This document shows positions 1 to 64,000 of a stretch of DNA of 64,000 nucleotides, one piece after another (the first letter of the stretch is position 1; each line of letters opens with the position of its first letter). The notes beneath the pieces are model-generated. The model saw nothing but the letters and a program-made list of their open reading frames with translations, ran no database searches and was not told where the DNA came from. The stretch is from Candidatus Thorarchaeota archaeon. GTDB taxonomy: Archaea > Asgardarchaeota > Thorarchaeia > Thorarchaeales > Thorarchaeaceae. The stretch spans positions 21,993 through 85,992 of the forward strand of contig JBHLRC010000002.1 in assembly GCA_048882965.1 (NCBI GenBank). Direction: 5' to 3'. Both the position numbers and the translations under genes were made by a program.

Positions 1-70
1 TGTCTGTGTAACAGCCCTGAGTAATACCTACTCTTATCAGTTCCATATGCTCCATAGGTTCCAATCGAAG

Positions 71-81
71 TCCAGTGGAAC
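71..81. promoter_or_regulatory. ORB-like (origin recognition box) candidate upstream of orc1/cdc6 copy 1
   Basis: TCCAGTGGAAC with a TCCA..TGGA dyad core, resembling the archaeal ORB/mini-ORB core as I recall it. It lies 74 nt upstream of the Cdc6 ATG. Only one clear copy is visible because the window starts here. Confidence 0.3.
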
Positions 82-154
82 TTGCCTCAAGTTCTTATGG
101 AAGTGTTTATTTCCCGGTTATGTTATTCATATTAGAAGAGGAGTAGATGACAAG

Positions 155-1402
155 ATGGAGAAACCGCTCGATAAACTGTTTGACAAGTTCCTGCAAGGCC
201 AAGCAATCTTTAGAGATAGAACTGCTCTTAGGCCTACTTACGTACCTGAAAGTTTACCCTATAGGGATGACCAGATGAGTAGAATTGGGTCAATTTTGGG
301 ACCAGCGCTCAGAGGTGCTCCACCTTCAAATATTCTATGCTATGGAAAGACCGGTACTGGGAAGACTGTAGTTGCTCGATATGTACTTGATATGTTGGTG
401 AAGAAAGCCAAAGAGAGTGGAATAAACCCCCCATTAACGGCTTTTGTGAATTGTAGGATTGTTGGAACAAATTACAGAGTTTTGAAGCGTCTGTGTGACC
501 AGATTGATGCAACAATGCCAGATGGATCAGAGGTCCCCTTCACAGGACTTCCCACAGATGAGATTCGAGATGTCTTGAAGAGTAAACTTGATGCCAGTTC
601 GAATATTCTAACAGTTGTACTTGATGAAGTTGATAGTTTACTGAAACGTGACGCAGGACAAGGTAACGATATTCTCTATGGACTGACTCGTATGAATGGA
701 GAGTTGGAAAACAGTAGAATTTCGATTATAGGGATTAGCAACGACTTGAAATTCAAGGAGATGCTGGATCCAAGAGTCTTGTCCACACTTGGGGAAGAAG
801 AAGTGATTTTTTCACCCTACAATGCTGTAGAGTTGAAGGGCATCTTGAAGCAGAGAGTAGAACTCGCCTTTAACAAGACAGCTATTGGTGATGAAGGTGT
901 AATCAATCTTGTAGGAGCTTTAGCCGCTCAGGAACATGGAGATGCTCGAAGAGCACTTGATTTGCTTAGAACTGCAGGAGAACTTGCTGAGAGAAGAGGT
1001 GATGAAGCAGTCACCCAGGGACATGTTCGTGAAGCACAGAAAGTCATCGAACGTGACACCATTACTGAAACTGTGAAAACCCTTCCAATGCAGTCAAAGG
1101 CTGTCTTGTTTGCTGTGTATGTTTTAGCTAGTAAAGGACAACGAGACATTTTCACAGGTGAGTGTTACAACATTTATTCTGAAATAGCTAAATCTCTATC
1201 ACTAGACATACTAACTCAGAGACGAGTTTCCGACCTTATCTCGGAGCTTGATATGCTAGGTCTAATCAACACAACAGTCATCTCAAAGGGTCGCTATGGA
1301 AGAACGAAGAAGATTAAGCTGGCTGTAAGCAAGAAACAGATTGGTGCCATTCTTGATGATGACACTCGTCTGAGTAAGGTCGCTCAAGAGATACTTGATT
1401 AA
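155..1402 (+). CDS. cdc6: Orc1/Cdc6 family replication initiator (copy 1)
   Basis: Walker A GKTGTGKT, Walker B VVLDEVD, and a winged-helix-like C-terminus. I prefer the ATG at 155 (MEKPLDKLF) to the ORF-track start at 47. Confidence 0.9.
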   Translation: MEKPLDKLFDKFLQGQAIFRDRTALRPTYVPESLPYRDDQMSRIGSILGPALRGAPPSNILCYGKTGTGKTVVARYVLDMLVKKAKESGINPPLTAFVNCRIVGTNYRVLKRLCDQIDATMPDGSEVPFTGLPTDEIRDVLKSKLDASSNILTVVLDEVDSLLKRDAGQGNDILYGLTRMNGELENSRISIIGISNDLKFKEMLDPRVLSTLGEEEVIFSPYNAVELKGILKQRVELAFNKTAIGDEGVINLVGALAAQEHGDARRALDLLRTAGELAERRGDEAVTQGHVREAQKVIERDTITETVKTLPMQSKAVLFAVYVLASKGQRDIFTGECYNIYSEIAKSLSLDILTQRRVSDLISELDMLGLINTTVISKGRYGRTKKIKLAVSKKQIGAILDDDTRLSKVAQEILD

Positions 1403-1420
1403 GGAAACGGAGTATCCGAA

Positions 1421-3040
1421 CTATTGAACCTTTGACATATCATAAAAGAATCTCACTTCGGGTGCACCTGTTCTGAGGTTTAAGAGTGTGACAATACCGG
1501 GAGTCGGTACTACTCCTTGTTTCCGCATAAATTCAGTTTGGGATTGGAATGTTCCAGAATTAATGATCTGGACACCACGATAATTGTCAACAGCGTTATG
1601 GTGGCAGTGACCAAAGTGGACTATATCCGGAGGAGTGTCAATTACCATCCAGTCTCTATGAAGTGGAGCAAGCTCAGTTTTCCCCCCGTATATAGGCGCA
1701 AGATGTCGCTTCTTGAGAAGTTCTTTCATTGGTGTTGCTGGTGCAGTGTAGGAAGCTCCAGGAATACTCGTCACCAAGTCATCCATACTATCACCGTGTG
1801 TTATTAGAACATTAACACCCTCGACAATAACTTGACTTGGATCACCCAGCATCGTAATACGGTTTCCAAAATCATACAATGGTTTTGCAAATTCTTCAGC
1901 AATTGGAGGTTTAGGGAGGGCCTGTCTGTTAGCATCATGGTTGCCTGGAATACAGAATATTTTGATTTGCTGTGGTAGTTTCTTTAGCTTGCTTGCGAAA
2001 TGTTCGTATTGATCGTATATGCTTTCGATCTGTAGGTCTTCTCTCTGTGTGGGATATACACTGATTCCATCAACCATGTCACCAGCCACGAACAAATATC
2101 GTATTTGTTTCACGAGAGATTTGTCCTCTTCATCAACATCACGTCCGTTCATCCAACCTATGAATTTGTCAAACTCATCTTCTAGGAATTCTTTGCTTCC
2201 ACAATGAATGTCTGATATGAATGCCGCATAGACATCTCGCCTAGCCCGACCTACATCCCGAGCTGTGGGGATATCTGGAAAAATAACATCGTCGGCAATC
2301 ATCCTAGCATCTTCATCAACAAAACCTGAAATACAAGTGATTTCATCAAGGAGCAGTGAGTTTGCCTTTTCAGACAGTTGTTGACCCTTGAGACCTTCTC
2401 TGGTTGCAGGAACAATACAGATAATCGATTCTTCTTCATCCTCCAGTTCGATTATTACATTACGTGACTGAGATATACTCCTATTCTTCACAATGCCAAG
2501 GATGATCTGAGTTGAACGTCTTGCAGTACGTACACCCTCTCGTGTCATCGCCTTCCTCTGCTTTGCAGAGTCTTTCCTCAGCTTGGCAACTTGGGGAGAT
2601 ACTGCATTCTGTGTATCAATTCTACTCATGTATATTCGCTTGATTCGATTGTACCGGTCTCTAAAGAGCGCCAAGAAATCTTCAACAGATCCTTCGGAAC
2701 CCATCTGTTCAGGCATAGGAGTCTTCTCAATGCGATATTCCCAACCAGTTTCTTCGTCAGCAACAGTTGGTGATTGTTGGGATTCAGGGGTATCTGTTCC
2801 AGATTCGTTCACCATAACATTTGCAGATTCGATAACAGGACTTTTTCCTTCAATCAGTGACTCAACATAGGGAAGCGACAAGACAGGAGGGTGAGTTCCA
2901 GCCTTATCTGTGATGAGAACTGACCTAACTGTTTCAAGAGGAGTATCGAGTAGAAGGATGTATTCTAGTGCCTCTGGTGCCACCTGGAATCCAGACTCAA
3001 TCAATAACTTGAGAACATTGCGTCTAACTGATGATGTCAA
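1421..3040 (-). CDS. polB: DNA polymerase II (PolD) small subunit DP1
   Basis: Calcineurin-like phosphoesterase motifs FVAGDMVDG, IPGNHDA, THGDS and HFGHCHH. The 539-aa length and N-terminal extension are typical of archaeal DP1. It converges on cdc6. Confidence 0.85.
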   Translation of the reverse strand: MTSSVRRNVLKLLIESGFQVAPEALEYILLLDTPLETVRSVLITDKAGTHPPVLSLPYVESLIEGKSPVIESANVMVNESGTDTPESQQSPTVADEETGWEYRIEKTPMPEQMGSEGSVEDFLALFRDRYNRIKRIYMSRIDTQNAVSPQVAKLRKDSAKQRKAMTREGVRTARRSTQIILGIVKNRSISQSRNVIIELEDEEESIICIVPATREGLKGQQLSEKANSLLLDEITCISGFVDEDARMIADDVIFPDIPTARDVGRARRDVYAAFISDIHCGSKEFLEDEFDKFIGWMNGRDVDEEDKSLVKQIRYLFVAGDMVDGISVYPTQREDLQIESIYDQYEHFASKLKKLPQQIKIFCIPGNHDANRQALPKPPIAEEFAKPLYDFGNRITMLGDPSQVIVEGVNVLITHGDSMDDLVTSIPGASYTAPATPMKELLKKRHLAPIYGGKTELAPLHRDWMVIDTPPDIVHFGHCHHNAVDNYRGVQIINSGTFQSQTEFMRKQGVVPTPGIVTLLNLRTGAPEVRFFYDMSKVQ

Positions 3041-3187
3041 GATGCCACCGAATATGATGATAATGTTTCTTCGTTTTAAACATCATCCATCAGTAATGAC
3101 ATCCTTACGAATAATTGAACTGCGGGAAATGTAATAAGCCGCGTACATAGAATCCAATTGGCGCCAATTTTTGACGGTGAGATGAAA

Positions 3188-4165
3188 ATGGTCAACATCA
3201 GGAAACTTCAACAGACAGGTGGAAAAAATGGCAGTTCCTTTCTAATTATACTGCCAAAGGATTGGGTGGTTAGACAAAATCTGAGTAAAGGAGATCCGGT
3301 GGTTGTTGCAGAGCGAGAGGACGGATGCCTGATTGTTGACCCACGTCTTCCCAAGGCTGGTGAAAGAAAAACAACTACAGCACAGATGGAACAAAACCTA
3401 CGATGGGAGATTACAAGTAGATACCTGCTTGGATATGATGAAATTCGTATCGTAAGTGAGGAGCCAATTACTAGTAGTCAGAGAGAAGACCTGAAACGAA
3501 TAATCAAACGATTTGTAGCTCTTGAGGTCACAGAGGAAGATGATCATCAAATAGTAGTTCGATGTCTTGTTGATCCTGCAACTTTACCTGTGAATACCGC
3601 GATGCGTAGAATGCATCTTATCACATCAAGAATGATCAACGATTCGCTGAAGGCGTACTTTGAGGGAAATAAGAAAATGGCGGATGAGGTGATACAACGA
3701 GATGAAGAAGTGGACCGTCTATTCTTTTTGATTGTACGAGAATTGCGTTCTGCCATCCAGTATCCCAGAATGAGTGAGATGATGAACATAACACCAGTAG
3801 AGGCACTTGATTTCCGGTTAGCCGCTCAATACATAGAACGAATTGCAGATTTAGCAGTAGATATTGCACGTAGAGTTGAGGAGCCTATTGATGCTTCCTT
3901 GAAGAAAAAGATGAAATCAATTGTAGAAAAGGTGAACGAAATGTTCACTGATGCTTTCAATAACCTCTTCAAGTTCAATCCGAAGAAGGTGCAGTCTGTT
4001 ATAGAAACTGAGAGGGAACTTATTTCCGAAACAGGAAAGCTTAGACAGCATGTTGTGGCATCTCCAAATGGACAACCTCAGACTCAAGTCTTGGTTGTAG
4101 ATAGTTTGTTGAGAATGGGAGAAGCTGCAAAAGACATTGTTGACTTGGCCCTGCCACACAATTAG
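3188..4165 (+). CDS. AbrB/SpoVT-domain plus PhoU-domain regulator (phosphate uptake regulator-like)
   Basis: N-terminal SpoVT/AbrB-like swapped-hairpin segment (VNIRKLQQTGG..SFLIILPKDW), followed by helical PhoU-like repeats (ADEVIQRDEEVDRLF, AAQYIERIADLA). Confidence 0.7.
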   Translation: MVNIRKLQQTGGKNGSSFLIILPKDWVVRQNLSKGDPVVVAEREDGCLIVDPRLPKAGERKTTTAQMEQNLRWEITSRYLLGYDEIRIVSEEPITSSQREDLKRIIKRFVALEVTEEDDHQIVVRCLVDPATLPVNTAMRRMHLITSRMINDSLKAYFEGNKKMADEVIQRDEEVDRLFFLIVRELRSAIQYPRMSEMMNITPVEALDFRLAAQYIERIADLAVDIARRVEEPIDASLKKKMKSIVEKVNEMFTDAFNNLFKFNPKKVQSVIETERELISETGKLRQHVVASPNGQPQTQVLVVDSLLRMGEAAKDIVDLALPHN

Positions 4166-4176
4166 AGGTATGAAAA

Positions 4177-5559
4177 TTGACACAGAAACTGTTTGGTACG
4201 TCTGGTATCAGAGGGTCGATTATTGAAAAAACGACTCCTGACCTGGCGCTGGGACTTGGGAAGGCATTCGGTTCATTCCTTGATGGGAAAGGTGTTGTCG
4301 GAGTAGGTACAGATGCTCGAACATCGAGGGAGATGTTGAGTAGTGCTCTTATTTCGGGCGTAATCTCCACTGGTACAGATGTGATAGACTTCGGAATTAC
4401 ACCAATGCCCACTGTTGCTTCTTATAGTAGCATCGAGGGGATTTCAGCCACTGTCATCATAACAGCCAGTCATAACCCATCAGCCGACAATGGGTTCAAG
4501 TTCTTCATGGGCGGACGTGAGTTCATTAGATCTGAGGAGGAATTCTTGGAGAACGCTGTTTTCAACAAAGTGTTCAAGGTGGCTCCTTGGGACTCGATTG
4601 GGCAGTTATCCAAGAAGAACATCAAATCCGAGTATTTGGCTAGAGTGAAGAAATTCCTGTTGAGCAGGGGTGGTCACAGTAAAGGCACAAAAGTCCTAGT
4701 AGATTTGGCAAACGGTGCAGCCACAAACTACACACCTGAACTCCTTGGAGACCTTGGATTCTCTGTCACTACAATGAACTCTCATCAGGATGGTCATTTT
4801 CCAGGCAGACCTGCTGAACCATCACCAAGAAACTTGGGCGATGCCATGAAGATGGCTGCAGAATCTGATTTCGCTGTGACAATGTGTCACGATGGTGACG
4901 GTGACAGACTGGCTGTGATTGATGAAGCTGGAGAATTCATCGATCAGAACCGTGTCATTGCAGTATTTGCAAGGGATGAGGTCGAGAAAAAAGGAGGAGG
5001 GATAGTTCTTACATCCATTGACACCTCCAGTGTGATTGATGAGATTGTCAACAAAGCAGGGGGGACTGTTGTTAGAATGCCACTAGGGTCTCTTCAAGAG
5101 TATCTAGCAGGAGAGAAAGGGAAGGATGTGATTCTGGCATCGGAACCATGGAAACCAATATTCACAGAGTTGGGTTGGTGGATGGATGGCATTACAGGCG
5201 CGGGTCGCTTTGGCCAGCTGGTTGATGAGCTTGGTGATGGGAGTTGTATGAAATTGATGAAAACGATTCCCAAATATCCGATGCTGCGGGACTTTGTGTC
5301 ATGCCCAGACAAGATCAAGCAACAATTCATACCAAAGGTGAAAGAGTTGCTTGTACCTGAGATCAGTGGTATTGAGCAGATACTAGAAGTAGACGGGATT
5401 CGAATAGAGAACAAAGATGGTTCCTACGTACTTGTCAGGGTATCAGGGACCGAACCAAAAGCCAGAGTGTATGTTGGAGCCAAAACACAAGAAACAGTGG
5501 ATAAGTTGGCCAATACAGCAAAGAAGGTAATGGCACAAGTTCTCGACGAACTTCAATGA
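4177..5559 (+). CDS. glmM: Phosphoglucosamine/phosphohexose mutase (alpha-D-phosphohexomutase family)
   Basis: Active-site loop TASHNPSADNGFK, metal loop HDGDGDR and C-terminal VRVSGTEP. TTG start with a GAGGT RBS 8 nt upstream. Confidence 0.8.
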   Translation: MTQKLFGTSGIRGSIIEKTTPDLALGLGKAFGSFLDGKGVVGVGTDARTSREMLSSALISGVISTGTDVIDFGITPMPTVASYSSIEGISATVIITASHNPSADNGFKFFMGGREFIRSEEEFLENAVFNKVFKVAPWDSIGQLSKKNIKSEYLARVKKFLLSRGGHSKGTKVLVDLANGAATNYTPELLGDLGFSVTTMNSHQDGHFPGRPAEPSPRNLGDAMKMAAESDFAVTMCHDGDGDRLAVIDEAGEFIDQNRVIAVFARDEVEKKGGGIVLTSIDTSSVIDEIVNKAGGTVVRMPLGSLQEYLAGEKGKDVILASEPWKPIFTELGWWMDGITGAGRFGQLVDELGDGSCMKLMKTIPKYPMLRDFVSCPDKIKQQFIPKVKELLVPEISGIEQILEVDGIRIENKDGSYVLVRVSGTEPKARVYVGAKTQETVDKLANTAKKVMAQVLDELQ

Positions 5560-5814
5560 AAAGTGGCGCCGGGGATGAGACCTGTTCGATTTCACTAATT
5601 GCGAAAATCTTTGAACTCATGCGTCCGAAGACAGCGGTTTTCGAGACCGCCTCCATCAATGTTGTATTGACATATGTAAATACAGAGCCACTAGGAGACC
5701 CCGGCTTATGGAATCTTCAGGATGTTTGGGATTTAATCTTACCGTCAGCCTTGTCCAATCATTGAAATAGAGCTGGCTCCTTCTTCCATAAGAGCCAAAG
5801 GAGTGAGATACAAG

Positions 5815-6438
5815 ATGAACTCTGAAGAGCGATATGACCTGATGTTAGAGGGCATAAGGTTGTTAAATGAGAGAAAAATGGCTGAGGCTGAAGAGGTCTT
5901 TAAGAAACTTATTGAAATTGAGCCTGAGGATTCGGCACATTGGTCGTCCTTAGGCAGATGTCAGCTGGCTCAAGGTAAGATTTCTGATGCGGAGGTTTCA
6001 GCACGAAAGGCGCTCGATTTGAATGACAAGGATGCATCAAACTGGAGTCTAGTAGGGTCTGTTCTCAAGACCAAGAGCACATTCACTGAAGCAGAACCGT
6101 ATTTTCGAAAAGCACTAGAACTCAATCCGAAAGATTTCCACTCATGGAGTGGATTGGCCACGATTCTCATGGGTCAGCAAAGGGATGAAGAGGCTCAGGA
6201 AGCATCACTGAAGAGTATCGATCTGAATCCCAACTTCTTTGAGGGATGGATGGTTCTGGGAATTCTTCTTCTAAGAAGTGGACGAGCGGCGGAGTCAGAG
6301 GGGGCTTTCATTAAACTGACTGAAGCCGCACCTCGACTGCCAGAGGCTTGGGACTTGTTAGGAATGGCATTGAATGCCCAAGGGAAACATGATGAGGCTA
6401 CAGCAGCTAGGAATCATGCACAGACCTTACGAGCATAG
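5815..6438 (+). CDS. TPR repeat protein
   Basis: Tandem 34-aa repeats with the W..LG....G....A...F.KAL.L.P pattern (at least 5 copies). ATG at 5815 follows an AGGAG motif. Confidence 0.7.
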   Translation: MNSEERYDLMLEGIRLLNERKMAEAEEVFKKLIEIEPEDSAHWSSLGRCQLAQGKISDAEVSARKALDLNDKDASNWSLVGSVLKTKSTFTEAEPYFRKALELNPKDFHSWSGLATILMGQQRDEEAQEASLKSIDLNPNFFEGWMVLGILLLRSGRAAESEGAFIKLTEAAPRLPEAWDLLGMALNAQGKHDEATAARNHAQTLRA

Positions 6439-6455
6439 CGTATTTTGTCTGCGAG

Positions 6456-6797
6456 TCAGAATGTGATTATCGAGAATCCTGTATCTGTGAACTTCAATAG
6501 ATCACTATGTCCCTTAAGCTCGCCTTTCAGCGTGACTCCGAGTTTCTCTGCAGCCTCAGTGGCGTTGAATGATGCAGTGCATGCCTTACAAGCATGGTCG
6601 ATAATTTCAAGCTCCATTGCCTTGTCAAAGACTGGGAGTTTGATTGAACCATCTGCGATTCCGATCAACAACTTTGGAGAGGCACACTCTAGAACAGCTG
6701 CTATCTCATGACCATTCTCATGAAAGTTGATCGCATTCAGAAGCAGGTGATACAGTTGCATTTTATTATCATCAGTTGCCAAGAATAAGTACTTCAT
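6456..6797 (-). CDS. DsrE/DsrF-like family protein (putative)
   Basis: About 113 aa. The pattern (MKYLFLATDD.., central CKAC) resembles small DsrE-fold proteins. This is a weak assignment. Confidence 0.35.
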   Translation of the reverse strand: MKYLFLATDDNKMQLYHLLLNAINFHENGHEIAAVLECASPKLLIGIADGSIKLPVFDKAMELEIIDHACKACTASFNATEAAEKLGVTLKGELKGHSDLLKFTDTGFSIITF

Positions 6798-6850
6798 GAT
6801 AATCCCAGTGAGATGCAAAAACAACCAGATAATGAGGTTTACTGAAAAAG

Positions 6851-6871
6851 TGGTGAGGAGGGCGAGATTCG
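6851..6871 (-). repeat. Partial duplicate of the tRNA-Leu 3' end (att-like direct repeat)
   Basis: tggtgAggagggcgagattcg matches 7331-7351 (tggtgCggagggcgagattcg) at 20 of 21 positions in the same orientation. It covers the CCA, discriminator, acceptor 3' strand and T-stem 3' strand. Confidence 0.6.
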
Positions 6872-6946
6872 GGATACTATTAGATATTCAACTAAGAAAA
6901 AGGATAATATTCATTTTTGCTATAGGGATTATGAGGAATTTTAAAA

Positions 6947-7312
6947 ATGATTAGTCCCAAGAAGTACATCATTCTTGGTTCTATTGTTATATTGGTAGTG
7001 ACATCCGGACTTACCTTATGGTTGACTACTCGCGTACCAGTCCCAGAAGATGTTAAACAGAAGCTGAGCGAAGATCTCATCGACAGAATCCATTCTGGAT
7101 CATTGAATACCAAACACGACTGTATTGTTGCATGCAACACATCTGAAGATATGTATAATGTAATCGAGTTGCTGCCTAGTGAAGCAGTTGAGGAGATATG
7201 GGAGTCTTTCGGAATGTTTCATGCTTTTCTGCTTCCAGAGCAGATATTTAGTCTAGCAAGAATGAATGAAGTGGTTAGAATCGATTACAATACCTCTGGA
7301 GTTGCTATTTGA
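6947..7312 (+). CDS. Membrane-anchored small protein with a possible subtilase-propeptide (I9)-like domain
   Basis: N-terminal TM helix IILGSIVILVVTSGLTLWL. The C-terminal segment FGMFHAFLLPEQIFSLARMNEVVRIDYN resembles the I9 propeptide signature. No protease domain follows. Confidence 0.4.
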   Translation: MISPKKYIILGSIVILVVTSGLTLWLTTRVPVPEDVKQKLSEDLIDRIHSGSLNTKHDCIVACNTSEDMYNVIELLPSEAVEEIWESFGMFHAFLLPEQIFSLARMNEVVRIDYNTSGVAI

Positions 7313-7330
7313 AAAATCTCGGAATGTGAA

Positions 7331-7418
7331 TGGTGCGGAGGGCGAGATTCGAACTCGCGAACTCCTACGAGACAGGGACCTAAACCCTGCGCCTTTAACC
7401 TGGCTTGGCAACCTCCGC
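7331..7418 (-). tRNA. tRNA-Leu (anticodon UAG)
   Basis: The reverse complement GCGGAGG..CCTCCGCACCA folds as a cloverleaf. Anticodon stem CAGGG/CCCTG, loop TTTAGGT (anticodon TAG), long variable arm, T-arm GCGAG TTCGAAT CTCGC. CCA is encoded. Confidence 0.9.
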
Positions 7419-7468
7419 AAGAATGAAGCAAGGTTGAGAAAAGGCCAGTTTTAACCGTTTTGCATCCA

Positions 7469-7615
7469 TTACTCATCTACTGTTTCCCAAGTGTGACTAC
7501 AACGTGGACAACGCCACTTCTTCCTGTACTTACCGCTCCCAAACATCTCTTTTCTTACGAGAGCGACTTCATTATACCCGCATCTTGTACAAGTTACTTC
7601 ATCCATGTGATGCAT
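7469..7615 (-). CDS. Small zinc-ribbon protein (48 aa), absent from the ORF track
   Basis: Hand translation gives MHHMDEVTCTRCGYNEVALVRKEMFGSGKYRKKWRCPRCSHTWETVDE, with CxxC..CxxC. A GAGGT RBS-like motif lies about 7 nt upstream of the ATG. Confidence 0.5.
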   Translation of the reverse strand: MHHMDEVTCTRCGYNEVALVRKEMFGSGKYRKKWRCPRCSHTWETVDE

Positions 7616-7779
7616 CTCAAACCTCACAGAACAAGAATATCATATCTAGTTTTGCTTGTTGTATCAGGTCAGGTCACAATGTTTTTATTAGACTCATTAG
7701 ATGTCGGCGCGTTTCTGTGGCCAAAAGCCATGGAGCACTTCATGATTTCTGGAGCTTCCAGTAAGAGTGTGATTATCAG

Positions 7780-8439
7780 ATGTCTTCAAAAAGTAGACAA
7801 GCAGCGGCAAGGACCAGAGACAAGTGGCGAGAGAAAGTCTGGTACCAGATTCTTGCACCTGACTATTTCGATAACAAAGAGATAGGTAAGACCCCAGCGG
7901 GTACTCCTGAACAATTGATTGGTAGAACTGTTCAGCCCACTCTCTACGACATTACAGGGGACTTTGATAGGATTCATGTCAAACTACGATTCAAAATCAT
8001 GGAGGTTTCCGGGCAACAGGCCAAGACTGTTTTTTACGGACATGAATGGAGCTCAGACTATCTGAGAGGATTGGTCAGACGAGGTACATCAAGAATTGAC
8101 TGGATTGGTCCAATCCTCACAAAGGATGATTACTTGATGCGTATCTCGGTCATAGTCTTCACAACCACTAGGGCAAAGACGAGTCAAGAACATGCTGTCC
8201 GAAAGGCTATTGAAAAGGTCATTCGTGCTCATGCAAAGAAACACACGTTCAATGAGCTTGTCACAAAAGTGGTCCTTGGAGATCTGGCGAGCGAGGTCCA
8301 CGAAGATGTGAAGAAGATAATCCCGATTCGTGAGGCTGAAATCAGAAAGAGTAAGGTACTCAAAGGACCTGAGGAAGTCAAAATCAGAAGAGCCAGACTA
8401 CGAAGAGGTACAGAGAAGGAGAAAGAGAAGGAAAAGTAG
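7780..8439 (+). CDS. rps3ae: 30S ribosomal protein S3Ae (eS1)
   Basis: N-terminus ARTRDKWREKVWYQILAP and overall length are typical of archaeal S3Ae. Lys/Glu-rich tail. Confidence 0.85.
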   Translation: MSSKSRQAAARTRDKWREKVWYQILAPDYFDNKEIGKTPAGTPEQLIGRTVQPTLYDITGDFDRIHVKLRFKIMEVSGQQAKTVFYGHEWSSDYLRGLVRRGTSRIDWIGPILTKDDYLMRISVIVFTTTRAKTSQEHAVRKAIEKVIRAHAKKHTFNELVTKVVLGDLASEVHEDVKKIIPIREAEIRKSKVLKGPEEVKIRRARLRRGTEKEKEKEK

Positions 8440-8453
8440 CCATTGGAATCAAT

Positions 8454-8816
8454 CTACGATCCCATGTTCTCAAGTCTGTGAAGAGCCTGTAGTAGTAGTA
8501 CCATTAGGTTAGCGAGTTTGGTGAGTGCCTCAGTGTCAGTTTCGTTGTCAATAACCTCATTGAGTGCCTTTAGTTTGTTGATCAGGGTTTCTCTGAGTTC
8601 TGGAATTAGTGTTTTCACAGCTTCAACTTCTACAGCTTGATCTGATTTCGCATACACTATTCTTCTGTCACATCTTGCACAATAGATGTCATCTTTGACC
8701 TTGAGGAGAGGTGAACCGCATTGAGGACAAGCATCTGCAAGCATTGTAGCTCCTTGGCGTAGAAGTTCGGCCATTTTCTTTACTGGGATTTCATCATTGT
8801 CTGTCATTGTCCTCAT
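8454..8816 (-). CDS. UPF0148 / autoantigen p27-like zinc-ribbon protein
   Basis: MAELLRQGATMLADACPQCGSPLLKVKDDIYCARCDRR zinc ribbon followed by a coiled coil. Confidence 0.65.
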   Translation of the reverse strand: MRTMTDNDEIPVKKMAELLRQGATMLADACPQCGSPLLKVKDDIYCARCDRRIVYAKSDQAVEVEAVKTLIPELRETLINKLKALNEVIDNETDTEALTKLANLMVLLLQALHRLENMGS

Positions 8817-8967
8817 CTAGAATCAGGATGTTATTGGAATATAAGAAAATCTGCATTACTATCATGGCCATTTCGAGATTAAATAACCACTCGAAAACTC
8901 GGTAGGCCTGATGAAAACGTTGATATGGTTAACTCGATGAAAAACTTCTGTTGTTCGCACTCCGTTT

Positions 8968-9261
8968 GTGCGTCAAGACCATTCAGAGGTGAGTCCTTTG
9001 GACCCCGAAACACAGAAGAGCATTGACCAGTCTAAACACCTCCTAAAACAGATATCGGAGGATTCCTCAGTTCCCAGGAACATCAGGCGTGCAGCAAATG
9101 AAGCAATTGGTGTTCTTGAAACTGAAACAGACTCTCCAGCAGTGAGAGCACAGAATGCGATATCAATCTTGGATGAGCCAAGCCAAGACCCGAACTGTCC
9201 AAACCATGCTCGGACTAAGATTTGGCATGTATCCAGTTTACTGGAGCCAATTCGTGACTAG
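8968..9261 (+). CDS. UPF0147 family protein
   Basis: Signature SVPRNIRRAANEAIGVL in a small helical protein. The true start may be the TTG near 8998, after GAGGTGA. Confidence 0.6.
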   Translation: MRQDHSEVSPLDPETQKSIDQSKHLLKQISEDSSVPRNIRRAANEAIGVLETETDSPAVRAQNAISILDEPSQDPNCPNHARTKIWHVSSLLEPIRD

Positions 9262-9353
9262 CTCTGTTTGGAACATCATAGTGATCTGAAAAGACCAGTC
9301 AGAACCAAGTATGGTGATGGACTGATACCCATGTCCCGGGCCAGTGGTTGCTC

Positions 9354-10796
9354 ATGATAAAAGCAAGGATAAGAGGAATCTACTCACAATCGTTGACACA
9401 GATAATGCTGCAGAATCATTACGATATAGTGCAGCCCACCCCGGAAGTGGCTAGAAGGTTTGGACTACCATATCGTAGTGAAATCCCAGATGTGGATATA
9501 TGGGATAGAAGCGACCTCCAAGGAATCGTTGCAATTGCATATGAATCAGTCTTGACTCGTTTGACTGATGTATTACGAAGGAGGTTGGGAGGTGTCATCA
9601 CTAGGACTCCAAGAGTTGCCAAGAGCTCTGTCTATCGAGGAATCGTTCTTGGAAAGGATGAACGAACTGGTCAGACAAAGATAGATTTAGGAACAATATC
9701 TGGATTACTTCCTGATAGGGGTCTCCAAAGAGGGCAGCAAATCATGGTCCAGATTCGTGCTCATGATTATGGAAGAAAGGCACCAGTTCTATCGTCAAGC
9801 ATAACTATTCCAGGAAAGGCAGCTGTTCTCCTTCCTGAGCCGGTTGTACGTCTCAGTACTAAAATCAAGGATCAAGAGGAACGAAGAAATCTGTTGGTTC
9901 TCGGTCGCAAGATCAGAGAACACACAGAGAACTGGGGTATACTCTGGAGAACAGCAGCAGAAAAGCTAACAGAGGAAGAGTTACGTAATGAAGTAGATGA
10001 CCTACTTGACACAGCACAACAGGTTTTCAATAAGTATAATGAACTAGATTCAACAGGATTATTGTTTGAAGGAACTAGTAATGCTGACATCGAGTTTCCG
10101 TTAGAGGTCAAAGATGCCCTTGACAAGACTCGTGCAAAGATAAAGCCTACACTGGCCCGACATCATTTTTACAAAAGTGCAGGTTATTCATCATTGGTAG
10201 ATTTGGCTGAGATGATAATTGAGGAACGTCCTGAGGAACGGAGGTATGTAACTTCGAAGCTTGAAAAAGTGATATCGAAAGACATGCCGCGAGTTGATGA
10301 TTCAATTAACATAGAACATGTCAAGCTGGATGGTCGGAATATTGTACTTGCTAGAGGAAGAGTTGCTGAAACCACGTCCAAAGGATTTGTGATAAGAAGA
10401 CAATTCAGACACACAAATCGGAAATTGAAAATGGGGCAGGACTCAAACGACGGCGTTGATGTTGTCAGCAGTGAGGGAGATTATGCAATGACTCAGGTGG
10501 TCCCTGGTGCTCTCAAACTTGTAACAGATTATTACTCTCGAGAAGGAAGTCTCAAAGGGACATATGTCAATATCAACACGGGTGTTGAAGTCTACCCAAG
10601 TAATGGAAATAGTCCTGGGAGAATTAGATATATTGACCTTGAGATAGATATTGTAAAGGCACCAGTGACCGAGAAGCCACGTATAATAGACCAGCACTTA
10701 CTGAAAAGAGCTGTTCAAAGAGGATTCATTACACAAGATATGGCGGATGAGTCGTATTTGAAAGCTCAAGAAATATTTGATGAGCTGATGACATAA
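9354..10796 (+). CDS. fau-1: Probable ribonuclease/RNA-binding protein FAU-1 (RNase E/G-like N-terminus plus DUF402)
   Basis: N-terminus IKARIRGIYSQSLTQIML..IVQP, about 480 aa, with a C-terminal DUF402-like region (YIDLEIDIV). Confidence 0.65.
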   Translation: MIKARIRGIYSQSLTQIMLQNHYDIVQPTPEVARRFGLPYRSEIPDVDIWDRSDLQGIVAIAYESVLTRLTDVLRRRLGGVITRTPRVAKSSVYRGIVLGKDERTGQTKIDLGTISGLLPDRGLQRGQQIMVQIRAHDYGRKAPVLSSSITIPGKAAVLLPEPVVRLSTKIKDQEERRNLLVLGRKIREHTENWGILWRTAAEKLTEEELRNEVDDLLDTAQQVFNKYNELDSTGLLFEGTSNADIEFPLEVKDALDKTRAKIKPTLARHHFYKSAGYSSLVDLAEMIIEERPEERRYVTSKLEKVISKDMPRVDDSINIEHVKLDGRNIVLARGRVAETTSKGFVIRRQFRHTNRKLKMGQDSNDGVDVVSSEGDYAMTQVVPGALKLVTDYYSREGSLKGTYVNINTGVEVYPSNGNSPGRIRYIDLEIDIVKAPVTEKPRIIDQHLLKRAVQRGFITQDMADESYLKAQEIFDELMT

Positions 10797-10841
10797 GGGA
10801 AAATCGTGAGGAAAAATTACAAACTTTTGTAGTTAAGTGGG

Positions 10842-11090
10842 TTAATCAACAGAGTCAGAAGTTCTCAATGACAGATCAATTGCACTCATAATGTCCTCAA
10901 GCGTAGCAGCCACGCTTTCTAGACTGCGTGATGAATCTATTGTGATATTTAGTATCTGACCAGCCTGGACACAATCAATCTCAAGCCCTTCAGGGAGGGG
11001 AGAGTTGTCTGGAGAGATTGCTGACAGTATGGTTTCTGCATTTTCTTCCGATTCAAATTCTAGTTGAATCCGTATAATCAAGTCAATCAC
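10842..11090 (-). CDS. pcc1: KEOPS complex subunit Pcc1
   Basis: 82-aa protein whose LEFESEENAETILSAISPDN..LEDIMSAIDLS pattern is typical of Pcc1/CTAG. Its GTG start overlaps the upstream gene's stop (GTGA). Confidence 0.6.
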   Translation of the reverse strand: MIDLIIRIQLEFESEENAETILSAISPDNSPLPEGLEIDCVQAGQILNITIDSSRSLESVAATLEDIMSAIDLSLRTSDSVD

Positions 11091-12427
11091 GCCTTCTTTG
11101 AGTTGGTGACTATTGATGCGAGTACATCTTCACGTGATTCTGTTGGAAGACCTTCAAACTTGATTGATTTTGCGGATGTTAGTACAGGATTCAGATTCTT
11201 CTGTTGCAAGACTTGGAGAACTTGGTTGGTGTTAATGCTCTCAGATGTCCAAGTGACTATCGTTGATTTATCACCAACAACTAATAGTGGACGCTCTTGA
11301 TTAGCCAATCCACTTTGTAAAGCAACGCGGCTCACATCAGTCAGAATCTCACCTTGAACACCAGCAATTTCGATGATTGTACTAGTTTCAGTTGATACTC
11401 CTTTTAGCTTTGTTTCAAGTCGAAGGATTGTTGAGATAACATCCTTATGATGACTCAGGTAGGTGTCGATTATATTTCGCAGAGACCTTCCTCGGTCTCC
11501 AATCCAGACACTCATCGCGGCTCCCTGTTCCTGTCTAGCCCAAGTTGTTTCAGCTATTGCTTCCAGCCCAGATAGATATCGAAGAGGATTGGTTTCTGAC
11601 TCAAGGGTCAGTATATAATCTGTCCCAAGGATGTGAGGAATTATATTTGGACCAATCTTCTCGAGAAGTCTAGATGTTAGATGTTGTGTGAAATGTTGTG
11701 CTTCCTTATTATTCAAGTCACTCATAGGAGAACGGAGTTTTGGTAGTGGGATCTCAGCCTCGTTTAGTAGAGCATCACAAGCTTGTTGGTTTCCGCTCAT
11801 TCCTTGGATAAATGGACGTGTGCTGTAGACAAACAGTTCATCAAGGGGTAGAAAACCAAACCCAAACAATTTGATACCTTTTCGTTCCTCGATTAGTTTC
11901 TCTTTCTTAGCGCGTTCGACTATCTCTTTGTTTACTTTGGGGGACGACTTCTTAGATTCAGTATGAAGTAAGGTTGCCCCTGCAGTAATTTGTAGTTCAT
12001 AATCATTTGATGTAAGATGTTCTTCAGCAAATACAAAAGCTGTTGCAGGAACTGTGTTATGTGTTCCTAGAGTTTGCGATCGTATCTGGGGGGATTCTGA
12101 AATGCCACCAATAAATAGCGGGTAACTCTTACCTTTACGGAGTTTTTTCTTTCCTGTTGTGTCAACACCTACGAAAATTACAGATGCTGACTCATGCTTT
12201 GCACGAAGTTCGTTGACTTGTTCTATACTGATTATTGGTGATTCAAATGTTACATGAAACATCCCACCAGATTTCATAATCGCTCTACAGAGTATTGCTG
12301 TTGCTAAGGTGGAACTCGTGTCAGGAGACGACACAAGAAGTACATGCTCGCTATTTGTGAATTTAATCTCAGAACACTGTTTCTTCAGTGATTTAAAAGA
12401 TGGAGATCCACGGGTTTTTGCACTCAT
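11087..12427 (-). CDS. Degenerate DHH/RecJ-like protein (candidate Cdc45/RecJdbh-type, probably non-catalytic)
   Basis: Motif I-like LLVSSPDTSSTLATAIL and motif II-like VIFVGVDTTG. I found no DHH triad. 446 aa. Confidence 0.4.
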   Translation of the reverse strand: MSAKTRGSPSFKSLKKQCSEIKFTNSEHVLLVSSPDTSSTLATAILCRAIMKSGGMFHVTFESPIISIEQVNELRAKHESASVIFVGVDTTGKKKLRKGKSYPLFIGGISESPQIRSQTLGTHNTVPATAFVFAEEHLTSNDYELQITAGATLLHTESKKSSPKVNKEIVERAKKEKLIEERKGIKLFGFGFLPLDELFVYSTRPFIQGMSGNQQACDALLNEAEIPLPKLRSPMSDLNNKEAQHFTQHLTSRLLEKIGPNIIPHILGTDYILTLESETNPLRYLSGLEAIAETTWARQEQGAAMSVWIGDRGRSLRNIIDTYLSHHKDVISTILRLETKLKGVSTETSTIIEIAGVQGEILTDVSRVALQSGLANQERPLLVVGDKSTIVTWTSESINTNQVLQVLQQKNLNPVLTSAKSIKFEGLPTESREDVLASIVTNSKKA

Positions 12428-12460
12428 TTCACAGGAACGAGCTAGTTGTCTATGATAAAA

Positions 12461-12922
12461 CTATCTCAAAAGCACAGCAGCCTGGTCAGGACTGTACCTC
12501 CAATTTGCAGGAAGCACCTTCTTCTTGCGATAATACTTGGAAAGTCTGTGGATTTTGCTTTCGACCAATTGAAGACCCCGTTTGGAAACAAAATCTTTCT
12601 TGTTTTCCTCAAGATGTCGTCGGATTGTGGCAGCCTTAGCAATCATATTTCTGAGGTCTTCAGGTACATTTCTCTGTAGGTCATTTTCACGGAGGATATC
12701 CATTATCCGTTTTCCAGTAATCACTCTAACAAGGGGTATACCATACTGGTCCCGGAGAATCTTACCTACCATAGAGGGTGTATTTCCAGCTTTAGCAAGT
12801 TCAATTACTTTGGCTTCTACCCACTGAGCGTTCTTCTCCTTTTCCATCCACTCAGGGAGTCTCAATGTGGAGGGGCGTTTGCTGCCGGACTGGCCTTTGC
12901 GTCTTGTGTGCATTCTTGCCAT
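12461..12922 (-). CDS. rps15: 30S ribosomal protein S15 (uS15/S13e)
   Basis: MARMHTRRKGQSGSKRP N-terminus and a conserved C-terminal helical domain. The ORF-track upstream extension was trimmed. Confidence 0.9.
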   Translation of the reverse strand: MARMHTRRKGQSGSKRPSTLRLPEWMEKEKNAQWVEAKVIELAKAGNTPSMVGKILRDQYGIPLVRVITGKRIMDILRENDLQRNVPEDLRNMIAKAATIRRHLEENKKDFVSKRGLQLVESKIHRLSKYYRKKKVLPANWRYSPDQAAVLLR

Positions 12923-13025
12923 TGGAATTGCCTCTAGGTCCATTGATACCCTCAGAAACCGGGTCAGACCCACGGCTTAAAGCTGTGGATATAAAGATTA
13001 CCTTGTGGAGAAGGCTGTTCAATGG

Positions 13026-13667
13026 TCAGTGATATCTTCCTCGCTCCCTGATAGCCTTCATTCTTGCCAGTATGGGTTCTGCTGTATTTTTGAGGACTTC
13101 GATATAACCCTCAAGAGTAGCATCTAACATGATTTCTTGAAATTCCCAGTGTGTGGTTTCTAAAGCTCTATGAATGAGATGAAGGTCTACGCCTTTCATC
13201 TCGATTGTGGCATTCATTTCAGATAATCCGAAGTCTACAATCCACATTCGTGATTTTTCATCAATGATGACATTACTAGTGGTTGGGTCCCCATGTACAA
13301 TATTTCCCTGATGAAGTAAAGCTATAAGCCTTCCAAATCTATGACTTAGTGAAACAAGCTCAGACTGAGAGATGTGTTCAGCTAGTTGTTTGAATTGATT
13401 TCCTGAGATGTAATCCATCAGAATCATATGTTTATCAAGATTAATAGAATAAACCGCGGGAGTAGGTACCCCAAGAGATCGTGATACTGTTAGCATTTTA
13501 CATTCTCTACTGGTTCTTGACTTTCTAAGCAGTGAGTCAATATCTTTCAGGAGATAAGGCTTGGATTGACGCCACTTCAGAACATAGGAAGACCCCCATT
13601 GTTCAATCTTGTAGATCAGTGATTCCGCACCTTTTGCCAATAGCTGCTTCACACCATCTACCTCCAT
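13026..13667 (-). CDS. bud32: KEOPS kinase/ATPase Bud32
   Basis: Small RIO-like kinase with catalytic HGDPTTSNVI and DFGLS motifs. It overlaps kae1 by 10 nt. Confidence 0.85.
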   Translation of the reverse strand: MEVDGVKQLLAKGAESLIYKIEQWGSSYVLKWRQSKPYLLKDIDSLLRKSRTSRECKMLTVSRSLGVPTPAVYSINLDKHMILMDYISGNQFKQLAEHISQSELVSLSHRFGRLIALLHQGNIVHGDPTTSNVIIDEKSRMWIVDFGLSEMNATIEMKGVDLHLIHRALETTHWEFQEIMLDATLEGYIEVLKNTAEPILARMKAIRERGRYH

Positions 13668-14644
13668 AAGATGTCTTGATCATCTGTACGCCATTTTGGC
13701 AAGACATGAGAGTTCTCAACTTTGATGATGTTCCCAGCGTTGAACTGAAGAATTCCATTCCATGCAATCATGGCACCTTGATCCCCTGCCAAGGATGGGG
13801 AAACTCGATGATATTCTGCATCATGCCTTTTCGCAACACCAGATAAAATGTCACTAAGCCGATTATTACGAGCAACCCCACCTGTCAGGAGTAATTCGCT
13901 TTTCTTTGTATGCGCTATTGCGCGTTCTGCAATCTCCGCTAGCATTCCAAAAGAGGTTTCTTGTACACTATAACAGATGTCCGGGATAGAAACACCTTCA
14001 GAATGAAGTCTTTTTGCTGCTGTAAGCATTCCAGAGTAACTCAGATCCATTCCTTTTACTGAATAAGGAAGACTATGATATTGTGTTCCACTCTTTGCTT
14101 CTTTTTCGATGATTGGACCTCCAGGAAATCCCATTCCTAACTCGCGACCAAGTACATCTAACATGTTACCGATTGCGATATCTAACGTTTCTCCAAATGT
14201 TCTGAATCGACCACCTGCAAATGCAATGATTTGGGTATTCCCACCGGAAACATATACTGTTACTGGATCCTTGAAGTTGGACTCTAGACACCCAATCTCA
14301 ATATGAGCAACACAATGATTAACACCAACAAGTGGGACCTTCAGTTTTAATGATAAAGTCCGAGCGATTGTAGCAGTGGTCCTAAGACATGGACCTAATC
14401 CAGGACCTTGAGAGAAAGCGACAAGGTCTATTTTCGACAGGTCAATGCCAGCCTCTTTTATGGCATCCTTGACAATGCCGGGCCCAAGTTCAGAGTGATG
14501 ACGGCTTGCCTCACGCGGGTGGATTCCGCCTTGAGCTGGTTTTAACATGTCCCATTTGTTTGAAAGAACCTTGCCTTTGTCTGTTACAACTGCAGCGCCA
14601 AATGAATGAGCAGTCCCTTCAAGTCCTAGGCAGTGTAGAGTCAT
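13658..14644 (-). CDS. kae1: tRNA N6-adenosine threonylcarbamoyltransferase Kae1
   Basis: ASKHA fold with metal site NHCVAHIE, LGLEGTAHSFG N-terminus, and GGVARN. Confidence 0.9.
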   Translation of the reverse strand: MTLHCLGLEGTAHSFGAAVVTDKGKVLSNKWDMLKPAQGGIHPREASRHHSELGPGIVKDAIKEAGIDLSKIDLVAFSQGPGLGPCLRTTATIARTLSLKLKVPLVGVNHCVAHIEIGCLESNFKDPVTVYVSGGNTQIIAFAGGRFRTFGETLDIAIGNMLDVLGRELGMGFPGGPIIEKEAKSGTQYHSLPYSVKGMDLSYSGMLTAAKRLHSEGVSIPDICYSVQETSFGMLAEIAERAIAHTKKSELLLTGGVARNNRLSDILSGVAKRHDAEYHRVSPSLAGDQGAMIAWNGILQFNAGNIIKVENSHVLPKWRTDDQDILWR

Positions 14645-14778
14645 CTTTCATGAACCTGAGTTTTTGTTTCTAGACAAATCTTGTGTACCGTTGATAGTTG
14701 ACTCTTACGATTGGACAGTCATCATCTAGCAAAGGCTTTATAATGAACTCAGAAGGCCATCTTCAAGAGGTGTCCTAA

Positions 14779-15006
14779 GTGCCTGAGAAAATGCCGATAA
14801 AAGCCTTAGAACAACAACTCAACGATATTGTTTCAATAAAATTGAAAGATCAGAGGATCTTTCAGGGGCGCCTAACAAGGTGTGATATGTATATGAATCT
14901 CACACTTGCAGATGCAGAGGAACTTGAAGATAACGAAACCAAGGCCAAATATGGTCAAATTCTGATAAGAGGCAACAATATTCTATGGATTCAGATTCCT
15001 GAGTAA
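14779..15006 (+). CDS. Sm-like archaeal protein (LSm/SmAP)
   Basis: Sm1/Sm2 motifs: VSIKLKDQRIFQGRLTRCDMYMNLTL and ILIRGNNI. Confidence 0.85.
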   Translation: MPEKMPIKALEQQLNDIVSIKLKDQRIFQGRLTRCDMYMNLTLADAEELEDNETKAKYGQILIRGNNILWIQIPE

Positions 15007-15032
15007 CATTAGATTGTAGAGGTTTCTCTAGT

Positions 15033-17066
15033 TCATCGCTCAATCTCACGACGGTATCTCTCTACTAACTCCACCAGTTGTTCTTCGCCCTTTTGTCGAG
15101 CTTCTTCACGTGCAGTCTGGATAAATGATTGTAGTTGTTGATTGAATTTACTACGGCTAATGAATGCGAATTCGTCCACTCTTTGCAGCTCTACCTCTTT
15201 TGCATCAACGACAGGGATGAGTGCTTTAATCAGTTCATCTCTGGGAAGATGGGATAGAGGTGTATCTACTACTACAGCACGTATCTCTCTATCAATCAGG
15301 ATTCCTGCTGTCTGTGGACCGCCACCAGAAGCGTCTTCGAAAAGCACTACATCACCCTTCTTCAAACCAACTTTTTTGTTAAACTCTTCAATACTCTCAC
15401 GTGTGAAATGGGAAATTACTTTGACTGCGAGCATATCCCCGCGCATCTCTAACCGTTTGACCCCCGTTAGACGTTCAAGTCGTTTCCGTAGAGTGTCTAC
15501 TTGTTTTCTAAGGGATTTTGTTTCTCGTTGTGCTTTTTTCAGGGTTGACTTTGCTTTCTCTACTTCGCGGTCTCGTTTTATTTTCCAGTGATTCTCTCGG
15601 GAAACGATTTCAAGGCTTTCTGAAAGCTCACTCTCTCTAAATTTCAGATACTCTACGAATCTTTGTAAATCCTCAATCTTTTCGCTGAGTACTTTGTTCT
15701 CAACCTCCAAATGTTCGGTTTTTATCTTTAGAGAATCATACCTTTCCTGAGTCAAGGGTTCTTCTTCAACTGGCTGTTGCTCTGGAACAGTTTCTACAGG
15801 TTCTGATTCCTCACACTCTATCTTTGCAAGAGCTTCATTGATCGAGGATCCTTTAATCACCAAGGCTTTCAGATAGTTTCTGTCAACTGATAGCTGTTCA
15901 TCACGAATCAGTTGGTCAATCTGTTGAAATTTAGGAAGCAGGCTTCTGAATGCATAGACTGCCGCTGTTAATGCATCTCTTTCATGAGCATTATGTATCT
16001 TCATTTCATTGCCATATTCTCGAGCTAACTCATTTTTGTCTGCAACAGCAATTGGTTTCTTTGGTGTAAATATTGGTGCATTAACGGTGCTAGCTATCTT
16101 CTCAACTAGATGTGGTGTCTGGGGTACATCGGAGGCTATGATTGCAGGTATTCCCTTTTCATATACCTCTCTGATAATATCTGCTCTTGTTAGTCCTTTC
16201 TTACTTCTCAATGTATGGATTTTTCCATTTAGTTTTAGAAGACAATACGCGGCTGTTGTTCCAGGGTCTATACCCAGAATGAAGTACTTTGGTTTCAAAC
16301 CAGAACTAACAGGACGAGGTTCGAGGGAGAGAAACTCTACTCTTTTACGAACTGGAGAAATGAGGACATTGAAGTCGCCACCACGTTTTGTTTCAACAAT
16401 GCTGCGAATAGCTGGCAGAGGTGCATATGCAACGAGTCTTGCACTAGCATAGCCGAAATCAGATTCACGAAGGTCAAGATCGTAATCGATCTCAGCAGCT
16501 TTCAATTGTGACTCTATGAAACGGGTCATTTGTTGAATTTGTGAGTGAACTCTGCGGCGATATCTGTTCGCACTTTGTCCGCCGCGGCCTGGTTTACGAC
16601 CACGGGTTACTTTGATTTCTGTCTGCTCTCCAAAGCATTCTAGTCTGTGACCAACTCCTAGAGAAGCTAATTGAGCCGCAATGCGTGCTGATTGAAGGGG
16701 GGTAGGCTTTCCTCGAAGACTCAAACCATGGCGTTTTGCTAGAATCTTAAGAGGTGTCTGATGAGGAGGAACCCCCGTCACTTGAACTATTTTAGTGTCA
16801 GTAGGGATTCTGTCTACAAGATGAAAAAGGGACTTTGTATCTGGAACAATTTCGAAGATATTGTCTGTGCAGAGCCATTTTGGAGCGACTTCGCGGACTA
16901 GTTTGAGTAAGCCACCTCTAGAAATCTCTGGATATTCATTTAGAACTACATTATCTCTGGTTATTACACAAGCAAATTTCGGAGCTCGTTTTGAACTGGC
17001 GCTATATGAAGGTAGTATATCAAAACCGATGATGAAAATGCCATCTTCATCCATATGGCTCAGCAC
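15033..17066 (-). CDS. DUF460/COG2433-type protein with RNase H-fold (RuvC/YqgF-like) domain and coiled coil
   Basis: ILGIDPGTTAAYCLL RuvC-like motif, a long central coiled coil and 677-aa length typical of this archaeal family. Confidence 0.55.
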   Translation of the reverse strand: MLSHMDEDGIFIIGFDILPSYSASSKRAPKFACVITRDNVVLNEYPEISRGGLLKLVREVAPKWLCTDNIFEIVPDTKSLFHLVDRIPTDTKIVQVTGVPPHQTPLKILAKRHGLSLRGKPTPLQSARIAAQLASLGVGHRLECFGEQTEIKVTRGRKPGRGGQSANRYRRRVHSQIQQMTRFIESQLKAAEIDYDLDLRESDFGYASARLVAYAPLPAIRSIVETKRGGDFNVLISPVRKRVEFLSLEPRPVSSGLKPKYFILGIDPGTTAAYCLLKLNGKIHTLRSKKGLTRADIIREVYEKGIPAIIASDVPQTPHLVEKIASTVNAPIFTPKKPIAVADKNELAREYGNEMKIHNAHERDALTAAVYAFRSLLPKFQQIDQLIRDEQLSVDRNYLKALVIKGSSINEALAKIECEESEPVETVPEQQPVEEEPLTQERYDSLKIKTEHLEVENKVLSEKIEDLQRFVEYLKFRESELSESLEIVSRENHWKIKRDREVEKAKSTLKKAQRETKSLRKQVDTLRKRLERLTGVKRLEMRGDMLAVKVISHFTRESIEEFNKKVGLKKGDVVLFEDASGGGPQTAGILIDREIRAVVVDTPLSHLPRDELIKALIPVVDAKEVELQRVDEFAFISRSKFNQQLQSFIQTAREEARQKGEEQLVELVERYRREIER

Positions 17067-17207
17067 TCGGTATAAGGAACTAAGAATCGCCTATGAACCT
17101 ATTTATTGGTTCAAACTTGCACTCGTATCTCTTTGACCCATCCTCAAACAACAACTATAATAAAGCCGGATTTGAGCAACGACCAACACTCATTCGAGGT
17201 GTAATAA

Positions 17208-17489
17208 CTGTCCGAAACACTTGAAGTTAACAATGACGACGCGATCTTACGAATTGGACGCGCCTTATCATCAGGAACCCGGCTAAAGATACTGAAGATT
17301 TTACTTCAGGGAGAGAAAGATGTGACACGAGTTGCTAGACACCTCGGTGGAACTGAGGCCAACGCAAGCGCCCAAATTAAGATATTAAAGGATGCAGATT
17401 TACTGGATTGTAGATATGAGCCTGGTCAGCATGGTCTCAAGAAGATATCCTGGACAAAGATAAAACGCATCGTTATTGACTTGGAATAA
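17208..17489 (+). pseudogene. ArsR-family winged-HTH ORF without a canonical start codon (possible frameshift or non-AUG start)
   Basis: Hand translation gives ..DDAILRIGRALSSGTRLKILKILLQGEKDVTRVARHLGGTEANASAQIKILKDADLLDCRYEPGQHGLKKISW... The frame is open from 17208. The only nearby ATG (17233) is one nucleotide out of frame. Confidence 0.5.
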
Positions 17490-17538
17490 TCACCCAAATC
17501 AATTGGAACTCATACAGGTAGTTTGTTGGAGAGCTAAT

Positions 17539-18102
17539 TTATACTGTTAGATGAGCTTTCCAACGACGGATTCTTTTCAGAATATTATCTCTTTCATCTG
17601 GACGTATTGTTCTCGTTCCTCGTGCCTTGAGGAAATTGAGGACGATGTCCATATCTCTGGCAACCTTGCTCTTTTGTGAGTCGCTGGTGTCATCAATCAG
17701 ATACTCTCTTGCAGCCTGAAGGTACTCAAGAATTATCTCTGCAGGAGCTTCTCCAGTTCGTAATTCATGCGCAATCGGATCGAGAACTCGGTTTACCTTT
17801 GCACCGTTTCCACTGTCTGGGTCTTCAGATATTATCGTTTCAGTAGACAGGTCGCTTTCTACTACAGTGACAGGAGGATCCTCATCATCAACTTGGGGGA
17901 TTGTTTCTGATTCAACAGTGTCTGAAGCTGGTGTCTTGACTTCGGAGAATAGTGGAAGAATCGAGGCAGACGTTTCTGAACTAGTATCTGAAACAATGTT
18001 CAGACGACTACGTAATTCACGAAGCTGGTCAAATAGCTCCACAAGACCTGATTGCATTAAGTCAATGAGTTGTTTTATCTCATTAAGTTCATCATCGGAC
18101 AA
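17539..18102 (-). CDS. Hypothetical acidic protein (coiled-coil N-terminus, acidic Ser/Thr-rich linker, helical C-terminus)
   Basis: Long ORF co-oriented with and 83 nt downstream of herA. I recognise no family. Confidence 0.45.
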   Translation of the reverse strand: MSDDELNEIKQLIDLMQSGLVELFDQLRELRSRLNIVSDTSSETSASILPLFSEVKTPASDTVESETIPQVDDEDPPVTVVESDLSTETIISEDPDSGNGAKVNRVLDPIAHELRTGEAPAEIILEYLQAAREYLIDDTSDSQKSKVARDMDIVLNFLKARGTRTIRPDERDNILKRIRRWKAHLTV

Positions 18103-18185
18103 TTGGTCAAAACCCCTGATTCATTTCTTTGCTATCCCTAATCAAACACGTTTTTTTGGTCTTATCAGGATTTTGTGGAGATACA

Positions 18186-19700
18186 TCATTTGTCTGATTT
18201 CTTCACAGCCTCGGACAGACTCTTGATTATACCAGTTGGCTCAAATTTTCGTTGGCGAATTTTCACAAAAGTTGGTACCGATACAGTTTCACCAACAAAG
18301 AGTGCCTCTCCAATTTCGAGGGTAGTGATAGCGTCCAGAGAGGGTCTATCAATACCCTCACTGGATTTTCCAATATGTTCTAAATCATATGGGTTTGTAC
18401 ATCTGAGAATCGCCTGATTACTGCATTGGCTTAGAACAGTTGTGGATAGTTTCACAGGTCTCTGGGATATCAGACATAGGAGCGCGTAGAATTTTCTACC
18501 CTCTCGGGCAATTGTTTCAATACGACTCTTTGGCAAGGCTAATTCGTGTCGACTCTCAGGACAAAATTGGTGAGCTTCTTCAAGGACTAGCAAAAATGGT
18601 GGAATCGTTTCACGTCTTCGTAGATAGAGAAGTTCGTTGACAAGGTATGAAACAATAATCTGCTTCTTTTTGAGACTGATGAAATCACTCAGGTCTATCA
18701 ATGTGATCTTTCCTGGTCTCACAACACTTTTGATATTTGGAGCTGCCTCCTTACCGAATAGTCCTGTTTCATCTAAATTGACCAACCAACCTGAGAGTGC
18801 TTCTCGTGTGTTTTTACTGATTTTTTCGTCATTCTGGACATATTCTACAATATCAGTCAGTGTGTATCCTTCTTTTAGTGTGTGTTTCATCTCAGACACT
18901 ACGCGACGCAAGTCACGTACCTGAATTGAACTCATGTCCGAAACAAAAGCACCAATTGCTTCTGCGGAGAGCATCTGAACGGGGATTTGAAAGTGTGTTC
19001 CTCGTAGATGTTCTACTTCGAATTGCCCTTTGGACAGTCCCAGTGCTTCAGGAGTTATGTCCTTCAGGTAGGTATATTCACCATGCACATCAATAACAAT
19101 AACGGAGAGACGCCCCCTGTCCTTAGATAGAGAGAGTAATTCCTCTAGAAGAACAGAAACGAAGTATGATTTGCCTGCGCCACTCATTGCTAGAATTGCA
19201 AGATGCTTTGATAGCAAACGATCAAGCGATGGAGCAAACGCAAGGTTCTGATGTGCCAGCTGACCAAGGTGGAGACCTTTTTCTAAGTCAAGTTTTAGGA
19301 AGGAGGCTAGTATGTCTTCATCAACTCTTCTGACAACAGCTCCCGGGGAAACTGCAAAATAAGGTCGAATTGTTCGACCATCACTCCAGAGACCCAGAAC
19401 CCGAGTCTTGGCTACTGTATACTGCCATCTGTCTGTAGGAAATATCGAACGTAGAGGCTCACCTCTTGATTGATATTCCCGGACAGCTTCTGCATGTTGA
19501 TAGTAGCGATTTGTACGGACAAGGTCCTGAACTCTTGCTATCACTGTGCCAGCATCAGTAACGACCGATACGAATTCACCACGACGCGCAATGATTTCTC
19601 GGGGGCCGCCTTCCAGCACAAAAGAGAATTCCATAACATTGGGGCCAGAGTCAGTAGAAACAACAGTTCCGAGTCTTGTGTTTGTTGGAAAATCAGACAT
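18186..19700 (-). CDS. herA: DNA double-strand break repair helicase HerA
   Basis: HAS-barrel-like N-terminus, Walker A MSGAGKS, Walker B LLVLEEAHQF, and LISQRP..LSQCSNQ motif. Confidence 0.85.
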   Translation of the reverse strand: MSDFPTNTRLGTVVSTDSGPNVMEFSFVLEGGPREIIARRGEFVSVVTDAGTVIARVQDLVRTNRYYQHAEAVREYQSRGEPLRSIFPTDRWQYTVAKTRVLGLWSDGRTIRPYFAVSPGAVVRRVDEDILASFLKLDLEKGLHLGQLAHQNLAFAPSLDRLLSKHLAILAMSGAGKSYFVSVLLEELLSLSKDRGRLSVIVIDVHGEYTYLKDITPEALGLSKGQFEVEHLRGTHFQIPVQMLSAEAIGAFVSDMSSIQVRDLRRVVSEMKHTLKEGYTLTDIVEYVQNDEKISKNTREALSGWLVNLDETGLFGKEAAPNIKSVVRPGKITLIDLSDFISLKKKQIIVSYLVNELLYLRRRETIPPFLLVLEEAHQFCPESRHELALPKSRIETIAREGRKFYALLCLISQRPVKLSTTVLSQCSNQAILRCTNPYDLEHIGKSSEGIDRPSLDAITTLEIGEALFVGETVSVPTFVKIRQRKFEPTGIIKSLSEAVKKSDK

Positions 19701-19703
19701 TGA

Positions 19704-20864
19704 TTAACCTCCAAATGGATTTCTTGAGCGTCTTTTTTCGAGTGTCATATAAGTAAGTCCAGACAACGCCATGAGTCTGTCAATAATGAGTCGTGTTTCA
19801 TTTGCAGTAATTTTCGCGCGAGCATCGGCTTCGAGAATGGGGGTAGGAATGCCATACTCTGGATGCTGTGAGGAAAGCGGGAGTATTGCTGAAAGAGCTT
19901 TGTCTAGTTTGTCGGTGACCAGTTCATCTTCGGCTGAGAGAAATTCGACTCTTAGTGGTAGGTCGTCTCTGGCGGTTTTTAGATAGGTGACCCAGATTTG
20001 GGAAGCCCAAGTGGATAAATCATCTTTTGGTGAATTCGTGTTGAAATTAAGTTCTGATGAATATCGAAAAACAAAGGATCGTTCTCCTTCCTGAAGAAAT
20101 GTATCAAGAAGGTCACAGTCTCGAGATATCTTAAGTAACCATCTATAGTCGACTCCTTGCATCATTTCAAAGACTTCGGGTTTGCGAACGATATGGGGAA
20201 GTATTTCTCCCATTATTGTGGCAACTCGTGTAGATCTACTATCCTTTACTATACCTACGAGAGTTGTGCCTTTCTTTCGAGCTTTATGATAAAGTTGTTT
20301 ATAGAGAGACAAGACTTCTTGGAATTTTTCATATACAATTGATCCAGTTTGCGGACGGTCTCGAGGATGGTAGAACAGGGAACCATCAAGTAGTATCAGA
20401 TTTGTATGAAATTCCTCAAGAACTGATAAGGTAACTCTGAGTTCAGTAGCCATCCTTTCAAGTGATGCCAGCTGGTCTAATTCAATGCTGGATAAGGTAA
20501 GCATTAGAGGACTTACCTTTGGTTCAGGAAAGGCATCAGGGTAGAAATCTACAGCAGGACCATCTTCTGGTCCAAATTGGAAAATAACTGCGATACCTCT
20601 TGTTAGAATTAAATCCATGGATCTAAATCGTTTCCTGACGAGGCCTCCATCCACACCAGCGATTCGTAGACCAGATAGAGTGGTAGGTTCGATTTTCGTG
20701 TAGAATTGCTTGTCAACGATATTTGATGACACTGCAGGAAATTTTCCCAGATCAATTTTGTTTCTGATTTTTCTAAGAACCTCTCCAAATTGCTCTCTTG
20801 TAACCTCGATGTGCTCGATTTCTTCAACCAATTTAGATAGTAATTTGTCGAGGTTTCTCTCCAC
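19704..20864 (-). CDS. nurA: DNA repair nuclease NurA
   Basis: IAGVDGG motif and about 386 aa, located immediately upstream of herA with a 3-nt gap. Confidence 0.75.
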   Translation of the reverse strand: MERNLDKLLSKLVEEIEHIEVTREQFGEVLRKIRNKIDLGKFPAVSSNIVDKQFYTKIEPTTLSGLRIAGVDGGLVRKRFRSMDLILTRGIAVIFQFGPEDGPAVDFYPDAFPEPKVSPLMLTLSSIELDQLASLERMATELRVTLSVLEEFHTNLILLDGSLFYHPRDRPQTGSIVYEKFQEVLSLYKQLYHKARKKGTTLVGIVKDSRSTRVATIMGEILPHIVRKPEVFEMMQGVDYRWLLKISRDCDLLDTFLQEGERSFVFRYSSELNFNTNSPKDDLSTWASQIWVTYLKTARDDLPLRVEFLSAEDELVTDKLDKALSAILPLSSQHPEYGIPTPILEADARAKITANETRLIIDRLMALSGLTYMTLEKRRSRNPFGG

Positions 20865-22546
20865 TACCTTTTCACTCTCACCTTTCTGTATTCCAGAGCC
20901 GCCTTAATTAATCCCAAGTAAAGTGGATGGGGGTTATCAGGACGTGATCTGAACTCTGGATGATATTGTACTCCAATCCAGAATGGGTGATCAACTAACT
21001 CGATTGCATTGATTATTCGTCCTGTCGAGTCATAGGCTGAAACCTTCAGTCCCATCTCATCCATCTTGTTCAGATAACGGTCAATCAGATGATATCTATG
21101 ACGAAACCTCTCACGGACCTTACTGACACCATATATTTCGTGGAGATGAGTACCTTCAACAATGTGGACATCATGACCACCAAGGCGCATGGTGCCACCT
21201 TTTTCATCAATACTCTTCTGTTCATCCATTAGGTCGACTACGGGATAGAGACTATCAATATCTACTTCGGTAGTATGAGCACCTTTCCAGTTCATGATAG
21301 TTCTAGCAAATGCCACTGTAGAAAGCTGAGCACCATAGCATATACCAAGAAGTGGCATCTTCAACTTCAACGCCACAGCTGCTGCACATATCATACCTTC
21401 GACACCGCGTTCTCCAAAGCCAGGTGTCAAAAGAACGCCATCCACATCGGACAGATCCTCCATCAGATTTTCCTCGGTGCATCTTTCCTCGGTTTCAATC
21501 CATCGCATCTCAATCTTTGTACCACACGCAGCAGCCGCATGGACCAGTGCTTGGTTAATGCTTTTGTAAGAATCTCCCAGTGTAGTGTATTTTCCTGGCA
21601 TAGCAATAACGACTGTTTCAGTCGTTTTCTCGTAAGACTCCACCATCTTAGACCAAGCTTCAGTATCTGGTGTTCTTTGGTCCATGGCGAAATGTTCGAC
21701 TAGTATATTACCAAGACCTTGTTCCTCAAAAGAGAGTGGAAGCTGATATATCACAGGAATGTCAGGATTTGAAATAACTCTCTCATTAGGTATGTTGCAG
21801 AATAGGGCAATCTTCTCTTTTGCAGGTTCTGGAAGTTTTCTCTCTGCTCTACAAATTGTGATATCTGGTTGAAGACCCAAACTTTGGAGGGTTCTGACAC
21901 TATGCTGCGTTGGTTTAGTCTTGAACTCCCCCACGGATTTCATGTATGGAACAAGGGTGACATGAACGACAGCAGTTCTAGCTCTTCCAAGCTCTCGTAC
22001 AATCTGTCTCACAGCTTCAAGAAACGGCATTGCCTCTATGTCACCAACGGTCCCGCCTATTTCTACTAAGAGAACATCTGGTATGGGGTCTTTCTTTACT
22101 ACATCCCAAATCCTCTGTTTGATTCTCTCTGTTACATGAGGTATGATTTGGACTGTCCTTCCAAGAAATCCTCCTTTTCGTTCCTCAAGAATTACTGAGA
22201 TGTAGATCTGTCCTGATGTTATGTTCTGGGATGGATGTACCTCCATTCCAGTGAATCGTTCATATGTTCCAAAATCTAAGTCAATCTCGGAGATTATGAA
22301 TTCAAATCCTTCAACAGGTTGAAATGTCCAGGTCTGGTCTGTGACAAAGACCTCTCCATGTTCAATGGGATTTAATGTACCGGGATCTATGTTCAGATAT
22401 GGATCAATCTTGATGATACGAATGTTATACCCACGGAATTGGAAAAGTTTGGCAATAGATGCAGTTGTGACTCCTTTTCCAATACCTGACAGAACGCCAC
22501 CTGTAATAAACACAAAATTCGGCTTTTCTTGCATAGAGTCCAACAT
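20864..22546 (-). CDS. pyrG: CTP synthase
   Basis: FITGGVLSGIGKG N-terminus and GATase domain with the GICYG catalytic Cys and YHPEF. Confidence 0.95.
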   Translation of the reverse strand: MLDSMQEKPNFVFITGGVLSGIGKGVTTASIAKLFQFRGYNIRIIKIDPYLNIDPGTLNPIEHGEVFVTDQTWTFQPVEGFEFIISEIDLDFGTYERFTGMEVHPSQNITSGQIYISVILEERKGGFLGRTVQIIPHVTERIKQRIWDVVKKDPIPDVLLVEIGGTVGDIEAMPFLEAVRQIVRELGRARTAVVHVTLVPYMKSVGEFKTKPTQHSVRTLQSLGLQPDITICRAERKLPEPAKEKIALFCNIPNERVISNPDIPVIYQLPLSFEEQGLGNILVEHFAMDQRTPDTEAWSKMVESYEKTTETVVIAMPGKYTTLGDSYKSINQALVHAAAACGTKIEMRWIETEERCTEENLMEDLSDVDGVLLTPGFGERGVEGMICAAAVALKLKMPLLGICYGAQLSTVAFARTIMNWKGAHTTEVDIDSLYPVVDLMDEQKSIDEKGGTMRLGGHDVHIVEGTHLHEIYGVSKVRERFRHRYHLIDRYLNKMDEMGLKVSAYDSTGRIINAIELVDHPFWIGVQYHPEFRSRPDNPHPLYLGLIKAALEYRKVRVKR

Positions 22547-22669
22547 TAGGAACCTCAGAAATAGTTTTTGGATATCATATACTGTCTATATCTAGAATAG
22601 TGGCTTTTGATTTATCAGGTCGTATAAATGGTTTGTTTGAAATCTATTGATTTTCAACTTTCGCGCTCA

Positions 22670-23248
22670 CTAAACAGGTTGAGTGAGTATGCTTGCACGC
22701 ATGGCATTTTGAAATAGATATTGAAAAGCCTCCATGACATTATGTCCTTCTCTTGCTATACTTCTGAAAACTGGTACAGATGGTGGAATCTTCAGATGCC
22801 TTCTAAGCGTTTCTTCATCAATCGCAGTTGGCAGGTCTTGTTTGTTAAGGCATACAATCAAGGGGAGTGGGCGTTCTTCCTCCTCAATCATTGACATTAG
22901 CTCGTTCCAGCTTGCTAGATTCTCATCAAGTAGATGTTCTTGGGAGTCTGCAATGAAGATTACTCCATCAGCTCCAACTAATACTACCTCTCTCGTCGAC
23001 CTGTAGAAGTCCTGACCTGTGGCCGACCAAATGTGGGCGTTTATTGTCCAGCTGCTACTCAATGAAAATGGAATTGTACCAAAGTCACAAAACATTGTCC
23101 TTCCAACGGTGTTTTCTATTGAGGTGAGTTTCTCTGCATAGTCAAGTGTTGAGAACAACCAACGAATCGAGGTAGTCTTTCCACCCATTGCAGGCCCAAA
23201 GAAGACTATTTTGAGCCCCACAGTACGGTTGCCATAGTCGATTATCAT
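22670..23248 (-). CDS. MglA/CvnD-like small GTPase (COG2229-like)
   Basis: G1 GPAMGGKTT, variant G3 SATGQ, G4 NKQD. GGAGG RBS upstream. Confidence 0.8.
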   Translation of the reverse strand: MIIDYGNRTVGLKIVFFGPAMGGKTTSIRWLFSTLDYAEKLTSIENTVGRTMFCDFGTIPFSLSSSWTINAHIWSATGQDFYRSTREVVLVGADGVIFIADSQEHLLDENLASWNELMSMIEEEERPLPLIVCLNKQDLPTAIDEETLRRHLKIPPSVPVFRSIAREGHNVMEAFQYLFQNAMRASILTQPV

Positions 23249-23263
23249 TTTATAGACCTCCGG

Positions 23264-24184
23264 TCATGTTCCCCACATACTGTCTACCCAAGCCCCGAGT
23301 CCTGACAAGGCTCCACTTTTAACGCAATCTGAGAAATCTTCATGCCATTCAGCTCTGATGAACTGAATCAAGTCGGGTAGTTCTCCTCCATCCCATCCGA
23401 TAGCCTCATAGAGATTTCTTTCTGTTAGAGTGGTGGATGCGCCAAGTTCTCTCGCTAAACGAATTCTTGATAGTAAAGTGACAGCTCTTCGAGCAGCATG
23501 AACATAATTGTTTATCTCTTCCTCAAAGACATCTTGTGTCAGTTTCTCAGATTCATCATCCAATTTGAGAACTGCAGTCAAGATATGATTTGATACATTG
23601 AGACCACGAAGTGACTTTGTTAGTAGTCTTCTGATTCTTTCCAGTGATTGTTTCTTTCGAACTAGGATCTTGTTCACTATTTTCTTTTCAACATCTAAGC
23701 TACTATCAGATGGTCTAACGAGTGAGAAGGTTATAGCTGACGGCGAACTCACTCGTAATAGTCCACAGTTGCCTGAGTTTTTCAGAACATGTGCAGTCAC
23801 ATCTTGAAGAGTGCTCTCGGTCACTTGTACTCCAAGTACTGTGAATCCCAATGGGACTGCAAGAATCCAACCAGCAAAATGCGAGATTCGATCCATTGCA
23901 AGTCTAAGGTTCCCCGAGAGACCGCAAACAATAGTCCTGCTGACTTCATAGTTGTGTTTCTCTTCTTCCCAAACTGAGAGAATCTCTGATTCAGATGTAA
24001 AATCCCTCCAAAATACTAGCTTATGTCTGTGGGAGCATAGAGTTGTCAGACTCTCAGTGATGTCGTCTACAATCTCGATGTCCTCACCTGCAACGATTAC
24101 TGGCATTCGTTCTAGTAATGCGTTCAGTAGGAGTGGGAACTGATCACCCATCAACTCTATTAATTTCATAATTGAATAAGTCAT
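23264..24184 (-). CDS. Uncharacterised 306-aa protein, middle gene of the Roadblock-GTPase operon
   Basis: Its start overlaps the Roadblock gene's stop (ATGA), and it lies 15 nt upstream of the GTPase. I recognise no family. The N-terminal PVIVAGEDIEIVDD segment is vaguely core-DENN-like. Confidence 0.6.
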   Translation of the reverse strand: MTYSIMKLIELMGDQFPLLLNALLERMPVIVAGEDIEIVDDITESLTTLCSHRHKLVFWRDFTSESEILSVWEEEKHNYEVSRTIVCGLSGNLRLAMDRISHFAGWILAVPLGFTVLGVQVTESTLQDVTAHVLKNSGNCGLLRVSSPSAITFSLVRPSDSSLDVEKKIVNKILVRKKQSLERIRRLLTKSLRGLNVSNHILTAVLKLDDESEKLTQDVFEEEINNYVHAARRAVTLLSRIRLARELGASTTLTERNLYEAIGWDGGELPDLIQFIRAEWHEDFSDCVKSGALSGLGAWVDSMWGT

Positions 24185-25128
24185 GGTTCTCTCCTCGTCA
24201 ACATTATACTGCTATCAGAACCTCCAGATAGTAGCAGTTCCTTCAAATCATCTGGAACTGATGGTTTTACTGCAGATGCGGCAGCTAAGACCCGTCGTAT
24301 TTCCTCAATGTAGTGTTTCAGTAGAAGTCGCATTAACCCAAGTTTTTGACTGTCTTTATCCACCCAAAGACTGAACACACCGTTTGGAACAGCATAGATG
24401 AAATGACGTGTTTCTGAGGTTTCACATAAAACTGTCTGAAGTGAGCTATTCCTTAAAGTTCGTACAACACGTTCAGATGCATCATGAAGTGCGAAAGACA
24501 TTGCAGCAAGTCTATCGTTAGTAAACCCCTCTAATGAAACTCTGACTCCACCACTGAGTGACAAGAAAACAGATCCAATGCTTGGGATACAATCATGAAC
24601 TTGACGCAGAAGTGCCCTAAGACTTAGTGCTTGTGACCTGTCCAGTGAGATCATGGAACGTGAAATACCATAGTTTGTGTTTCGACCTTCAGCTACAGCA
24701 AATCCTTGTAGTACTTTCTGAGTTTCGTCCATACTATAGGATCGGAGTGGTGGAAGTCTTCCATCCACGTGTTCTCTGAGAAGGAAAGAAAGTCTGGATA
24801 GATTGTCTTTCATCTCAATGAACAATGCAGCAAGATTAACTCGTGGTGCAGTAGTTACTGTCAGGAAGTAATCTGGGTCATTTGGCAACGAAGCGAGGAA
24901 GACCTTAGATGTGTCAGATTCCATTAGTAAGTAGTTGAAATTGCCATGTATGAGTTTAGCAACTCCAAAAATCGCGCAAGTTGAGGATGCCACTGCAAAG
25001 ACTTCATCCTTACTGAACCATACTCCAGCGCTCGCAACAGGGAGCCCGTCTTTTTGGATTAAAACGACATTTTCAACTCCGGTGATGGCTTTAATGTTCT
25101 GTAGGGTTTCATTCAGTTCGTCGCTCAC
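24181..25128 (-). CDS. Tandem Roadblock/LC7 (MglB-like) domain protein
   Basis: N-terminal ITGVENVVLIQKDGLPVAS..AIFG signature and a second similar module around residues 165-290. Confidence 0.7.
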   Translation of the reverse strand: MSDELNETLQNIKAITGVENVVLIQKDGLPVASAGVWFSKDEVFAVASSTCAIFGVAKLIHGNFNYLLMESDTSKVFLASLPNDPDYFLTVTTAPRVNLAALFIEMKDNLSRLSFLLREHVDGRLPPLRSYSMDETQKVLQGFAVAEGRNTNYGISRSMISLDRSQALSLRALLRQVHDCIPSIGSVFLSLSGGVRVSLEGFTNDRLAAMSFALHDASERVVRTLRNSSLQTVLCETSETRHFIYAVPNGVFSLWVDKDSQKLGLMRLLLKHYIEEIRRVLAAASAVKPSVPDDLKELLLSGGSDSSIMLTRREP

Positions 25129-25265
25129 ATACTCAGCCCCGGGTGGATTGTTGAGTTCAATGTAGAATCCATCTTGTTACTATTTAACCACCACACAGAA
25201 TTAGACCTGACCAATACTCACTCTGTAGATCTGGTCTACGATTGCATATTATAATTGAAAAACTG

Positions 25266-26564
25266 CTACATGTGTATCAACGCAGTATCTGGAACCTCTT
25301 GGAAAACCTCGCGTGCAGCTCTTCCTACTTTCACTCGATTCTTATCAAATGTATATACACGAATTACATCAAGGTAAGTCTTCATCATATCTGCAATGTT
25401 TGAATAATCGGAAAGATTGTGAGCGACCCTTTTTCCATCGACTATCTCAAAGATGCCTATCTCCATTGGGTCAAGTTGATGTGGGTTGTATGGGACGGAG
25501 GGCAAAGTGGGTACATCAACTATCACGTCTTCAGGGTTGACTCCAGCAATAGATGCAATTTCATCTTGGATGCTTTCACGAACTTTACTTTTAGTTAGAA
25601 TCTTCGAAACAAAACGATCTTCTGTATGGATTACTTTTTCAAAGGCTGATTTGTAAAGGGTGCGAGAATCAAGTAGATTGACCATCCTTATCGCTTCTTT
25701 CGCATCCTCTGATTCTGAAGGGTCGATTTTTCGGATATTAGATATGAGTGACATATCATCAAGTTCTAAGAATTCCTCAGGAGTTGTAAAACTGGTGAGA
25801 TTTAGTACTTTGTCTGCAGCATCAATTAATTTGACAAGCATCACTTCGACACTACGCACTGTTTTATGGTAATAGACATTGAGAAACATCTCATACCTTG
25901 CAACAAGAAATGACTCCAGTGCTCCTCTTGCAGCGATATCAAACTGCATGTTGTAATCTTTTGAGATTTCAATACTGTCAATGAGACGATGAATATCAAC
26001 TAGCCCGTAATTCACTCCGCAGTAGAATGAATCACGAATGAGATAGTCCATTTTATCTGAGTCAATTTGCCCGGCAACGATTCCAGCTATGATCTTGTCC
26101 TTCTTGCTCTTCTGGCGGCCTCTAACTAAGTCACCAATTCGTTTCTTTGAGATTCCATCTGCTTCTAATAATTCACCAAGCTCGCTCTTTAGAATTATCC
26201 ACTCCGTAACATCCTCATGATTCATTCCGCGTTTTTCTATCATCACTTCCTCAAAGACATGACTGAAAGGACCATGACCAATATCATGAAGAAGACCAGC
26301 AATCCTTACTTCTTGGAGCTTTTGGTCTCCAAGACCCATTCTACTCAAAAGCCTTCTACCACTGAGACCTGCAAGATACATTACACCAATACAATGTCCA
26401 AACCGTGTATGTTCTGCAGTTGGATATACAAAATGACCACCGGAGAGTTGTTTTATTCGTCGCAGTCTCTGATAAGGCAATGAATTGATTATTTTGGCTT
26501 CCGTATCGGTAATACCTATGAAACCATGAATGGGGTCATTAATCTCCATAGAGAATTTCATCAT
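25266..26564 (-). CDS. HD-domain phosphohydrolase (COG1078, SAMHD1/dNTPase-like)
   Basis: HTRFGHCIGV, LLHDIGHGPFSH and DSDKMDYLIRDS motifs. Confidence 0.8.
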   Translation of the reverse strand: MMKFSMEINDPIHGFIGITDTEAKIINSLPYQRLRRIKQLSGGHFVYPTAEHTRFGHCIGVMYLAGLSGRRLLSRMGLGDQKLQEVRIAGLLHDIGHGPFSHVFEEVMIEKRGMNHEDVTEWIILKSELGELLEADGISKKRIGDLVRGRQKSKKDKIIAGIVAGQIDSDKMDYLIRDSFYCGVNYGLVDIHRLIDSIEISKDYNMQFDIAARGALESFLVARYEMFLNVYYHKTVRSVEVMLVKLIDAADKVLNLTSFTTPEEFLELDDMSLISNIRKIDPSESEDAKEAIRMVNLLDSRTLYKSAFEKVIHTEDRFVSKILTKSKVRESIQDEIASIAGVNPEDVIVDVPTLPSVPYNPHQLDPMEIGIFEIVDGKRVAHNLSDYSNIADMMKTYLDVIRVYTFDKNRVKVGRAAREVFQEVPDTALIHM

Positions 26565-26586
26565 TTCTCACCATTTTGAGACCGAG

Positions 26587-27330
26587 TCACATCTTTGGGT
26601 CAAATAGTCGTATCTCGCGGACTAATTCCGCAGCTGAATCTATTTCTGATATACATAAAGGTAGGTGTATGCTGTCAGCTATTCGAACTGCTAGTGGGTC
26701 TAACTCTTTTATCCCTTGAAGTATGACAACTGCAGGTTTTACTGCAACAGAAGTACCGATTTGACTGGCTTTGATTGCTACCATTGGGGAACGTCCTGTT
26801 GTAACGTTTGTAAGAATTGCTCCCCGTTGGGTTGTGCCACCATAAAGTCGGAGAAGCTGTTGTGGTGTTAAACTTACGATTGCTTTGATACTATCAAGAG
26901 CAGTATAGCCATAGATGTCCCTTTCAAGCAGGTTTTGATGGGTTAAGACCTTACAATCAAGATGTTCTACAAGTAATCGCGCGGGAATTGGAACACCAAA
27001 TTCGCGACTGTCAAGGATTGCATCAGACGATATTTCAGGAGTGATCAGTTTCTCTAGAGCCATAGCTACTCTTCCACCGTCTGATGCATCCATCTCAATC
27101 AGGCCTTCTACAAACCGTTTAATTGTTTCAACACGAGGAGATTTCCTTCTACCACTTTCGTAGTCACTGATTACAGAAGGTGAAACATTGAGATATTTGG
27201 CAAGATTTTTCTGAGAAATGTGAAATCTCTCACGCCATCGACGCATGACTGCTCCGGGGTCATTTTCTGCGAGGCATATCTCACCAGCCATTGCTTCTGC
27301 CAACCTCCGGAGTGCCTCACTATTGTCCAT
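26587..27330 (-). CDS. XRE-type HTH transcriptional regulator with an archaeal C-terminal domain
   Basis: HISQKNLAKYLNVSPSVISDYESGRR helix-turn-helix, followed by a C-terminal domain of about 170 aa. Confidence 0.6.
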   Translation of the reverse strand: MDNSEALRRLAEAMAGEICLAENDPGAVMRRWRERFHISQKNLAKYLNVSPSVISDYESGRRKSPRVETIKRFVEGLIEMDASDGGRVAMALEKLITPEISSDAILDSREFGVPIPARLLVEHLDCKVLTHQNLLERDIYGYTALDSIKAIVSLTPQQLLRLYGGTTQRGAILTNVTTGRSPMVAIKASQIGTSVAVKPAVVILQGIKELDPLAVRIADSIHLPLCISEIDSAAELVREIRLFDPKM

Positions 27331-27467
27331 AGACTTTCAGCCCTTTATAATCGCTATAAGAGTTACGTAGATACCGATTTGAACTATTTCTTCATCAAAT
27401 TTATTGGGTGAGGATTGTACCGAAGAACTCAAAGAGCTTGCTTGAACACATCGTGTCGGTTCTGCAG

Positions 27468-28232
27468 ATGTTTTTCACATTTATAGTTGGAACAGCAGGT
27501 TCAGGAAAGTCCCTACTTACAGCATCACTGGAGAAGTGGTTGGTTGGTTCGGATTTGAGTGTGACTGTGGTCAACCTTGACCCTGGTGTGGATTCCCCCC
27601 CATATACGAGTGATGTTGATATCAGAGAATATGTGGACTATGGAGAGATTATGAGCTCATTTGGATTGGGTCCGAATGGAGCACTTGTGGCCTCCCTAGA
27701 TATGGCTGTAAGTAGTGTGAATGATATAAGGGATGAAATAATTGATACTGACCGAGACTATGTGATTGTGGACTGTCCGGGGCAAATGGAACTTTTTGCA
27801 TACAGAAACTCCGGACCATTGATGGTATCTAATCTGGGCGGCGATGATCCGTCACTCTCTCTCTATTTACTTGATTCGAATATTGCTCGCACTCCAACAG
27901 GATATCTTTCATCAACGCTTCTAGGGATTTCAATCAATATTCGATTTAGTCTTCCTCAACTGAACGTATTAAGCAAACCAGATATTCTATCAAAGGAGGA
28001 GGTTGAAAGAATCGTGGAGTGGGGTTTTGAAACGTACATGCTTGAGGAGGCTCTTGAAAACTCTGCTGAGGGATTAAGGAGAGAGTACTCAAAATCAATT
28101 TTACAGATGCTTGAATCTTTAGACACTGCAACAGGCAGTATACCAGTTTCTGCAAAAGAGATGACGGGAATGGATGTGTTATATGGAGAGATGCAACGCA
28201 TCTTTGCTGGTGGCGATAATCTATACGAGTGA
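27468..28232 (+). CDS. GPN-loop GTPase
   Basis: G1 GTAGSGKS, LDPG, GPNG (GPN loop) and DCPGQMELF. I prefer the start at MFFTFIVG. Confidence 0.85.
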   Translation: MFFTFIVGTAGSGKSLLTASLEKWLVGSDLSVTVVNLDPGVDSPPYTSDVDIREYVDYGEIMSSFGLGPNGALVASLDMAVSSVNDIRDEIIDTDRDYVIVDCPGQMELFAYRNSGPLMVSNLGGDDPSLSLYLLDSNIARTPTGYLSSTLLGISINIRFSLPQLNVLSKPDILSKEEVERIVEWGFETYMLEEALENSAEGLRREYSKSILQMLESLDTATGSIPVSAKEMTGMDVLYGEMQRIFAGGDNLYE

Positions 28233-28239
28233 TGGTTTT

Positions 28240-29265
28240 TTGACCAAATATTTTGTCTATCTATCCGGTGAACAGACGAGCATAGCTAAAGCAGAGGTTG
28301 ATGTACTGTCCCAGCTATTGGGAATTGATGAACGCTATTATTGGGACGGACGGATTGGGTTGATTGATTCTCAAAAAAGTCCGGTTTCCTTTTTCATAAA
28401 TAGAGCTGCTTTGGTCAAAGAGACAGGTTTAGTAATTTCAGAAACTCATCCACAGGACCTTGCACTTGGAAATCTTTCTGATGAAATGCTAAAGGAACAT
28501 ATCAAGCCTAAAGAAACATTTTCAGTGAGGACCATCTCAGATAACAGTGATATCTCAGTCAGTGATCGGTTGAGTTTTGAGTCTAGCCTAGGCGCACGTA
28601 TCAAAAAGGTCGTTGGAGCTAAGGTGAACCTAGAGAGGCCTCAAGTACGTATTATTGTAATAATTTCTCAAGAAACTATCCGTATCTGCAAGTCGGTTGC
28701 TTCAAACTTACGTCCAATATTGAGAGAAAGAGAACCAGGCCAAAAGCAGTTCTTTCATCCCAGTATGATGAATGCCACTCTATCCAGAGTGATGTGTAAT
28801 CTTGTAGGTCTCATGCCAGATGAGATTTTGCTTGATCCGTTTTGTGGGGGTGGAGGCATTCTCTGCGAAGCAGCTCATATCGGCGCGAAAACAGTGGGTA
28901 TTGACTTGAATTGGCGGTTGTTGTCAGGAAGTAAAAAGAACCTTACCTTTACAGGTAGTGATTATTCCATCATTCAAGGGGATACTAGAAGTTTGCCGGT
29001 TCGAAGTTGTGATTGTATAGTAACCGATCCACCATACGGAAAGGCTAGCTCGACAAGGGGAGCCAATGCTGTTGAGCTTGTTGAGTCTCTTTTTAGTATA
29101 GCAAGTTCAATTCTTGCTCGGAGAGATGGGAGTATATGTATATGTGGGAGCAGTGAAATGAACATTCAAGATATAGCAGGCGACATTGGACTTATCGTTG
29201 AGCAGGTGCACCAAATCAAGGTTCATAGCGGTTTAATCAGGGAAGTACTAACTCTTGGAGTTTAG
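28240..29265 (+). CDS. THUMP-domain tRNA guanine-N2 methyltransferase (Trm-G10/Trm11 family)
   Basis: SAM motif DPFCGGGGIL, catalytic DPPYG and an N-terminal THUMP-like region. The TTG start at 28240 avoids a long overlap with the GPN gene. Confidence 0.65.
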   Translation: MTKYFVYLSGEQTSIAKAEVDVLSQLLGIDERYYWDGRIGLIDSQKSPVSFFINRAALVKETGLVISETHPQDLALGNLSDEMLKEHIKPKETFSVRTISDNSDISVSDRLSFESSLGARIKKVVGAKVNLERPQVRIIVIISQETIRICKSVASNLRPILREREPGQKQFFHPSMMNATLSRVMCNLVGLMPDEILLDPFCGGGGILCEAAHIGAKTVGIDLNWRLLSGSKKNLTFTGSDYSIIQGDTRSLPVRSCDCIVTDPPYGKASSTRGANAVELVESLFSIASSILARRDGSICICGSSEMNIQDIAGDIGLIVEQVHQIKVHSGLIREVLTLGV

Positions 29266-29681
29266 TGATTGATGATTTTCCCGTCTTTTGTTGGGGGAGT
29301 AAACCAGTTAACAAACTCCTCATATTCTTGTTCTGAATCAAACACAGCGACCATCTCGATACTACCTAAAGGTGGAAGTTCCTGATTGTCATCAATGATT
29401 CGTAATTTCTTTGCAAAGGCAGCCTGTTTATCAAAATGGAGTGATGTTGATGTTCCATTCCAATTTGCTTCTAATCGCCTTCTGGCTGCATCTATGATCC
29501 TTGTTTCGTGGATTGTCTGACGAACAAGGCTGATCGAGTCCCGATTCGTGTAGGTCACTACAATTTCGGATTTATTATCATCAGTTGAAAAATCTGTTCT
29601 ACCCAGAAGATTCTCAATGGCATTTCCAACCTTCTTGGCGTCCTCTGTGGGATTCACTGGACATGTGATAAGGACTTCCAT
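29262..29681 (-). CDS. UPF0201 family protein (COG1931, predicted RNA-binding)
   Basis: MEVLITCPVNPTEDAKKV N-terminus typical of UPF0201, paired with a UPF0200 gene as in many archaea. Confidence 0.6.
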   Translation of the reverse strand: MEVLITCPVNPTEDAKKVGNAIENLLGRTDFSTDDNKSEIVVTYTNRDSISLVRQTIHETRIIDAARRRLEANWNGTSTSLHFDKQAAFAKKLRIIDDNQELPPLGSIEMVAVFDSEQEYEEFVNWFTPPTKDGKIINH

Positions 29682-29682
29682 C

Positions 29683-30231
29683 TCAAGTCAGCCTCTTCAC
29701 TAGTTCCTTAGACTGCTCTTGGAATTCAGTAAGAGTGCCTTCATTTACAATCATTATATCGCTTAGCGCAATTACCCCTCCTAGACCCACTAAAATCTCT
29801 CGGATATCCCGTTCTCTAAAAACCTCCCAACTTGGAGGGGCATCTTCACGATTTCGTTCAACCAGTCGTTTGTACCGTTCTTTTGGAGACGTATGAACAC
29901 AGACAATTGTAACAGAGTCAGCGCACCCATCAAAGACTTCGACTTCAGCGATACTTCTACATCCTTCAATTACAACAAAATCGGAACCTGATGCTTTCAG
30001 CTCCTCTATACAGAATTGTGCTACTGCCCCAGGACCTTTCTTTTCCCGGAGTTCCAACATGACCTTCTTTGTATTCTCGGGATTAGGGTCAAGACCACGT
30101 CTGCGGGTTTCATTACGTATCACATCTCCCATCACAATGACTGGTATACCTACATCATGAAATGTTTGAGCTATACCACTTTTTCCTGCACCCGGCATAC
30201 CAGTAACAATCACCAGTTTCATTGTTCCCAC
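29683..30231 (-). CDS. UPF0200 P-loop nucleotide kinase-like protein
   Basis: KLVIVTGMPGAGKSG P-loop, RERDIREILVGLGGVIALSDIMIVNEG C-terminal signature. Confidence 0.65.
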   Translation of the reverse strand: MGTMKLVIVTGMPGAGKSGIAQTFHDVGIPVIVMGDVIRNETRRRGLDPNPENTKKVMLELREKKGPGAVAQFCIEELKASGSDFVVIEGCRSIAEVEVFDGCADSVTIVCVHTSPKERYKRLVERNREDAPPSWEVFRERDIREILVGLGGVIALSDIMIVNEGTLTEFQEQSKELVKRLT

Positions 30232-30334
30232 CAGAAACCTCTTCCCTTCGTCTTATGATAGCCCTTTAAGAATTCCCTTGAACCAACAGCGTCAGTGTAA
30301 TATTGTGGATTTGACATAATCAATATCAAAGGAA

Positions 30335-30910
30335 GTGTCTAATGTGAATGCTGATGTCAGAGCTTTCCTGAGTATAGAGATTGAAGACCAAACATTATTG
30401 TCGCGAATCAAAGATATTCAGCAGAAATTGGATCAGACCGCCGCCAAGATGAAGATAGTCAAAAGCGAAAATATACATTATACTGTGCGTTTCTTTGGCG
30501 ATACTCCATTAACAAAGCTAGACCAAATCAAGATGTGTCTTGACAAGATTGACTTTAGTCAATTTGAAATTGAAGTTGGAGGGATTGGAGCATTTCCAAA
30601 CAGACGACGACCCAGAATCATTTGGGTCGGAGTGACTAATAATGCATCTAAAGTTGTGCAAATCAAGAGTGAAATTGATTCTTCGTTGGTAGATATTGGC
30701 TATCAACCTGAGAAGAGAAAATACACCCCTCATGCGACTATTGCACGAGTTCGGTATGTCAAGGATTCAAGACGTATTGCAGACAACTTGGAGCACCTAA
30801 CCGATGAAGCGATAGGGAAAATGATTGTCGCAAAGATTACAATGATGAAAAGCACCCTCACTCCGTCAGGTCCGATATATGAATCTCTCTGGAAAATTGG
30901 AAGCATATGA
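30335..30910 (+). CDS. thpR: RNA 2',3'-cyclic phosphodiesterase (2H family, ThpR/LigT)
   Basis: Two HxT motifs: HYTVRF and HATIAR. Confidence 0.8.
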   Translation: MSNVNADVRAFLSIEIEDQTLLSRIKDIQQKLDQTAAKMKIVKSENIHYTVRFFGDTPLTKLDQIKMCLDKIDFSQFEIEVGGIGAFPNRRRPRIIWVGVTNNASKVVQIKSEIDSSLVDIGYQPEKRKYTPHATIARVRYVKDSRRIADNLEHLTDEAIGKMIVAKITMMKSTLTPSGPIYESLWKIGSI

Positions 30911-30919
30911 TGAGTGAAA

Positions 30920-31057
30920 TGGTGGGCCGGGGGAGACATGTTCCGACTGGGAAAATCCCATGTCGTTTGAACTCCCGATCTCTTGCATTCTGTGACTTGA
31001 GACGTGAATTCCTCAGTCGCCCCAAGCAAGAATCATACCAAGCTAGACTACCGACCC
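30920..31057 (-). tRNA. tRNA-Pro (anticodon GGG) with two introns: canonical 37/38 (about 32 nt) and T-loop (about 29 nt)
   Basis: In the reverse complement, acceptor GGGTCGG pairs with CCGGCCC, followed by ACCA. Anticodon stem CTTGC..GCAAG is interrupted after TTGGGG. T-stem GGGAG plus TTCAAA(C/T) is separated from CTCCC by a 29-nt hairpin insert (GACATG..CATGTC). Total 138 nt, against about 77 nt mature. Confidence 0.75.
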
Positions 31058-31258
31058 TTGTTACATGAAACTCGGGATGTGTTCATGACTGCAGTTGTCG
31101 TGTGGTGTATTGAAGATAAACATTGCCACTCGGTGAAGCCCTCTTGGTTCTTTAGAACATGTGTTCCAATTATTTTCTGAAATTGTATCAAAGATTCAGA
31201 CTTATCAGTATCTTCACCATTCTAATCAGGACCATAGTGAAACGGAGAATGACTGGAA

Positions 31259-32308
31259 ATGGTCACTGACTTAGTATACCATGATATCTTTGTTGAACAT
31301 GTGATGTCTCGTAGTCATCCTGAGAGCCCAGAACGACTGAGAAGTGCAATGAGTTCAATCAAAGCCGCAGGTCTGTTGGACGGACAAAAAGTGAATCTAT
31401 TGATCCCAACGAGAGCTCCTCTGGACGAAGTACATCTAATCCATGGCAGGGCGTATCTTGAAGGGATTAAAGAGAAGTCAGAAAGGGGAGGCGGAATCTA
31501 CACTATGGACACATCTGTCAATTCATACACATATGATGCTGCCCTCTTTGCCGCAGGGGGAGGAATTAACGCAGTTGACAGAATCATGCAAGGGGAATCT
31601 GAGGATGCGTTTGTGTTGTGTAGACCTCCTGGTCATCATGCAGAATACGAACGAGCATTTGGTTTCTGTTTTATTAATAATATAGCAGTAGCGGCTAAAC
31701 ATCTAGTGGAAAAAAATAATGTAGAACGCGTGATGATCGTAGATTATGATGCACATCATGGAAATGGGACACAACGAAGTTTCTATTCCTCAAAGGATGT
31801 GCTCTATATAGGATTACATCAAGATGGAAGGACACTTTTCCCTGGTTCGGGATTTGTGGACGAAACAGGGACGGGCGAGGGTGAGGGTTATACTGTCAAT
31901 TTGGCAATGTACCCCGGTGCAGGTGATTTGTCCTATTCTAATGCATTTTCAAAAGTACTAGAGCCTATTGCTGAGTCATATGATCCAGATTTCATACTGG
32001 TTTCTGTGGGTTATGACAGCCATTTCATGGACCCTTTAACAAACCTCGGACTTACCACATCGGGATTTGCCATGATGAATTCTAGACTGAAACAGATGGC
32101 TAAGACATATTCGGATGGAAGAGTGGCATGCTTTCTTGAGGGGGGTTACAATCTCGAAGTTATGGGAATGTGCTCATTGAATCTTCTTGAAGAATTATCG
32201 GGAGGTCATGTCACAATTTTTGATGACATGTACAAAGAGAGTGATACAGCTAGTCAGTACACGGAGAAGTTGATTGAAAGAATAATTGATGATTCTCCTC
32301 TGTTGTAA
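31259..32308 (+). CDS. Histone deacetylase-family amidohydrolase (AcuC/HDAC-like)
   Basis: RPPGHHA, DYDAHHGNGTQ and GYD..DPL motifs. Confidence 0.85.
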   Translation: MVTDLVYHDIFVEHVMSRSHPESPERLRSAMSSIKAAGLLDGQKVNLLIPTRAPLDEVHLIHGRAYLEGIKEKSERGGGIYTMDTSVNSYTYDAALFAAGGGINAVDRIMQGESEDAFVLCRPPGHHAEYERAFGFCFINNIAVAAKHLVEKNNVERVMIVDYDAHHGNGTQRSFYSSKDVLYIGLHQDGRTLFPGSGFVDETGTGEGEGYTVNLAMYPGAGDLSYSNAFSKVLEPIAESYDPDFILVSVGYDSHFMDPLTNLGLTTSGFAMMNSRLKQMAKTYSDGRVACFLEGGYNLEVMGMCSLNLLEELSGGHVTIFDDMYKESDTASQYTEKLIERIIDDSPLL

Positions 32309-32310
32309 AC

Positions 32311-34554
32311 CTATACACCGAAGTCCTCCAACAATGTTTGCATTGAGTCAATATCATCGTCATCATCAAAGTGTTCGGTATCATTTAGAGCTATTTTTGT
32401 ATCAATGCCCAACTGTTTCTTGATTGATTGTGCGATAGATGTACCAATGGTTGGAATCCTTCCTAGTTCTTCCACTGGGACTTTGTATAAGTCAGGTAAA
32501 TTCACGAGATTATGGTTGTGTAATATTCTACCTCTTACTCGTCCAACCCCCTTGAGACTTACAAGTTCCAAAATATCTGACCTTACTCCATAGCGAAGAC
32601 GTGACCTAAGATTATGAAGAAATGGACTGTGACTGGTCGAATTGGTAATTCTGGAAATCTCAGACGCTGCATATGTCAACCATTCTGCTGATTGTACAAA
32701 TCGATGAACATCACCCATGCCAACGTTGTATCTCTCAGTGATATCCTTCTCTGTTTTCTCAGAGATCCAGTCCTGGAGCAAAGCTGCTGTTTTTATTTGC
32801 GCCAGAAAATCTGCATAAGCACGAGGATTCTCCTCTATTGGGGGTTCAACCATGAGTTCGTCAAGAGAGTCTTCGAGAGCTATCTCATACTCCTCAACCT
32901 CAGAACTTGTGACATATGTCACTGGTTGATCCGGTGAGTGACAAATCAAATGAAGAATACCAATTATGGTATGACTCTTTGTTTTTGATAGGACATCACG
33001 AAAGAGGATAGCTGTGTAAGGGTCAATGTATAGTTGGGATGCTCTCCTACCTAGTGGAGTAGCTGTGTAGTGACCATCAGAACTTGTTTCTATAAGATCT
33101 CCTTCTTCAAGAAAACCTAGAGCTGAGGATACATGTTGATTGATCTCCCATTGATCAAACTGATGTGAGAAGAATGTCCCTGCGATTAGCAGGTCAATCT
33201 CCTCACGATCTCTAGTCATTTCAGCTGCTATTGAAGCTAGAAGATGTGTACGGACAGCACGCGGTGATGCTAATTTGGAAGTGATTTCTTCAGGCTCAGA
33301 AAGCGTATAGTTATCGATAAGAAAATCATGTTCTGGTTCTGTCCGTGCGATGAGAACTGCCTCTCCATATTTGTCATATTTTGGTCTACCTGCTCGACCA
33401 GCCATTTGTTTGTATTCGAGAACTGGGATTGGATAGCTTCCACGTTCTGGTTCATAGCGTCTGTAATCACGAATAATTACACGTCTAGAGGGAAGATTCA
33501 CACCTGCTGCTAATGTTGGAGTCGCAATAATCACTTTCAATAGATTTTCCTTGAAGTAGTCCTCAACAAGAGTCCGTTCTTGATTATCAAGACCTGCATG
33601 ATGAAAAGCGGCGCCATTTGCAATCAGTCGAGCTAGAATTTTGGAAGCTTCAGGTGCAGAAGGAGTCTTTCCAATCTTAGTAGCACCTTTTGCAAGTTGG
33701 TGCATAGTATCATCGGAGATATATCTACGCAGAAAGGGAGCAATCTTTTTTGCAACGGCGACTGTTGATCGACGACTTGACACAAAGACAAGGACTTGGC
33801 CGTCTTCATCAAGAGTGTCACAAACTACATCCGCTAGTTCATCCTTCCGTGTTCTCTTGATTCGCCTATGTTTGCTTTTCCCATCACTATAGAAATTAAT
33901 CCTTCCATCTAAATAGACACCCTCGCTTAACGGCACCGGTCTCCAGGTGTCCTTTACAAGTTCAGCATCAAGCCACTCAGCAATCTGATTAGCATTGGAG
34001 ATTGTCGCACTTAGAGCAACAACTTGAATGTCTTTTTTGATTTGGGTGAGTTTTGCTAGTACCATCTCAAGTGTAGGGCCTCTTTTGGAATCATTAATGA
34101 GATGGATTTCATCAGCAACAACAATTCCAACATCATTGATCCATTCAGCTCTGTGACGGACCAACGAGTCAGCTCGTTCAGTAGTTACGATTATGATGTC
34201 AGCATCATGTAGGCTTCGTCCTGGAGAGTCATAGTCACCAACTGACATGGAGGTGGTGATACCCAAAGACTCGTAATTCTTGAATTCTGTATACTTTTCG
34301 CGGGCTAGTGATTTTAGCGGAACAAGATAGAGTGCCTTACCTCGACCATCAAGGATTGTTTTTAGCATACAAATCTCTGCTACCAATGTTTTACCTGAAC
34401 TGGTAGGTATCGCAAGAACCAAGTTCTTTCCATCGAGAACACCTGTTTTGAATGCACTAATCTGTGGTGGAAAAAGATCTGATATTCCCTGAGACTGGAG
34501 ATGCATGATTATTCGTTTGTTGATGTCCAGCTCTTTCAGTCGAATATTGTTCAT
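32311..34554 (-). CDS. hel308: Ski2-like DNA helicase Hel308/Hjm
   Basis: Motif I PTSSGKT, motif II DEIH, SAT, a winged-helix/ratchet region and a C-terminal HhH (LKGVGRVRGR). Confidence 0.85.
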   Translation of the reverse strand: MNNIRLKELDINKRIIMHLQSQGISDLFPPQISAFKTGVLDGKNLVLAIPTSSGKTLVAEICMLKTILDGRGKALYLVPLKSLAREKYTEFKNYESLGITTSMSVGDYDSPGRSLHDADIIIVTTERADSLVRHRAEWINDVGIVVADEIHLINDSKRGPTLEMVLAKLTQIKKDIQVVALSATISNANQIAEWLDAELVKDTWRPVPLSEGVYLDGRINFYSDGKSKHRRIKRTRKDELADVVCDTLDEDGQVLVFVSSRRSTVAVAKKIAPFLRRYISDDTMHQLAKGATKIGKTPSAPEASKILARLIANGAAFHHAGLDNQERTLVEDYFKENLLKVIIATPTLAAGVNLPSRRVIIRDYRRYEPERGSYPIPVLEYKQMAGRAGRPKYDKYGEAVLIARTEPEHDFLIDNYTLSEPEEITSKLASPRAVRTHLLASIAAEMTRDREEIDLLIAGTFFSHQFDQWEINQHVSSALGFLEEGDLIETSSDGHYTATPLGRRASQLYIDPYTAILFRDVLSKTKSHTIIGILHLICHSPDQPVTYVTSSEVEEYEIALEDSLDELMVEPPIEENPRAYADFLAQIKTAALLQDWISEKTEKDITERYNVGMGDVHRFVQSAEWLTYAASEISRITNSTSHSPFLHNLRSRLRYGVRSDILELVSLKGVGRVRGRILHNHNLVNLPDLYKVPVEELGRIPTIGTSIAQSIKKQLGIDTKIALNDTEHFDDDDDIDSMQTLLEDFGV

Positions 34555-34588
34555 CTCCGCAGTATACTAATGATATGGATTGATACAT

Positions 34589-36655
34589 CTAGCTCTGAGA
34601 GTGTCTGATTTTGCCTTCTCGAGGACTGTATAGTATTCCTTCAGCAAGGAGTTTCTCGATAACCTCTTCAGCGCGTTCACGAGGAAGTCCCATTGATACA
34701 GCACGTTGAATTAGTGCATCTCTGTTCACTGTTGATGTTCCTTCAGACTCCATATCACGGATAGCTTTAATGATGATATCTGAGGAACTTCGTTGTGATG
34801 CACTCATCTTAGAAACAAGACGATCAATATCGATTTTTCCAGTTATCCTATCAAGCGCTACCATCCGCAAGGACTCTTCCATAAGTCGGATAGCAGCTTG
34901 CGCGTCTTCTTTACTGACTTTTGACCTTAATGCCATTCGGGCTCTTGCCTCTGATAAACGAACAAGTGATTCTAGTTGACGTGCTGTGATTGGAACTGGA
35001 GAAGCACCTCCCTCAGCACTCTTTCTTAGGTCTACATAGAAATTCTCAATCACTTCTGCAGCTTCTGGAGTTAGTTGAGGAATGACATAGCGATTCGAAT
35101 ATCCAATGTATTTTTTCAGGAAGTCGGGGGGAATTGTGGGAGTTGCAGTCTGTCCCTGTGACTTCTTCATTTGATGCATGTCAAGAATGAATTGTGCGAG
35201 CTCACGGTCTCTTGTTGCCTCTGGAGTGTCAACTAAAATCCAAATCAAATCAAATCTTGATAGGATTGTAAACGGTAATCGGATATTGTCTTGAACAGAT
35301 AGTGATGATTCGTAACGGCCCAATGTGGGATTTGCAGCTGCAAGGATTGATGTCCTTGCATTCAATGTAGCAACAATCCCAGCCTTTGCAATACTGACTG
35401 TATGCTGTTCCATAGCCTCATGGATAGCAGTTCGATCGTTAGGGTCCATTTTATCAAACTCATCTATGCATGCGATTCCTTGGTCAGACAAGACTAGAGC
35501 TCCAGCCTCTAGGGTCATTGCACCGGATTCGGTATCATGAACGACAGCTGCTGTAAGTCCAGCTGCTGTGGTCCCTTTGCCAGAAGTGTAGAGTCCTCTT
35601 GCAGCTAGACCAGCTACAAACTTGAGAATCTGGCTTTTTCCTGTTCCAGGATCCCCAATCATCAATATGTTGGATTTTCCCCTGAGTCGTGTTCCATCAG
35701 GGAGTGTCTTCCCGACACCGCCGAAAAGCAGGAGTGCAATAGACTCTTTGATGCTCTCATGACCCTGAATAGATGGAGCAATGGAAGCATGAATTCGTTC
35801 GTGGACATATTGGTCCTCAGCTAGCTCCTTTATCGCTTTTTCATCTTCTTCGGAAATCTCAAGCTGTTCATACTCTTTCTCGGATATTTCTACTCCATTC
35901 GCTTCAATAAACACATTGAATGTTGCTAGCTTTCCACCTCTGCGAGAGAAATCAGGAGACGTTTGAAGAGTTCCGGTTACTTTGACCAATTCACCTGGTC
36001 TAGATATGTCGACGATGTCACCCTCTAGAATTACATCAACTGACCGTGGCATTTGACCTGGTGGTAGTTCTTCTGGTGATTCTTGGATTCTTACCTTTTG
36101 CCAGTCTCTGAACTGAGATTTTTGTGGAATCAAACGCACAGGGGTTTTCTTAGTACAAACTGGACACAATGCAGGTTCTGTATATCTTCCTTCTTCTTGG
36201 ATTTGTGGTATTTCTGTCTGACAAATTCTACAGCGAAACATAGCTTGAACTAGAAGAGGCTTTACAACACTAGCTCTCATCATTATGCCACTGATATGTA
36301 TCAGCTTCCCAATATGTCGTGATCGGAGTGCACGTAATGCAATGTGTTCAGGATAGTTTACAAAACGTGTCTTCATAATACTAGTATCAACACTGTTGAC
36401 ATAATCCGGGTCTTCAACGCGGAGTACTGAAACTAATGCATTATCTGCCATTTCCAGAAATTTCTGAGGATCTTCGGCTGCCAAAGCCATAAACACATTA
36501 TCGAAGCTTGTTAAGTCCTGGAAATCTATGGTGAGAGACACTTCATCATTGATCGACATCTGTTGAATTCTTGACCAATATGCGAGAGTCCCTTGTTCAT
36601 CTTTGTATGTTCTTAGGAACTCCTCAAATCTTTCTTGTTCGTCATACTCAGACAT
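34589..36655 (-). CDS. mcm: Minichromosome maintenance helicase MCM
   Basis: Zinc motif CRICQ..CPVC, Walker A GDPGTGKS, Walker B CIDEFDKM, arginine finger SRFDL. 688 aa with no intein-sized insert. Confidence 0.95.
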   Translation of the reverse strand: MSEYDEQERFEEFLRTYKDEQGTLAYWSRIQQMSINDEVSLTIDFQDLTSFDNVFMALAAEDPQKFLEMADNALVSVLRVEDPDYVNSVDTSIMKTRFVNYPEHIALRALRSRHIGKLIHISGIMMRASVVKPLLVQAMFRCRICQTEIPQIQEEGRYTEPALCPVCTKKTPVRLIPQKSQFRDWQKVRIQESPEELPPGQMPRSVDVILEGDIVDISRPGELVKVTGTLQTSPDFSRRGGKLATFNVFIEANGVEISEKEYEQLEISEEDEKAIKELAEDQYVHERIHASIAPSIQGHESIKESIALLLFGGVGKTLPDGTRLRGKSNILMIGDPGTGKSQILKFVAGLAARGLYTSGKGTTAAGLTAAVVHDTESGAMTLEAGALVLSDQGIACIDEFDKMDPNDRTAIHEAMEQHTVSIAKAGIVATLNARTSILAAANPTLGRYESSLSVQDNIRLPFTILSRFDLIWILVDTPEATRDRELAQFILDMHQMKKSQGQTATPTIPPDFLKKYIGYSNRYVIPQLTPEAAEVIENFYVDLRKSAEGGASPVPITARQLESLVRLSEARARMALRSKVSKEDAQAAIRLMEESLRMVALDRITGKIDIDRLVSKMSASQRSSSDIIIKAIRDMESEGTSTVNRDALIQRAVSMGLPRERAEEVIEKLLAEGILYSPREGKIRHSQS

Positions 36656-36759
36656 CTTTACTAGCCTCGATACAGTCGTTATTCTGGGCCATAATCATTG
36701 GTCGACTTTCAACTTCTTGTTCTTCTTGTTTTGTATTTAAGGGCACTATTACTCATTGC

Positions 36760-37329
36760 TTACTCCAAAATGTTTTGGCGCCATCCAGAGAGTAAATCAA
36801 TCAGCTCTTCACAAAGCCACCGTTCTTCATAAGCCATCTGTTTTCGTTTCTCCTGATATGCGCCGGATTTAGCTACACGAAGAATCTTAGACAGCCGAGT
36901 TTCAACCAGAAATGGAACCATATGTTGTAGTTTTTCAATCTCATCGTATCTTCTGGGGTCTATTGATGTTCTATCACTTTGCAGTCGAAGTACTTTCCTA
37001 CTGAGTGCTGTATAGAGAAATGGTTGAAATGTCTGAAGCTTGTGAGGTTGTTTTTCTTCAGCTCTGTAAAGATTCTGGAGTCTTCTTAGTGAGTCGTATG
37101 CATCTTCGGGTGCAATATCCACTATGTCTTGTTTCAAGAGCTGTTCGATCATCCAATTTGGTAGACTGGTTTGGTCTCCTTTTTTAAAAGGACCCATTTT
37201 GCTTCCGCCTACAATAATTTCAGGAAGGGGTTTTTGAAAGATGCATTCTCGAGTTTCATTCAGAAATAACATCTCAAACCGGTGCATCTCATCTTTTGCT
37301 TCACTACATAGCTTCATGAAATCCCACAC
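36760..37329 (-). CDS. GINS complex subunit (Gins51/Gins15-like)
   Basis: About 189-aa helical protein immediately upstream of mcm on the same strand, with an A/B-domain pattern similar to archaeal Gins51. Assigned from context and pattern. Confidence 0.5.
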   Translation of the reverse strand: MWDFMKLCSEAKDEMHRFEMLFLNETRECIFQKPLPEIIVGGSKMGPFKKGDQTSLPNWMIEQLLKQDIVDIAPEDAYDSLRRLQNLYRAEEKQPHKLQTFQPFLYTALSRKVLRLQSDRTSIDPRRYDEIEKLQHMVPFLVETRLSKILRVAKSGAYQEKRKQMAYEERWLCEELIDLLSGWRQNILE

Positions 37330-37514
37330 ATCAATCTAGATTGGCTGAGATAAAGCCCTTGCTCTATGGTAGCGAGTCAGAGTGATTAATCCTACGTTTC
37401 ATTCATCTTGAGTATCAGTCTTGCCAGAGAATCTTTTAAGGCATCGAGAAGACTCGTAATTGAATCAGGCTGAAATGATAGACGTTCATGTCTTGATATG
37501 GATGGGAACCAAAG

Positions 37515-38474
37515 ATGGAGCTTGACTTGTGGACTGAGAAATATCGACCTCCCACATTAGGTGAGATTATTGGACAGGAATCTTTGATTGAGAGTCTCAA
37601 AAAGTTTGTAGAAACTAGAGCTGTGCCTCACTGTCTATTTGCAGGACCACCGGGAACCAGTAAAACTACTGCAGCAACTGCAATGGCTAGGGACCTCTTT
37701 GGGGACTCATTTGAAAGGAACTTCATGGAGCTTAATGCTAGCGACGAAAGAGGAATTGATGTCGTAAGAAATCAGATTAAGAACTTTGCAAGAACTATAC
37801 CATCAGGTAACGCACCATTCAAGATACTTGTTCTTGATGAAGCAGACCATCTCACGGCAGATGCTCAACATGCCTTAAGGCGTACTATGGAGTCCTACGC
37901 AGCATCCTGTCGGATGATATTGATCTGTAATTATTCCAGTAGGATTATTCCACCTATTCAATCAAGATGTGCGATATTCCGTTTTTCGCGACTCAGTGAT
38001 GATAATATTTCAAGCAGACTGAAGTATATCGCCAAGAAAGAAGGTGTTAGTCTGCTTGCTACTGGAACTGAAGCAATTCTGTATCTTGCTGAGGGTGATA
38101 TGAGAGCTGCCATCAACCTTCTTCAAGCATCAGCCTCAACAGGTCAAAAAATAACCGATGAGATAGTTTACTCAATCGCTGGGAAAGCAAATCCTGAAGC
38201 AGTTAGGAAGATGCTTGTAGATGCCCAAGGTGGAAAATACATAGAATCACTTGAGAGTCTCAGAAACTTGATGTATCAGCAAGGTGTTTCACCTGTAGAT
38301 TTAGTGAAACAATTACATCGTGAGATTGAAGGTCTTGAACTTGACAATAGAAAACGAATGGATATTCTAGACCAAACTGCTGAAATCGAGTTCCGAGTAG
38401 GGGAAGGAGCCAATGGTGAGATACAACTCTCATCCTTACTTGCACGTCTAGGATTGGATAGTGGTTCTGAATGA
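37515..38474 (+). CDS. rfcS: Replication factor C small subunit
   Basis: WTEKYRP, GPPGTSKTT, DEAD, SRC motifs. Confidence 0.95.
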   Translation: MELDLWTEKYRPPTLGEIIGQESLIESLKKFVETRAVPHCLFAGPPGTSKTTAATAMARDLFGDSFERNFMELNASDERGIDVVRNQIKNFARTIPSGNAPFKILVLDEADHLTADAQHALRRTMESYAASCRMILICNYSSRIIPPIQSRCAIFRFSRLSDDNISSRLKYIAKKEGVSLLATGTEAILYLAEGDMRAAINLLQASASTGQKITDEIVYSIAGKANPEAVRKMLVDAQGGKYIESLESLRNLMYQQGVSPVDLVKQLHREIEGLELDNRKRMDILDQTAEIEFRVGEGANGEIQLSSLLARLGLDSGSE

Positions 38475-39691
38475 ATGATGAGGAACTCCCGTGGCCAGAG
38501 AAGCATCGTCCGAAGACACTGGATGGTCTTGTCGGAAACAAAGAAACCATTCAGGCACTTAAAAGCTGGGTTGAATCGTGGTTGTCCAGAATTCCTGAAA
38601 AGAGAGCTGCTCTACTCATTGGACCTCCAGGAACAGGTAAGACTGCATCTGTAGGTGTTCTAGCAAATGAGCTTGACATGGAACTTGTTGAGTTCAATTC
38701 AAGTGACAAAAGGAACAAGGATAGTATTGAAACGTTAGTTTGGCGAGCTGCATCGCAACAGACACTTGACGGTAGACCCAGGCTCATTTTGTTAGATGAA
38801 GTGGATGGTCTCTCAGGAACCAGTGATAGAGGTGGTGTTGGTGCAATCTTGAGGGTGACCAAAGATGCAGTGCACCCAATAGTAATGACTGCAAATGATC
38901 CTGATAGTCCTCGATTAAAAGACTTGATGAAAGTGTGCCAAGTCTTTACTTTTGGACTCATAGAGAATAAAGATGTGGAAAAAGTATTGAAACATGTAAT
39001 GTCTGAAAATGATGCAAAGATTTCAGCTGAAACTCTTGAAGAGATTATTGAAGGGTCTGGCGGAGACCTTCGTGCTGCAATAGCAGATCTTGAGTTTCAG
39101 ACAAGAAGCGGTTCTACATCCTTAGTTATTGGACCAGCTGGTAGAGACTCGAAAAAAGGAACAGCTGAAACCCTACGACACTTGTTTGCCTCAGTTGACT
39201 CGAAGATGGCGAGAAAAGCTCTATCCGAATCTGAGTTGAACCATGATGAACTAGTCTTGTGGCTCGAAGAAAATCTCCACCTCCATCTTGTATCACCAAA
39301 AGAATTGGATGAGGGATTTGAGCAGTTATCTTTGGCAGATGTTTCGCTTGGAAGGATTATGAGGAATCAGAATTGGAAACTTCTCGCATATGTCTATGAC
39401 TTTTTTTCAATAGGAGTGGCTATGAGTCGTTCTGAAACGCCTTTTCGTCGTGTTAAATACTCTCAACCTTCCTGGCCACTCCTAGTTTGGCAAGGAAATA
39501 GGAAACGGGATAAGCAGTCTGAGATTATAGCTGCTTTGTCAGCGGTGACAGATGTTTCAGGAAGTAGGGTTCGACAGACGCACCTTGATACTATACATGA
39601 AATTGTAAGAATCAATCCAAAGAGTGTGAGCGATTTTGCTGCTTGGTTGAAGGTGGAGAGGTCTTCATTGGTTCAAAAAAGTAGTCGATGA
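38471..39691 (+). CDS. rfcL: Replication factor C large subunit
   Basis: WPEKHRP and GPPGTGKT motifs. ATGA overlap with rfcS. Confidence 0.85.
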   Translation: MNDEELPWPEKHRPKTLDGLVGNKETIQALKSWVESWLSRIPEKRAALLIGPPGTGKTASVGVLANELDMELVEFNSSDKRNKDSIETLVWRAASQQTLDGRPRLILLDEVDGLSGTSDRGGVGAILRVTKDAVHPIVMTANDPDSPRLKDLMKVCQVFTFGLIENKDVEKVLKHVMSENDAKISAETLEEIIEGSGGDLRAAIADLEFQTRSGSTSLVIGPAGRDSKKGTAETLRHLFASVDSKMARKALSESELNHDELVLWLEENLHLHLVSPKELDEGFEQLSLADVSLGRIMRNQNWKLLAYVYDFFSIGVAMSRSETPFRRVKYSQPSWPLLVWQGNRKRDKQSEIIAALSAVTDVSGSRVRQTHLDTIHEIVRINPKSVSDFAAWLKVERSSLVQKSSR

Positions 39692-40487
39692 GATTGTCTA
39701 CTGTTCTTAATGAACGTCTATATTTTTCAAGTTGATCATTTAGCTTATTTCGTATAATTCGAATTGCATACTTACTCCTCTTCATCCTTATTGGAATAAC
39801 TGTTTCAATAAGCACAAGATTCTCTGGGGGAGCTGGTTGGATACCACTTGGAAGAACATTCCTTCCTTGGAGAATATCATTGATTTGTTCAGATTTGATT
39901 CGTTCGTGTCCAATTTCGGTAAGCAATGTGACCATTTTACGAACAAGTTTCCAAAGAAATCTAGTTCCGAAGATATCTAGATAGACTGTGTGGTTATAGT
40001 GATGAATTGATATATTTAGGAGTGTTGTTGTATTAGTAGTGTTTCGACCGGTATCAGGCTTTGATATTTGACTAAAATTTTTAGATCCTATCAAGAGAGA
40101 GATTGCTTGTTTAACAGCATTGATGTTCAGGTTTGTCCAAGATTCATCGAGATAGTATCGATAATGTCTCATTAGCACATCATAACGAGGAATGAATGTG
40201 GGTGGTGATTCTGCATAAGCCCATAATATGATGTCATCTGGAAGATAACGATTGATTTTATCAATATTGAATGGAAAATCTGTGGTGATCATCACCAGTT
40301 GGCCTATACTATGAACACCTTTGTCTGTTCTACCAGATAACTGGGCTGTTTGAGTAGAGTGGGATTCACCACTCCATTTTGAAAGAGCCTTAATCAGCTC
40401 ACCTTGTACTGTGGTTAAACTTGGTTGGTATTGGGATCCATGATAGTGATCACCAAGATAAAATAAGCGAGCGAGATAGCTTGTCAT
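39612..40487 (-). CDS. truA: tRNA pseudouridine synthase A
   Basis: Catalytic GRTDKGVH motif. The 3' end overlaps rfcL convergently by 80 nt. Confidence 0.85.
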   Translation of the reverse strand: MTSYLARLFYLGDHYHGSQYQPSLTTVQGELIKALSKWSGESHSTQTAQLSGRTDKGVHSIGQLVMITTDFPFNIDKINRYLPDDIILWAYAESPPTFIPRYDVLMRHYRYYLDESWTNLNINAVKQAISLLIGSKNFSQISKPDTGRNTTNTTTLLNISIHHYNHTVYLDIFGTRFLWKLVRKMVTLLTEIGHERIKSEQINDILQGRNVLPSGIQPAPPENLVLIETVIPIRMKRSKYAIRIIRNKLNDQLEKYRRSLRTVDNLIDYFFEPMKTSPPSTKQQNRSHSLD

Positions 40488-40502
40488 GTCATGAAAACCT
40501 CA

Positions 40503-40787
40503 TCATGACTCCCAGAGATTGAATAGACTTCTTAGTGAGCGAGCTCTAAGGTCTTCAATCTTATATCGATAAATCTTGATTCTTCCAAACTTTTTCTCTT
40601 CTATGAGACCTGATTTTAGCAGCACTTCAAGGTGGGATTTCGTTGAGCTATGATTAAGATCAACTCTTCTACAGAGCTCTGAGATGTTCAGCTCATTTGA
40701 TGCAGCAAGTTCCTTGAGTATCTTTATTCTACCACGTGATGAGAATATGTCCTCAATAGCGACTTTAGGTGAGCTTTCAGCGTCCAT
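40503..40787 (-). CDS. ArsR-like winged-helix DNA-binding protein
   Basis: RIKILKELAASNELNISELCRRVDLNHSSTKSHLEVLLKSGLI. Its start abuts the stop of cdc6 copy 2 with no intergenic spacer. Confidence 0.65.
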   Translation of the reverse strand: MDAESSPKVAIEDIFSSRGRIKILKELAASNELNISELCRRVDLNHSSTKSHLEVLLKSGLIEEKKFGRIKIYRYKIEDLRARSLRSLFNLWES

Positions 40788-42005
40788 TTATTTTTTCATA
40801 GCCTCCTTCGATGTTTCAAGTAATCCAGTAAGAAATTGTTCTAACATTTCAGATGGGACATCAGAGAACCCAATGAGAGTGGTTTGACCTCTTTGTCCTG
40901 TACCAGATTTCTTTGCATCTAATATTCCGTGAGAGTGAAGATCTTGAACCCATTCCCAAATTTGTGTATGTGCCCGTGGTTCTTCATAGTATTCCTCACA
41001 CACTGAACGATACATCTCTTCAACTTCACCTATTGTGACATAGGCACTACGAATCTCTCGAAGCTGTCGCGCAGCTGCCAACAACAAGAGCTTATGTTGT
41101 ATGGGCAATGTTACAAAGATTTCCTTTCTAAGTTCAGGATGAGTGTCTGCTTTTGCACGACGTACATAATCAGGTATTACGATATCAGCCTGGTCACTAT
41201 CTGCAGCTTTACCTGCTCGCCAAAGGAGCTCAATTGCATAGCGTGCATCACCATGTTCTGCGGCTATATCACAGATGACTTGGATTGTTTCATCCATCAC
41301 CGTATTCTTCTCAAAAGCCATGTCTACACGGTCTCGAAGAATATCTGTTAGGGCTTCATAGTCATATTTTGGAAACCGGAGTACATTACGTTGTAGTGTG
41401 CTACGAGTACTAGAATCGAGGATATCATCATCAAGGGGAATCTCCCTACCTATTCCTATGATTGAGAGTCTTTGAGTTGCATTCAATCTATCATCCATGA
41501 GTCTTGTGAGGCCGTAAAGAATGTCAGCACCCCTTTGTCTGATAAAGTAATCAAGTTCATCGAGAATCAGGAGTAAATATCGATCTTCATCATCAAGCAC
41601 CTCAACTAACATCTGTAGGAGTTCATCAGGAGAGTGTCCTCTTCTGGGAAACTTTGGTTTGAATTCTCGTAATGCTCGAAGAAACACTAGATATTCAGTT
41701 TTGTTTACACGACAATTTATGTGAATACTATGAAGTCGGATATTTCGTCTTTTTGCAGCCTGAATCATCTGCTCAGAAAACCGTTTTGCAACCGCCGTTT
41801 TTCCAGTCCCAACAGACCCTTCAATGATAAATCTATGACTTGTTCTTCCTGGTGAACTAATCAGGGTTTTAAAACTTTGAACGAGTTTCCTCATCTCAGA
41901 TTGTCTATGGGGCAGATTTTCTGGTACATAGTCGATAGATAAGAACTGTTCCGATTTGAATATACTCCGTCTGCTGAGTTCATCTTCAACATAGTCATGA
42001 GGCAT
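40788..42005 (-). CDS. cdc6: Orc1/Cdc6 family replication initiator (copy 2)
   Basis: Walker A GSVGTGKT, Walker B LILDELD, GDARYAIELL sensor region and a winged-helix C-terminus. Confidence 0.9.
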   Translation of the reverse strand: MPHDYVEDELSRRSIFKSEQFLSIDYVPENLPHRQSEMRKLVQSFKTLISSPGRTSHRFIIEGSVGTGKTAVAKRFSEQMIQAAKRRNIRLHSIHINCRVNKTEYLVFLRALREFKPKFPRRGHSPDELLQMLVEVLDDEDRYLLLILDELDYFIRQRGADILYGLTRLMDDRLNATQRLSIIGIGREIPLDDDILDSSTRSTLQRNVLRFPKYDYEALTDILRDRVDMAFEKNTVMDETIQVICDIAAEHGDARYAIELLWRAGKAADSDQADIVIPDYVRRAKADTHPELRKEIFVTLPIQHKLLLLAAARQLREIRSAYVTIGEVEEMYRSVCEEYYEEPRAHTQIWEWVQDLHSHGILDAKKSGTGQRGQTTLIGFSDVPSEMLEQFLTGLLETSKEAMKK

Positions 42006-42216
42006 GGAAGTCCGAGAGCTATTCCGCTTATGGACCTTAAAAGCATTTGCGGAGTATACGATTAAATGTATAACAAAAGGGGAGGTTACCGAAAGTAATG
42101 GCGAGCTCCTAACTCAAGATCCATATCATCGTCATTTCTGACTCATAGGGGTCATAGCAATCATCACTCGCCATATACATAATCGATTATTATCCCTTAA
42201 ACCTGACGAAAATCAG

Positions 42217-42293
42217 TGGTGCGACCGCCGGGATTTGAACCCGGCTTGGAAGCTTGGGAGGCTTCCGTCCTAACCAGGCTAGACCACGGTCGC
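42217..42293 (-). tRNA. tRNA-Gly (anticodon CCC)
   Basis: Reverse complement GCGACCG TG GTCT..GGAC G GAAGC CTCCCAA GCTTC CAAGC CGGGT TCAAATC CCGGC GGTCGC ACCA. 77 nt with encoded CCA. Confidence 0.9.
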
Positions 42294-42318
42294 TTTGAAA
42301 CTCACCAAGTCAAATTTG

Positions 42319-42326
42319 ATAAAAGA
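42319..42326 (-). promoter_or_regulatory. TATA-like element for tRNA-Gly
   Basis: CTTTTATC (minus-strand reading) ends about 26 nt upstream of the tRNA 5' end. Confidence 0.3.
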
Positions 42327-42403
42327 CTATCGGCATTTTGGTACTGCTGCAAGAATATGCTTATCTTGAACATGCTGACCAACAAAAACTTGGAGTAGTA
42401 TCT

Positions 42404-43534
42404 ATGTCTGCTAAATATGAAACAATCAAATTCTGGCAGGGAAACCAAGCTTGTGCAGAAGCAGCGATTGCTGCAGGTTGTAGATTCTTTGCAGGTTATC
42501 CCATCACACCAGCCTCTGAGATTGCAGAGATTATGTCAGTCAAGCTTCCAAAGGTGGGAGGTGTATATCTTCAGATGGAAGATGAAATCGCTGCGATTTC
42601 TGCAGTGATTGGTAGCTCATGGGGTGGTGTTTTATCAATGACTGCAACTTCTGGTCCTGGATTTAGTTTAATGCAAGAGAATGTAGGGTATGCCATTATG
42701 ACTGAAACTCCTTGTGTCATAGTGAACGTTCAAAGAGCCGGACCCAGTACCGGACAGGCTACGAAAGCAGCTCAAGGAGACTTCATGCAGACGAGATGGG
42801 GAACTCATGGTGATCATGAAAGCGTTGTTCTTGCTCCGAACTCAGCTCAGGAAACCTACGAACTGACATTGAAGTCATTTGAACTCTCTGAAAGATTAAG
42901 GCATCCAGTCATTCTGTTGTCGGATGAGATTGTAGCACACTCAAGGGAAAAAGTCATTGTTGACACACACAAAGATGTATCTGTGAAGCGACGATACACT
43001 GTGAAGGGCAATAGACCATTTGGGGAGGTGGACACAGATGGGCATGCACTGATGCCTAGATTTGGTGATGGGCAAAATTTACTCATAACTGGATCAACCC
43101 ACAACGAGTTGGGATTTCGAAAAACTGCTGATCCGGAAGTCCACAATGAATTAGTTCGAAGATTGTCCAGAAAGATTTCGGATGCCTATGAGATACTAGA
43201 AGATTACGAGATTTCAGGTCCTGAAACCGCTACATGGGGCGTTGTTTCTTATGGTTCAACATCAAGGTCAATAGAAGAATTGATGGAAACTACTGATGAA
43301 CCAACAATCCGTTCTTTAAGGTTGAGAACGGTATGGCCATTCCCTGATGATGCGATAAGAGAGTTTGCTAAATCAGTTGATAATCTATTGGTTCCTGAGC
43401 TTAGTCTTGGCCAATTATCAAGAGAAGTAAGCAGAGTTGTAAGTGGAATAGTAGATGTTGTTTCCTTGAATAAGATTGGAGGGGGCCGTATGATTGAACC
43501 TGAAGAGCTACTTCGCACAATCAAGAAACCTTGA
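42404..43534 (+). CDS. korA: 2-oxoacid:ferredoxin oxidoreductase alpha subunit (KorA/PorA/VorA family)
   Basis: GNQACAEAAIAAGCRFFAGYPITPASE N-terminus and VWPFP..LVPELSLGQL C-terminus. Start at MSAKYE. No beta, gamma or delta subunit genes are adjacent. Confidence 0.85.
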   Translation: MSAKYETIKFWQGNQACAEAAIAAGCRFFAGYPITPASEIAEIMSVKLPKVGGVYLQMEDEIAAISAVIGSSWGGVLSMTATSGPGFSLMQENVGYAIMTETPCVIVNVQRAGPSTGQATKAAQGDFMQTRWGTHGDHESVVLAPNSAQETYELTLKSFELSERLRHPVILLSDEIVAHSREKVIVDTHKDVSVKRRYTVKGNRPFGEVDTDGHALMPRFGDGQNLLITGSTHNELGFRKTADPEVHNELVRRLSRKISDAYEILEDYEISGPETATWGVVSYGSTSRSIEELMETTDEPTIRSLRLRTVWPFPDDAIREFAKSVDNLLVPELSLGQLSREVSRVVSGIVDVVSLNKIGGGRMIEPEELLRTIKKP

Positions 43535-45216
43535 GTTTCTTCAATAGTTGATGGTATAACTAGTTCATTCGCATTTGATATCACTATAGAGAGATTCGTT
43601 CGCATCCATACTCTTACCGTAGTTGAGTAGTTAGTTGCCAAATAGTATGGACTAGTGATTACAAAGGTGATGTTGTGAATCCCAGGAGAAATCCACATTG
43701 GAAGAAAAACGGTTTGTGTTATATTTGCAATGATACTACCAGTGATTGCAAAAGGTGTAGCAATATAATCACAAAATACAGATAGATTGACTGAAGAAAC
43801 AGTTTGATTATTATCATCTAGAAGTGTTAGATTGAATTCTAGTGATTCTCCATAATATGAAGTGTCAACGTCCACATCCGCATCTATTATTCCAATGACT
43901 GTGAGATTGATGTTTGGATTTATTGAAAATTCGTAGTATTCACTATCCGGAAAAATATCCACAATATGTTGTCCTATGGATATGTTATGCCAGATGGGAA
44001 TTATCATGGAACTTGGATCATTTATTTGAACATCAATAAAATGTGAGAATTGAAATGATTCATCTATGAATCGTAATTGTATTGATTGATTCCAATCGAG
44101 GTATGAATCAATGGAAAAATCAATTGTAGCATTATTCCCTCTTGTTACATCCATAGAGAAGGAGGTAGTTGAGAAGACAAGAGAATTCGCTAGTACGTTC
44201 ACAATGACTGATGCTTCAGCAGCTTGGTATTGTGAATTGGTTGCAGTGATGTTGATTTGATATGTTCCAGGACTTGTATTGAAAGGAACTGTGTTTGAAT
44301 ATTGTCCATTTCCTAAATTTGTAAATGTCCCTGAACCAAAGCTTGATGTCCAATAAACACTGCTATCATTTATAGGACTTGAAAGTAAGTCCCTGTGTTC
44401 TACTGTTATTTCAGCCTGTTCGATGTAGCTAGCATCAGGCGATTGGCAAAAGACTGATTCAGGCGATGAAACTATAGAAAGGTTTGATGACGCAGGAAAA
44501 ACAGTCACTTCAAACGAATTTGAGAAAGAAAGGAAGTCTTCATTTCCATAGCTGGAAACAGTGAGATTGTATATACCAGGAGGCCCAAGTGTTTTACTCC
44601 AGTTAAGATAGGCTATTCCCTCTGAAGTTGTTGTTTTGTTAGACTCTAAAACTGTTTGCGAGTTTGAGTCTTCAACATGGAGAACAACTGATTCATTCGA
44701 ATAGACAACATTGTCGTTGTGGATACTGGCAATCTTCAGTGGGATGGATGTGTTTAACCCATATTCTACTGAGAGTGAAGTTAGTGGGATTGTGATAAGA
44801 TGTCCTCTATTGATTGTGACTTCAATATTGTCACCTGCGCTTTGAGAAACTGTGTCGAATATTTCGACAGTGAATAGAGCAAATGCCAGTACTCCTGTAA
44901 TCCCAGGTGAGGTATGCTCAGGTAAGATTGTATATGATGAGTTAAAGTAACGAACCAAAGGAGAAGGGGAGATGAAATATTCGTCTGCAAAGGAAGGACC
45001 AAGATCTGTTACTACTGCAAATGAAACGTAGCACCATCCATCGTTGCTGAAATCAGCTATGAGTTTTGTCACCATACCAATCGTCTCCCCAACTTCGTAA
45101 ACCAGTTTGTCTGTTTCAAAGTACTGAAAATCAAAATAGAAAGCTGAAACCGGGATGGCAATGCATGCGATACAGATTATTGATATGGGGAGTAGTGCTT
45201 TTGCTTTTCGATTCAC
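43249..45216 (-). CDS. Secreted multi-Ig-like repeat glycoprotein A (adhesin or S-layer-associated candidate)
   Basis: Signal peptide from the GTG start (MNRKAKALLPISIICIACIAIPVSA). Repeated modules of about 90 aa carry a PG.Y.(L/I).(V/I) signature, with dozens of N-x-S/T sequons. The last 92 or so residues are translated antisense to korA. Confidence 0.6.
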   Translation of the reverse strand: MNRKAKALLPISIICIACIAIPVSAFYFDFQYFETDKLVYEVGETIGMVTKLIADFSNDGWCYVSFAVVTDLGPSFADEYFISPSPLVRYFNSSYTILPEHTSPGITGVLAFALFTVEIFDTVSQSAGDNIEVTINRGHLITIPLTSLSVEYGLNTSIPLKIASIHNDNVVYSNESVVLHVEDSNSQTVLESNKTTTSEGIAYLNWSKTLGPPGIYNLTVSSYGNEDFLSFSNSFEVTVFPASSNLSIVSSPESVFCQSPDASYIEQAEITVEHRDLLSSPINDSSVYWTSSFGSGTFTNLGNGQYSNTVPFNTSPGTYQINITATNSQYQAAEASVIVNVLANSLVFSTTSFSMDVTRGNNATIDFSIDSYLDWNQSIQLRFIDESFQFSHFIDVQINDPSSMIIPIWHNISIGQHIVDIFPDSEYYEFSINPNINLTVIGIIDADVDVDTSYYGESLEFNLTLLDDNNQTVSSVNLSVFCDYIATPFAITGSIIANITQTVFLPMWISPGIHNITFVITSPYYLATNYSTTVRVWMRTNLSIVISNANELVIPSTIEETQGFLIVRSSSSGSIIRPPPILFKETTSTIPLTTLLTSLDNWPRLSSGTNRLSTDLANSLIASSGNGHTVLNLKERIVGSSVVSINSSIDLDVEP

Positions 45217-45338
45217 CTGTCTACACCAGAAACCTGTCTTTTCTATTCCTAAAAAACAGCACATGGATTCAACGGTAGGTTTAATTCACAGTGACATGCC
45301 ATCAACCACAGACTGTACCGGGTATAGGTGTATCATCG

Positions 45339-45704
45339 ATGGTAATTCGGCTAAAAACTGCTGTTATTAATTCTGTTGAGGAAACTGAAACTAGAAGATT
45401 GAAACTGTTAAAAGTGTCTGCGAAAAAAGATGGTGCCACACTTACATTGGAATTACCTGATGCATTATGTGACGCGTTGAATACTAATGATTCTATCACT
45501 GTAGTTGTTGACTCCAAGCCAATTGCAAAAGGTGAACAGGCCAAACTCTATGTTGAAAGCAGTGTTTTCAAGAAACTTGAGAAGAATGGTTTAGAAGTGA
45601 TTGGATCAGTGGGAGGACTGCGTATGGTATTCACACTAGCAAAGCCTACTTCAACTCAGAGCAAGATTTTCGACTCTGAGAAGTTCTTTCTGGCAATTAT
45701 GTGA
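45339..45704 (+). CDS. Possible RNA polymerase subunit Rpo8 (RpoG/Rpb8-like)
   Basis: About 121 aa. The C-terminal GSVGGLRMVFTL...KFFLAIM resembles the Rpb8 GGLLMRL...YLLMKK ending as I recall it. It sits next to a TFB gene. This is a weak, motif-level call. Confidence 0.35.
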   Translation: MVIRLKTAVINSVEETETRRLKLLKVSAKKDGATLTLELPDALCDALNTNDSITVVVDSKPIAKGEQAKLYVESSVFKKLEKNGLEVIGSVGGLRMVFTLAKPTSTQSKIFDSEKFFLAIM

Positions 45705-45868
45705 ATAAATGTACAAACATGATTACTTTCGGTCATCTCTCTTTCTGACTGGACTGGTAATGCCTGTTTAAGGTCCGTAGGAGTCCATTTGAATAAACTA
45801 GTCTTCTCTGTGAATGTATAACTAGTATCTGAAACTTAGTTAGGAATGATTGTACACACTCATAATGG

Positions 45869-46912
45869 GTGTGGTTTTTGACTGATGGAACATGTGAATC
45901 TCGTTTAACGAATTCAAAATCCTGTCCTGACTGTGGTGGTTTTTTAGTTACTAGTCAAGGACATATTGTGTGTGCTGAATGTGGACTGGTACTATCAAGA
46001 GAATATGTCTTGCCTACGTATCAGATGGGAGAACGCCCCAGTGGTGATTCTCCTGACGCGAGTATGTATGTGTCTTTGGGAAATCGAATGCATATTGTTG
46101 ATGGGCTTGGTAGTTACATAGGCTTTCACAAAGATCGATATTTTCAGGATTATCAAGGACATGCACTTTCTGGTAGAATGCAGAAGAAGTTCAAGCGTCT
46201 GAAGACAATATATAGTACCAGAATTAGAATTGGAAAGAATGAAGCGAAATATAGAGCTCTGCGGACCCTGAACCATGTATCAAAACTTCTTATGATTAAT
46301 GAACAGGTTCGTGATCGAACTGCATATCTATACAAGAAAGTGGTGAATGAAACTGCGGGTAATGTTAGCAATAACATACTGCTGATAGCAGTCTGTCTTC
46401 TTATGGCTGTGAGAGAGTTCAAAGATGAAGCCCCAATAACACTTGATGAGATAGCTGATGTGTTTGAGAAATGTGGACATCGAGTCAATGTGAGGGCAAT
46501 TGTACGAGAAGCACTGAGACTCAAGTCACTTACTGGTTACTCACCGGAGATACGAAAGCCAGAGGATTATGTCCCAAGAGTGATTTCAATGTTGATGAAT
46601 AATCCAAAGGTGGTCAGTAAAGTCCAAGCACGTGGTTGGGAGCTGAAGGATTTTGAGAATGCTCTTAGGAACAAGATACTGGAAGTTCTCAAGATGATAC
46701 CAGCTTCAAAACGAGGAGGAAGGAACCCGTTCATATTCACTGTTTCTGCAGCATATGCAAGTGATAGATTGATAGCTGTGGAACATGGAAGACGAGCTGT
46801 TCTGACTCAGAAACTTGCGTCTGCTGCAACAGAGGTGGCTGAGTACAGTATTAGAGACCACTTTGGGATGATGAAGAAAATCATCGAAGTGTCCCCAGCA
46901 TCTATCCAATAA
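45869..46912 (+). CDS. tfb: Transcription initiation factor TFB (TFIIB family), divergent paralog
   Basis: N-terminal zinc ribbon CPDCGG..CAECGLVL and two cyclin-fold-like repeats (LIAVCLLMAVRE.., FTVSAAYASDR..). Confidence 0.7.
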   Translation: MWFLTDGTCESRLTNSKSCPDCGGFLVTSQGHIVCAECGLVLSREYVLPTYQMGERPSGDSPDASMYVSLGNRMHIVDGLGSYIGFHKDRYFQDYQGHALSGRMQKKFKRLKTIYSTRIRIGKNEAKYRALRTLNHVSKLLMINEQVRDRTAYLYKKVVNETAGNVSNNILLIAVCLLMAVREFKDEAPITLDEIADVFEKCGHRVNVRAIVREALRLKSLTGYSPEIRKPEDYVPRVISMLMNNPKVVSKVQARGWELKDFENALRNKILEVLKMIPASKRGGRNPFIFTVSAAYASDRLIAVEHGRRAVLTQKLASAATEVAEYSIRDHFGMMKKIIEVSPASIQ

Positions 46913-46979
46913 TCTGGTTGATCCATCTAGGAGGTTATCTAGCAATTTTCTGAATAGGAAATTGAAAAGAGGTGACTAG

Positions 46980-48662
46980 GTGAACGCAAAAATCCATGTG
47001 ATTCGTTGTCCCAGCGGACGTTGTGAAACATGTCCTCAGAGAAGAAACAGTGGTTGCCAAAAACTCATACATATCAATGAGCTAAAAGGTATGAAATCAC
47101 AGGTGCTGTTAGTTGAACCCGAGAGAGGATTTCTTCACTTCTGTGAAGCAGGAAGTTTGAAGCAATCTGAACCTTCGTGGATTACTGATGGGTGGGAAAG
47201 TGTATTCATTGGTACTGATAGTGATTTGTTTCAAGAAGTGGATGATATAATTGCTTTGTACAAAGTCGGACCCTATTTGTCTATGTTCATGCTTGATGAG
47301 TATAAGCAGACAATACACGATGCAGTCCCGATAGTGAGAACAGCTCTAGAACATTCACTTGTTGTTGATTTGAGCCAAAAGTCAGTGCAGTTTGGTGATA
47401 AGTCATGTTTCGTAAGGGGAGATTATAATCAGAAATTGAATCAGGATATTGATGACATCTCAAAGCATATTATGAGTTCGATACCTGAGATAAATGAGAT
47501 TACAAGAATCAGACTTTCGGAGATAATTGCGTATCGTCGGAGCATCCTTGGAAAGATTATGCCAATAATTCTTGACGACTCTGTGGAGGAGATATACTTA
47601 GACCGACCTTATGCCCCTATTTATTTCGACCATCAGGAGAATGGTAGATGTGTCACTTCAATTACATTCCAAGATGATGATGTACCAAATATAGTCACAT
47701 TGATTCGATCTGAAAGTAATCTTCACTTGGATCGAAGTAATCCATCTCTTAAGATGGATTTCCAAATTAAGGATGCAGTTTTGCGGTTTTCTGCAAGTAT
47801 GCCGCCCCTTAGTCCGGATGGATTAAGTCTTGAGATACGTAGAGCTAAAAGCAATCCATTCACAATCAAGAACTTAATTGATAATGAAACACTGACTCCT
47901 GAAGCGGCGGCAGTTTTACTTTTTGCAGTTTCTTGTAGATTCAATATCACTATTACCGGAGGTCCTGGGACTGGAAAGACAACTCTGTTGAACGCATTAG
48001 ATATGACAACTCCAAATTGGTGGCGAAAAATCTACATTGAAGACGCGATTGAGAGCAGAGAACAGGCAGCATACCATCAAGTTCGTTTTAGAGTAGATCC
48101 AATGGATGAGTTGTCAATGAAGTTTAGTAAAAGTGAGGAAATTATAAAATGTCTTCATCGGTCGCCAGATTATCTCATTCTTGGTGAAATTCAAACAGCT
48201 GAGCATAGTAGAGCATTGTTTCAAGCAATAACAGCCGGTCTCCGTACTATCCAAACCTGTCATAGTGGATCAGCTGCTAGTCTTATTTCTAGGTGGAAAT
48301 TTGGGCATGGAATACAGGATGATAATCTTGCTTTGATGGATGTTATTGTTACCCTTGACAGACCAAAGCCAGGTGAGTCAAAACGTAGGGTAAGTGAGAT
48401 TATTGAAATACGAAAAAGAGAAGTAAATGGATTATTAGAATTCAACGGATTGAATGTGATATACGATAGTAAGCTGGGAGTGGTTAGTAACTGGGCGGAT
48501 GATGGAGCATTTATGTCACGTGCAAGAGAATCTGGAGTTGAGAGTCATATCCCTGCTTTAGAGAACTTGATTCAGAATATTTGTCAAGACAATTATGTAT
48601 CAAATCTGGGGATGTTAAGTGAACTAATGTGGTCATACGGACATCCTATGTTGTATATTTGA
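46980..48662 (+). CDS. Type II/IV secretion-family ATPase (FlaI/VirB11/TadA-like) with a Cys-rich N-terminus
   Basis: Walker A GGPGTGKTT, IYIEDAIE and ILGEIQ..E..ALFQA..G....T.HS motifs. N-terminal CPSGRCETCP..GC cluster. Confidence 0.8.
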   Translation: MNAKIHVIRCPSGRCETCPQRRNSGCQKLIHINELKGMKSQVLLVEPERGFLHFCEAGSLKQSEPSWITDGWESVFIGTDSDLFQEVDDIIALYKVGPYLSMFMLDEYKQTIHDAVPIVRTALEHSLVVDLSQKSVQFGDKSCFVRGDYNQKLNQDIDDISKHIMSSIPEINEITRIRLSEIIAYRRSILGKIMPIILDDSVEEIYLDRPYAPIYFDHQENGRCVTSITFQDDDVPNIVTLIRSESNLHLDRSNPSLKMDFQIKDAVLRFSASMPPLSPDGLSLEIRRAKSNPFTIKNLIDNETLTPEAAAVLLFAVSCRFNITITGGPGTGKTTLLNALDMTTPNWWRKIYIEDAIESREQAAYHQVRFRVDPMDELSMKFSKSEEIIKCLHRSPDYLILGEIQTAEHSRALFQAITAGLRTIQTCHSGSAASLISRWKFGHGIQDDNLALMDVIVTLDRPKPGESKRRVSEIIEIRKREVNGLLEFNGLNVIYDSKLGVVSNWADDGAFMSRARESGVESHIPALENLIQNICQDNYVSNLGMLSELMWSYGHPMLYI

Positions 48663-48731
48663 TAATAGGAGTACGGGGTGCTCTTTTTTGGGGGCTTTAA
48701 AAGGTGGCAGATAAACATGAGTTCAAGGTGA

Positions 48732-48947
48732 ATGCATTTGAAAAAGGATGATGGTCTTATTCGTAATGAGAGAGGAGGTCCTTTGGTGGAAGAGAGTCTT
48801 CTCCTTGGTCTCGCAGTGGTAACTGTTTCGATTGTAATAGCAGTCATCCTTCAAGCTACAGGATGGGCACAGGATGTTGTAAATGGACTTTTGCAACTCT
48901 TGCAAGATAGCTGGAGTAGTCTAACTCAATTGTTTGGCACACCATGA
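48732..48947 (+). CDS. Flp-like / class III signal-peptide mini-pilin candidate
   Basis: A charged leader (MHLKKDDGLIRNERG) is followed by G-P-L-V-E, placing Glu at +5, and a 20-aa hydrophobic helix (SLLLGLAVVTVSIVIAVIL). It lies directly downstream of the ATPase. Confidence 0.5.
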   Translation: MHLKKDDGLIRNERGGPLVEESLLLGLAVVTVSIVIAVILQATGWAQDVVNGLLQLLQDSWSSLTQLFGTP

Positions 48948-49030
48948 TATCTGATTCTCATTTTGGGGAAAGGCTTATTTGTGAATGTCCTGACGAACCC
49001 TCTCGCGCTCCGGACTGGCTTTCGTTTACG

Positions 49031-49140
49031 GCTCCGGTAGAACATAGTATGTTTCTATACAATGATACCGATTGTAGTCCGGCCCAGCATGGGGGACTCT
49101 CGATCCCCCGACCCGGGTTCAAATCCCGGCCGGAGCACCA
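49031..49140 (+). tRNA. tRNA-Glu (anticodon CUC) with a non-canonical intron of about 32 nt in the D-arm (near position 10/11)
   Basis: GCTCCGG TA G [32 nt] TGTAGTCCGGCCCAGCAT G GGGGA CTCTCGA TCCCC CGAC CCGGG TTCAAAT CCCGG CCGGAGC ACCA. Outside the insert it closely matches the typical archaeal tRNA-Glu sequence as I recall it. Confidence 0.75.
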
Positions 49141-49150
49141 TTTCTAATTC

Positions 49151-51250
49151 TCATCCAACTAGGTATTTTCGTCTTAGAAATGGTACTATTGAGAGCCCAA
49201 TAGATATGGCGAGAACTACTACTAGACCCGTAATACCTACTCCTTCTAGCGATATGATATCAGATGCTGATATTTCAATTAAGAATGAGCCACTGGTTGA
49301 ATGGACTGATTCCGATTCTTCAGAATCGTACGACAAGAAATGGTTTCCACTTGTAGCAGGAATTTTGAGGTGGAGTGTGATAATTCCTCCTTCTTTGCTT
49401 TCAATTGTATCAATTGAATCTAACCAATTGAAACTCACAGTGATTCCCTGTGGGGTTGATCCATTGAGGGCTGTAACTGTTATGTGAACTGATAGTTCAC
49501 GAAGTGAGGGGACTATTTCGTAAAAATCTAGCTCAAGTCGTATGGGCATTTTATGAGTGACATAGAGACTGTAGTCTAATTTGGTTGCTAGCTCAAAGAG
49601 TGCGTTATTTCCGTTATATGATATAGTGATGTTGTATTGGTCTTCTTGGGATGGAGCTGTGAAAATCAGAGTCGTTCCACCAGTGATATTGGTATGAACT
49701 GAGAGGTGACTCTCACCATCAATTGAGAGATGTATTTCTCTGAGTGAAAAATTCCCTGCCCAGTCGTTCATTTGAATCTCGAAGACTATCTCTTGATCGG
49801 GTGAGGCATAATGCTCAACATTGCAAGCTACTAGTAGAATCTCAGGTTTGGACCATACTGTAAGGTTACTAACCAGGCTAGTATCTAATATGAAAGGATT
49901 TCCAGCGAGCTCGATTTTCAGAATATGAACACCTGGCGGACCTTGCAGTTCATACTCAAAGATGGTAGTTATTTCACTCAAGCTGGAGGGTATTGTAAAC
50001 CTTTGATTTGATGTGATATCTAATATTGATATATCGAAATCAGGGATAAGACGATCTAGTAAGTCGGATGCTGATACTTCAATCTCGAAAATCACACCAA
50101 TTTCAACTGATTCTGGCAATGTCACCGTTAGCTGTACTGGAGTTAATATTGTGAGATATGCTTCATAATATGATTCGGAGTATCTTTCAGTTCCATTGTA
50201 TTGTATTTTCAATGTGTGAGTACCAAGTGTGAATCTTTCATCAATATCGGTATGAAAATGAGCAATACCTGAGCTGTTGGATGTAATATAGGAGAGTAAG
50301 TTGTCATCCAAGGTGACTTCCAGAAGCTCGTTTGGCAGTGAGTCGTTTGTATCTGAAAGTTCAATATACAGATTAAAGGATTCATCAAGCATTATTTCAT
50401 TTGGGTGACTACTTTGAGGAATAATTGAGGTTGCAATTTTCGATATATTGACCGTGAACATGGATTCTGATGAATCTAGGAAACTGTCTAAATCTTGACT
50501 GTAAACCACACGGATGTTATTGTCCCCTAGTGTAATCCATGAACTATTACACTTAATTTCAAAATGTGTTTCTCCTGAAGAATCAGTTTTGTTTTTCGCA
50601 AGTAGAGTGTCATTCTTGAAAACAGCAATAGTTGCATCTGGAATGGAACTAGATGAATCGTCGGTTAGATGAACAGAAAATGTCAATGTATCACCAGGAG
50701 CAAGTATGTCTGAAATTTGACTAATGGTAATGTTTGTCGCGGATAAGATAGAAAGGACTGTCCATTGGGCAGAGGACGCTAATGAGAGCGAATCATTACC
50801 ATAGAAGGTTGCATTAATCATCGTCATTCCAAGTGTATGATTCAAAGGAATAGACCATGATATCATTGCGACTCCGTTTGTGTCTGTCTTAGCAGAACCA
50901 AGTGGAATATTGTATGTCTGATCAAAGAAGAATATCCATTGGTCTGGAACTGGGTTTCCATAGCTGCCATTCTGAAGGAGTGTTGCCGTTATTGTGATTG
51001 TGGTTCCTCGAGTTGCCACTATTTCCTCTTCTGCTACAACAGGTTCAGTACTGAATGATGTAACAAAGAGTGCGAGTAGAAAGATGAGTAATATCGAGAC
51101 CCAATATGATTTCCTGATGTTCGTTACCCCCTGGGGGAAGTTATGTTCCGTACTCTTCTGAAGATTCGTCACCAGTTCATCATTCGGTTTCTGGGTTTTT
51201 ATTCTCCTATAGAATGAATATTGCTGGGATGTTTGTTTAGGGGTGTTCAT
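49151..51250 (-). CDS. Multi-Ig-like repeat surface glycoprotein B with a C-terminal TM anchor
   Basis: N-terminal signal-anchor YWVSILLIFLLALFVTSF and repeated Ig-like modules with a PG.H.L.I signature and many N-x-S/T sequons. C-terminal ITGLVVVLAISIGLSIVPFLRRKY. The start is trimmed to MNTPKQ to avoid overlapping the divergent gene. Confidence 0.65.
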   Translation of the reverse strand: MNTPKQTSQQYSFYRRIKTQKPNDELVTNLQKSTEHNFPQGVTNIRKSYWVSILLIFLLALFVTSFSTEPVVAEEEIVATRGTTITITATLLQNGSYGNPVPDQWIFFFDQTYNIPLGSAKTDTNGVAMISWSIPLNHTLGMTMINATFYGNDSLSLASSAQWTVLSILSATNITISQISDILAPGDTLTFSVHLTDDSSSSIPDATIAVFKNDTLLAKNKTDSSGETHFEIKCNSSWITLGDNNIRVVYSQDLDSFLDSSESMFTVNISKIATSIIPQSSHPNEIMLDESFNLYIELSDTNDSLPNELLEVTLDDNLLSYITSNSSGIAHFHTDIDERFTLGTHTLKIQYNGTERYSESYYEAYLTILTPVQLTVTLPESVEIGVIFEIEVSASDLLDRLIPDFDISILDITSNQRFTIPSSLSEITTIFEYELQGPPGVHILKIELAGNPFILDTSLVSNLTVWSKPEILLVACNVEHYASPDQEIVFEIQMNDWAGNFSLREIHLSIDGESHLSVHTNITGGTTLIFTAPSQEDQYNITISYNGNNALFELATKLDYSLYVTHKMPIRLELDFYEIVPSLRELSVHITVTALNGSTPQGITVSFNWLDSIDTIESKEGGIITLHLKIPATSGNHFLSYDSEESESVHSTSGSFLIEISASDIISLEGVGITGLVVVLAISIGLSIVPFLRRKYLVG

Positions 51251-51324
51251 ATGCTTAACGAGGGTACGATGGTTCGGTTCCGTATGTAGCCATTCTTGGA
51301 ATAAACATGATGAGGAGTTCATAG

Positions 51325-54300
51325 ATGCCATTTCGCTTTGCGCAACTAAAAGAAACAGGTTCGGGTTCTGAAAAGTTGTATAGAAGAACATGGATTGAGT
51401 TATTCTGGATGGCTGGAGTAATGATTGCAGTATTCTATTTGTTGCTTGTCTATTTACTACCTTTAACTGGACTTGTTTCTCTGCCAGTGGTTCCGTTCAA
51501 GGGATTTATTGAAGTGGTAATTTGTGTTATTCCAATTGTTACAAGTCTGGTATTGACTGCTAGGAAGATACGTTTTCAAAACCCACTGATTTGCATTGAA
51601 GACAATACATTACTGATTCAGCTTGATGATTATGTTATTGGGACATGTTGTCTTGATATGGAATCTGTGTCGGGTTCAGTATTTTTGGATGAGAATGGGA
51701 AACCAAGGTATAATGAAACTATGTTATTAGCTATGCGTGCAGGAATGGACAAATCAATCACAATGGCTTTTGAGGCAGGTGTAGAGAAAGGAGAACCATT
51801 TCTACATATCTTCATAACTGCAATGGGGCACAGTCCAAGGCACATTCAGGAACTTCTCAGAAGAGAAGCAACAAGAACTGAGGCAATTCTATTATCATCC
51901 CTAAATAATGTAGAGATGAAGCTTCTTGAGGGCGATTCACTACGAAATGCAACTCTGACTCATTTGAGTGGAGTGAGTATAGGAGATCATAGTCTCAGTG
52001 TCAATGAAGAAACAAAATCAACGAGAGTGTTGTTGCTTCAAGGATTGCCACGGTCATATCCAACTCAGGACTCATCTCAGATTGGTACCTTCATTTCTAC
52101 AGCACTTAGACAAGGCTATGAAACAAGTATGACATGTGTTTTTTCAGCATCTAAACCTGGTAAGGAGAAACGTGCACTTGAAAGTCAGTGGAAAAGTATT
52201 CAGGCAAAAGAAAAACGAAAAGAAGAATCATTGCAGGATCATGCTACAAAGAAGAAGCTTGTGTCTCGTTTTGAAGAGATTCAGGATTCAGCTGGTTGGT
52301 TTAATACAACTGTATATTTCAAAGTAAAAACATCGACAAAGAGTGCCATTGAAGCAGATTTAGACGGAGTAAGTGGATTGGTTCTATCAATCTGGGGTGG
52401 TAGTGACTCTATCAAACTTGGTTCTGTGAAATTATCAAGAAGAACAATTTTTCGGATACTGAATCGCCGTCATCTCAAACGTCGACGAATGCACATAGTA
52501 AGATTATCGTCGTTCATCAATACTCCAATTCGACAACTACCTATGCTCACTCCGAAACAAGCACCTGTATTTCCTGTACCTCCAAAGGGAATAGTGGACC
52601 ATGAACTTGTTATTGGTGAAACTATCTTTGAAGGTCGTCGGTTGTCTAAAGTTGGATTGAAAACTGATTGGTTACGTGAACACATTGCCATTCTTGGGGC
52701 AACCGGAACTGGAAAAACAAACTTAGTAAAACAGCTTATGGCACAGCTTAGTGTGAAGACAAATGTACCATGGTGGATATTTGATGTCAAGGGTTCTGAG
52801 TACCTAGGTCTAAAAAATCATGGTGAGTCAGAGATTCTAGTCTTGAAACCTGGTCTTGATAGCTCGTTTTCGTTTAATCTAATTGACCCTGAACTAGTTG
52901 ATGATGAGAACTATACTCATTCTACGTTTGTGATTCTAAGAGAGTTGTTGAATGAGAGAGGGGATTCTTCCGAGTTGTCTCCAGCAATGGAGAAGCTGCT
53001 TCGTGATTCAGTGATGCTTGCTATGGAATCTGTAGATAGTTGTAATTCAGTTCGATCTTTAGTTAGTGCTGTATCAGAACTCTCTAACAATGACCGCATG
53101 GGAAATATGACAAGAGATGCTTTACTTAATCGCCTTGAGATACTCACCCGTGAACCTCTGGGCTCGATTTTTGGAGGAAAGTCAGAAGCAATCCGATTCA
53201 AAGATCTGTTGAATAGGCGTGTTATCCTAGATCTCTCATACGTTGCACGTGTCGGAGGAATGGATTCTGCTAGATTCCTTTACAATCTTATTGCCAAACG
53301 TATCTTTGATAGTGCGATGAAACGAGGTATAATTGAAGGCCTACATCATGTTGTAGTGTTGGAAGAAGCTAGTAATCTGGTACCAGAGAGCTACACAAGG
53401 CACTCTGCAGCTGACGTGACAACTGGGGAATCGATGGTGATGCTACAACGAGCGACAGGCCAAGGCGTAATCGTGGTTTCGACTAGACCTAATATCTCCT
53501 CGAATATTTTAGCTAATACTTTGACAAAGATTTCCTTTCGATTGCCATATGATAGTCAGATTGGTGCTAGATTCCTCTCCTTGAACGAAGGACAGGAACA
53601 GTATCTTCGAACATTGAAACGGGGGAGGGCTTTAATGAGTATACCTCACTCAGAAACTTTTGAGATTGTCACAGAGAAGTTTCATGAGCCAAGAAAAGAA
53701 GATCAAACAGAATCTTCATCCATTGTTGATGTTCCCATTGTAGAAGAATCTGTTTCTAGCAGAAAGGAAGATACACCTGCAACAGATTCAGAGATTAAAA
53801 AACCATCTGATGTTCCCGAGAGTCAGACTCTGGTGTTCAATAGAATTGATAGACTTGGAAGTCATGTCGTAGCATTTCTAGCATCAGAGGGATGGGCAAC
53901 AGAAAGTGAGATTTGTAATCTACTATCTGTCTTAGATTCTAGGGTTGCAGATGATGATATTTCCGAAGTGATTCGTAATCTAGTATCGTTGGGAAGTGTA
54001 GAGAGAGAAGCACTATCTCTTGTTGATGGCGGTTTTGTATATACGCTTCCTGGAAAAGCCATGGGTGCTATCAGACAAATAATTATTGAATATATATCTG
54101 GAAAACTTGGGATTGAGTATAACCCCGTTAGCACATCTGATAATCCTGATTGGCCAGATATTGTATTCGATGACAAGGCGGTAATTGTCATTCCTGAACA
54201 TTTGAGAGCGTCAACAATGAGCTTGACGTTAAATCTGATAAGAAATAAAATGAGCAAGCTTCAGAATGGTGTGAGTGAGCTTTTCGTAGTCGTAAGAGGT

Positions 54301-55110
54301 AGTGTTGCAGCAGCAAAAATAAGGGAAATGATGGATTCATCAGAGGACTTCAATGATGTTAGTGTTGTTTCTGCATTTCCAAGAGCTCTGGACTCAATAA
54401 TTGGGAGCTTGGCTCAGGAATCTGATTCTTCTGAAATCTCCTTAGTCCAGACTAGGTTGACAGAGGATGAGAACTCTAGTGAACATGTAGATTTGATTGA
54501 TGCAATGCATGGTGTAGGGTCTGCCACAAACCGTGCAATCCAGATTCGATTATGGTTTGGTTTGATTCAAGATCTTGTAGACATTTCAAACGGTCAAGTT
54601 AGGTGGGAAGAACTGCTAGAATTCATTGAAACCACTGCTCTTCAGTCATTAAAAGGAAGATCGGCTCCATTGAATATTGAGGAGGGGAAAAGGGCATTAA
54701 CAGAGTTATTAGCTGATGAAGTTCTCATTGCCCTTCGTGTCAATAATGATTCTCGATTCGTCGAGCTTGACGAGGGGCTCTGGTTGGTTAATTCTTCGGT
54801 TCTTAAAGGTTTCAAAGAAAAAGCAATAGATATGATTGAAAAAGAGCTGAAAAAGAAATACTCTACAGTTTCAAGGAATCATGGATACTATGACCTTTGT
54901 GTTGGCGATACTTCTTATGTGATATTTCCAAATCAACAACAATTGAATACTCTTCTTAATTTACATAGTGATGTTGCTTGTAGGACCTGTAAATCAACGA
55001 GAGTAGTCTGTGTTTTGACTGCATCAGAGTATCTAGAAGAGAGTGTGACTACACCAACTAATCTGATTATCAGGACTATGGATGATAATGCATCAGCACT
55101 GGTTACTTGA
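51325..55110 (+). CDS. Membrane-anchored giant HerA/FtsK-superfamily (VirB4/TrbE-like) ATPase with a long C-terminal wHTH-containing extension
   Basis: Two N-terminal TM helices; Walker A GATGTGKT (52696-52719), Walker B HHVVVLEEASNL, STRPN..ILANT motif, and about 500 aa of extra C-terminal sequence. The start could be 51409. Confidence 0.7.
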   Translation: MPFRFAQLKETGSGSEKLYRRTWIELFWMAGVMIAVFYLLLVYLLPLTGLVSLPVVPFKGFIEVVICVIPIVTSLVLTARKIRFQNPLICIEDNTLLIQLDDYVIGTCCLDMESVSGSVFLDENGKPRYNETMLLAMRAGMDKSITMAFEAGVEKGEPFLHIFITAMGHSPRHIQELLRREATRTEAILLSSLNNVEMKLLEGDSLRNATLTHLSGVSIGDHSLSVNEETKSTRVLLLQGLPRSYPTQDSSQIGTFISTALRQGYETSMTCVFSASKPGKEKRALESQWKSIQAKEKRKEESLQDHATKKKLVSRFEEIQDSAGWFNTTVYFKVKTSTKSAIEADLDGVSGLVLSIWGGSDSIKLGSVKLSRRTIFRILNRRHLKRRRMHIVRLSSFINTPIRQLPMLTPKQAPVFPVPPKGIVDHELVIGETIFEGRRLSKVGLKTDWLREHIAILGATGTGKTNLVKQLMAQLSVKTNVPWWIFDVKGSEYLGLKNHGESEILVLKPGLDSSFSFNLIDPELVDDENYTHSTFVILRELLNERGDSSELSPAMEKLLRDSVMLAMESVDSCNSVRSLVSAVSELSNNDRMGNMTRDALLNRLEILTREPLGSIFGGKSEAIRFKDLLNRRVILDLSYVARVGGMDSARFLYNLIAKRIFDSAMKRGIIEGLHHVVVLEEASNLVPESYTRHSAADVTTGESMVMLQRATGQGVIVVSTRPNISSNILANTLTKISFRLPYDSQIGARFLSLNEGQEQYLRTLKRGRALMSIPHSETFEIVTEKFHEPRKEDQTESSSIVDVPIVEESVSSRKEDTPATDSEIKKPSDVPESQTLVFNRIDRLGSHVVAFLASEGWATESEICNLLSVLDSRVADDDISEVIRNLVSLGSVEREALSLVDGGFVYTLPGKAMGAIRQIIIEYISGKLGIEYNPVSTSDNPDWPDIVFDDKAVIVIPEHLRASTMSLTLNLIRNKMSKLQNGVSELFVVVRGSVAAAKIREMMDSSEDFNDVSVVSAFPRALDSIIGSLAQESDSSEISLVQTRLTEDENSSEHVDLIDAMHGVGSATNRAIQIRLWFGLIQDLVDISNGQVRWEELLEFIETTALQSLKGRSAPLNIEEGKRALTELLADEVLIALRVNNDSRFVELDEGLWLVNSSVLKGFKEKAIDMIEKELKKKYSTVSRNHGYYDLCVGDTSYVIFPNQQQLNTLLNLHSDVACRTCKSTRVVCVLTASEYLEESVTTPTNLIIRTMDDNASALVT

Positions 55111-55111
55111 A

Positions 55112-55915
55112 CTATGGCTGAAGTCTTGTACAGATAGTTGGTTTATTTCCTAGAAGAGACTCAAGACGACCAGGCACTGTCAAATTGAAAATGATGATTT
55201 CTCTATTCTCTTCGGAAAGTTCAAGAAGTTCACTTATTTTCTTAGACATTCCACCTGTAACATCTGTGTTAGTTGATGGTCCTGCCTTAGATAAGATATC
55301 TTCTTTGTTCTTTTGATTGATTATGGGAATATGTTTAGCTGCGGGATTCACTTTTGGATTGTCATCCAGAACCCCATCAACATCGGTTCCAATGAGTACT
55401 GTTTTTGCATTCAACTCCTTAGCCAGATATACTGCAATTGTGTCGCCACTGAGAATAGACGCAGTTCTTTCTTCATCGAAACAAACATCTCCGTGAGTAA
55501 TCACAACAAGCTTATTGTCAAGTGATTTTCTGATTATGTTGATAGGATAGTTTTGTATTATACCATTTCTCAGTGTTACAGAAGTGAAAGGAGAAATTAC
55601 TACAGCAGGAATCCCCTCTTTGTTCAGACTAGTTTCTACAGATGATGATAGTGTAGACATATTATGTCGAATTAGTGGGATGCCTTTCAAGAGGAGATTC
55701 TTAGGACTATTTGGATCTGCGTAACCATGTGAATAAGCCGCTTGATGACCATGTGCTCCGCCGCCAAGTATTATTATTAAATCACCACTGTATATCTTAA
55801 GTTCCTTTGCAATTCGGGCTAAGTTCTTATCATTGACCTTCGGAGGTGTTGAGTCTTTATGTGTAATTACTGACCCGCCTAGTTTCACAATAGTGAGTGA
55901 CTTCAATTGTATCAC
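55112..55915 (-). CDS. ipk: Isopentenyl phosphate kinase (amino-acid kinase fold)
   Basis: IVKLGGSVITHK, LGGGAHGH, ITHGDV, GTDVDGV and DVTGGM motifs. Confidence 0.75.
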   Translation of the reverse strand: MIQLKSLTIVKLGGSVITHKDSTPPKVNDKNLARIAKELKIYSGDLIIILGGGAHGHQAAYSHGYADPNSPKNLLLKGIPLIRHNMSTLSSSVETSLNKEGIPAVVISPFTSVTLRNGIIQNYPINIIRKSLDNKLVVITHGDVCFDEERTASILSGDTIAVYLAKELNAKTVLIGTDVDGVLDDNPKVNPAAKHIPIINQKNKEDILSKAGPSTNTDVTGGMSKKISELLELSEENREIIIFNLTVPGRLESLLGNKPTICTRLQP

Positions 55916-56051
55916 ACAATGTCAAGTTGGTGGTCATGCTTATGGACATTGCTTTTCTCAAGGATTAGATTTTGCCACACACAAGACAAGGTTTTTATCC
56001 GGTTCAGATTTGGAAGCGTCGGACACCTCGCCAAAATTGAGGGATTCTTAG

Positions 56052-56363
56052 ATGACTCAGAGAGCAAGAATCAGATTATCTAGTACAAGTACAGAACACC
56101 TAGATGGTGTATGTAATCAAATCAAGAGGATTACTCGCAAAACAGGTGTCCGAATGGCGGGTCCAATACCTTTACCAACCCGTAGAATGGTTATTCCAAC
56201 TAGAAAGACTCCTTGTGGTCAGGGATCTGAGTCTTGGGATAAATGGGAGATGCGGGTCCATAAACGATTAATTGACATTGATGCAGATGAAAGAGCTATT
56301 CGTCAGATAATGCGTGTGAGAATCCCTGATTCTGTCTATATTGAGATTGAACTGACTGGTTGA
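56052..56363 (+). CDS. rps10: 30S ribosomal protein S10 (uS10)
   Basis: ARIRLSS..HLD..C..I....[11 protein letters not shown] and WEMR.HKRLIDI motifs. Confidence 0.9.
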
Positions 56364-56471
56364 TATCATTCATTCACCCAATTTATTGTCAGCTGTACAA
56401 TTGTGACCTGATACAAACCCTTTTTGCACAATTCTACTAGGAACTTTCACTGCTCATGAGGTTTCTCAGAG

Positions 56472-58295
56472 ATGTGTGGAATAATTGCTGTAGTACAAAA
56501 ACGTGGTGTCGTTGCCCCCGTTCTACATCAGGCATTAAAACGTCTTGAATATCGGGGATACGATTCAGTTGGAGTTACTACGATTGCAGATAACACATTA
56601 TACACTAAGAAAGACAAAGGGAAGATTGAGGAGGTTCATAATCGGCTCGACCTCGATGAGATGCCAGGACTGATTGGGATTGGTCACACTCGTTGGGCTA
56701 CTCATGGAGCACCATCTCTACTAAATGCACACCCTCACTTTGATTGTGAAAACAATATTGCAGTGGTGCATAACGGCGTTATTGACAATTTCATGGAGCT
56801 TAGAAAAGAGCTTAGTGAGAAAGGTCATAAATTCAATTCTGAAACTGACACGGAAGTAATTCCCCATATGATTGAGGATTATATGAAAGAAGGTCTGGAT
56901 CTAGCAAGCTCGATAAAGGAAGTTACCAAGCGTATCGAAGGAACATATGCAATAGTAGCGATGTCAACTAAAGAGAATGGAAAGATTGTTTGTACGCGTG
57001 ATGGGAACCCGTTAGTCATTGGAACAAAATCGGGGGCATCGTATGTTTCTTCAGACATTCCAGCATTCCTACCCATGACAAATGATATGATTCTCTTGCT
57101 TGATGGGGAGATGGCAACTCTGACAACAGAGGGAATTCATATTGAGAAACTAGCTGATGGGTCAGTAGTTGAACGTGAACCCATTAAGATTAGTTGGACA
57201 GCCGATCAAGCACAGAAGAGTGGATATCCTCATTTCATGTTGAAAGAGATACATGAACAACCTGATGCCATTAAGAATACGCTTAGACTTCCATCAGGTA
57301 GTATTAATTCTGCAGCCAAATTAATCAAAGAGTCTGAAAATATCTACTTGTTAGCAATGGGTACTTCAGGACATGCTGCAGAAGCAGGACGGCATATGTT
57401 TGCGTCACTTTCAGGAATTCTGCCTTCATTTGAACTGGCTAGTGACTTTCCTGATACTGTTTATGGAGTGTTAACAAATAGGGATTGTATTATTGCCATT
57501 ACACAGTCGGGCGAAACTACTGATACTATCACTGCAGTCAAGTATGCAAAACAGTATGGTACGAAGGTAATAGCAATCACCAATGTTGTTGGAAGCTCGA
57601 TTACTAGACTAGCTGATCAAACAATTATCACACAGGCAGGTCCAGAGATAGGTGTCGCTGCAACTAAGACATTCATGGTTCAGCTTACTTCTTTGGCTCT
57701 CATTGCCTTGGCATTAGGAGAAATCACAGGATTCAAGGATTCTGAAGAAATTAGACAAAAAAGGAATTCATTGGAACAACTACCAGAGCTTGTATCTGAG
57801 GTTATCTCAAGAAACGAGGAAAGAGCGCGGAGACTGGCATCAATCCTCTACCAGAAATCCAGTCTTCTTTTCTTGGGAAGAGGAATATCAATGGCTACCG
57901 CTGAGGAAGGAGCACTCAAACTGAAGGAAATTGCATATAATCATGCAGAAGCATACTCTGCTGGAGAGTCAAAGCACGGACCCATTGCGCTTGTTCAAAA
58001 TGATTATCCTGTGATATTCGTGGCTCCTTCCGATGAAACCAGAAACCGAATTGTTGGTAATATCATGGAAATGAAAGCAAGAGGTGCTACTATTATCTCA
58101 GTAATTCAAAAGGAAGACAACGAGATAGCGGGACTTTCAGATTATGTTTTTCCAATCACAAGACCAATAGAGGCAGAATTTTCAATCATGCCATATATTG
58201 TACCATTACAATTATTCAGCTACTACATGGCTCTAAGAAAAGGCTATGATCCAGACAAACCACGCAATCTTGCAAAATCTGTTACAGTTCTTTAG
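56472..58295 (+). CDS. glmS: Glutamine--fructose-6-phosphate aminotransferase
   Basis: N-terminal MCGI nucleophile, two SIS domains and the C-terminal DKPRNLAKSVTV. Confidence 0.95.
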   Translation: MCGIIAVVQKRGVVAPVLHQALKRLEYRGYDSVGVTTIADNTLYTKKDKGKIEEVHNRLDLDEMPGLIGIGHTRWATHGAPSLLNAHPHFDCENNIAVVHNGVIDNFMELRKELSEKGHKFNSETDTEVIPHMIEDYMKEGLDLASSIKEVTKRIEGTYAIVAMSTKENGKIVCTRDGNPLVIGTKSGASYVSSDIPAFLPMTNDMILLLDGEMATLTTEGIHIEKLADGSVVEREPIKISWTADQAQKSGYPHFMLKEIHEQPDAIKNTLRLPSGSINSAAKLIKESENIYLLAMGTSGHAAEAGRHMFASLSGILPSFELASDFPDTVYGVLTNRDCIIAITQSGETTDTITAVKYAKQYGTKVIAITNVVGSSITRLADQTIITQAGPEIGVAATKTFMVQLTSLALIALALGEITGFKDSEEIRQKRNSLEQLPELVSEVISRNEERARRLASILYQKSSLLFLGRGISMATAEEGALKLKEIAYNHAEAYSAGESKHGPIALVQNDYPVIFVAPSDETRNRIVGNIMEMKARGATIISVIQKEDNEIAGLSDYVFPITRPIEAEFSIMPYIVPLQLFSYYMALRKGYDPDKPRNLAKSVTVL

Positions 58296-58328
58296 GTCCT
58301 TAAATCGTACTAAGATACAGAATATTAT

Positions 58329-58586
58329 GTGAAACCGATGTGGCTGTTTTCAATTCTTAGTCCATTAACTGACTTTGCGAACCTGATAGCAGGGTACTTC
58401 ATGGAAATTTGGGAGTTCCTGATTTTCATAGGGAATATTTCTGCATTCGTGGTTGTCTTAGTGGGTGCAATATTATGGTTCACCGGAGTGAATGATAAGA
58501 GAGGGAAGGGATTGGTCTTGAGCGGTATTCTTCTAGCAATAATTGTTCAGTACTTTGTTTTCTACCCACCTTCATTCATATTATAG
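58329..58586 (+). CDS. Small two-TM membrane protein (VirB2/TrbC-pilin-like topology)
   Basis: 85 aa. A leader-like N-terminus is followed by two hydrophobic helices separated by the basic loop GVNDKRGKG. Confidence 0.45.
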   Translation: MKPMWLFSILSPLTDFANLIAGYFMEIWEFLIFIGNISAFVVVLVGAILWFTGVNDKRGKGLVLSGILLAIIVQYFVFYPPSFIL

Positions 58587-59795
58587 TAGTTCTTTTGCAA
58601 TGACATCAATTGTATTCGTAAGATGGTCTATATCATCTAGTGAATTGTAAGCGTGAATAGATGCTTGAATCATTCCATCATTTGAAATTGATTGAACAAG
58701 AGGATGTGAACACAATAAGCCGCTTCTGACAGCAATATTGGACTCATCAAGGAAAAGAGCCACATCATGACAATTAATTCCACCTTCTGGGCTGAGATTG
58801 AATCCAAATATCGTGTTATTTTCATCAGGTGTTCCATAAAGTGTGAGGCTGTCTATCTCAGTAAGATTCTGAACCATGTGTCTTGAGAGCATGGTCATGT
58901 GTTTAGCAAGACCTTGTGATTTTAGCTGGACAAGAAATTCAAGGGAAGCATTCAATCCAGCGATGGCTGGGAGATTCAAAAACCCGGATTCGAACTTGTC
59001 TGGTTGTAGAGCAACCTCAAACATCCCATTTTCTACATTAGCAACGGAGGAATTCCCCAGAATTCCTGGTGTGTGGTTTTCGCCAATAGATTTGTTGATC
59101 CACTGAATAGCCAGTCCAGGTGGACCCATAAGACCTATGTTTCCTGATAGAAGAAGTATATCGGAACCAAGTGTTGTTAGTTTTTCATTAGTGAGTCCTG
59201 CTGAACGTGTGGCATCAGTCAAGAGAATTGCATCGGACTGATGAACAATTTCAGCGACAGTTTGTATTGGATTATGTGAACCAATACCTGACAATACATG
59301 ACCTACTGCTACAATACCTGTTTTTTCATCCACTTCTTTTTCTAATTCACCAAGGAGAAGAGCCCCTTCATCATCAATTGGTACGATTTTAGTTTCTAAT
59401 CCAAGAATCTTAGCCGACTGAAGCATAGAAACAAGAATTGAGTTCTCTTCACTCTGTCCAATCACAATTTTGTTCTTTCCACTTTTTTTCCAATTGAAAC
59501 CAAACATGAAGGATGCAACAGCAGTGGGGATTGATTTTTGAAAGGATATCTGGGCACTTTCAGTTTCAAAGTAGGCAGCCAGTGATTTTCTAGTGTCTTC
59601 TACAATAGTACTACCCTTTACTGCAAGACGATGAGCTCCACGTCGTGCTGATGCCACAACCGAATCAAGAAATGAGTGTGTTGCGTCCACAGCTACACGT
59701 GGGACGAGTGTGGTACTTGCTGAATCAAAGTATGCTAATTCTGGAAAATGATCGTAAACACCAAATTCGTGTTTTATGTCAAGTACATCAGGCAT
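58581..59795 (-). CDS. Class V aminotransferase / cysteine desulfurase (SufS/NifS)-like protein lacking the PLP-binding lysine
   Basis: The fold signature is retained (AYFDSAST, TDATR, VRSGLLCSHPL with Cys). SGHK is replaced by SGNI, and EHHAN by EENSI. Confidence 0.65.
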   Translation of the reverse strand: MPDVLDIKHEFGVYDHFPELAYFDSASTTLVPRVAVDATHSFLDSVVASARRGAHRLAVKGSTIVEDTRKSLAAYFETESAQISFQKSIPTAVASFMFGFNWKKSGKNKIVIGQSEENSILVSMLQSAKILGLETKIVPIDDEGALLLGELEKEVDEKTGIVAVGHVLSGIGSHNPIQTVAEIVHQSDAILLTDATRSAGLTNEKLTTLGSDILLLSGNIGLMGPPGLAIQWINKSIGENHTPGILGNSSVANVENGMFEVALQPDKFESGFLNLPAIAGLNASLEFLVQLKSQGLAKHMTMLSRHMVQNLTEIDSLTLYGTPDENNTIFGFNLSPEGGINCHDVALFLDESNIAVRSGLLCSHPLVQSISNDGMIQASIHAYNSLDDIDHLTNTIDVIAKELL

Positions 59796-59839
59796 GATTA
59801 GTATTCATGTAATGAACGACTTTAATACCATACTATGTC

Positions 59840-60835
59840 TTGGGCGCAGTGATTCTTTTGACTACGAATCTCGTTGAAGGATACTTCATAATCACAACAG
59901 ACGGTCTCATCTTTGAGGTCAAAGGTATTGTTCACCCTAAAGATCGTGTCATAGCATATCTACGGTATGTGCCTACTCAAAGTGGATATCAGAAGGTGTA
60001 TGATCTCAATGAGAGAGAGAACTATCTCCGAACCAATTATGCTTCGTATCTTTGGTTTAGTGAACCTCATGGAAGAGTGGTCCAGTCTGTTCCGTATACT
60101 AGTATAGAAACCATTCTTAGTCCTATAGATCGTCTGACAAGTCTTCGAAACAATATTGGAAAAATTACTGATTTGGAACAAGCTTCTATAAACTTGGTTG
60201 AAAAATTAGTAAAGTCAACTGGGATTGAAAATACTGACATTGGTATAACAGGATCACAGCTTATAGGTATTGCAAAGAAGAATTCCGATATTGACTTGGT
60301 AGTTTATGGATTGAAGACATGTCAAGAATTCTACTCAAGGCTATCTCAAAACATCTCTTCAATAGCAGGCATACAGCGTTATACAGGAAATTTACTTGAT
60401 GATCATGTGTCCTTTAGATGGGGTGCTCATACAGAAATGAAATCCCTTCTTCGAGAAATTGAGCGAGTTAAAGTTTTGCAAGGATTGTTTGAAGGGTATC
60501 ACTTTTTTATAAGACTGGTCAAGACCACTGATGACCTTGACTATGTCTATGGTGATTTTTCATTCCAGATGAAAGGCCAGAATTTAGTGTCAGGTATTGT
60601 AACAGATGATTCTAATTCTATGTTCACACCTTGTGAATATCTGGTTGAGTGTGGTGAGGTTCCGAACCTGAGAAAACTTGTCAGTTATCGAGGTCGTTTT
60701 ACTGAACAGATTTCGAAAGGTATGGCCTTTGAAGCACGAGGACGACTAGAGATGGTTACAAATCACAAGGATGGAGATCAGTATCTACAGCTGGTTATGG
60801 GTGAGCTTCCAACTGACTATTTGATACCTATCTAG
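59840..60835 (+). CDS. Predicted Pol-beta-superfamily nucleotidyltransferase (COG1665-like)
   Basis: ITGSQLIGIAKKNSDIDLVVYG (GS..DxD) motif in an archaeal protein of about 330 aa. Confidence 0.45.
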   Translation: MGAVILLTTNLVEGYFIITTDGLIFEVKGIVHPKDRVIAYLRYVPTQSGYQKVYDLNERENYLRTNYASYLWFSEPHGRVVQSVPYTSIETILSPIDRLTSLRNNIGKITDLEQASINLVEKLVKSTGIENTDIGITGSQLIGIAKKNSDIDLVVYGLKTCQEFYSRLSQNISSIAGIQRYTGNLLDDHVSFRWGAHTEMKSLLREIERVKVLQGLFEGYHFFIRLVKTTDDLDYVYGDFSFQMKGQNLVSGIVTDDSNSMFTPCEYLVECGEVPNLRKLVSYRGRFTEQISKGMAFEARGRLEMVTNHKDGDQYLQLVMGELPTDYLIPI

Positions 60836-60863
60836 TTTTCACAGACTGTTCATATTTACATTA

Positions 60864-61278
60864 ATTCACACATCAGTTGTGTGAATGGCGCCTTTATTGT
60901 GAATACTCTAGGAGAAACGGGCCTCTTATTGCCTTAATAATAGAATAGAGGCATGATATATTCTATGATGCCTGTGAATGGATACACCCCTTCGTTTCCT
61001 ATGGAAATAAGAAAGAAGACATATGAAATGTTCACATGTTCATTCACAAAGAGCATAAATTTGTGAATGATGAAACGGCTGGAGAATACCTTGTTTTTGA
61101 AAAAAGAAGCATTCATATTGCTTTTTAACAGTCAAAAAGGTCTGACAGGACGTCAGCACAGTAAAATCGAAATGGACGAGTCCTATATGTGTACAGACAC
61201 ACTATGTAGCTCTTATCTCAGTATAGATAATTCACATACTCACACTTATTTGGAATTTTATTCTAACCATTTGTGAAC
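60864..61278. promoter_or_regulatory. Array of TGTGAA(T/C) / ATTCACA boxes including two perfect 9-nt-arm palindromes
   Basis: Box positions: 60864-60886 (ATTCACACA-N5-TGTGTGAAT), 60898-60904, 60973-60979, 61030-61036, 61042-61068 (ATTCACAAA-N9-TTTGTGAAT), 61230-61236 and 61272-61278. Confidence 0.6.
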
Positions 61279-61304
61279 AGTCGAAGCTATAGGAGACAAT
61301 CTGT

Positions 61305-61934
61305 TTGACTAGTGAAGAAAGGACCAACTATGTGTATGAATTCACCTATAGTTCAGCACCAGGTCTTCGTGAAATTTTCCAGTGTAAATATGTCAAACCA
61401 GATGAAGCTCTTAATAGGTTCAGAAAGATCTTGGCATTGACAGAGTCCCCCTTTGATTTCAAGATAATAGTGTCTGATGAAACAATGGGAGAAGAATCTA
61501 GTTTTCAGGTAAAGGGTGGAAGTATCGAAGAGATGTTTGTCAAGTTCAAGGTGTTCTTGGAAACAAGTACAGGATTCATCTTTGAACCAGTCAGTGAGGA
61601 AACCTCAGAAGTTGGCTTTGAGGAAACTCGTTTTGATTCTATGAGTAATTATGATAAGATGCAAGTGATAATCTATGCTTCGTTCAAACATGGAAAGTTC
61701 TCTTCACTTGATGTCACTGAAATTTATCAGGATTCTTTCAATGAGGATCTTCCAAAGAGTACTGCTTCTACTTACTTAGCTAGAATGTGGAACAATGGTA
61801 AGGGACATCTGGAACGTTATGGTAACCGTTCAGGGTATACTTATCGTCTTAGAACCGAGATTGCTGAGGTTCAGAAGGAAACTGAAAGAGCTGAAGAAAT
61901 ATTAGCAGCAATACAGATGCGAGTCAGAGAGTAA
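61305..61934 (+). CDS. Hypothetical protein with a C-terminal winged-helix-like domain
   Basis: TTG start 9 nt after AGGAG. The C-terminal segment LDVTEIYQD....STASTYLARMWNNGKGHLERYG...GYTYRL looks like a wHTH. Confidence 0.5.
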   Translation: MTSEERTNYVYEFTYSSAPGLREIFQCKYVKPDEALNRFRKILALTESPFDFKIIVSDETMGEESSFQVKGGSIEEMFVKFKVFLETSTGFIFEPVSEETSEVGFEETRFDSMSNYDKMQVIIYASFKHGKFSSLDVTEIYQDSFNEDLPKSTASTYLARMWNNGKGHLERYGNRSGYTYRLRTEIAEVQKETERAEEILAAIQMRVRE

Positions 61935-61982
61935 ACTTGGATAGTTTTTCTAATCTTATGCAAGCTTATAGCAGTTCAATCA

Positions 61983-63299
61983 TTATAGATCAAATGTTTT
62001 TTCGTCCATCTTGATGTCAAGTGTTTCTAGTTCCCTCAGAATTGGTTCGTAAATCTCCGGAATGATTGGTCTATGGACACCGGTCAGGTTGATTTCTCCA
62101 TCCAGTATCATCTTACTAGCGATTGCGACTGGAAGAGCAACAGTCCTAGACATTGAACTGTCCCCATTTGGAATACCATAATCGATGAGAGTTGATGTGA
62201 TTCTTTGTTTCTTATCCGGGTATTCTGCTATGAACTCATGATGCATGACTATCATGTCACGCTCACCGGGTGCATACTGTAACTTTTCCTCGAAGAGGTT
62301 ACAAAGAGCATCAAGGACTGTTGAGGTACCTGGTGGAATCTCTTTTTCTTCAAATAATCCTAACCATTCTAGACGTTTGATTATCGGATCATCGGACTTG
62401 ATGTTGCAGGTCTTAGCTACAGCAGACTTCAGATCTGATTCAGATGTTGATGTTAGTTGTCGTATGAGGCCAGCATATGTGACTCCCTCAAAATCTCGTT
62501 CTTCTATATCCAAGAGACCCAAGTCTGCAATCTTGTCTAAGGTTCCACACCAGCCTACGTTTCTAAGTGTTCCACGAAGCATTGTTTTTGTTTCTGGTAT
62601 ACTATAGATGTCAATATAGGAGAGACTATCGCGGTTAGGGTATCCTTCAAAGGTCCCTATACCTGGAACCTCCATTAGTTTGCAGTGTTCAAAGAGCTCA
62701 GGACCGGGAATTTTGACTTCTTTTCCATCGCGAAGAAAATGAGCATTATTCCGACCAGCAAGGAGTACGCCCCGTGGACTCCATGATAGTTTGTAACCAT
62801 ATGGATTGTCATTTGCATCTGGAGCAGGTAAACCTCCTGTAAATGAGGTGAAGCTTACAATGTTCCCATTGTTGTTATGAACAGTATCAATGACCTTCAT
62901 TGCGCTCATATGATCTATGCCCGGGTCAACTCCACATTCATTCAAAAGTAGAACTCCTGCATTCTTTGCATCATCATCAAGAGCTTTCATCTCGTCTGAG
63001 ATGTAAGATGCGGTACAGAAATGTGTCTTATTTCTGATAGCAACTTTTGCAGCTTTCACATGAAATGTAAAAGGTAGTAATGAACAGACTAGATCAGCTT
63101 CTTCTGTGAGCTTCTCAAGAAGCTCATCATCTTTTGTTATATTGAAAGCGACTGCTTCGGTGTTTTTACATCCTTCAATCAAATGTTTGGCTTTGCTTAC
63201 TGTACGACTTGCAACTGTAACATGAAAGCCATTATCAGAAAGATATTGTATGTAAGGGCGGGCCACTAGTCCTGCACCCAGGCACAGAATTCTCTTCAT
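61983..63299 (-). CDS. Saccharopine dehydrogenase (saccharopine reductase, LYS9/AASS-SDH-like)
   Basis: Rossmann motif ILCLGAGLVARP, GIDPGIDHM, and 438-aa length. Confidence 0.75.
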   Translation of the reverse strand: MKRILCLGAGLVARPYIQYLSDNGFHVTVASRTVSKAKHLIEGCKNTEAVAFNITKDDELLEKLTEEADLVCSLLPFTFHVKAAKVAIRNKTHFCTASYISDEMKALDDDAKNAGVLLLNECGVDPGIDHMSAMKVIDTVHNNNGNIVSFTSFTGGLPAPDANDNPYGYKLSWSPRGVLLAGRNNAHFLRDGKEVKIPGPELFEHCKLMEVPGIGTFEGYPNRDSLSYIDIYSIPETKTMLRGTLRNVGWCGTLDKIADLGLLDIEERDFEGVTYAGLIRQLTSTSESDLKSAVAKTCNIKSDDPIIKRLEWLGLFEEKEIPPGTSTVLDALCNLFEEKLQYAPGERDMIVMHHEFIAEYPDKKQRITSTLIDYGIPNGDSSMSRTVALPVAIASKMILDGEINLTGVHRPIIPEIYEPILRELETLDIKMDEKTFDL

Positions 63300-64000
63300 T
63301 CTTGGTTGTTCTCCTTTGGAAGGTATTGTTCAAGATACTGAAATTTCTCTGTTAGTTTTCCTCGGTAGACAATCACTGCATCTTTGATTTCCCGAGGTAA
63401 ATCAAGATTAGAAAATGGTACGGTAAAGTCTGCATTTGCTAGAGCTGGGATGAAATCGAGGAGTGTTTTGCTAAAGGATGTAGATGACTCACGTGGAAGC
63501 TCACATGGAAGATTGTCAACAGCCATGATTACTGGTCCTTTTCCCTTTACCCCGAGCTCAGCTTTGTTTTCATTTATTAGATATGTGAAGGCTGGCTTAT
63601 CTGCAGTAGTACAATGAACTGTGAGTTCTATTGCTCCTTTTATGTCGCAGGAGATGTCTCCTATGACCTGGAGTTTTCTATCTTCACTCTTCCAGTGGTT
63701 TCGGATGAAGTCCAGTGTCACTAATCGTGGATATTTGTTTGTCCAGTATATACAGTTCATCAATACTGTGAGATGTGGAATGTAATTGTGAAACACACCT
63801 GTGTACTTTGCTTTGCCATGTGCATAGTAGTCTTGGAGATCGAACTTGGTCGTGGGGTCTTTTGGTTTGACCATATGTTCCTCCTTGAAGACACATTTGT
63901 AAAGTAGATATGACTCGGGTGGGAGCAAATCAAGACTCTCGGGAGTGACCGTCTTATGTGGAAGGATGTCAAAAATCTCTTGGGCACCTTTGGATACATT
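63296..64000 (-). CDS. Lysine-ketoglutarate reductase-like protein (LOR/SDH conserved region), 5'-truncated by the window edge
   Basis: The frame is open to position 64000 (..NVSKGAQEIFDILPHKTVTPESL..). The CIYW..KYPRL and IGDISCDIKGAIE motifs match the LKR half of AASS. ATGA overlap with the SDH gene. Confidence 0.65.
   Translation of the reverse strand, partial: NVSKGAQEIFDILPHKTVTPESLDLLPPESYLLYKCVFKEEHMVKPKDPTTKFDLQDYYAHGKAKYTGVFHNYIPHLTVLMNCIYWTNKYPRLVTLDFIRNHWKSEDRKLQVIGDISCDIKGAIELTVHCTTADKPAFTYLINENKAELGVKGKGPVIMAVDNLPCELPRESSTSFSKTLLDFIPALANADFTVPFSNLDLPREIKDAVIVYRGKLTEKFQYLEQYLPKENNQE

Follow-up and report, generated by a model that had tools for sequence, protein, structure and literature searches.

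Comparative genomic, profile and fold analysis of a 64,000-nucleotide stretch of a Thorarchaeota genome (hereafter the window) revealed a three-gene operon coding for a tandem Roadblock protein, a 306-residue protein with a predicted DENN-like fold (X) and an MglA-type small GTPase. Liu, Makarova, Koonin et al. (10.1101/2020.10.19.343400) have described an operon, found in most Asgard archaea, in which a small GTPase and a DENN-domain protein are encoded together with a member of the Roadblock superfamily, and they proposed a folliculin-like GEF role for it. By composition and lineage spread, the locus is probably the Thorarchaeota copy of this operon, and the triad as a whole probably constitutes a self-contained small-GTPase switch. 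The initial annotation had raised the prospect of an undescribed three-component GTPase switch, which the published operon and role contradict; since the same kind of operon was described in 2020/2021, the locus is of biological interest but is no new discovery. The present analysis established the families of the GTPase and Roadblock proteins, the gene structure, the fold of X as predicted and the conservation of the gene order.

Operon architecture and conservation of gene order

The tight packing of three minus-strand genes had been noted from the letters of the window, and open reading frames were found at exactly those positions. The features of the operon were as follows:

24181..25128, minus strand: tandem-Roadblock gene, MglB/LAMTOR-like, 315 aa, GTG start
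~24775-25119, minus strand: N-terminal Roadblock domain, within the tandem-Roadblock gene
Between the two Roadblock domains, minus strand: invariant PPL linker, tandem-Roadblock gene
~24259-24621, minus strand: C-terminal Roadblock domain, within the tandem-Roadblock gene
24181..24184, minus strand: ATGA stop/start overlap of the Roadblock gene and X, a direct sequence reading; translational coupling
23264..24184, minus strand: X gene, 306 aa, predicted DENN-like, without a longin domain
~23705-24184, minus strand: alpha/beta lobe of X (core-DENN-like), residues 1-160 of the AF2 model
~23276-23695, minus strand: all-helical lobe of X (downstream-DENN-like), residues 164-303 of the AF2 model
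C-terminus of X, minus strand: conserved tail ending in WVDSMWGT
23249..23263, minus strand: 15-nt spacer between X and the GTPase gene, ccGGAGGtctataaa, a direct sequence reading
23257-23261, minus strand: GGAGG, Shine-Dalgarno-like, 8 nt before the GTPase ATG
22670..23248, minus strand: MglA-type small GTPase gene, 192 aa
23171-23197, minus strand: GTPase G1, GPAMGGKTT
23090-23104, minus strand: GTPase switch-I GRTMF, with the intrinsic arginine, Arg50
23012-23026, minus strand: GTPase G3, SATGQ, with Gln79
22835-22846, minus strand: GTPase G4, NKQD
25129..25265, minus strand: 137-nt intergenic stretch preceding the Roadblock gene, with A/T-rich, TATA-like stretches, read in the sequence; presumed promoter region

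Both the 4-nt ATGA overlap and the GGAGG-bearing spacer ahead of the GTPase had been annotated correctly, and the overlap recurred in 56 of 68 complete triads. More than 200 homologues were recovered for each of the three proteins, which, together with the recurrence of the arrangement in 70 of 80 independent loci, argues that the three open reading frames are real genes and did not arise by chance. The triad was flanked in the window by genes for an HD phosphohydrolase, an HTH protein, a GPN GTPase, CTP synthase and NurA/HerA. The supposition that the host might be Asgard-related was correct, the genome being that of a Thorarchaeota, an Asgard archaeon.

A genome scan anchored on the GTPase yielded the 80 loci, 70 of which carried X between the Roadblock and GTPase genes (68 complete triads and 2 truncated at an edge), such that the triad forms a conserved neighbourhood across Asgard lineages. 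Lineages with the triad included Thor, Odin (LCB_4, with the X orthologue WEU40934.1), Baldr, Hel, Lokiarchaeum ossiferum and other Asgard archaea, and an X homologue was also identified in Hermod (P0317). The flanking genes were unrelated between triad lineages, and adjacency through local synteny only was rejected because the triad recurs in these unrelated contexts. Roadblock-GTPase pairs lacking X were identified at 7 of the 80 loci, belonging to Hermodarchaeota or to unclassified Asgard MAGs, indicating that the core pair can do without X. Distant X paralogues occurred in X-X pairs with no GTPase nearby.

Roadblock and GTPase proteins

The product of the first gene was confirmed, at the level of sequence profiles, as a tandem Roadblock protein. 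Pfam Robl_LC7 matched residues 6-82 at 37 bits (cutoff 23), and the family profile matched PDB Roadblock entries in both halves, namely 7f8m at positions 4-118 (E 3.8e-6) and, at positions 169-289 and each over the full domain length, the Roadblock 9jue (2.8e-5), CvnB5 3leq (5.5e-4) and MglB (0.03). The N-terminal and C-terminal halves also aligned with each other (hhalign E 0.0024), upholding the two Roadblock modules of the initial annotation. MAPKK1_Int (LAMTOR3 family) was matched by orthologues of the protein and was above the Pfam cutoff once.

The third gene product is, judged from its sequence, an MglA-type small GTPase with a non-Asp G3 motif and its own arginine and glutamine retained. 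Pfam Arf, Ras and Roc were all above cutoff, and phmmer searches of the PDB identified MglA from Thermus thermophilus (3t12, E 1.5e-28) as the best solved relative, followed by Myxococcus xanthus MglA at about 1e-27 (MglA range 1.5e-28 to 1.4e-27), compared to 1.6e-8 or weaker for the best non-MglA match among Arf, Arl and Rab. The G1, G3 and G4 motifs GPAMGGKTT, SATGQ and NKQD were all present as claimed. A normal DxxG motif might have emerged on proper alignment; instead, SATGQ aligned column for column with TVPGQ of both MglA proteins, GRTMF aligned to MglA ERTLF, which holds the arginine finger Arg53, and the glutamine of TGQ aligned to the catalytic Gln82 in MglA PGQ. These motifs were invariant in the family alignment; among 80 relatives, G3 was SATGQ in 71, TATGQ in 6 and other sequences in 3 with aspartate in none, GRT[ML]F was kept in all 80, and GPAMGGKTT and NKQD were invariant or nearly so. 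The non-canonical G3 proposed as a hallmark of MglA-type GTPases therefore survived alignment.

In bacteria, MglB speeds GTP hydrolysis by MglA through positioning of the GTPase's own arginine and glutamine. By analogy, the MglA-type GTPase of the triad, lacking the G3 aspartate, would supply both catalytic residues itself, the arginine of GRTMF and the glutamine of TGQ, and the two Roadblock domains in a single polypeptide would form the platform otherwise given by an MglB dimer or a longin/Roadblock heterodimer. The Roadblock tandem would most likely bind the GTPase and speed GTP hydrolysis by positioning these two residues.

Protein X and its possible roles

Sequence searches with X itself gave nothing in Pfam, NCBIfam or PDB sequences, including no Pfam match at E up to 10 to DUF742 or any other family, and the X family profile gave only spurious ferritin matches among PDB sequences. 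Three distant, independent homologues were more informative. Two matched Folliculin_C (E 4.8e-4 and 0.015), both below the curated cutoff (20.2 bits against 27 for the top homologue), and a third matched Pfam DENN below threshold (E 0.093); the three matches shared a register over the N-terminal 50-60 residues (residues 5-62). DENN-class Pfam matches were found in 3 of 54 X family members scanned, all sub-threshold; the 20 orthologues among them that were scanned later gave none, and within one alignment of 34 members Folliculin_C was the only Pfam family matched by more than one. Residues R26, P28 and R53 of X are invariant. Alignment of the X profile to the single human FLCN C-terminal domain sequence fell in the expected register with a non-significant hhalign E of 0.56. 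The Folliculin_C alignments to X homologues began at model position 4-6, which indicates that there is no longin domain upstream in X; no longin (upstream-DENN) domain was identified in X and the AF2 model had no domain before the alpha/beta lobe.

The AF2 model of X (pLDDT 92.8, pTM 0.87) comprised beta-alpha repeats at residues 1-155 followed by helices only at 164-303, the two-lobe arrangement seen in DENN proteins. Foldseek ranked DENN proteins first with weak statistics, the top match being 8dhb_J from the FLCN GAP complex (prob 0.98), a chain that is either FLCN or FNIP2, both longin-DENN proteins, followed by C9orf72-SMCR8, DENND10 and DENND1A/B. For a second, separately built model of X the top match was DENND10 (prob 0.97). 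An initial AF2 model from a shallow alignment (at least 78% identity, pLDDT 58) was used as a secondary check only. The DENN matches had E-values of 9.6e-3 to 2.3e-2 and TM scores of 0.29-0.36, with P-loop/AAA+ folds interleaved. X is thus best described as DENN-like, with putative core-DENN and downstream-DENN modules and no longin, a prediction below formal significance. The earlier impression that its N-terminus recalls the start of core-DENN/folliculin modules pointed in the right direction, in that the Folliculin_C/DENN and hhalign alignments fall on that segment and DENN proteins ranked first in two fold searches, although all sequence matches were sub-threshold.

The interleaved matches raise the alternative that X is a degenerate, inactive P-loop NTPase domain of AAA+- or RecA-like type with a helical lid, its DENN likeness reflecting a generic three-layer alpha/beta fold. 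Many Foldseek matches were indeed to clamp-loader, RavA, CpaF/TadA, VirB11, KaiC and spastin structures with E-values similar to those for DENN, and TadA/CpaF reached prob 0.84. This origin is nonetheless improbable, as DENN proteins came first with the highest probabilities for both models and superimposed at an rmsd of 8 Å compared to 14-24 Å for AAA+ matches, and the DENN-clan matches lay on homologous N-terminal segments of three proteins. Moreover, no Walker A motif was present in any X family member examined (80 ORFs), which also ruled out an active NTPase, and the independent published analysis names a DENN domain in an operon of like composition (10.1101/2020.10.19.343400). Still less credible is that the triad is the archaeal counterpart of the actinobacterial conservon acting downstream of a sensor kinase, with X a non-homologous stand-in for CvnC/DUF742. 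The gene order, which runs from Roadblock through a middle protein to an MglA-like GTPase just as in CvnB-CvnC-CvnD, and the weak CvnB5 similarity of the C-terminal Roadblock domain speak for it. However, X had no DUF742 match, is more than twice the size of that protein and has a predicted two-lobe DENN-like fold, and no CvnA-type histidine kinase was found beside the triad, either in the window or at the Odin, Loki and other loci examined. Conservon identity was rejected on the missing DUF742 and kinase, and the mirrored gene order pointed out in the initial annotation stands as an analogy only.

A DENN fold leaves a choice of roles. X may be a scaffold or effector and not a catalyst, one that binds either the Roadblock platform or the GTPase in its GTP-bound state and couples the switch to a downstream target, with the Roadblock tandem alone acting as GAP and possibly as GEF. 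In the folliculin and C9orf72-SMCR8 complexes, DENN domains are dimerising scaffolds and catalysis resides in the longin domains (PMC12290439), and a 2026 study (PMC13408092) makes the case for a dual activity of MglB on its own, RomRX being an effector instead of a GEF. The occurrence of Roadblock-GTPase pairs without X fits a scaffolding role, as does the conserved Trp-ending C-terminal tail of X, modelled at low confidence and typical of a docking peptide. However, classical DENN domains such as that of DENND1, acting on Rab35, are exchange factors, and the translational coupling of X amid the other two genes suggests a stoichiometric core subunit. A purely scaffolding X is a possible but less favoured reading. 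X is most likely a second regulator, either an exchange factor or a co-regulator bound to the Roadblock platform, and, as a predicted longin-less DENN-like protein, would with the Roadblock protein rebuild from two separate chains the longin-plus-DENN architecture known from eukaryotic regulators including folliculin-FNIP, C9orf72-SMCR8 and DENND1. We infer that the three products form a complex, to which the GAP and GEF activities would be assigned in this way and through which a cellular process would be controlled.

A more specific evolutionary reading, put forward tentatively, is a "split folliculin" in which the covalent Roadblock tandem and the longin-less DENN protein would jointly recreate the longin-DENN architecture and serve an MglA-type client with an arginine finger of its own, as a living mechanistic intermediate between bacterial MglA/MglB and eukaryotic FLCN/C9orf72/DENND. 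X would here be an exchange factor docking by its Trp tail, an addition to an older Roadblock-GTPase pair that some Hermodarchaeota retain without it.

Relation to known systems

The triad shares with MglA-MglB of Myxococcus xanthus and Thermus thermophilus a GTPase with Ser/Thr in place of the G3 Asp, the switch-I arginine and the catalytic Gln, the GTPases matching at 1e-28, and a presumed Roadblock partner offering two Roadblock domains per GTPase. It differs in that these two domains are fused in a 315-aa chain compared to the MglB homodimer, a DENN-like third gene is inserted between the Roadblock and GTPase genes, genes for RomR/RomX/RomY are absent and the host is an archaeon without known gliding motility.

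In eukaryotes, membrane traffic and nutrient signalling are organised by small GTPases and their Roadblock/longin and DENN regulators. FLCN-FNIP, C9orf72-SMCR8, DENND1A/B and DENND10 were the best, though statistically weak, structural matches of the modelled alpha/beta and helical lobes of X, and these longin-DENN regulators likewise pair with Roadblock/longin-superfamily domains and a small GTPase. In contrast to them, X has no longin of its own, the Roadblock domains being encoded by a different gene, the presumed client is MglA-type and not Rag, Arf or Rab, and the sequence similarity of X is below family thresholds. The origin of GTPase/Roadblock-longin/DENN regulation is part of the eukaryogenesis question, and the triad, as a compact and translationally coupled set of three small soluble proteins, is a tractable system that could test whether DENN-GTPase regulation predates eukaryotes and grew from an MglA/MglB-type switch. 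The preprint by Liu, Makarova, Koonin, Li et al. reportedly became a Nature 2021 paper (Nature 593:553).

Because earlier work had drawn attention to the operon, the value of the locus lies in a clean example and added detail, not in discovery. The two descriptions agree on a Roadblock-superfamily protein of LAMTOR-like type, a small GTPase other than Rag and a DENN protein, on the spread over most Asgard lineages (Thor, Odin, Baldr, Hel, Loki and Hermod in the present data) and on the suggested folliculin-like regulatory role. The GTPase was named "Rab-like" by Liu et al. (10.1101/2020.10.19.343400), whereas its closest solved relatives here were clearly MglA; otherwise there was no conceptual difference. 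Added here were the MglA-type GTPase, the tandem Roadblock, the variants without X and the conserved C-terminal Trp tail of X. Thorarchaeota SMTZ1-45, a genome available to that study, likewise carries the triad (LRSL01000069.1, within 66368-74943).

Structure and conservation of the Roadblock-X-GTPase operon

The three minus-strand genes were confirmed in the window at exactly the coordinates of the initial annotation, with X denoting the middle protein of the triad:

24181-25128, minus strand, Roadblock gene (315 aa)
23264-24184, minus strand, X gene (306 aa)
22670-23248, minus strand, small GTPase gene (192 aa)

The ATGA stop/start overlap at 24181-24184 and the 15-nt spacer ccGGAGGtctataaa preceding the GTPase ATG were likewise visible in the sequence. 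The genes are tightly and conservedly coupled. A GTPase-anchored scan with one genome per species identified 574 related loci, and classification of the best 80 gave 68 complete Roadblock-X-GTPase triads, two X-GTPase loci broken off by a contig end, seven Roadblock-GTPase loci without X in Hermodarchaeota and unclassified Asgard MAGs, and three lone paralogous GTPases in Thorarchaeota genomes also carrying the triad. Gene order did not vary among these best 80 of 574 loci, and the triad was present in Thor, Odin, Baldr, Hel, and Lokiarchaeum ossiferum, among others. On short metagenome contigs, distant homologues of X, at 23-33% identity, were likewise preceded by the Roadblock tandem and followed by the GTPase. 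Long contigs, including the closed Odinarchaeum yellowstonii LCB_4 genome, carried the triad intact within flanks quite unlike those of Thorarchaeota. The proposed neighbourhood with X is therefore conserved. The triad is real, and its initial annotation was largely correct.

The suggestion that this three-component switch was undescribed did not hold, as an operon of the same composition (a Roadblock-superfamily protein, a small GTPase, and a DENN-domain protein), conserved in most Asgard archaea, has been published (Liu et al., bioRxiv 2020, 10.1101/2020.10.19.343400; Nature 2021). That study considered the small GTPase not to belong to the Rag family and proposed the module as a folliculin-like exchange factor. 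The published operon and the triad share their composition and distribution, and in both the Roadblock protein is LAMTOR-like. Thorarchaeota SMTZ1-45 carries the triad, and its genome had appeared well before the published study. The two are very likely the same operon, matched by composition and distribution rather than by accession. Three later papers deal with MglA-like GTPases and with the longins and Roadblock proteins of Asgard archaea (PMC10933270, PMC12290439, PMC13408092); none of them gives an experimental characterization of the triad operon. The present analysis refines the published operon by an MglA-type GTPase in place of a “Rab-like” one, the Roadblock tandem, X-less variants, separate X-X paralogue pairs, and a conserved C-terminal Trp tail on triad-type X.

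The Roadblock tandem and the MglA-type GTPase

Pfam recognized a single Roadblock domain at residues 6-82 of the 315-aa protein. A family profile of seven divergent orthologues searched against the PDB matched Roadblock structure 7f8m at positions 4-118 (E 3.8e-6), with further matches to Roadblock 9jue at 169-289 (E 2.8e-5), CvnB5 3leq at 171-288 (E 5.5e-4), and MglB at 161-293 (E 0.03). Since each half separately matched Roadblock structures and the N and C halves aligned in register (hhalign E 0.0024), the protein is, on profile comparison, a covalent Roadblock tandem, bearing out the two modules initially proposed; a single chain offers a two-Roadblock platform. Its orthologues matched the LAMTOR3/MP1 family, with one match exceeding the Pfam cutoff.

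The four top matches of the GTPase among all PDB sequences were MglA proteins (E 1.5e-28 to 1.4e-27), followed by Arf, Arl, and Rab at 1.6e-8 or weaker. In the PDB alignments, SATGQ fell on MglA TVPGQ and GRTMF on ERTLF, the site of the intrinsic arginine finger of MglA, whose catalytic Gln was also retained; all three motifs were invariant among eight divergent orthologues. Among the best 80 of 574 related loci, the G3 Asp occurred in none and GRT[ML]F in all. Proper alignment revealed no normal DxxG, so that the non-canonical G3 and the MglA-type assignment were both upheld: the GTPase carries its own arginine and glutamine, and these alignments place it with MglA rather than among “Rab-like” proteins.

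MglA-MglB structures and longin-DENN complexes are established precedents for the roles considered here. By analogy with the former, the Roadblock tandem would bind one GTPase and may act as a GAP without contributing an arginine finger. X would be the other regulator, serving as an exchange factor in the way that DENND1 does for Rab35, or else as a scaffold, the role seen in FLCN-FNIP and C9orf72-SMCR8. The existence of Roadblock-GTPase loci without X suggests that this pair is the core and X an accessory.

Protein X and its resemblance to DENN proteins

X had no match in Pfam, NCBIfam, or PDB sequences. A large protein collection held 227 homologues, mostly from Thorarchaeota and all unnamed, and an exhaustive profile search gave 74 representative clusters, mostly of 290-310 aa with full-length matches. 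A shallow alignment yielded a poor model, while 34 diverse sequences yielded a confident one (pLDDT 92.8, pTM 0.87), predicting an alpha/beta lobe (residues 1-155) and an all-helical lobe (164-303).

Foldseek matches of this model in the PDB were led by 8dhb_J, which belongs to the active FLCN GAP complex (prob 0.98, E 9.6e-3), followed at rank 4 by C9orf72-SMCR8 (prob 0.77), at rank 9 by DENND10 (prob 0.47), and at ranks 18, 22, and 27 by DENND1B and DENND1A (prob 0.41-0.60). The weaker first model independently placed DENND10 on top (prob 0.97). AAA+/RecA-type ATPases were interleaved among the DENN matches with lower probability or much higher rmsd, and the Walker A motif was absent from every X family member scanned. 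Of all Pfam families, Folliculin_C alone matched two or more of the 34 aligned members, namely P0250 (residues 5-62 on model positions 4-62, E 4.8e-4) and P0251 (5-54 on 6-55, E 0.015), and P0258 matched Pfam DENN (9-51 on 90-132, E 0.093); a Pfam scan of twenty further orthologues gave no DENN-class match. The X profile aligned by hhalign to the same segment of human FLCN (X 11-51 on FLCN 356-396), not significantly, using a C-terminal domain sequence identical to PDB 6ulg save one position. The initial DENN conjecture therefore pointed in the right direction, and X is very probably a DENN-fold protein comprising core-DENN and downstream-DENN without a longin domain, on evidence that is suggestive and short of formal significance.

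All 77 full-length triad-type X proteins share a conserved C-terminal tail that closes with Trp, as …W, …WG, or …WGT; it was missing in three X-X type paralogues located away from any GTPase. Examples include GDxIDGLWG, WVDSMWGT, and DWLSSLW. The tail is encoded at 23264-23290 in the window and recurs in the X orthologues of L004-L092. Model confidence for the tail was low (pLDDT about 60), and it looks like a docking peptide, a possible docking element.

Variant loci and flanking genes

In the X-less variants (L078-L082, L084, and L085; Hermodarchaeota and unclassified Promethearchaeota MAGs), a tandem-Roadblock gene of ~320 aa was followed directly by the MglA-type GTPase, and several had one or two extra small-GTPase genes ~2 kb downstream. 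The lone GTPase paralogues (L071, L073, and L074) were 59-68% identical to the triad GTPase and lacked Roadblock or X, in genomes with the full triad such as TM1S.149 and AMARA_8. Two divergent X paralogues adjoined each other in Promethearchaeota MAG GCA_054681365.1 (L007 1126-2744 and L008 5052-6936); neither a Roadblock nor a GTPase gene lay within 5 kb of them, which suggests a heterodimeric DENN-like pair independent of the triad. Complete Asgard-type triads on contigs of bacterial-labelled MAGs (L088, Planctomycetia; L091, Patescibacteria) probably reflect mis-binning rather than transfer; the former was essentially identical to Baldr and Odin versions, and the latter had an extra GTPase paralogue immediately upstream of the Roadblock gene.

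The triad was flanked by genes for HerA, NurA, CTP synthase, an HD-domain protein, and a GPN-loop GTPase, which point to an archaeal chromosome, and the labels on near-identical homologues place it in Thorarchaeota, an Asgard lineage. Flanking features of the window included:

27408-28232, plus strand, GPN-loop GTPase gene (PF03029, E 1.9e-57), ~2 kb from the triad
28174-29265, plus strand, longest ORF of a methyltransferase-like gene
17539-18102, minus strand, 187-aa acidic ORF directly downstream of herA

Linkage of the GPN GTPase was retained in Thorarchaeota (L001-L003) and not in Odin or other lineages, and is therefore probably just local synteny. The first 59 nt of the methyltransferase-like ORF fall within the end of the GPN GTPase gene, and the true start of the former probably lies further downstream, since relatives' calls are shorter (343-345 vs. 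363 aa). The acidic ORF had no Pfam match; other Thorarchaeota have a similar, unannotated gene of 189 aa at the corresponding site (L001 12111-12680).

Follow-up and report, generated by a model that had tools for sequence, protein, structure and literature searches.

A VirB4-like membrane ATPase of Thorarchaeota with recurrent pilin-like neighbours

Positions 51325..55110 (plus strand) of a 64-kb window, the whole stretch of Thorarchaeota DNA analysed here, encode a VirB4-like ATPase that is anchored in the membrane and extended at its C-terminus, as assigned from the ORF, the Pfam DUF87 match and the Foldseek match to VirB4.

Membrane anchor, N-domain and ATPase core

The ORF begins with ATG. 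Its product of 1261 aa starts with two strong TM helices, which are followed by an N-domain of ~340 aa, a P-loop core of the HerA/FtsK type that is intact, and ~470 aa of C-terminal extension. The start codon is credible because the N-terminal 'MPF' is conserved in the homologs. We found 221 homologs. The best 120 share 54-92% identity, are for the most part full-length and, where the source is named, come mainly from Thorarchaeota; other Asgard lineages have more distant relatives (25-35% identity). The gene is genuine, chromosomal and highly conserved in Thorarchaeota, a lineage of Asgard archaea. The first-pass annotation did not recognise this architecture, and our literature search likewise found no description of the family.

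The two TM helices proposed earlier for the start of the ORF were clearly visible as Kyte-Doolittle peaks of 2.39 (aa 29-47) and 2.44 (aa 61-79) in a 19-residue window. The hairpin, with TM1 at ~aa 28-47 and TM2 at ~aa 61-79 (51406..51561, plus strand), is flanked by K/R residues ahead of TM1 and behind TM2, in keeping with a predicted N-in/C-in topology with both ends cytoplasmic, and upholds the earlier claim of membrane anchoring. One or two N-terminal TM peaks were also seen in the full-length family representatives without N-terminal truncation, and N-terminal TM segments in nearly all distant relatives of full length. We take this hairpin to resemble that of VirB3-VirB4 fusions.

The N-domain (aa 85-425; 51577..52599, plus strand) is basic (pI 9.3) and was assigned as a VirB4-NTD-like α/β domain from AlphaFold2, Foldseek, HMM and charge. 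The AlphaFold2 model mf0ba12df876f reached a pLDDT of 70-94 in most 10-residue blocks of aa 85-405, and the pTM values of the models were modest (0.46-0.47). When the model of aa 85-800 was submitted to Foldseek, the top match was full-length TrwK/VirB4 of plasmid R388 (8rtd_O, E 5.1e-17, 821 alignment columns), while VirB4 represented by its CTD only (4ag6) and HerA (4d2i) were matched at E 6.5e-7 and 6.5e-9, respectively. As full-length TrwK outscores both, the N-domain adds to the VirB4 match, and in the predicted model full-length VirB4 is a far better fit than HerA. The resemblance to VirB4 proposed in the first-pass annotation is therefore supported at the level of structure (E 5e-17 versus 6.5e-9 for HerA). 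No Pfam family of the VirB4 N-domain, PF03135 included, matched the protein, and no HAS-barrel match was found. An HMM of the N-domain picked up the Hel, Njord, Ran and Baldr relatives and, weakly, those of Loki.

The HerA/FtsK-superfamily ATPase domain (aa 426-790; 52600..53694, plus strand) was delimited by Pfam DUF87, NCBIfam CedD and conserved motifs. DUF87, the HerA central domain, matched at E 3.4e-14. The core residues of the Walker A motif GATGTGKT (aa 458-465; nt 52696-52719, plus strand), the Walker B motif VVVLEE (aa 677-682, within HHVVVLEEA at aa 675-683) and the STRPN motif (aa 719-723) vary little or not at all among 32 homologs, in agreement with the P-loop core described previously. 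The best NCBIfam match was CedD (E 2.7e-15, aa 423-777), at 56 bits against a cutoff of 600, while TIGR00929 (VirB4) gave 24 bits against 643 and Pfam FtsK_SpoIIIE 16 bits against 24, the latter over the P-loop only. The HMM comparison suggested by the first-pass annotation thus recovered the core through DUF87 and CedD but left the protein far below the curated cutoffs for VirB4, CedB and CedD. As it falls far under every such cutoff even though its core is nearest to CedD, we regard the ATPase as a separate family.

The DUF87 core and membership of the FtsK-HerA superfamily are shared with HerA of the HerA-NurA system and with HerA-like defence ATPases, and a role as the HerA-type ATPase of an anti-phage defence system was considered. 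PADLOC matched the ATPase core to mad8 (E 3.8e-14) and, at up to 7.5e-9, to several HerA models, but these matches are confined to the shared part at aa 441-774. No effector (Sir2, DUF4297 or nuclease) is adjacent, the gene lies in a core, syntenic, vertically inherited setting, and neither the membrane anchor nor the VirB4-like N-domain fits such a role. The protein also differs from HerA itself in its membrane anchoring, the missing HAS-barrel match and the absence of NurA, Mre11 and Rad50 from its neighbours; moreover, one locus (L020) has a canonical HerA-NurA as a separate locus adjoining the distant ATPase relative P0177. The defence reading is already disfavoured and we give it hardly any credence.

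Winged-helix modules of the C-terminal extension

The core is followed by a poorly conserved acidic linker (aa 791-834; 53695..53826, plus strand; pI 4.2) with a pLDDT below 50 and no alignment consensus. The AlphaFold2 model macdd7dfef692 of the extension contains two modules in which a winged helix precedes a small α/β domain, with a pLDDT of 70-90 in most 10-residue blocks. Module 1 (aa 835-1040; 53827..54444, plus strand) is predicted by AlphaFold2 and Foldseek to combine an acidic winged helix with a β-α-β domain. Foldseek matched it to the winged helices of MarR, RTP and MukE (probability 0.9-1.0), its invariant residues are P944-D945, P957 and R991-G-S-V-x-A-A, and one copy was detectable in the relative P0140 (E 3.8e-8). 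Module 2 (aa 1069-1261; 54529..55107, plus strand), defined by AlphaFold2 and invariant residues, is predicted to pair an acidic winged helix with a β-rich domain and holds the densest cluster of invariant residues apart from the ATPase motifs. Its four invariant cysteines (C1192, C1219, C1222 and C1229) suggest a probable metal site. A sequence profile of this module gave no match in the PDB.

The earlier description of two similar winged-helix modules holds for the presence of a winged helix in both (AlphaFold2, Foldseek), while their sequences show no significant likeness to each other (hhalign, 25 columns, E 0.13). A degenerate PD-(D/E)xK nuclease fold, also proposed for them, is not supported: the structural matches include no nuclease and the catalytic positions are absent. 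The same applies to their description as DNA-binding-like. Both winged helices are acidic (pI ~4.5, net charge ~-6) and negatively charged in 32/32 homologs, which argues against direct DNA handling and makes classical DNA binding by these modules unlikely.

FtsK/SpoIIIE has a similar layout, in which an ATPase pump is anchored in the membrane and ends in a winged helix, and the protein might move chromosomes during segregation or division as FtsK does, its winged helices corresponding to the FtsK γ domain. It is a member of the FtsK-HerA superfamily and is apparently encoded by one conserved chromosomal gene in Thorarchaeota; orc1/cdc6 lies ~9 kb away, and Loki and Ran loci retain a remnant of the order Cdc6, ATPase, S10/ribosomal genes. 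However, the FtsK_SpoIIIE score stays under the Pfam threshold, the N-domain is different and VirB4-like, no γ-domain match was obtained for the acidic winged helices, and the recurrent pilin-like neighbours described below would be unexpected for a segregation motor. We therefore consider this function very improbable.

Gene neighbourhood in the window and across relatives

The gene order around the ATPase is conserved in Thorarchaeota (42-92% identity). Divergent to it lies an Ig-repeat surface protein (49151..51391, minus strand; Big_3_5 E 1.1e-22). It has a signal/TM segment towards its N-terminus and a TM anchor at its C-terminus (TM peaks at aa 97 and 718), and it probably starts inside the ORF, near 51250. 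Orthologs occupy the same position in five loci (L001-L005), and in L009 an Ig-repeat homolog (E 7e-18) is divergently paired with an ATPase relative. A second Ig-like surface protein, a 671-aa ORF (43249..45264, minus strand) with weak Big_1/MG2 matches, also has orthologs in L001-L005.

The plus strand encodes a secretion-type (TadA/VirB11/FlaI-like) ATPase with a Cys-rich N-terminal segment (46980..48662; Pfam T2SSE E 8.8e-20), for which all NCBIfam matches were below cutoff (TadA-family 9e-26, TrbB 2e-21, FlaI 3e-20, VirB11 3e-18), and a Flp-like 1-TM protein of 71 aa with the motif RGGPLVEESLLLG (48732..48947, plus strand), recognised by its TM peak and a family HMM. Homologs of the T2SSE ATPase lie ~10 kb or less from the ATPase in the Hel loci L006, L010, L013 and L021. 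The Flp-like HMM found copies adjoining ATPase relatives in L006, L010, L016 (4.5e-14) and L017 (1.7e-15), so that this partner occurs in four arrangements (Thor; Hel L006/L010; Hel L016; Loki L017). Pfam Flp1_like matched weakly and for the Hel copy only (E 0.047), and the proteins of L016 and L017 have no glycine at position -1, which a prepilin needs.

The ATPase could accordingly be an accessory motor of a T4P-like (Tad/Flp-like) surface-filament and adhesin system working without nucleic-acid transfer, with a part in the assembly, anchoring or secretion of the Flp-like pilin and Ig-repeat glycoproteins. The T2SSE ATPase and Flp-like genes directly upstream in the window speak for this, as do the divergent Ig-repeat/ATPase pair kept in L009, a T2SSF-like platform protein in Hel and Baldr loci (in L031 and L034, a T2SSF-like polytopic gene and an Ig-like gene lie 6-8 kb upstream of the ATPase relative) and, in L020, a Peptidase_A24 (prepilin peptidase) gene (31.2 bits, cutoff 26.5) separated by 89 nt from the more distant relative downstream of it. 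Acidic winged helices would also suit protein-protein interaction better than DNA binding. Against this, T4P systems are not known to use VirB4-like ATPases, the closest linkage is to a 2-TM VirB2-like protein rather than to T2SSE, and in Loki L017 and Hel L016 the Flp-like gene adjoins the ATPase and the sequence examined (<=10 kb each side) contains no T2SSE. We regard the accessory-motor role as possible but doubtful.

The mini-protein in question, TM85 (82 aa; 58338..58586, plus strand), lies 3.2 kb downstream of the ATPase in the window and has two TM peaks with a KRGKG loop between them. It is 82-93% identical among the Thor loci and belongs to a family of 578 members, all without annotation. 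A profile search against the PDB gave no match, and PF04956 TrbC/VIRB2 matched weakly in 2/6 family members (E 0.0053); it is thus a candidate VirB2/TrbC-like pilin by topology, adjacency and the weak Pfam match. In seven Baldr-/Ranarchaeia-type loci (L018, L028-L032 and L034), a TM85 homolog (E 3e-7 to 1e-13) is encoded directly upstream of the ATPase relative, with a gap of ~40 nt where measured. All four kinds of neighbour given in the first-pass annotation, namely the Ig-repeat protein, the T2SSE ATPase, the Flp-like ORF and the 2-TM mini-protein, were found, whereas no VirB6/CedA-like polytopic protein, of the kind that it proposed to look for near homologs, is encoded within the 64-kb window.

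Upstream of the secretion ATPase lies a divergent TFB/TFIIB paralog with a Zn ribbon and a cyclin repeat, identified by domain matches (45869..46912, plus strand). It is 41% identical (E 2e-89) to the gene directly 5' of the Hel ATPase paralog in L006, and such a gene is directly upstream of the Hel paralog also in L010, L013 and L021 (37-41% identity overall). It is preceded by a gene for a 121-aa protein (45339..45704, plus strand) that is conserved in L001, L003 and L005 and has no Pfam, NCBIfam or PDB profile match. The operon 45339-48947, though not the ATPase, contains gene kinds similar to those of the Thermoproteales T4P-like 'subclade 4D' operon, compared by description (arCOG05557-05559), which joins the genes of a membrane protein, a TFIIB homolog and RPB8 to that of a secretion ATPase bearing a small Cys domain at its N-terminus (Makarova et al. 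2016, PMC4858521). That description includes no VirB4/HerA-like ATPase, Flp-like or Ig-repeat protein, and its membrane protein has 4-5 TM helices against 1 TM in the window counterpart. The 121-aa gene sits where RPB8 does in that operon (PMC4858521), a likeness of position only.

These genes raise the reading of a transcription-linked membrane device, in which the binding partner of the acidic tandem winged-helix/4-Cys modules would be the basic TFB paralog (or components of RNA polymerase) from the nearby genes, to be tethered or released on cell-surface events. The recurrence of the TFB-like gene upstream of the Hel paralog, the opposite pI values (9.5 for the TFB-like protein, 4.5 for the winged helices) and the transcription-related role suggested for the Thermoproteales operon (PMC4858521) are in its favour. 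Foldseek also pointed to tandem-WH transcription factors (Pol III C34, TFIIIC), but weakly (probability 0.4-0.6, TM ~0.13). In many relatives the available sequence contains no TFB-like gene, the identification of the 121-aa gene as RPB8 is unsupported, and the VirB4-like motor and pilin-like partners would be left unexplained. Such a device is improbable.

The recurrent neighbours of the ATPase relatives, in rearranged orders, are thus the 2-TM VirB2-like mini-protein, the Flp-like 1-TM protein, the secretion-type ATPase and anchored Ig-repeat proteins. The linkage is repeated for the first two and looser for the secretion-type ATPase, the T2SSF-like polytopic protein, the prepilin peptidase and the Ig-repeat surface proteins. 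The TFB-like, T2SSE, Ig-like and ATPase genes stay within ~14 kb in the Thor and Hel arrangements examined despite rearrangement; L007, L014 and Hel paralog B have no partner genes within the sequence available. Some linkage within Thorarchaeota may be mere inherited gene order, but the link between the ATPase and pilin-like genes is real and exceeds it, as TM85-type genes adjoin the ATPase in the Baldr-/Ranarchaeia-type loci and Flp-like genes recur in Hel and Loki.

A mobile origin, which the first-pass annotation had raised, was rejected: the gene order is conserved in Thorarchaeota, the GC and tetranucleotide composition of the region shows no anomaly, and no close viral or plasmid relatives were found. 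The gene is not mobile.

A candidate motor of a T4SS-derived apparatus

Of the known systems compared, the group of VirB4/TrwK/TrbE of bacterial T4SS and TedB of Thermoproteales includes the top structural match across the two domains (TrwK/VirB4, E 5e-17), and in the relatives a small 2-TM VirB2-like protein adjoins the ATPase. The differences are the scores (TIGR00929 24 bits versus 643; no PF03135 match), the extra C-terminal winged-helix/α/β modules, the absence of VirB6, VirB8, VirD4 and relaxase genes, and a location outside any mobile element. The Ced ATPases CedD and CedB have TM segment(s), a VirB4-NTD-related N-domain and then a HerA/VirB4-type ATPase, and CedD, a TM + NTD + ATPase protein, is essential for DNA import in Saccharolobus (PMC11868833). 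The order of parts is identical in the Thorarchaeota protein, for which CedD is the best NCBIfam match (2.7e-15, aa 423-777); both systems are chromosomal rather than plasmid-borne, and Ced pairs with a separate T4P (Ups) as the ATPase lies near T2SSE/Flp-like genes. However, the ATPase domain alone aligns to CedD (56 bits versus 600), CedB and CedD each have a partial VirB4 NTD whereas the whole VirB4 is matched here, the ~470-aa extension is absent from the CedD architecture (PMC11868833), no CedA-like channel gene is near, and Ced is crenarchaeal while this ATPase is Asgard.

We propose, at a probability of about one half, that the ATPase is the motor of a chromosomal, vertically inherited, T4SS-derived (Ced/Ted-like) membrane apparatus of Asgard archaea. 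A hexamer anchored by 12 TM helices would sit on the cytoplasmic face of the membrane and spend ATP on pulling out and polymerising the small pilin-like subunit, on driving a macromolecule (DNA or protein) through the membrane, or on both. Surface contact might come from the Ig-repeat proteins and the T4P-like module, as Ups pili provide it for Ced, and the acidic winged-helix/α/β/4-Cys modules may be adaptor or regulatory domains recruiting partners or substrate. From the first-pass idea of a candidate core of an undescribed DNA-translocation or secretion machine, the VirB4 fold, the pilin-like links and the lack of a published description remain, while the DNA-binding modules and the mobile origin do not, and no VirB6-like gene lies in the window. 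Since it is VirB4-shaped and has recurrent pilin-like neighbours, the ATPase is probably the motor of a pilus, secretion or DNA-transfer apparatus that has not been described before.

A membrane-anchored ATPase of VirB4 shape

The ATPase gene (window 51325-55110, + strand) begins with ATG and encodes 1261 aa, the first residues of which, MPF, are kept among the homologs. The hydropathy scan gave two peaks, 2.39 (aa 29-47) and 2.44 (aa 61-79), and basic residues precede the first helix and follow the second one. From these features the protein is predicted to carry a helical-hairpin anchor with both ends in the cytoplasm, in agreement with the membrane anchoring proposed in the first-pass annotation. 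In some T4SS, VirB3 is fused at a place to which this hairpin may correspond. The HerA/FtsK-type P-loop motifs noticed earlier were all located, namely GATGTGKT at aa 458, HHVVVLEEA (including VVLEE) at 675-683 and STRPN at 719-723. The Walker A, Walker B and sensor motifs are intact, and across 32 homologs their core residues vary little or not at all.

Among the profiles that the annotation had named, DUF87 (the HerA central domain) matched the protein in Pfam with E 3.4e-14, and members of the family are currently labelled only 'DUF87', 'ATP-binding' or 'hypothetical'. The Pfam matches to TrwB, HerA_C and FtsK were short and confined to the P-loop. No cutoff of the curated NCBIfam models for CedD, CedB, VirB4 and HerA was reached. 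The best of these was CedD (56.1 bits vs a cutoff of 600, aa 423-777 only), and the scores for the other three families, which the annotation had also put forward, were far under their cutoffs (CedB, 22.5 vs 700; VirB4, TIGR00929, 24 bits vs 643.1; HerA, NF040937, 22 bits vs 800). The N-domain model PF03135 (CagE_TrbE_VirB) gave no match to the protein at E up to 0.01 and, for the 32 homologs, was not among the matches listed with an E of 1 or less. The profile of the whole protein retrieved only weak HerA/DUF87 matches from the PDB.

The fold was examined in an AlphaFold2 model of aa 85-800 (pLDDT 72, pTM 0.47). The best PDB match found by Foldseek was full-length TrwK/VirB4 of plasmid R388 (8rtd_O; E 5.1e-17, about 820 (821) columns, probability 1.0), and the same model matched the CTD-only VirB4 structure 4ag6 with E 6.5e-7 and HerA with E 6.5e-9. 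As the full-length TrwK match is much stronger than that to the VirB4 CTD alone, the N-domain contributes to it. The model thus predicts the two-domain VirB4 fold, with a VirB4-type N-domain and a RecA-like C-domain, and the VirB4/TrbE N-domain logic noted in the first-pass annotation holds at the level of the fold.

Two other assignments of the core were considered. For a segregation motor like FtsK, the FtsK_SpoIIIE match was restricted to the P-loop and scored 16 bits vs 24, and no FtsK γ winged helix was among the Pfam matches listed for the protein and the 32 homologs. Membership of FtsK/SpoIIIE was rejected, and such a motor is highly improbable. To a HerA acting in defence we give almost no weight. 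That reading aside, membership of the HerA (HerA-NurA) family was rejected on the HAS-barrel, the NurA-Mre11-Rad50 operon and the cutoff, and no NurA neighbour was found in the window.

The acidic C-terminal extension

The AlphaFold2 model of aa 790-1261 had an overall pLDDT of 67, with the folded parts mostly at 70-90 per 10-residue block. It predicts a disordered acidic linker followed by two modules (aa 835-1040 and 1069-1261), each composed of a winged helix and a small α/β domain. Foldseek matched the winged helices to MarR, RTP, MukE, YodB and viral MarR-type proteins (probability 0.9-1.0), so that both modules have the winged-helix fold by structure search as well as by model, as had been proposed from the sequence. 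The α/β parts gave no convincing Foldseek match, and the profile of the extension gave none in the PDB.

The α/β parts had been read as a degenerate PD-(D/E)xK fold, which received no structural or sequence support. No nuclease was present in the top 50 PDB or BFVD structure matches, and the predicted β3 strands (aa 952-957 and 1196-1200) are without the acidic-x-Lys motif; module 2 does show the α-β-β-β-α-β order. An internal duplication was also rejected, as the hhalign comparison of the two modules was not significant (E 0.13 over 25 columns). Their secondary-structure patterns run parallel, and the sole stretch aligned is the 'D...hhhhP' segment that the annotation had pointed out.

Each winged helix has a pI of about 4.5 and a net charge of -6, and across the 32 homologs the charge ranges from -9 to -2, negative in all. 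A basic DNA-binding surface was not found on either. The acidity makes classical DNA binding doubtful, contrary to the DNA-binding-like role first ascribed to these modules, and a role in protein interaction is more likely. Apart from the ATPase motifs, nowhere are the invariant residues packed as densely as in module 2. The cysteines of this module, C1192, C1219, C1222 and C1229 (C-x26-C-x2-C-x6-C; nt about 54898-55011), are invariant and are kept even in an ortholog only 32% identical over the extension; they probably form a metal site, Zn or Fe-S.

The full extension is confined to the Thorarchaeota-type family. A single copy of module 1 was found in the relative P0140 (E 3.8e-8), and Helarchaeota and Baldrarchaeia relatives have winged-helix-containing tails of their own, as judged by eye. 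At the Baldrarchaeia-type locus L031, a separate 351-aa protein with two winged helices (HTH_20 and HTH_45/MarR; 13000-14055, - strand) is encoded convergently just past the ATPase. It may correspond, as a free-standing protein, to the fused Thorarchaeota tail; it gave no significant match to the HMMs of the Thorarchaeota modules.

Distribution and chromosomal setting

The protein search returned 221 relatives, the best 120 of which are mostly full-length (about 1225-1290 aa) and 54-92% identical. The named ones among these 120 come mostly from Thorarchaeota MAGs, with a few labelled Sifarchaeia or Promethearchaeota. With aa 62-1261 as query, the exhaustive search (E up to 1e-3) gave 1859 representatives. 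Those of full length extend down to 42-47% identity and, where named, belong to Thorarchaeota, apart from one MAG with the label Lokiarchaeota. In a second tier, at 25-35% identity, the alignment is limited to the N-domain and ATPase; the named members of this tier are from Helarchaeota, Lokiarchaeota, Njordarchaeota and Ranarchaeia, and one subfamily is probably from Baldrarchaeia, going by the names on homologs of a neighbouring mini-protein. Matches from Heimdallarchaeota and 'Asgardarchaeia' are more distant and cover the ATPase only. Between 1 and 6 TM segments stand at the N-terminus of nearly every full-length relative, and some Helarchaeota and Lokiarchaeota relatives have 3-6 at their own N-terminus. 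At least two ATPase paralogs are present per Helarchaeota genome; the genome scan with a narrower alignment (A5) detected Helarchaeota only.

In the window, which is Asgard DNA of Thorarchaeota, the genes follow the order POR, Ig-like (-), 121-aa protein, TFB-like, secretion ATPase, TM protein of about 70 aa, Ig-like (-), the ATPase under study, an isopentenyl-phosphate-kinase-like gene (-), S10 and GlmS. This order is kept in Thorarchaeota loci where the ortholog is 57% (L001/L002), 70% (L003) and 42% (L005) identical. The 43-55 kb region, when checked against the rest of the window, showed no anomaly in GC or tetranucleotide composition. No relatives were found on viral contigs, which were scanned with two C-terminal patterns able to detect close relatives only, and plasmid and phage records gave matches of 23-27% identity limited to the ATPase core. 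The sole tRNA nearby is a tRNA-Gly (42217-42293). The gene order in L001-L005, the composition and the lack of close viral or plasmid relatives rule out a mobile element, and the mobile origin raised in the first-pass annotation is abandoned. We conclude that the gene is chromosomal and vertically inherited.

The window also holds orc1/cdc6 (40788-42005) and S10 (56052-56363), and a remnant order of Cdc6 (with an HTH_5 gene), ATPase and ribosomal genes was seen in Thorarchaeota, Lokiarchaeota and Ranarchaeia loci (S10 in L018, L2/L23 in L017), which places the ATPase in an old region of the core genome near a likely replication origin. In one Thorarchaeota lineage, an IS605-type TnpB/OrfB lies between the Ig-repeat gene and the ATPase ortholog (L001, 8537-9808; L002, 8536-9807), so insertions are evidently tolerated between these divergent genes. 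About 285 nt (window 43249-43534) are shared by the 671-aa Ig-like ORF (-) and the 3' end of the convergent POR alpha-subunit gene (+), and the calls in L001 and L002 overlap similarly.

Pilin-like partners and a possible transfer apparatus

The neighbours described earlier, an Ig-repeat protein (49151-51391, -), a secretion ATPase (46980-48662, +) with a Flp-like protein and a mini-protein proposed to be VirB2-like, are all present. The mini-protein, with 82 aa and two TM segments (58338-58586, +), is encoded 3.2 kb downstream of the ATPase and is 82-93% identical across the Thorarchaeota loci examined. Its family has 578 members, all annotated as hypothetical; two of six members weakly matched PF04956 (TrbC/VIRB2 pilin; E 0.0053), and its profile gave no match in the PDB. 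Homologs (E 3e-7 to 1e-13) lie directly upstream of an ATPase relative in seven Ranarchaeia- and Baldrarchaeia-type loci (L018, L028-L032 and L034), at a distance of about 40 nt where measured. The comparison of neighbourhoods advised in the annotation yielded this candidate for a VirB2-like gene; a VirB6/CedA-like polytopic gene was not found, as no ORF with at least three TM segments is present anywhere in the 64-kb window.

The 71-aa Flp-like protein (48732-48947, +) has a TM helix preceded by the motif P-(V/L/I)-(V/T)-E-E-x-L-L-x-G. Its homologs stand beside ATPase relatives in four arrangements, in Thorarchaeota, Helarchaeota L006/L010, Helarchaeota L016 (4.5e-14) and Lokiarchaeota L017 (1.7e-15). 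The Thorarchaeota and Helarchaeota paralog-A copies have G at -1 and E at +5, as in Flp prepilins; in L016 and L017, position -1 is F. At L013, a polytopic protein of 503 aa follows the secretion ATPase, and its homolog in L031 matches T2SSF weakly (E 0.0083). At L020, a Peptidase_A24 gene (31.2 bits, above the cutoff of 26.5) lies 89 nt upstream of a more distant ATPase relative that has only the ATPase domain in common with the Thorarchaeota protein. Prepilin peptidase or platform identity was rejected for this 503-aa protein of L013 and for a 217-aa membrane protein of L016, which had no Pfam match. L020 also encodes a canonical HerA (491 aa, DUF87) with NurA (4215-6874), 3 kb from the membrane-anchored ATPase relative, so that two HerA-superfamily proteins coexist there as distinct genes.

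The TFB-like protein (45869-46912, +) is 37-41% identical to the product of the gene directly upstream of one Helarchaeota paralog (L006, L010, L013 and L021), where a secretion ATPase and an anchored Ig-like protein are encoded within about 10 kb; the order of these genes differs between L006/L010 and L013. The divergent Ig-repeat/ATPase pair recurs in L009 (ATPase about 27% identical; Ig protein E 7e-18). No such partner genes were found in the available sequence of L007, L014 and the second Helarchaeota paralog (B).

Further genes were observed around the relatives. A Roadblock/LC7 protein, a protein of about 310 aa and an Arf/Ras-like GTPase are encoded 26 kb from the ATPase (22673-25176, -), and homologs of this trio (27-46% identity), which recalls the MglA/MglB regulators of pilus polarity, occur within the Helarchaeota ATPase/Ig-like/secretion-ATPase cluster (L006, 17565-20083; L015, 3536-6013). 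A B12-binding radical SAM gene adjoins the ATPase relative in L006, L008/L012, L013, L017, L021-L022 and L024-L027, convergent and downstream in Helarchaeota and upstream in Lokiarchaeota L017; the downstream position in the window is taken by the isopentenyl-phosphate-kinase-like gene.

The block at 45339-48947 (+), with the 121-aa protein, TFB paralog, secretion ATPase with a Cys-rich N-terminus and small TM protein, comprises the same kinds of genes as the Thermoproteales T4P-like 'subclade 4D' operon of Makarova et al. 2016, when compared by description. In that operon, genes for a membrane protein, a TFIIB homolog and RPB8 accompany a secretion ATPase that has a small Cys domain at its N-terminus, and a role connected with transcription was suggested by the authors (PMC4858521). 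That the 121-aa protein is RPB8 was not supported, the Pfam, NCBIfam and PDB profile searches being all empty; a GGLxM-like motif was seen by eye. A transcription-linked device, with which the TFB paralog would fit, is very doubtful. The linkage to T4P-type genes would also suit an ATPase that is purely an accessory of T4P or adhesins. This is rather unlikely; the Flp-like genes of L016 and L017 accompany ATPase relatives with no secretion ATPase in the available sequence, up to 10 kb on each side.

The ATPase is recurrently linked to T4P-type genes, to Ig-repeat genes and to the genes of two small membrane proteins that resemble pilins, and it is very probably the VirB4-like membrane motor of a pilin-associated system. 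It shares with VirB4 the fold and the intact motifs and differs in its score below the TIGR00929 cutoff and in the window having no VirB6-type gene. What defines Ced and Ted is a VirB4-like ATPase together with a VirB6-like channel and a VirB2-like pilin (PMC9905601). In the DNA-import system of Sulfolobales, the second ATPase, CedD, consists of TM, N-domain and ATPase, and CedB and CedD each resemble a part of the VirB4 N-domain (PMC11868833). The Thorarchaeota protein has the same architecture of TM, N-domain and HerA/VirB4-like ATPase, whereas it matches the whole of VirB4 in one polypeptide. The CedA/CedA1 partner, induction by DNA damage and DNA import are features of Ced, and the window has no CedA-like gene. 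No account of this family was found in the literature on Asgard archaea with VirB4, CedB, HerA or T4P, nor any report of a Ced/Ted-like system in them, which agrees with the suggestion that the machine is undescribed. We conclude that these proteins form a distinct family of VirB4/Ced-type motors in Asgard archaea, in which the tail is unique and the gene neighbourhood is a T4SS/T4P hybrid.

That the ATPase is the motor of a Ced/Ted-like, T4SS-derived apparatus has in our estimate a probability of about one half. As a hexamer on the inner membrane face, the motor would polymerise the small subunit, drive a macromolecule across, or both; contact would come from the Ig-repeat proteins and the T4P-like module, and the acidic winged-helix/four-Cys tail would act as an adaptor. 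A bolder proposal, with the odds well against it, is an ancient, chromosomally fixed hybrid in several Asgard lineages. Here the VirB4-like motor and VirB2-like pilin would be coupled to a T4P-like module (secretion ATPase, Flp-like pilin, prepilin peptidase and Ig-repeat adhesins) and a dedicated TFB paralog, so that cells in contact would exchange chromosomal DNA or pass macromolecules to their partners, with the tail linking transfer to transcription.

Eukaryotes have their closest known relatives among the Asgard archaea. To our knowledge, little is known of the contacts of these archaea with other cells, or of how they exchange material with them and acquire their DNA, and we know of domesticated conjugation-type machines (Ced, Ted) from Crenarchaeota only. 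In cultured or enriched Asgard strains, cryo-ET, pilus purification and genetics would have concrete targets in the ATPase, the 82-aa two-TM protein and the 71-aa Flp-like protein, and the ATPase adds a possible missing partner to the unexplained Thermoproteales 'secretion ATPase + TFIIB + RPB8' operon of 2016. If true, the hybrid machine would be the first known system of transfer between cells in those archaea that are closest to eukaryotes.
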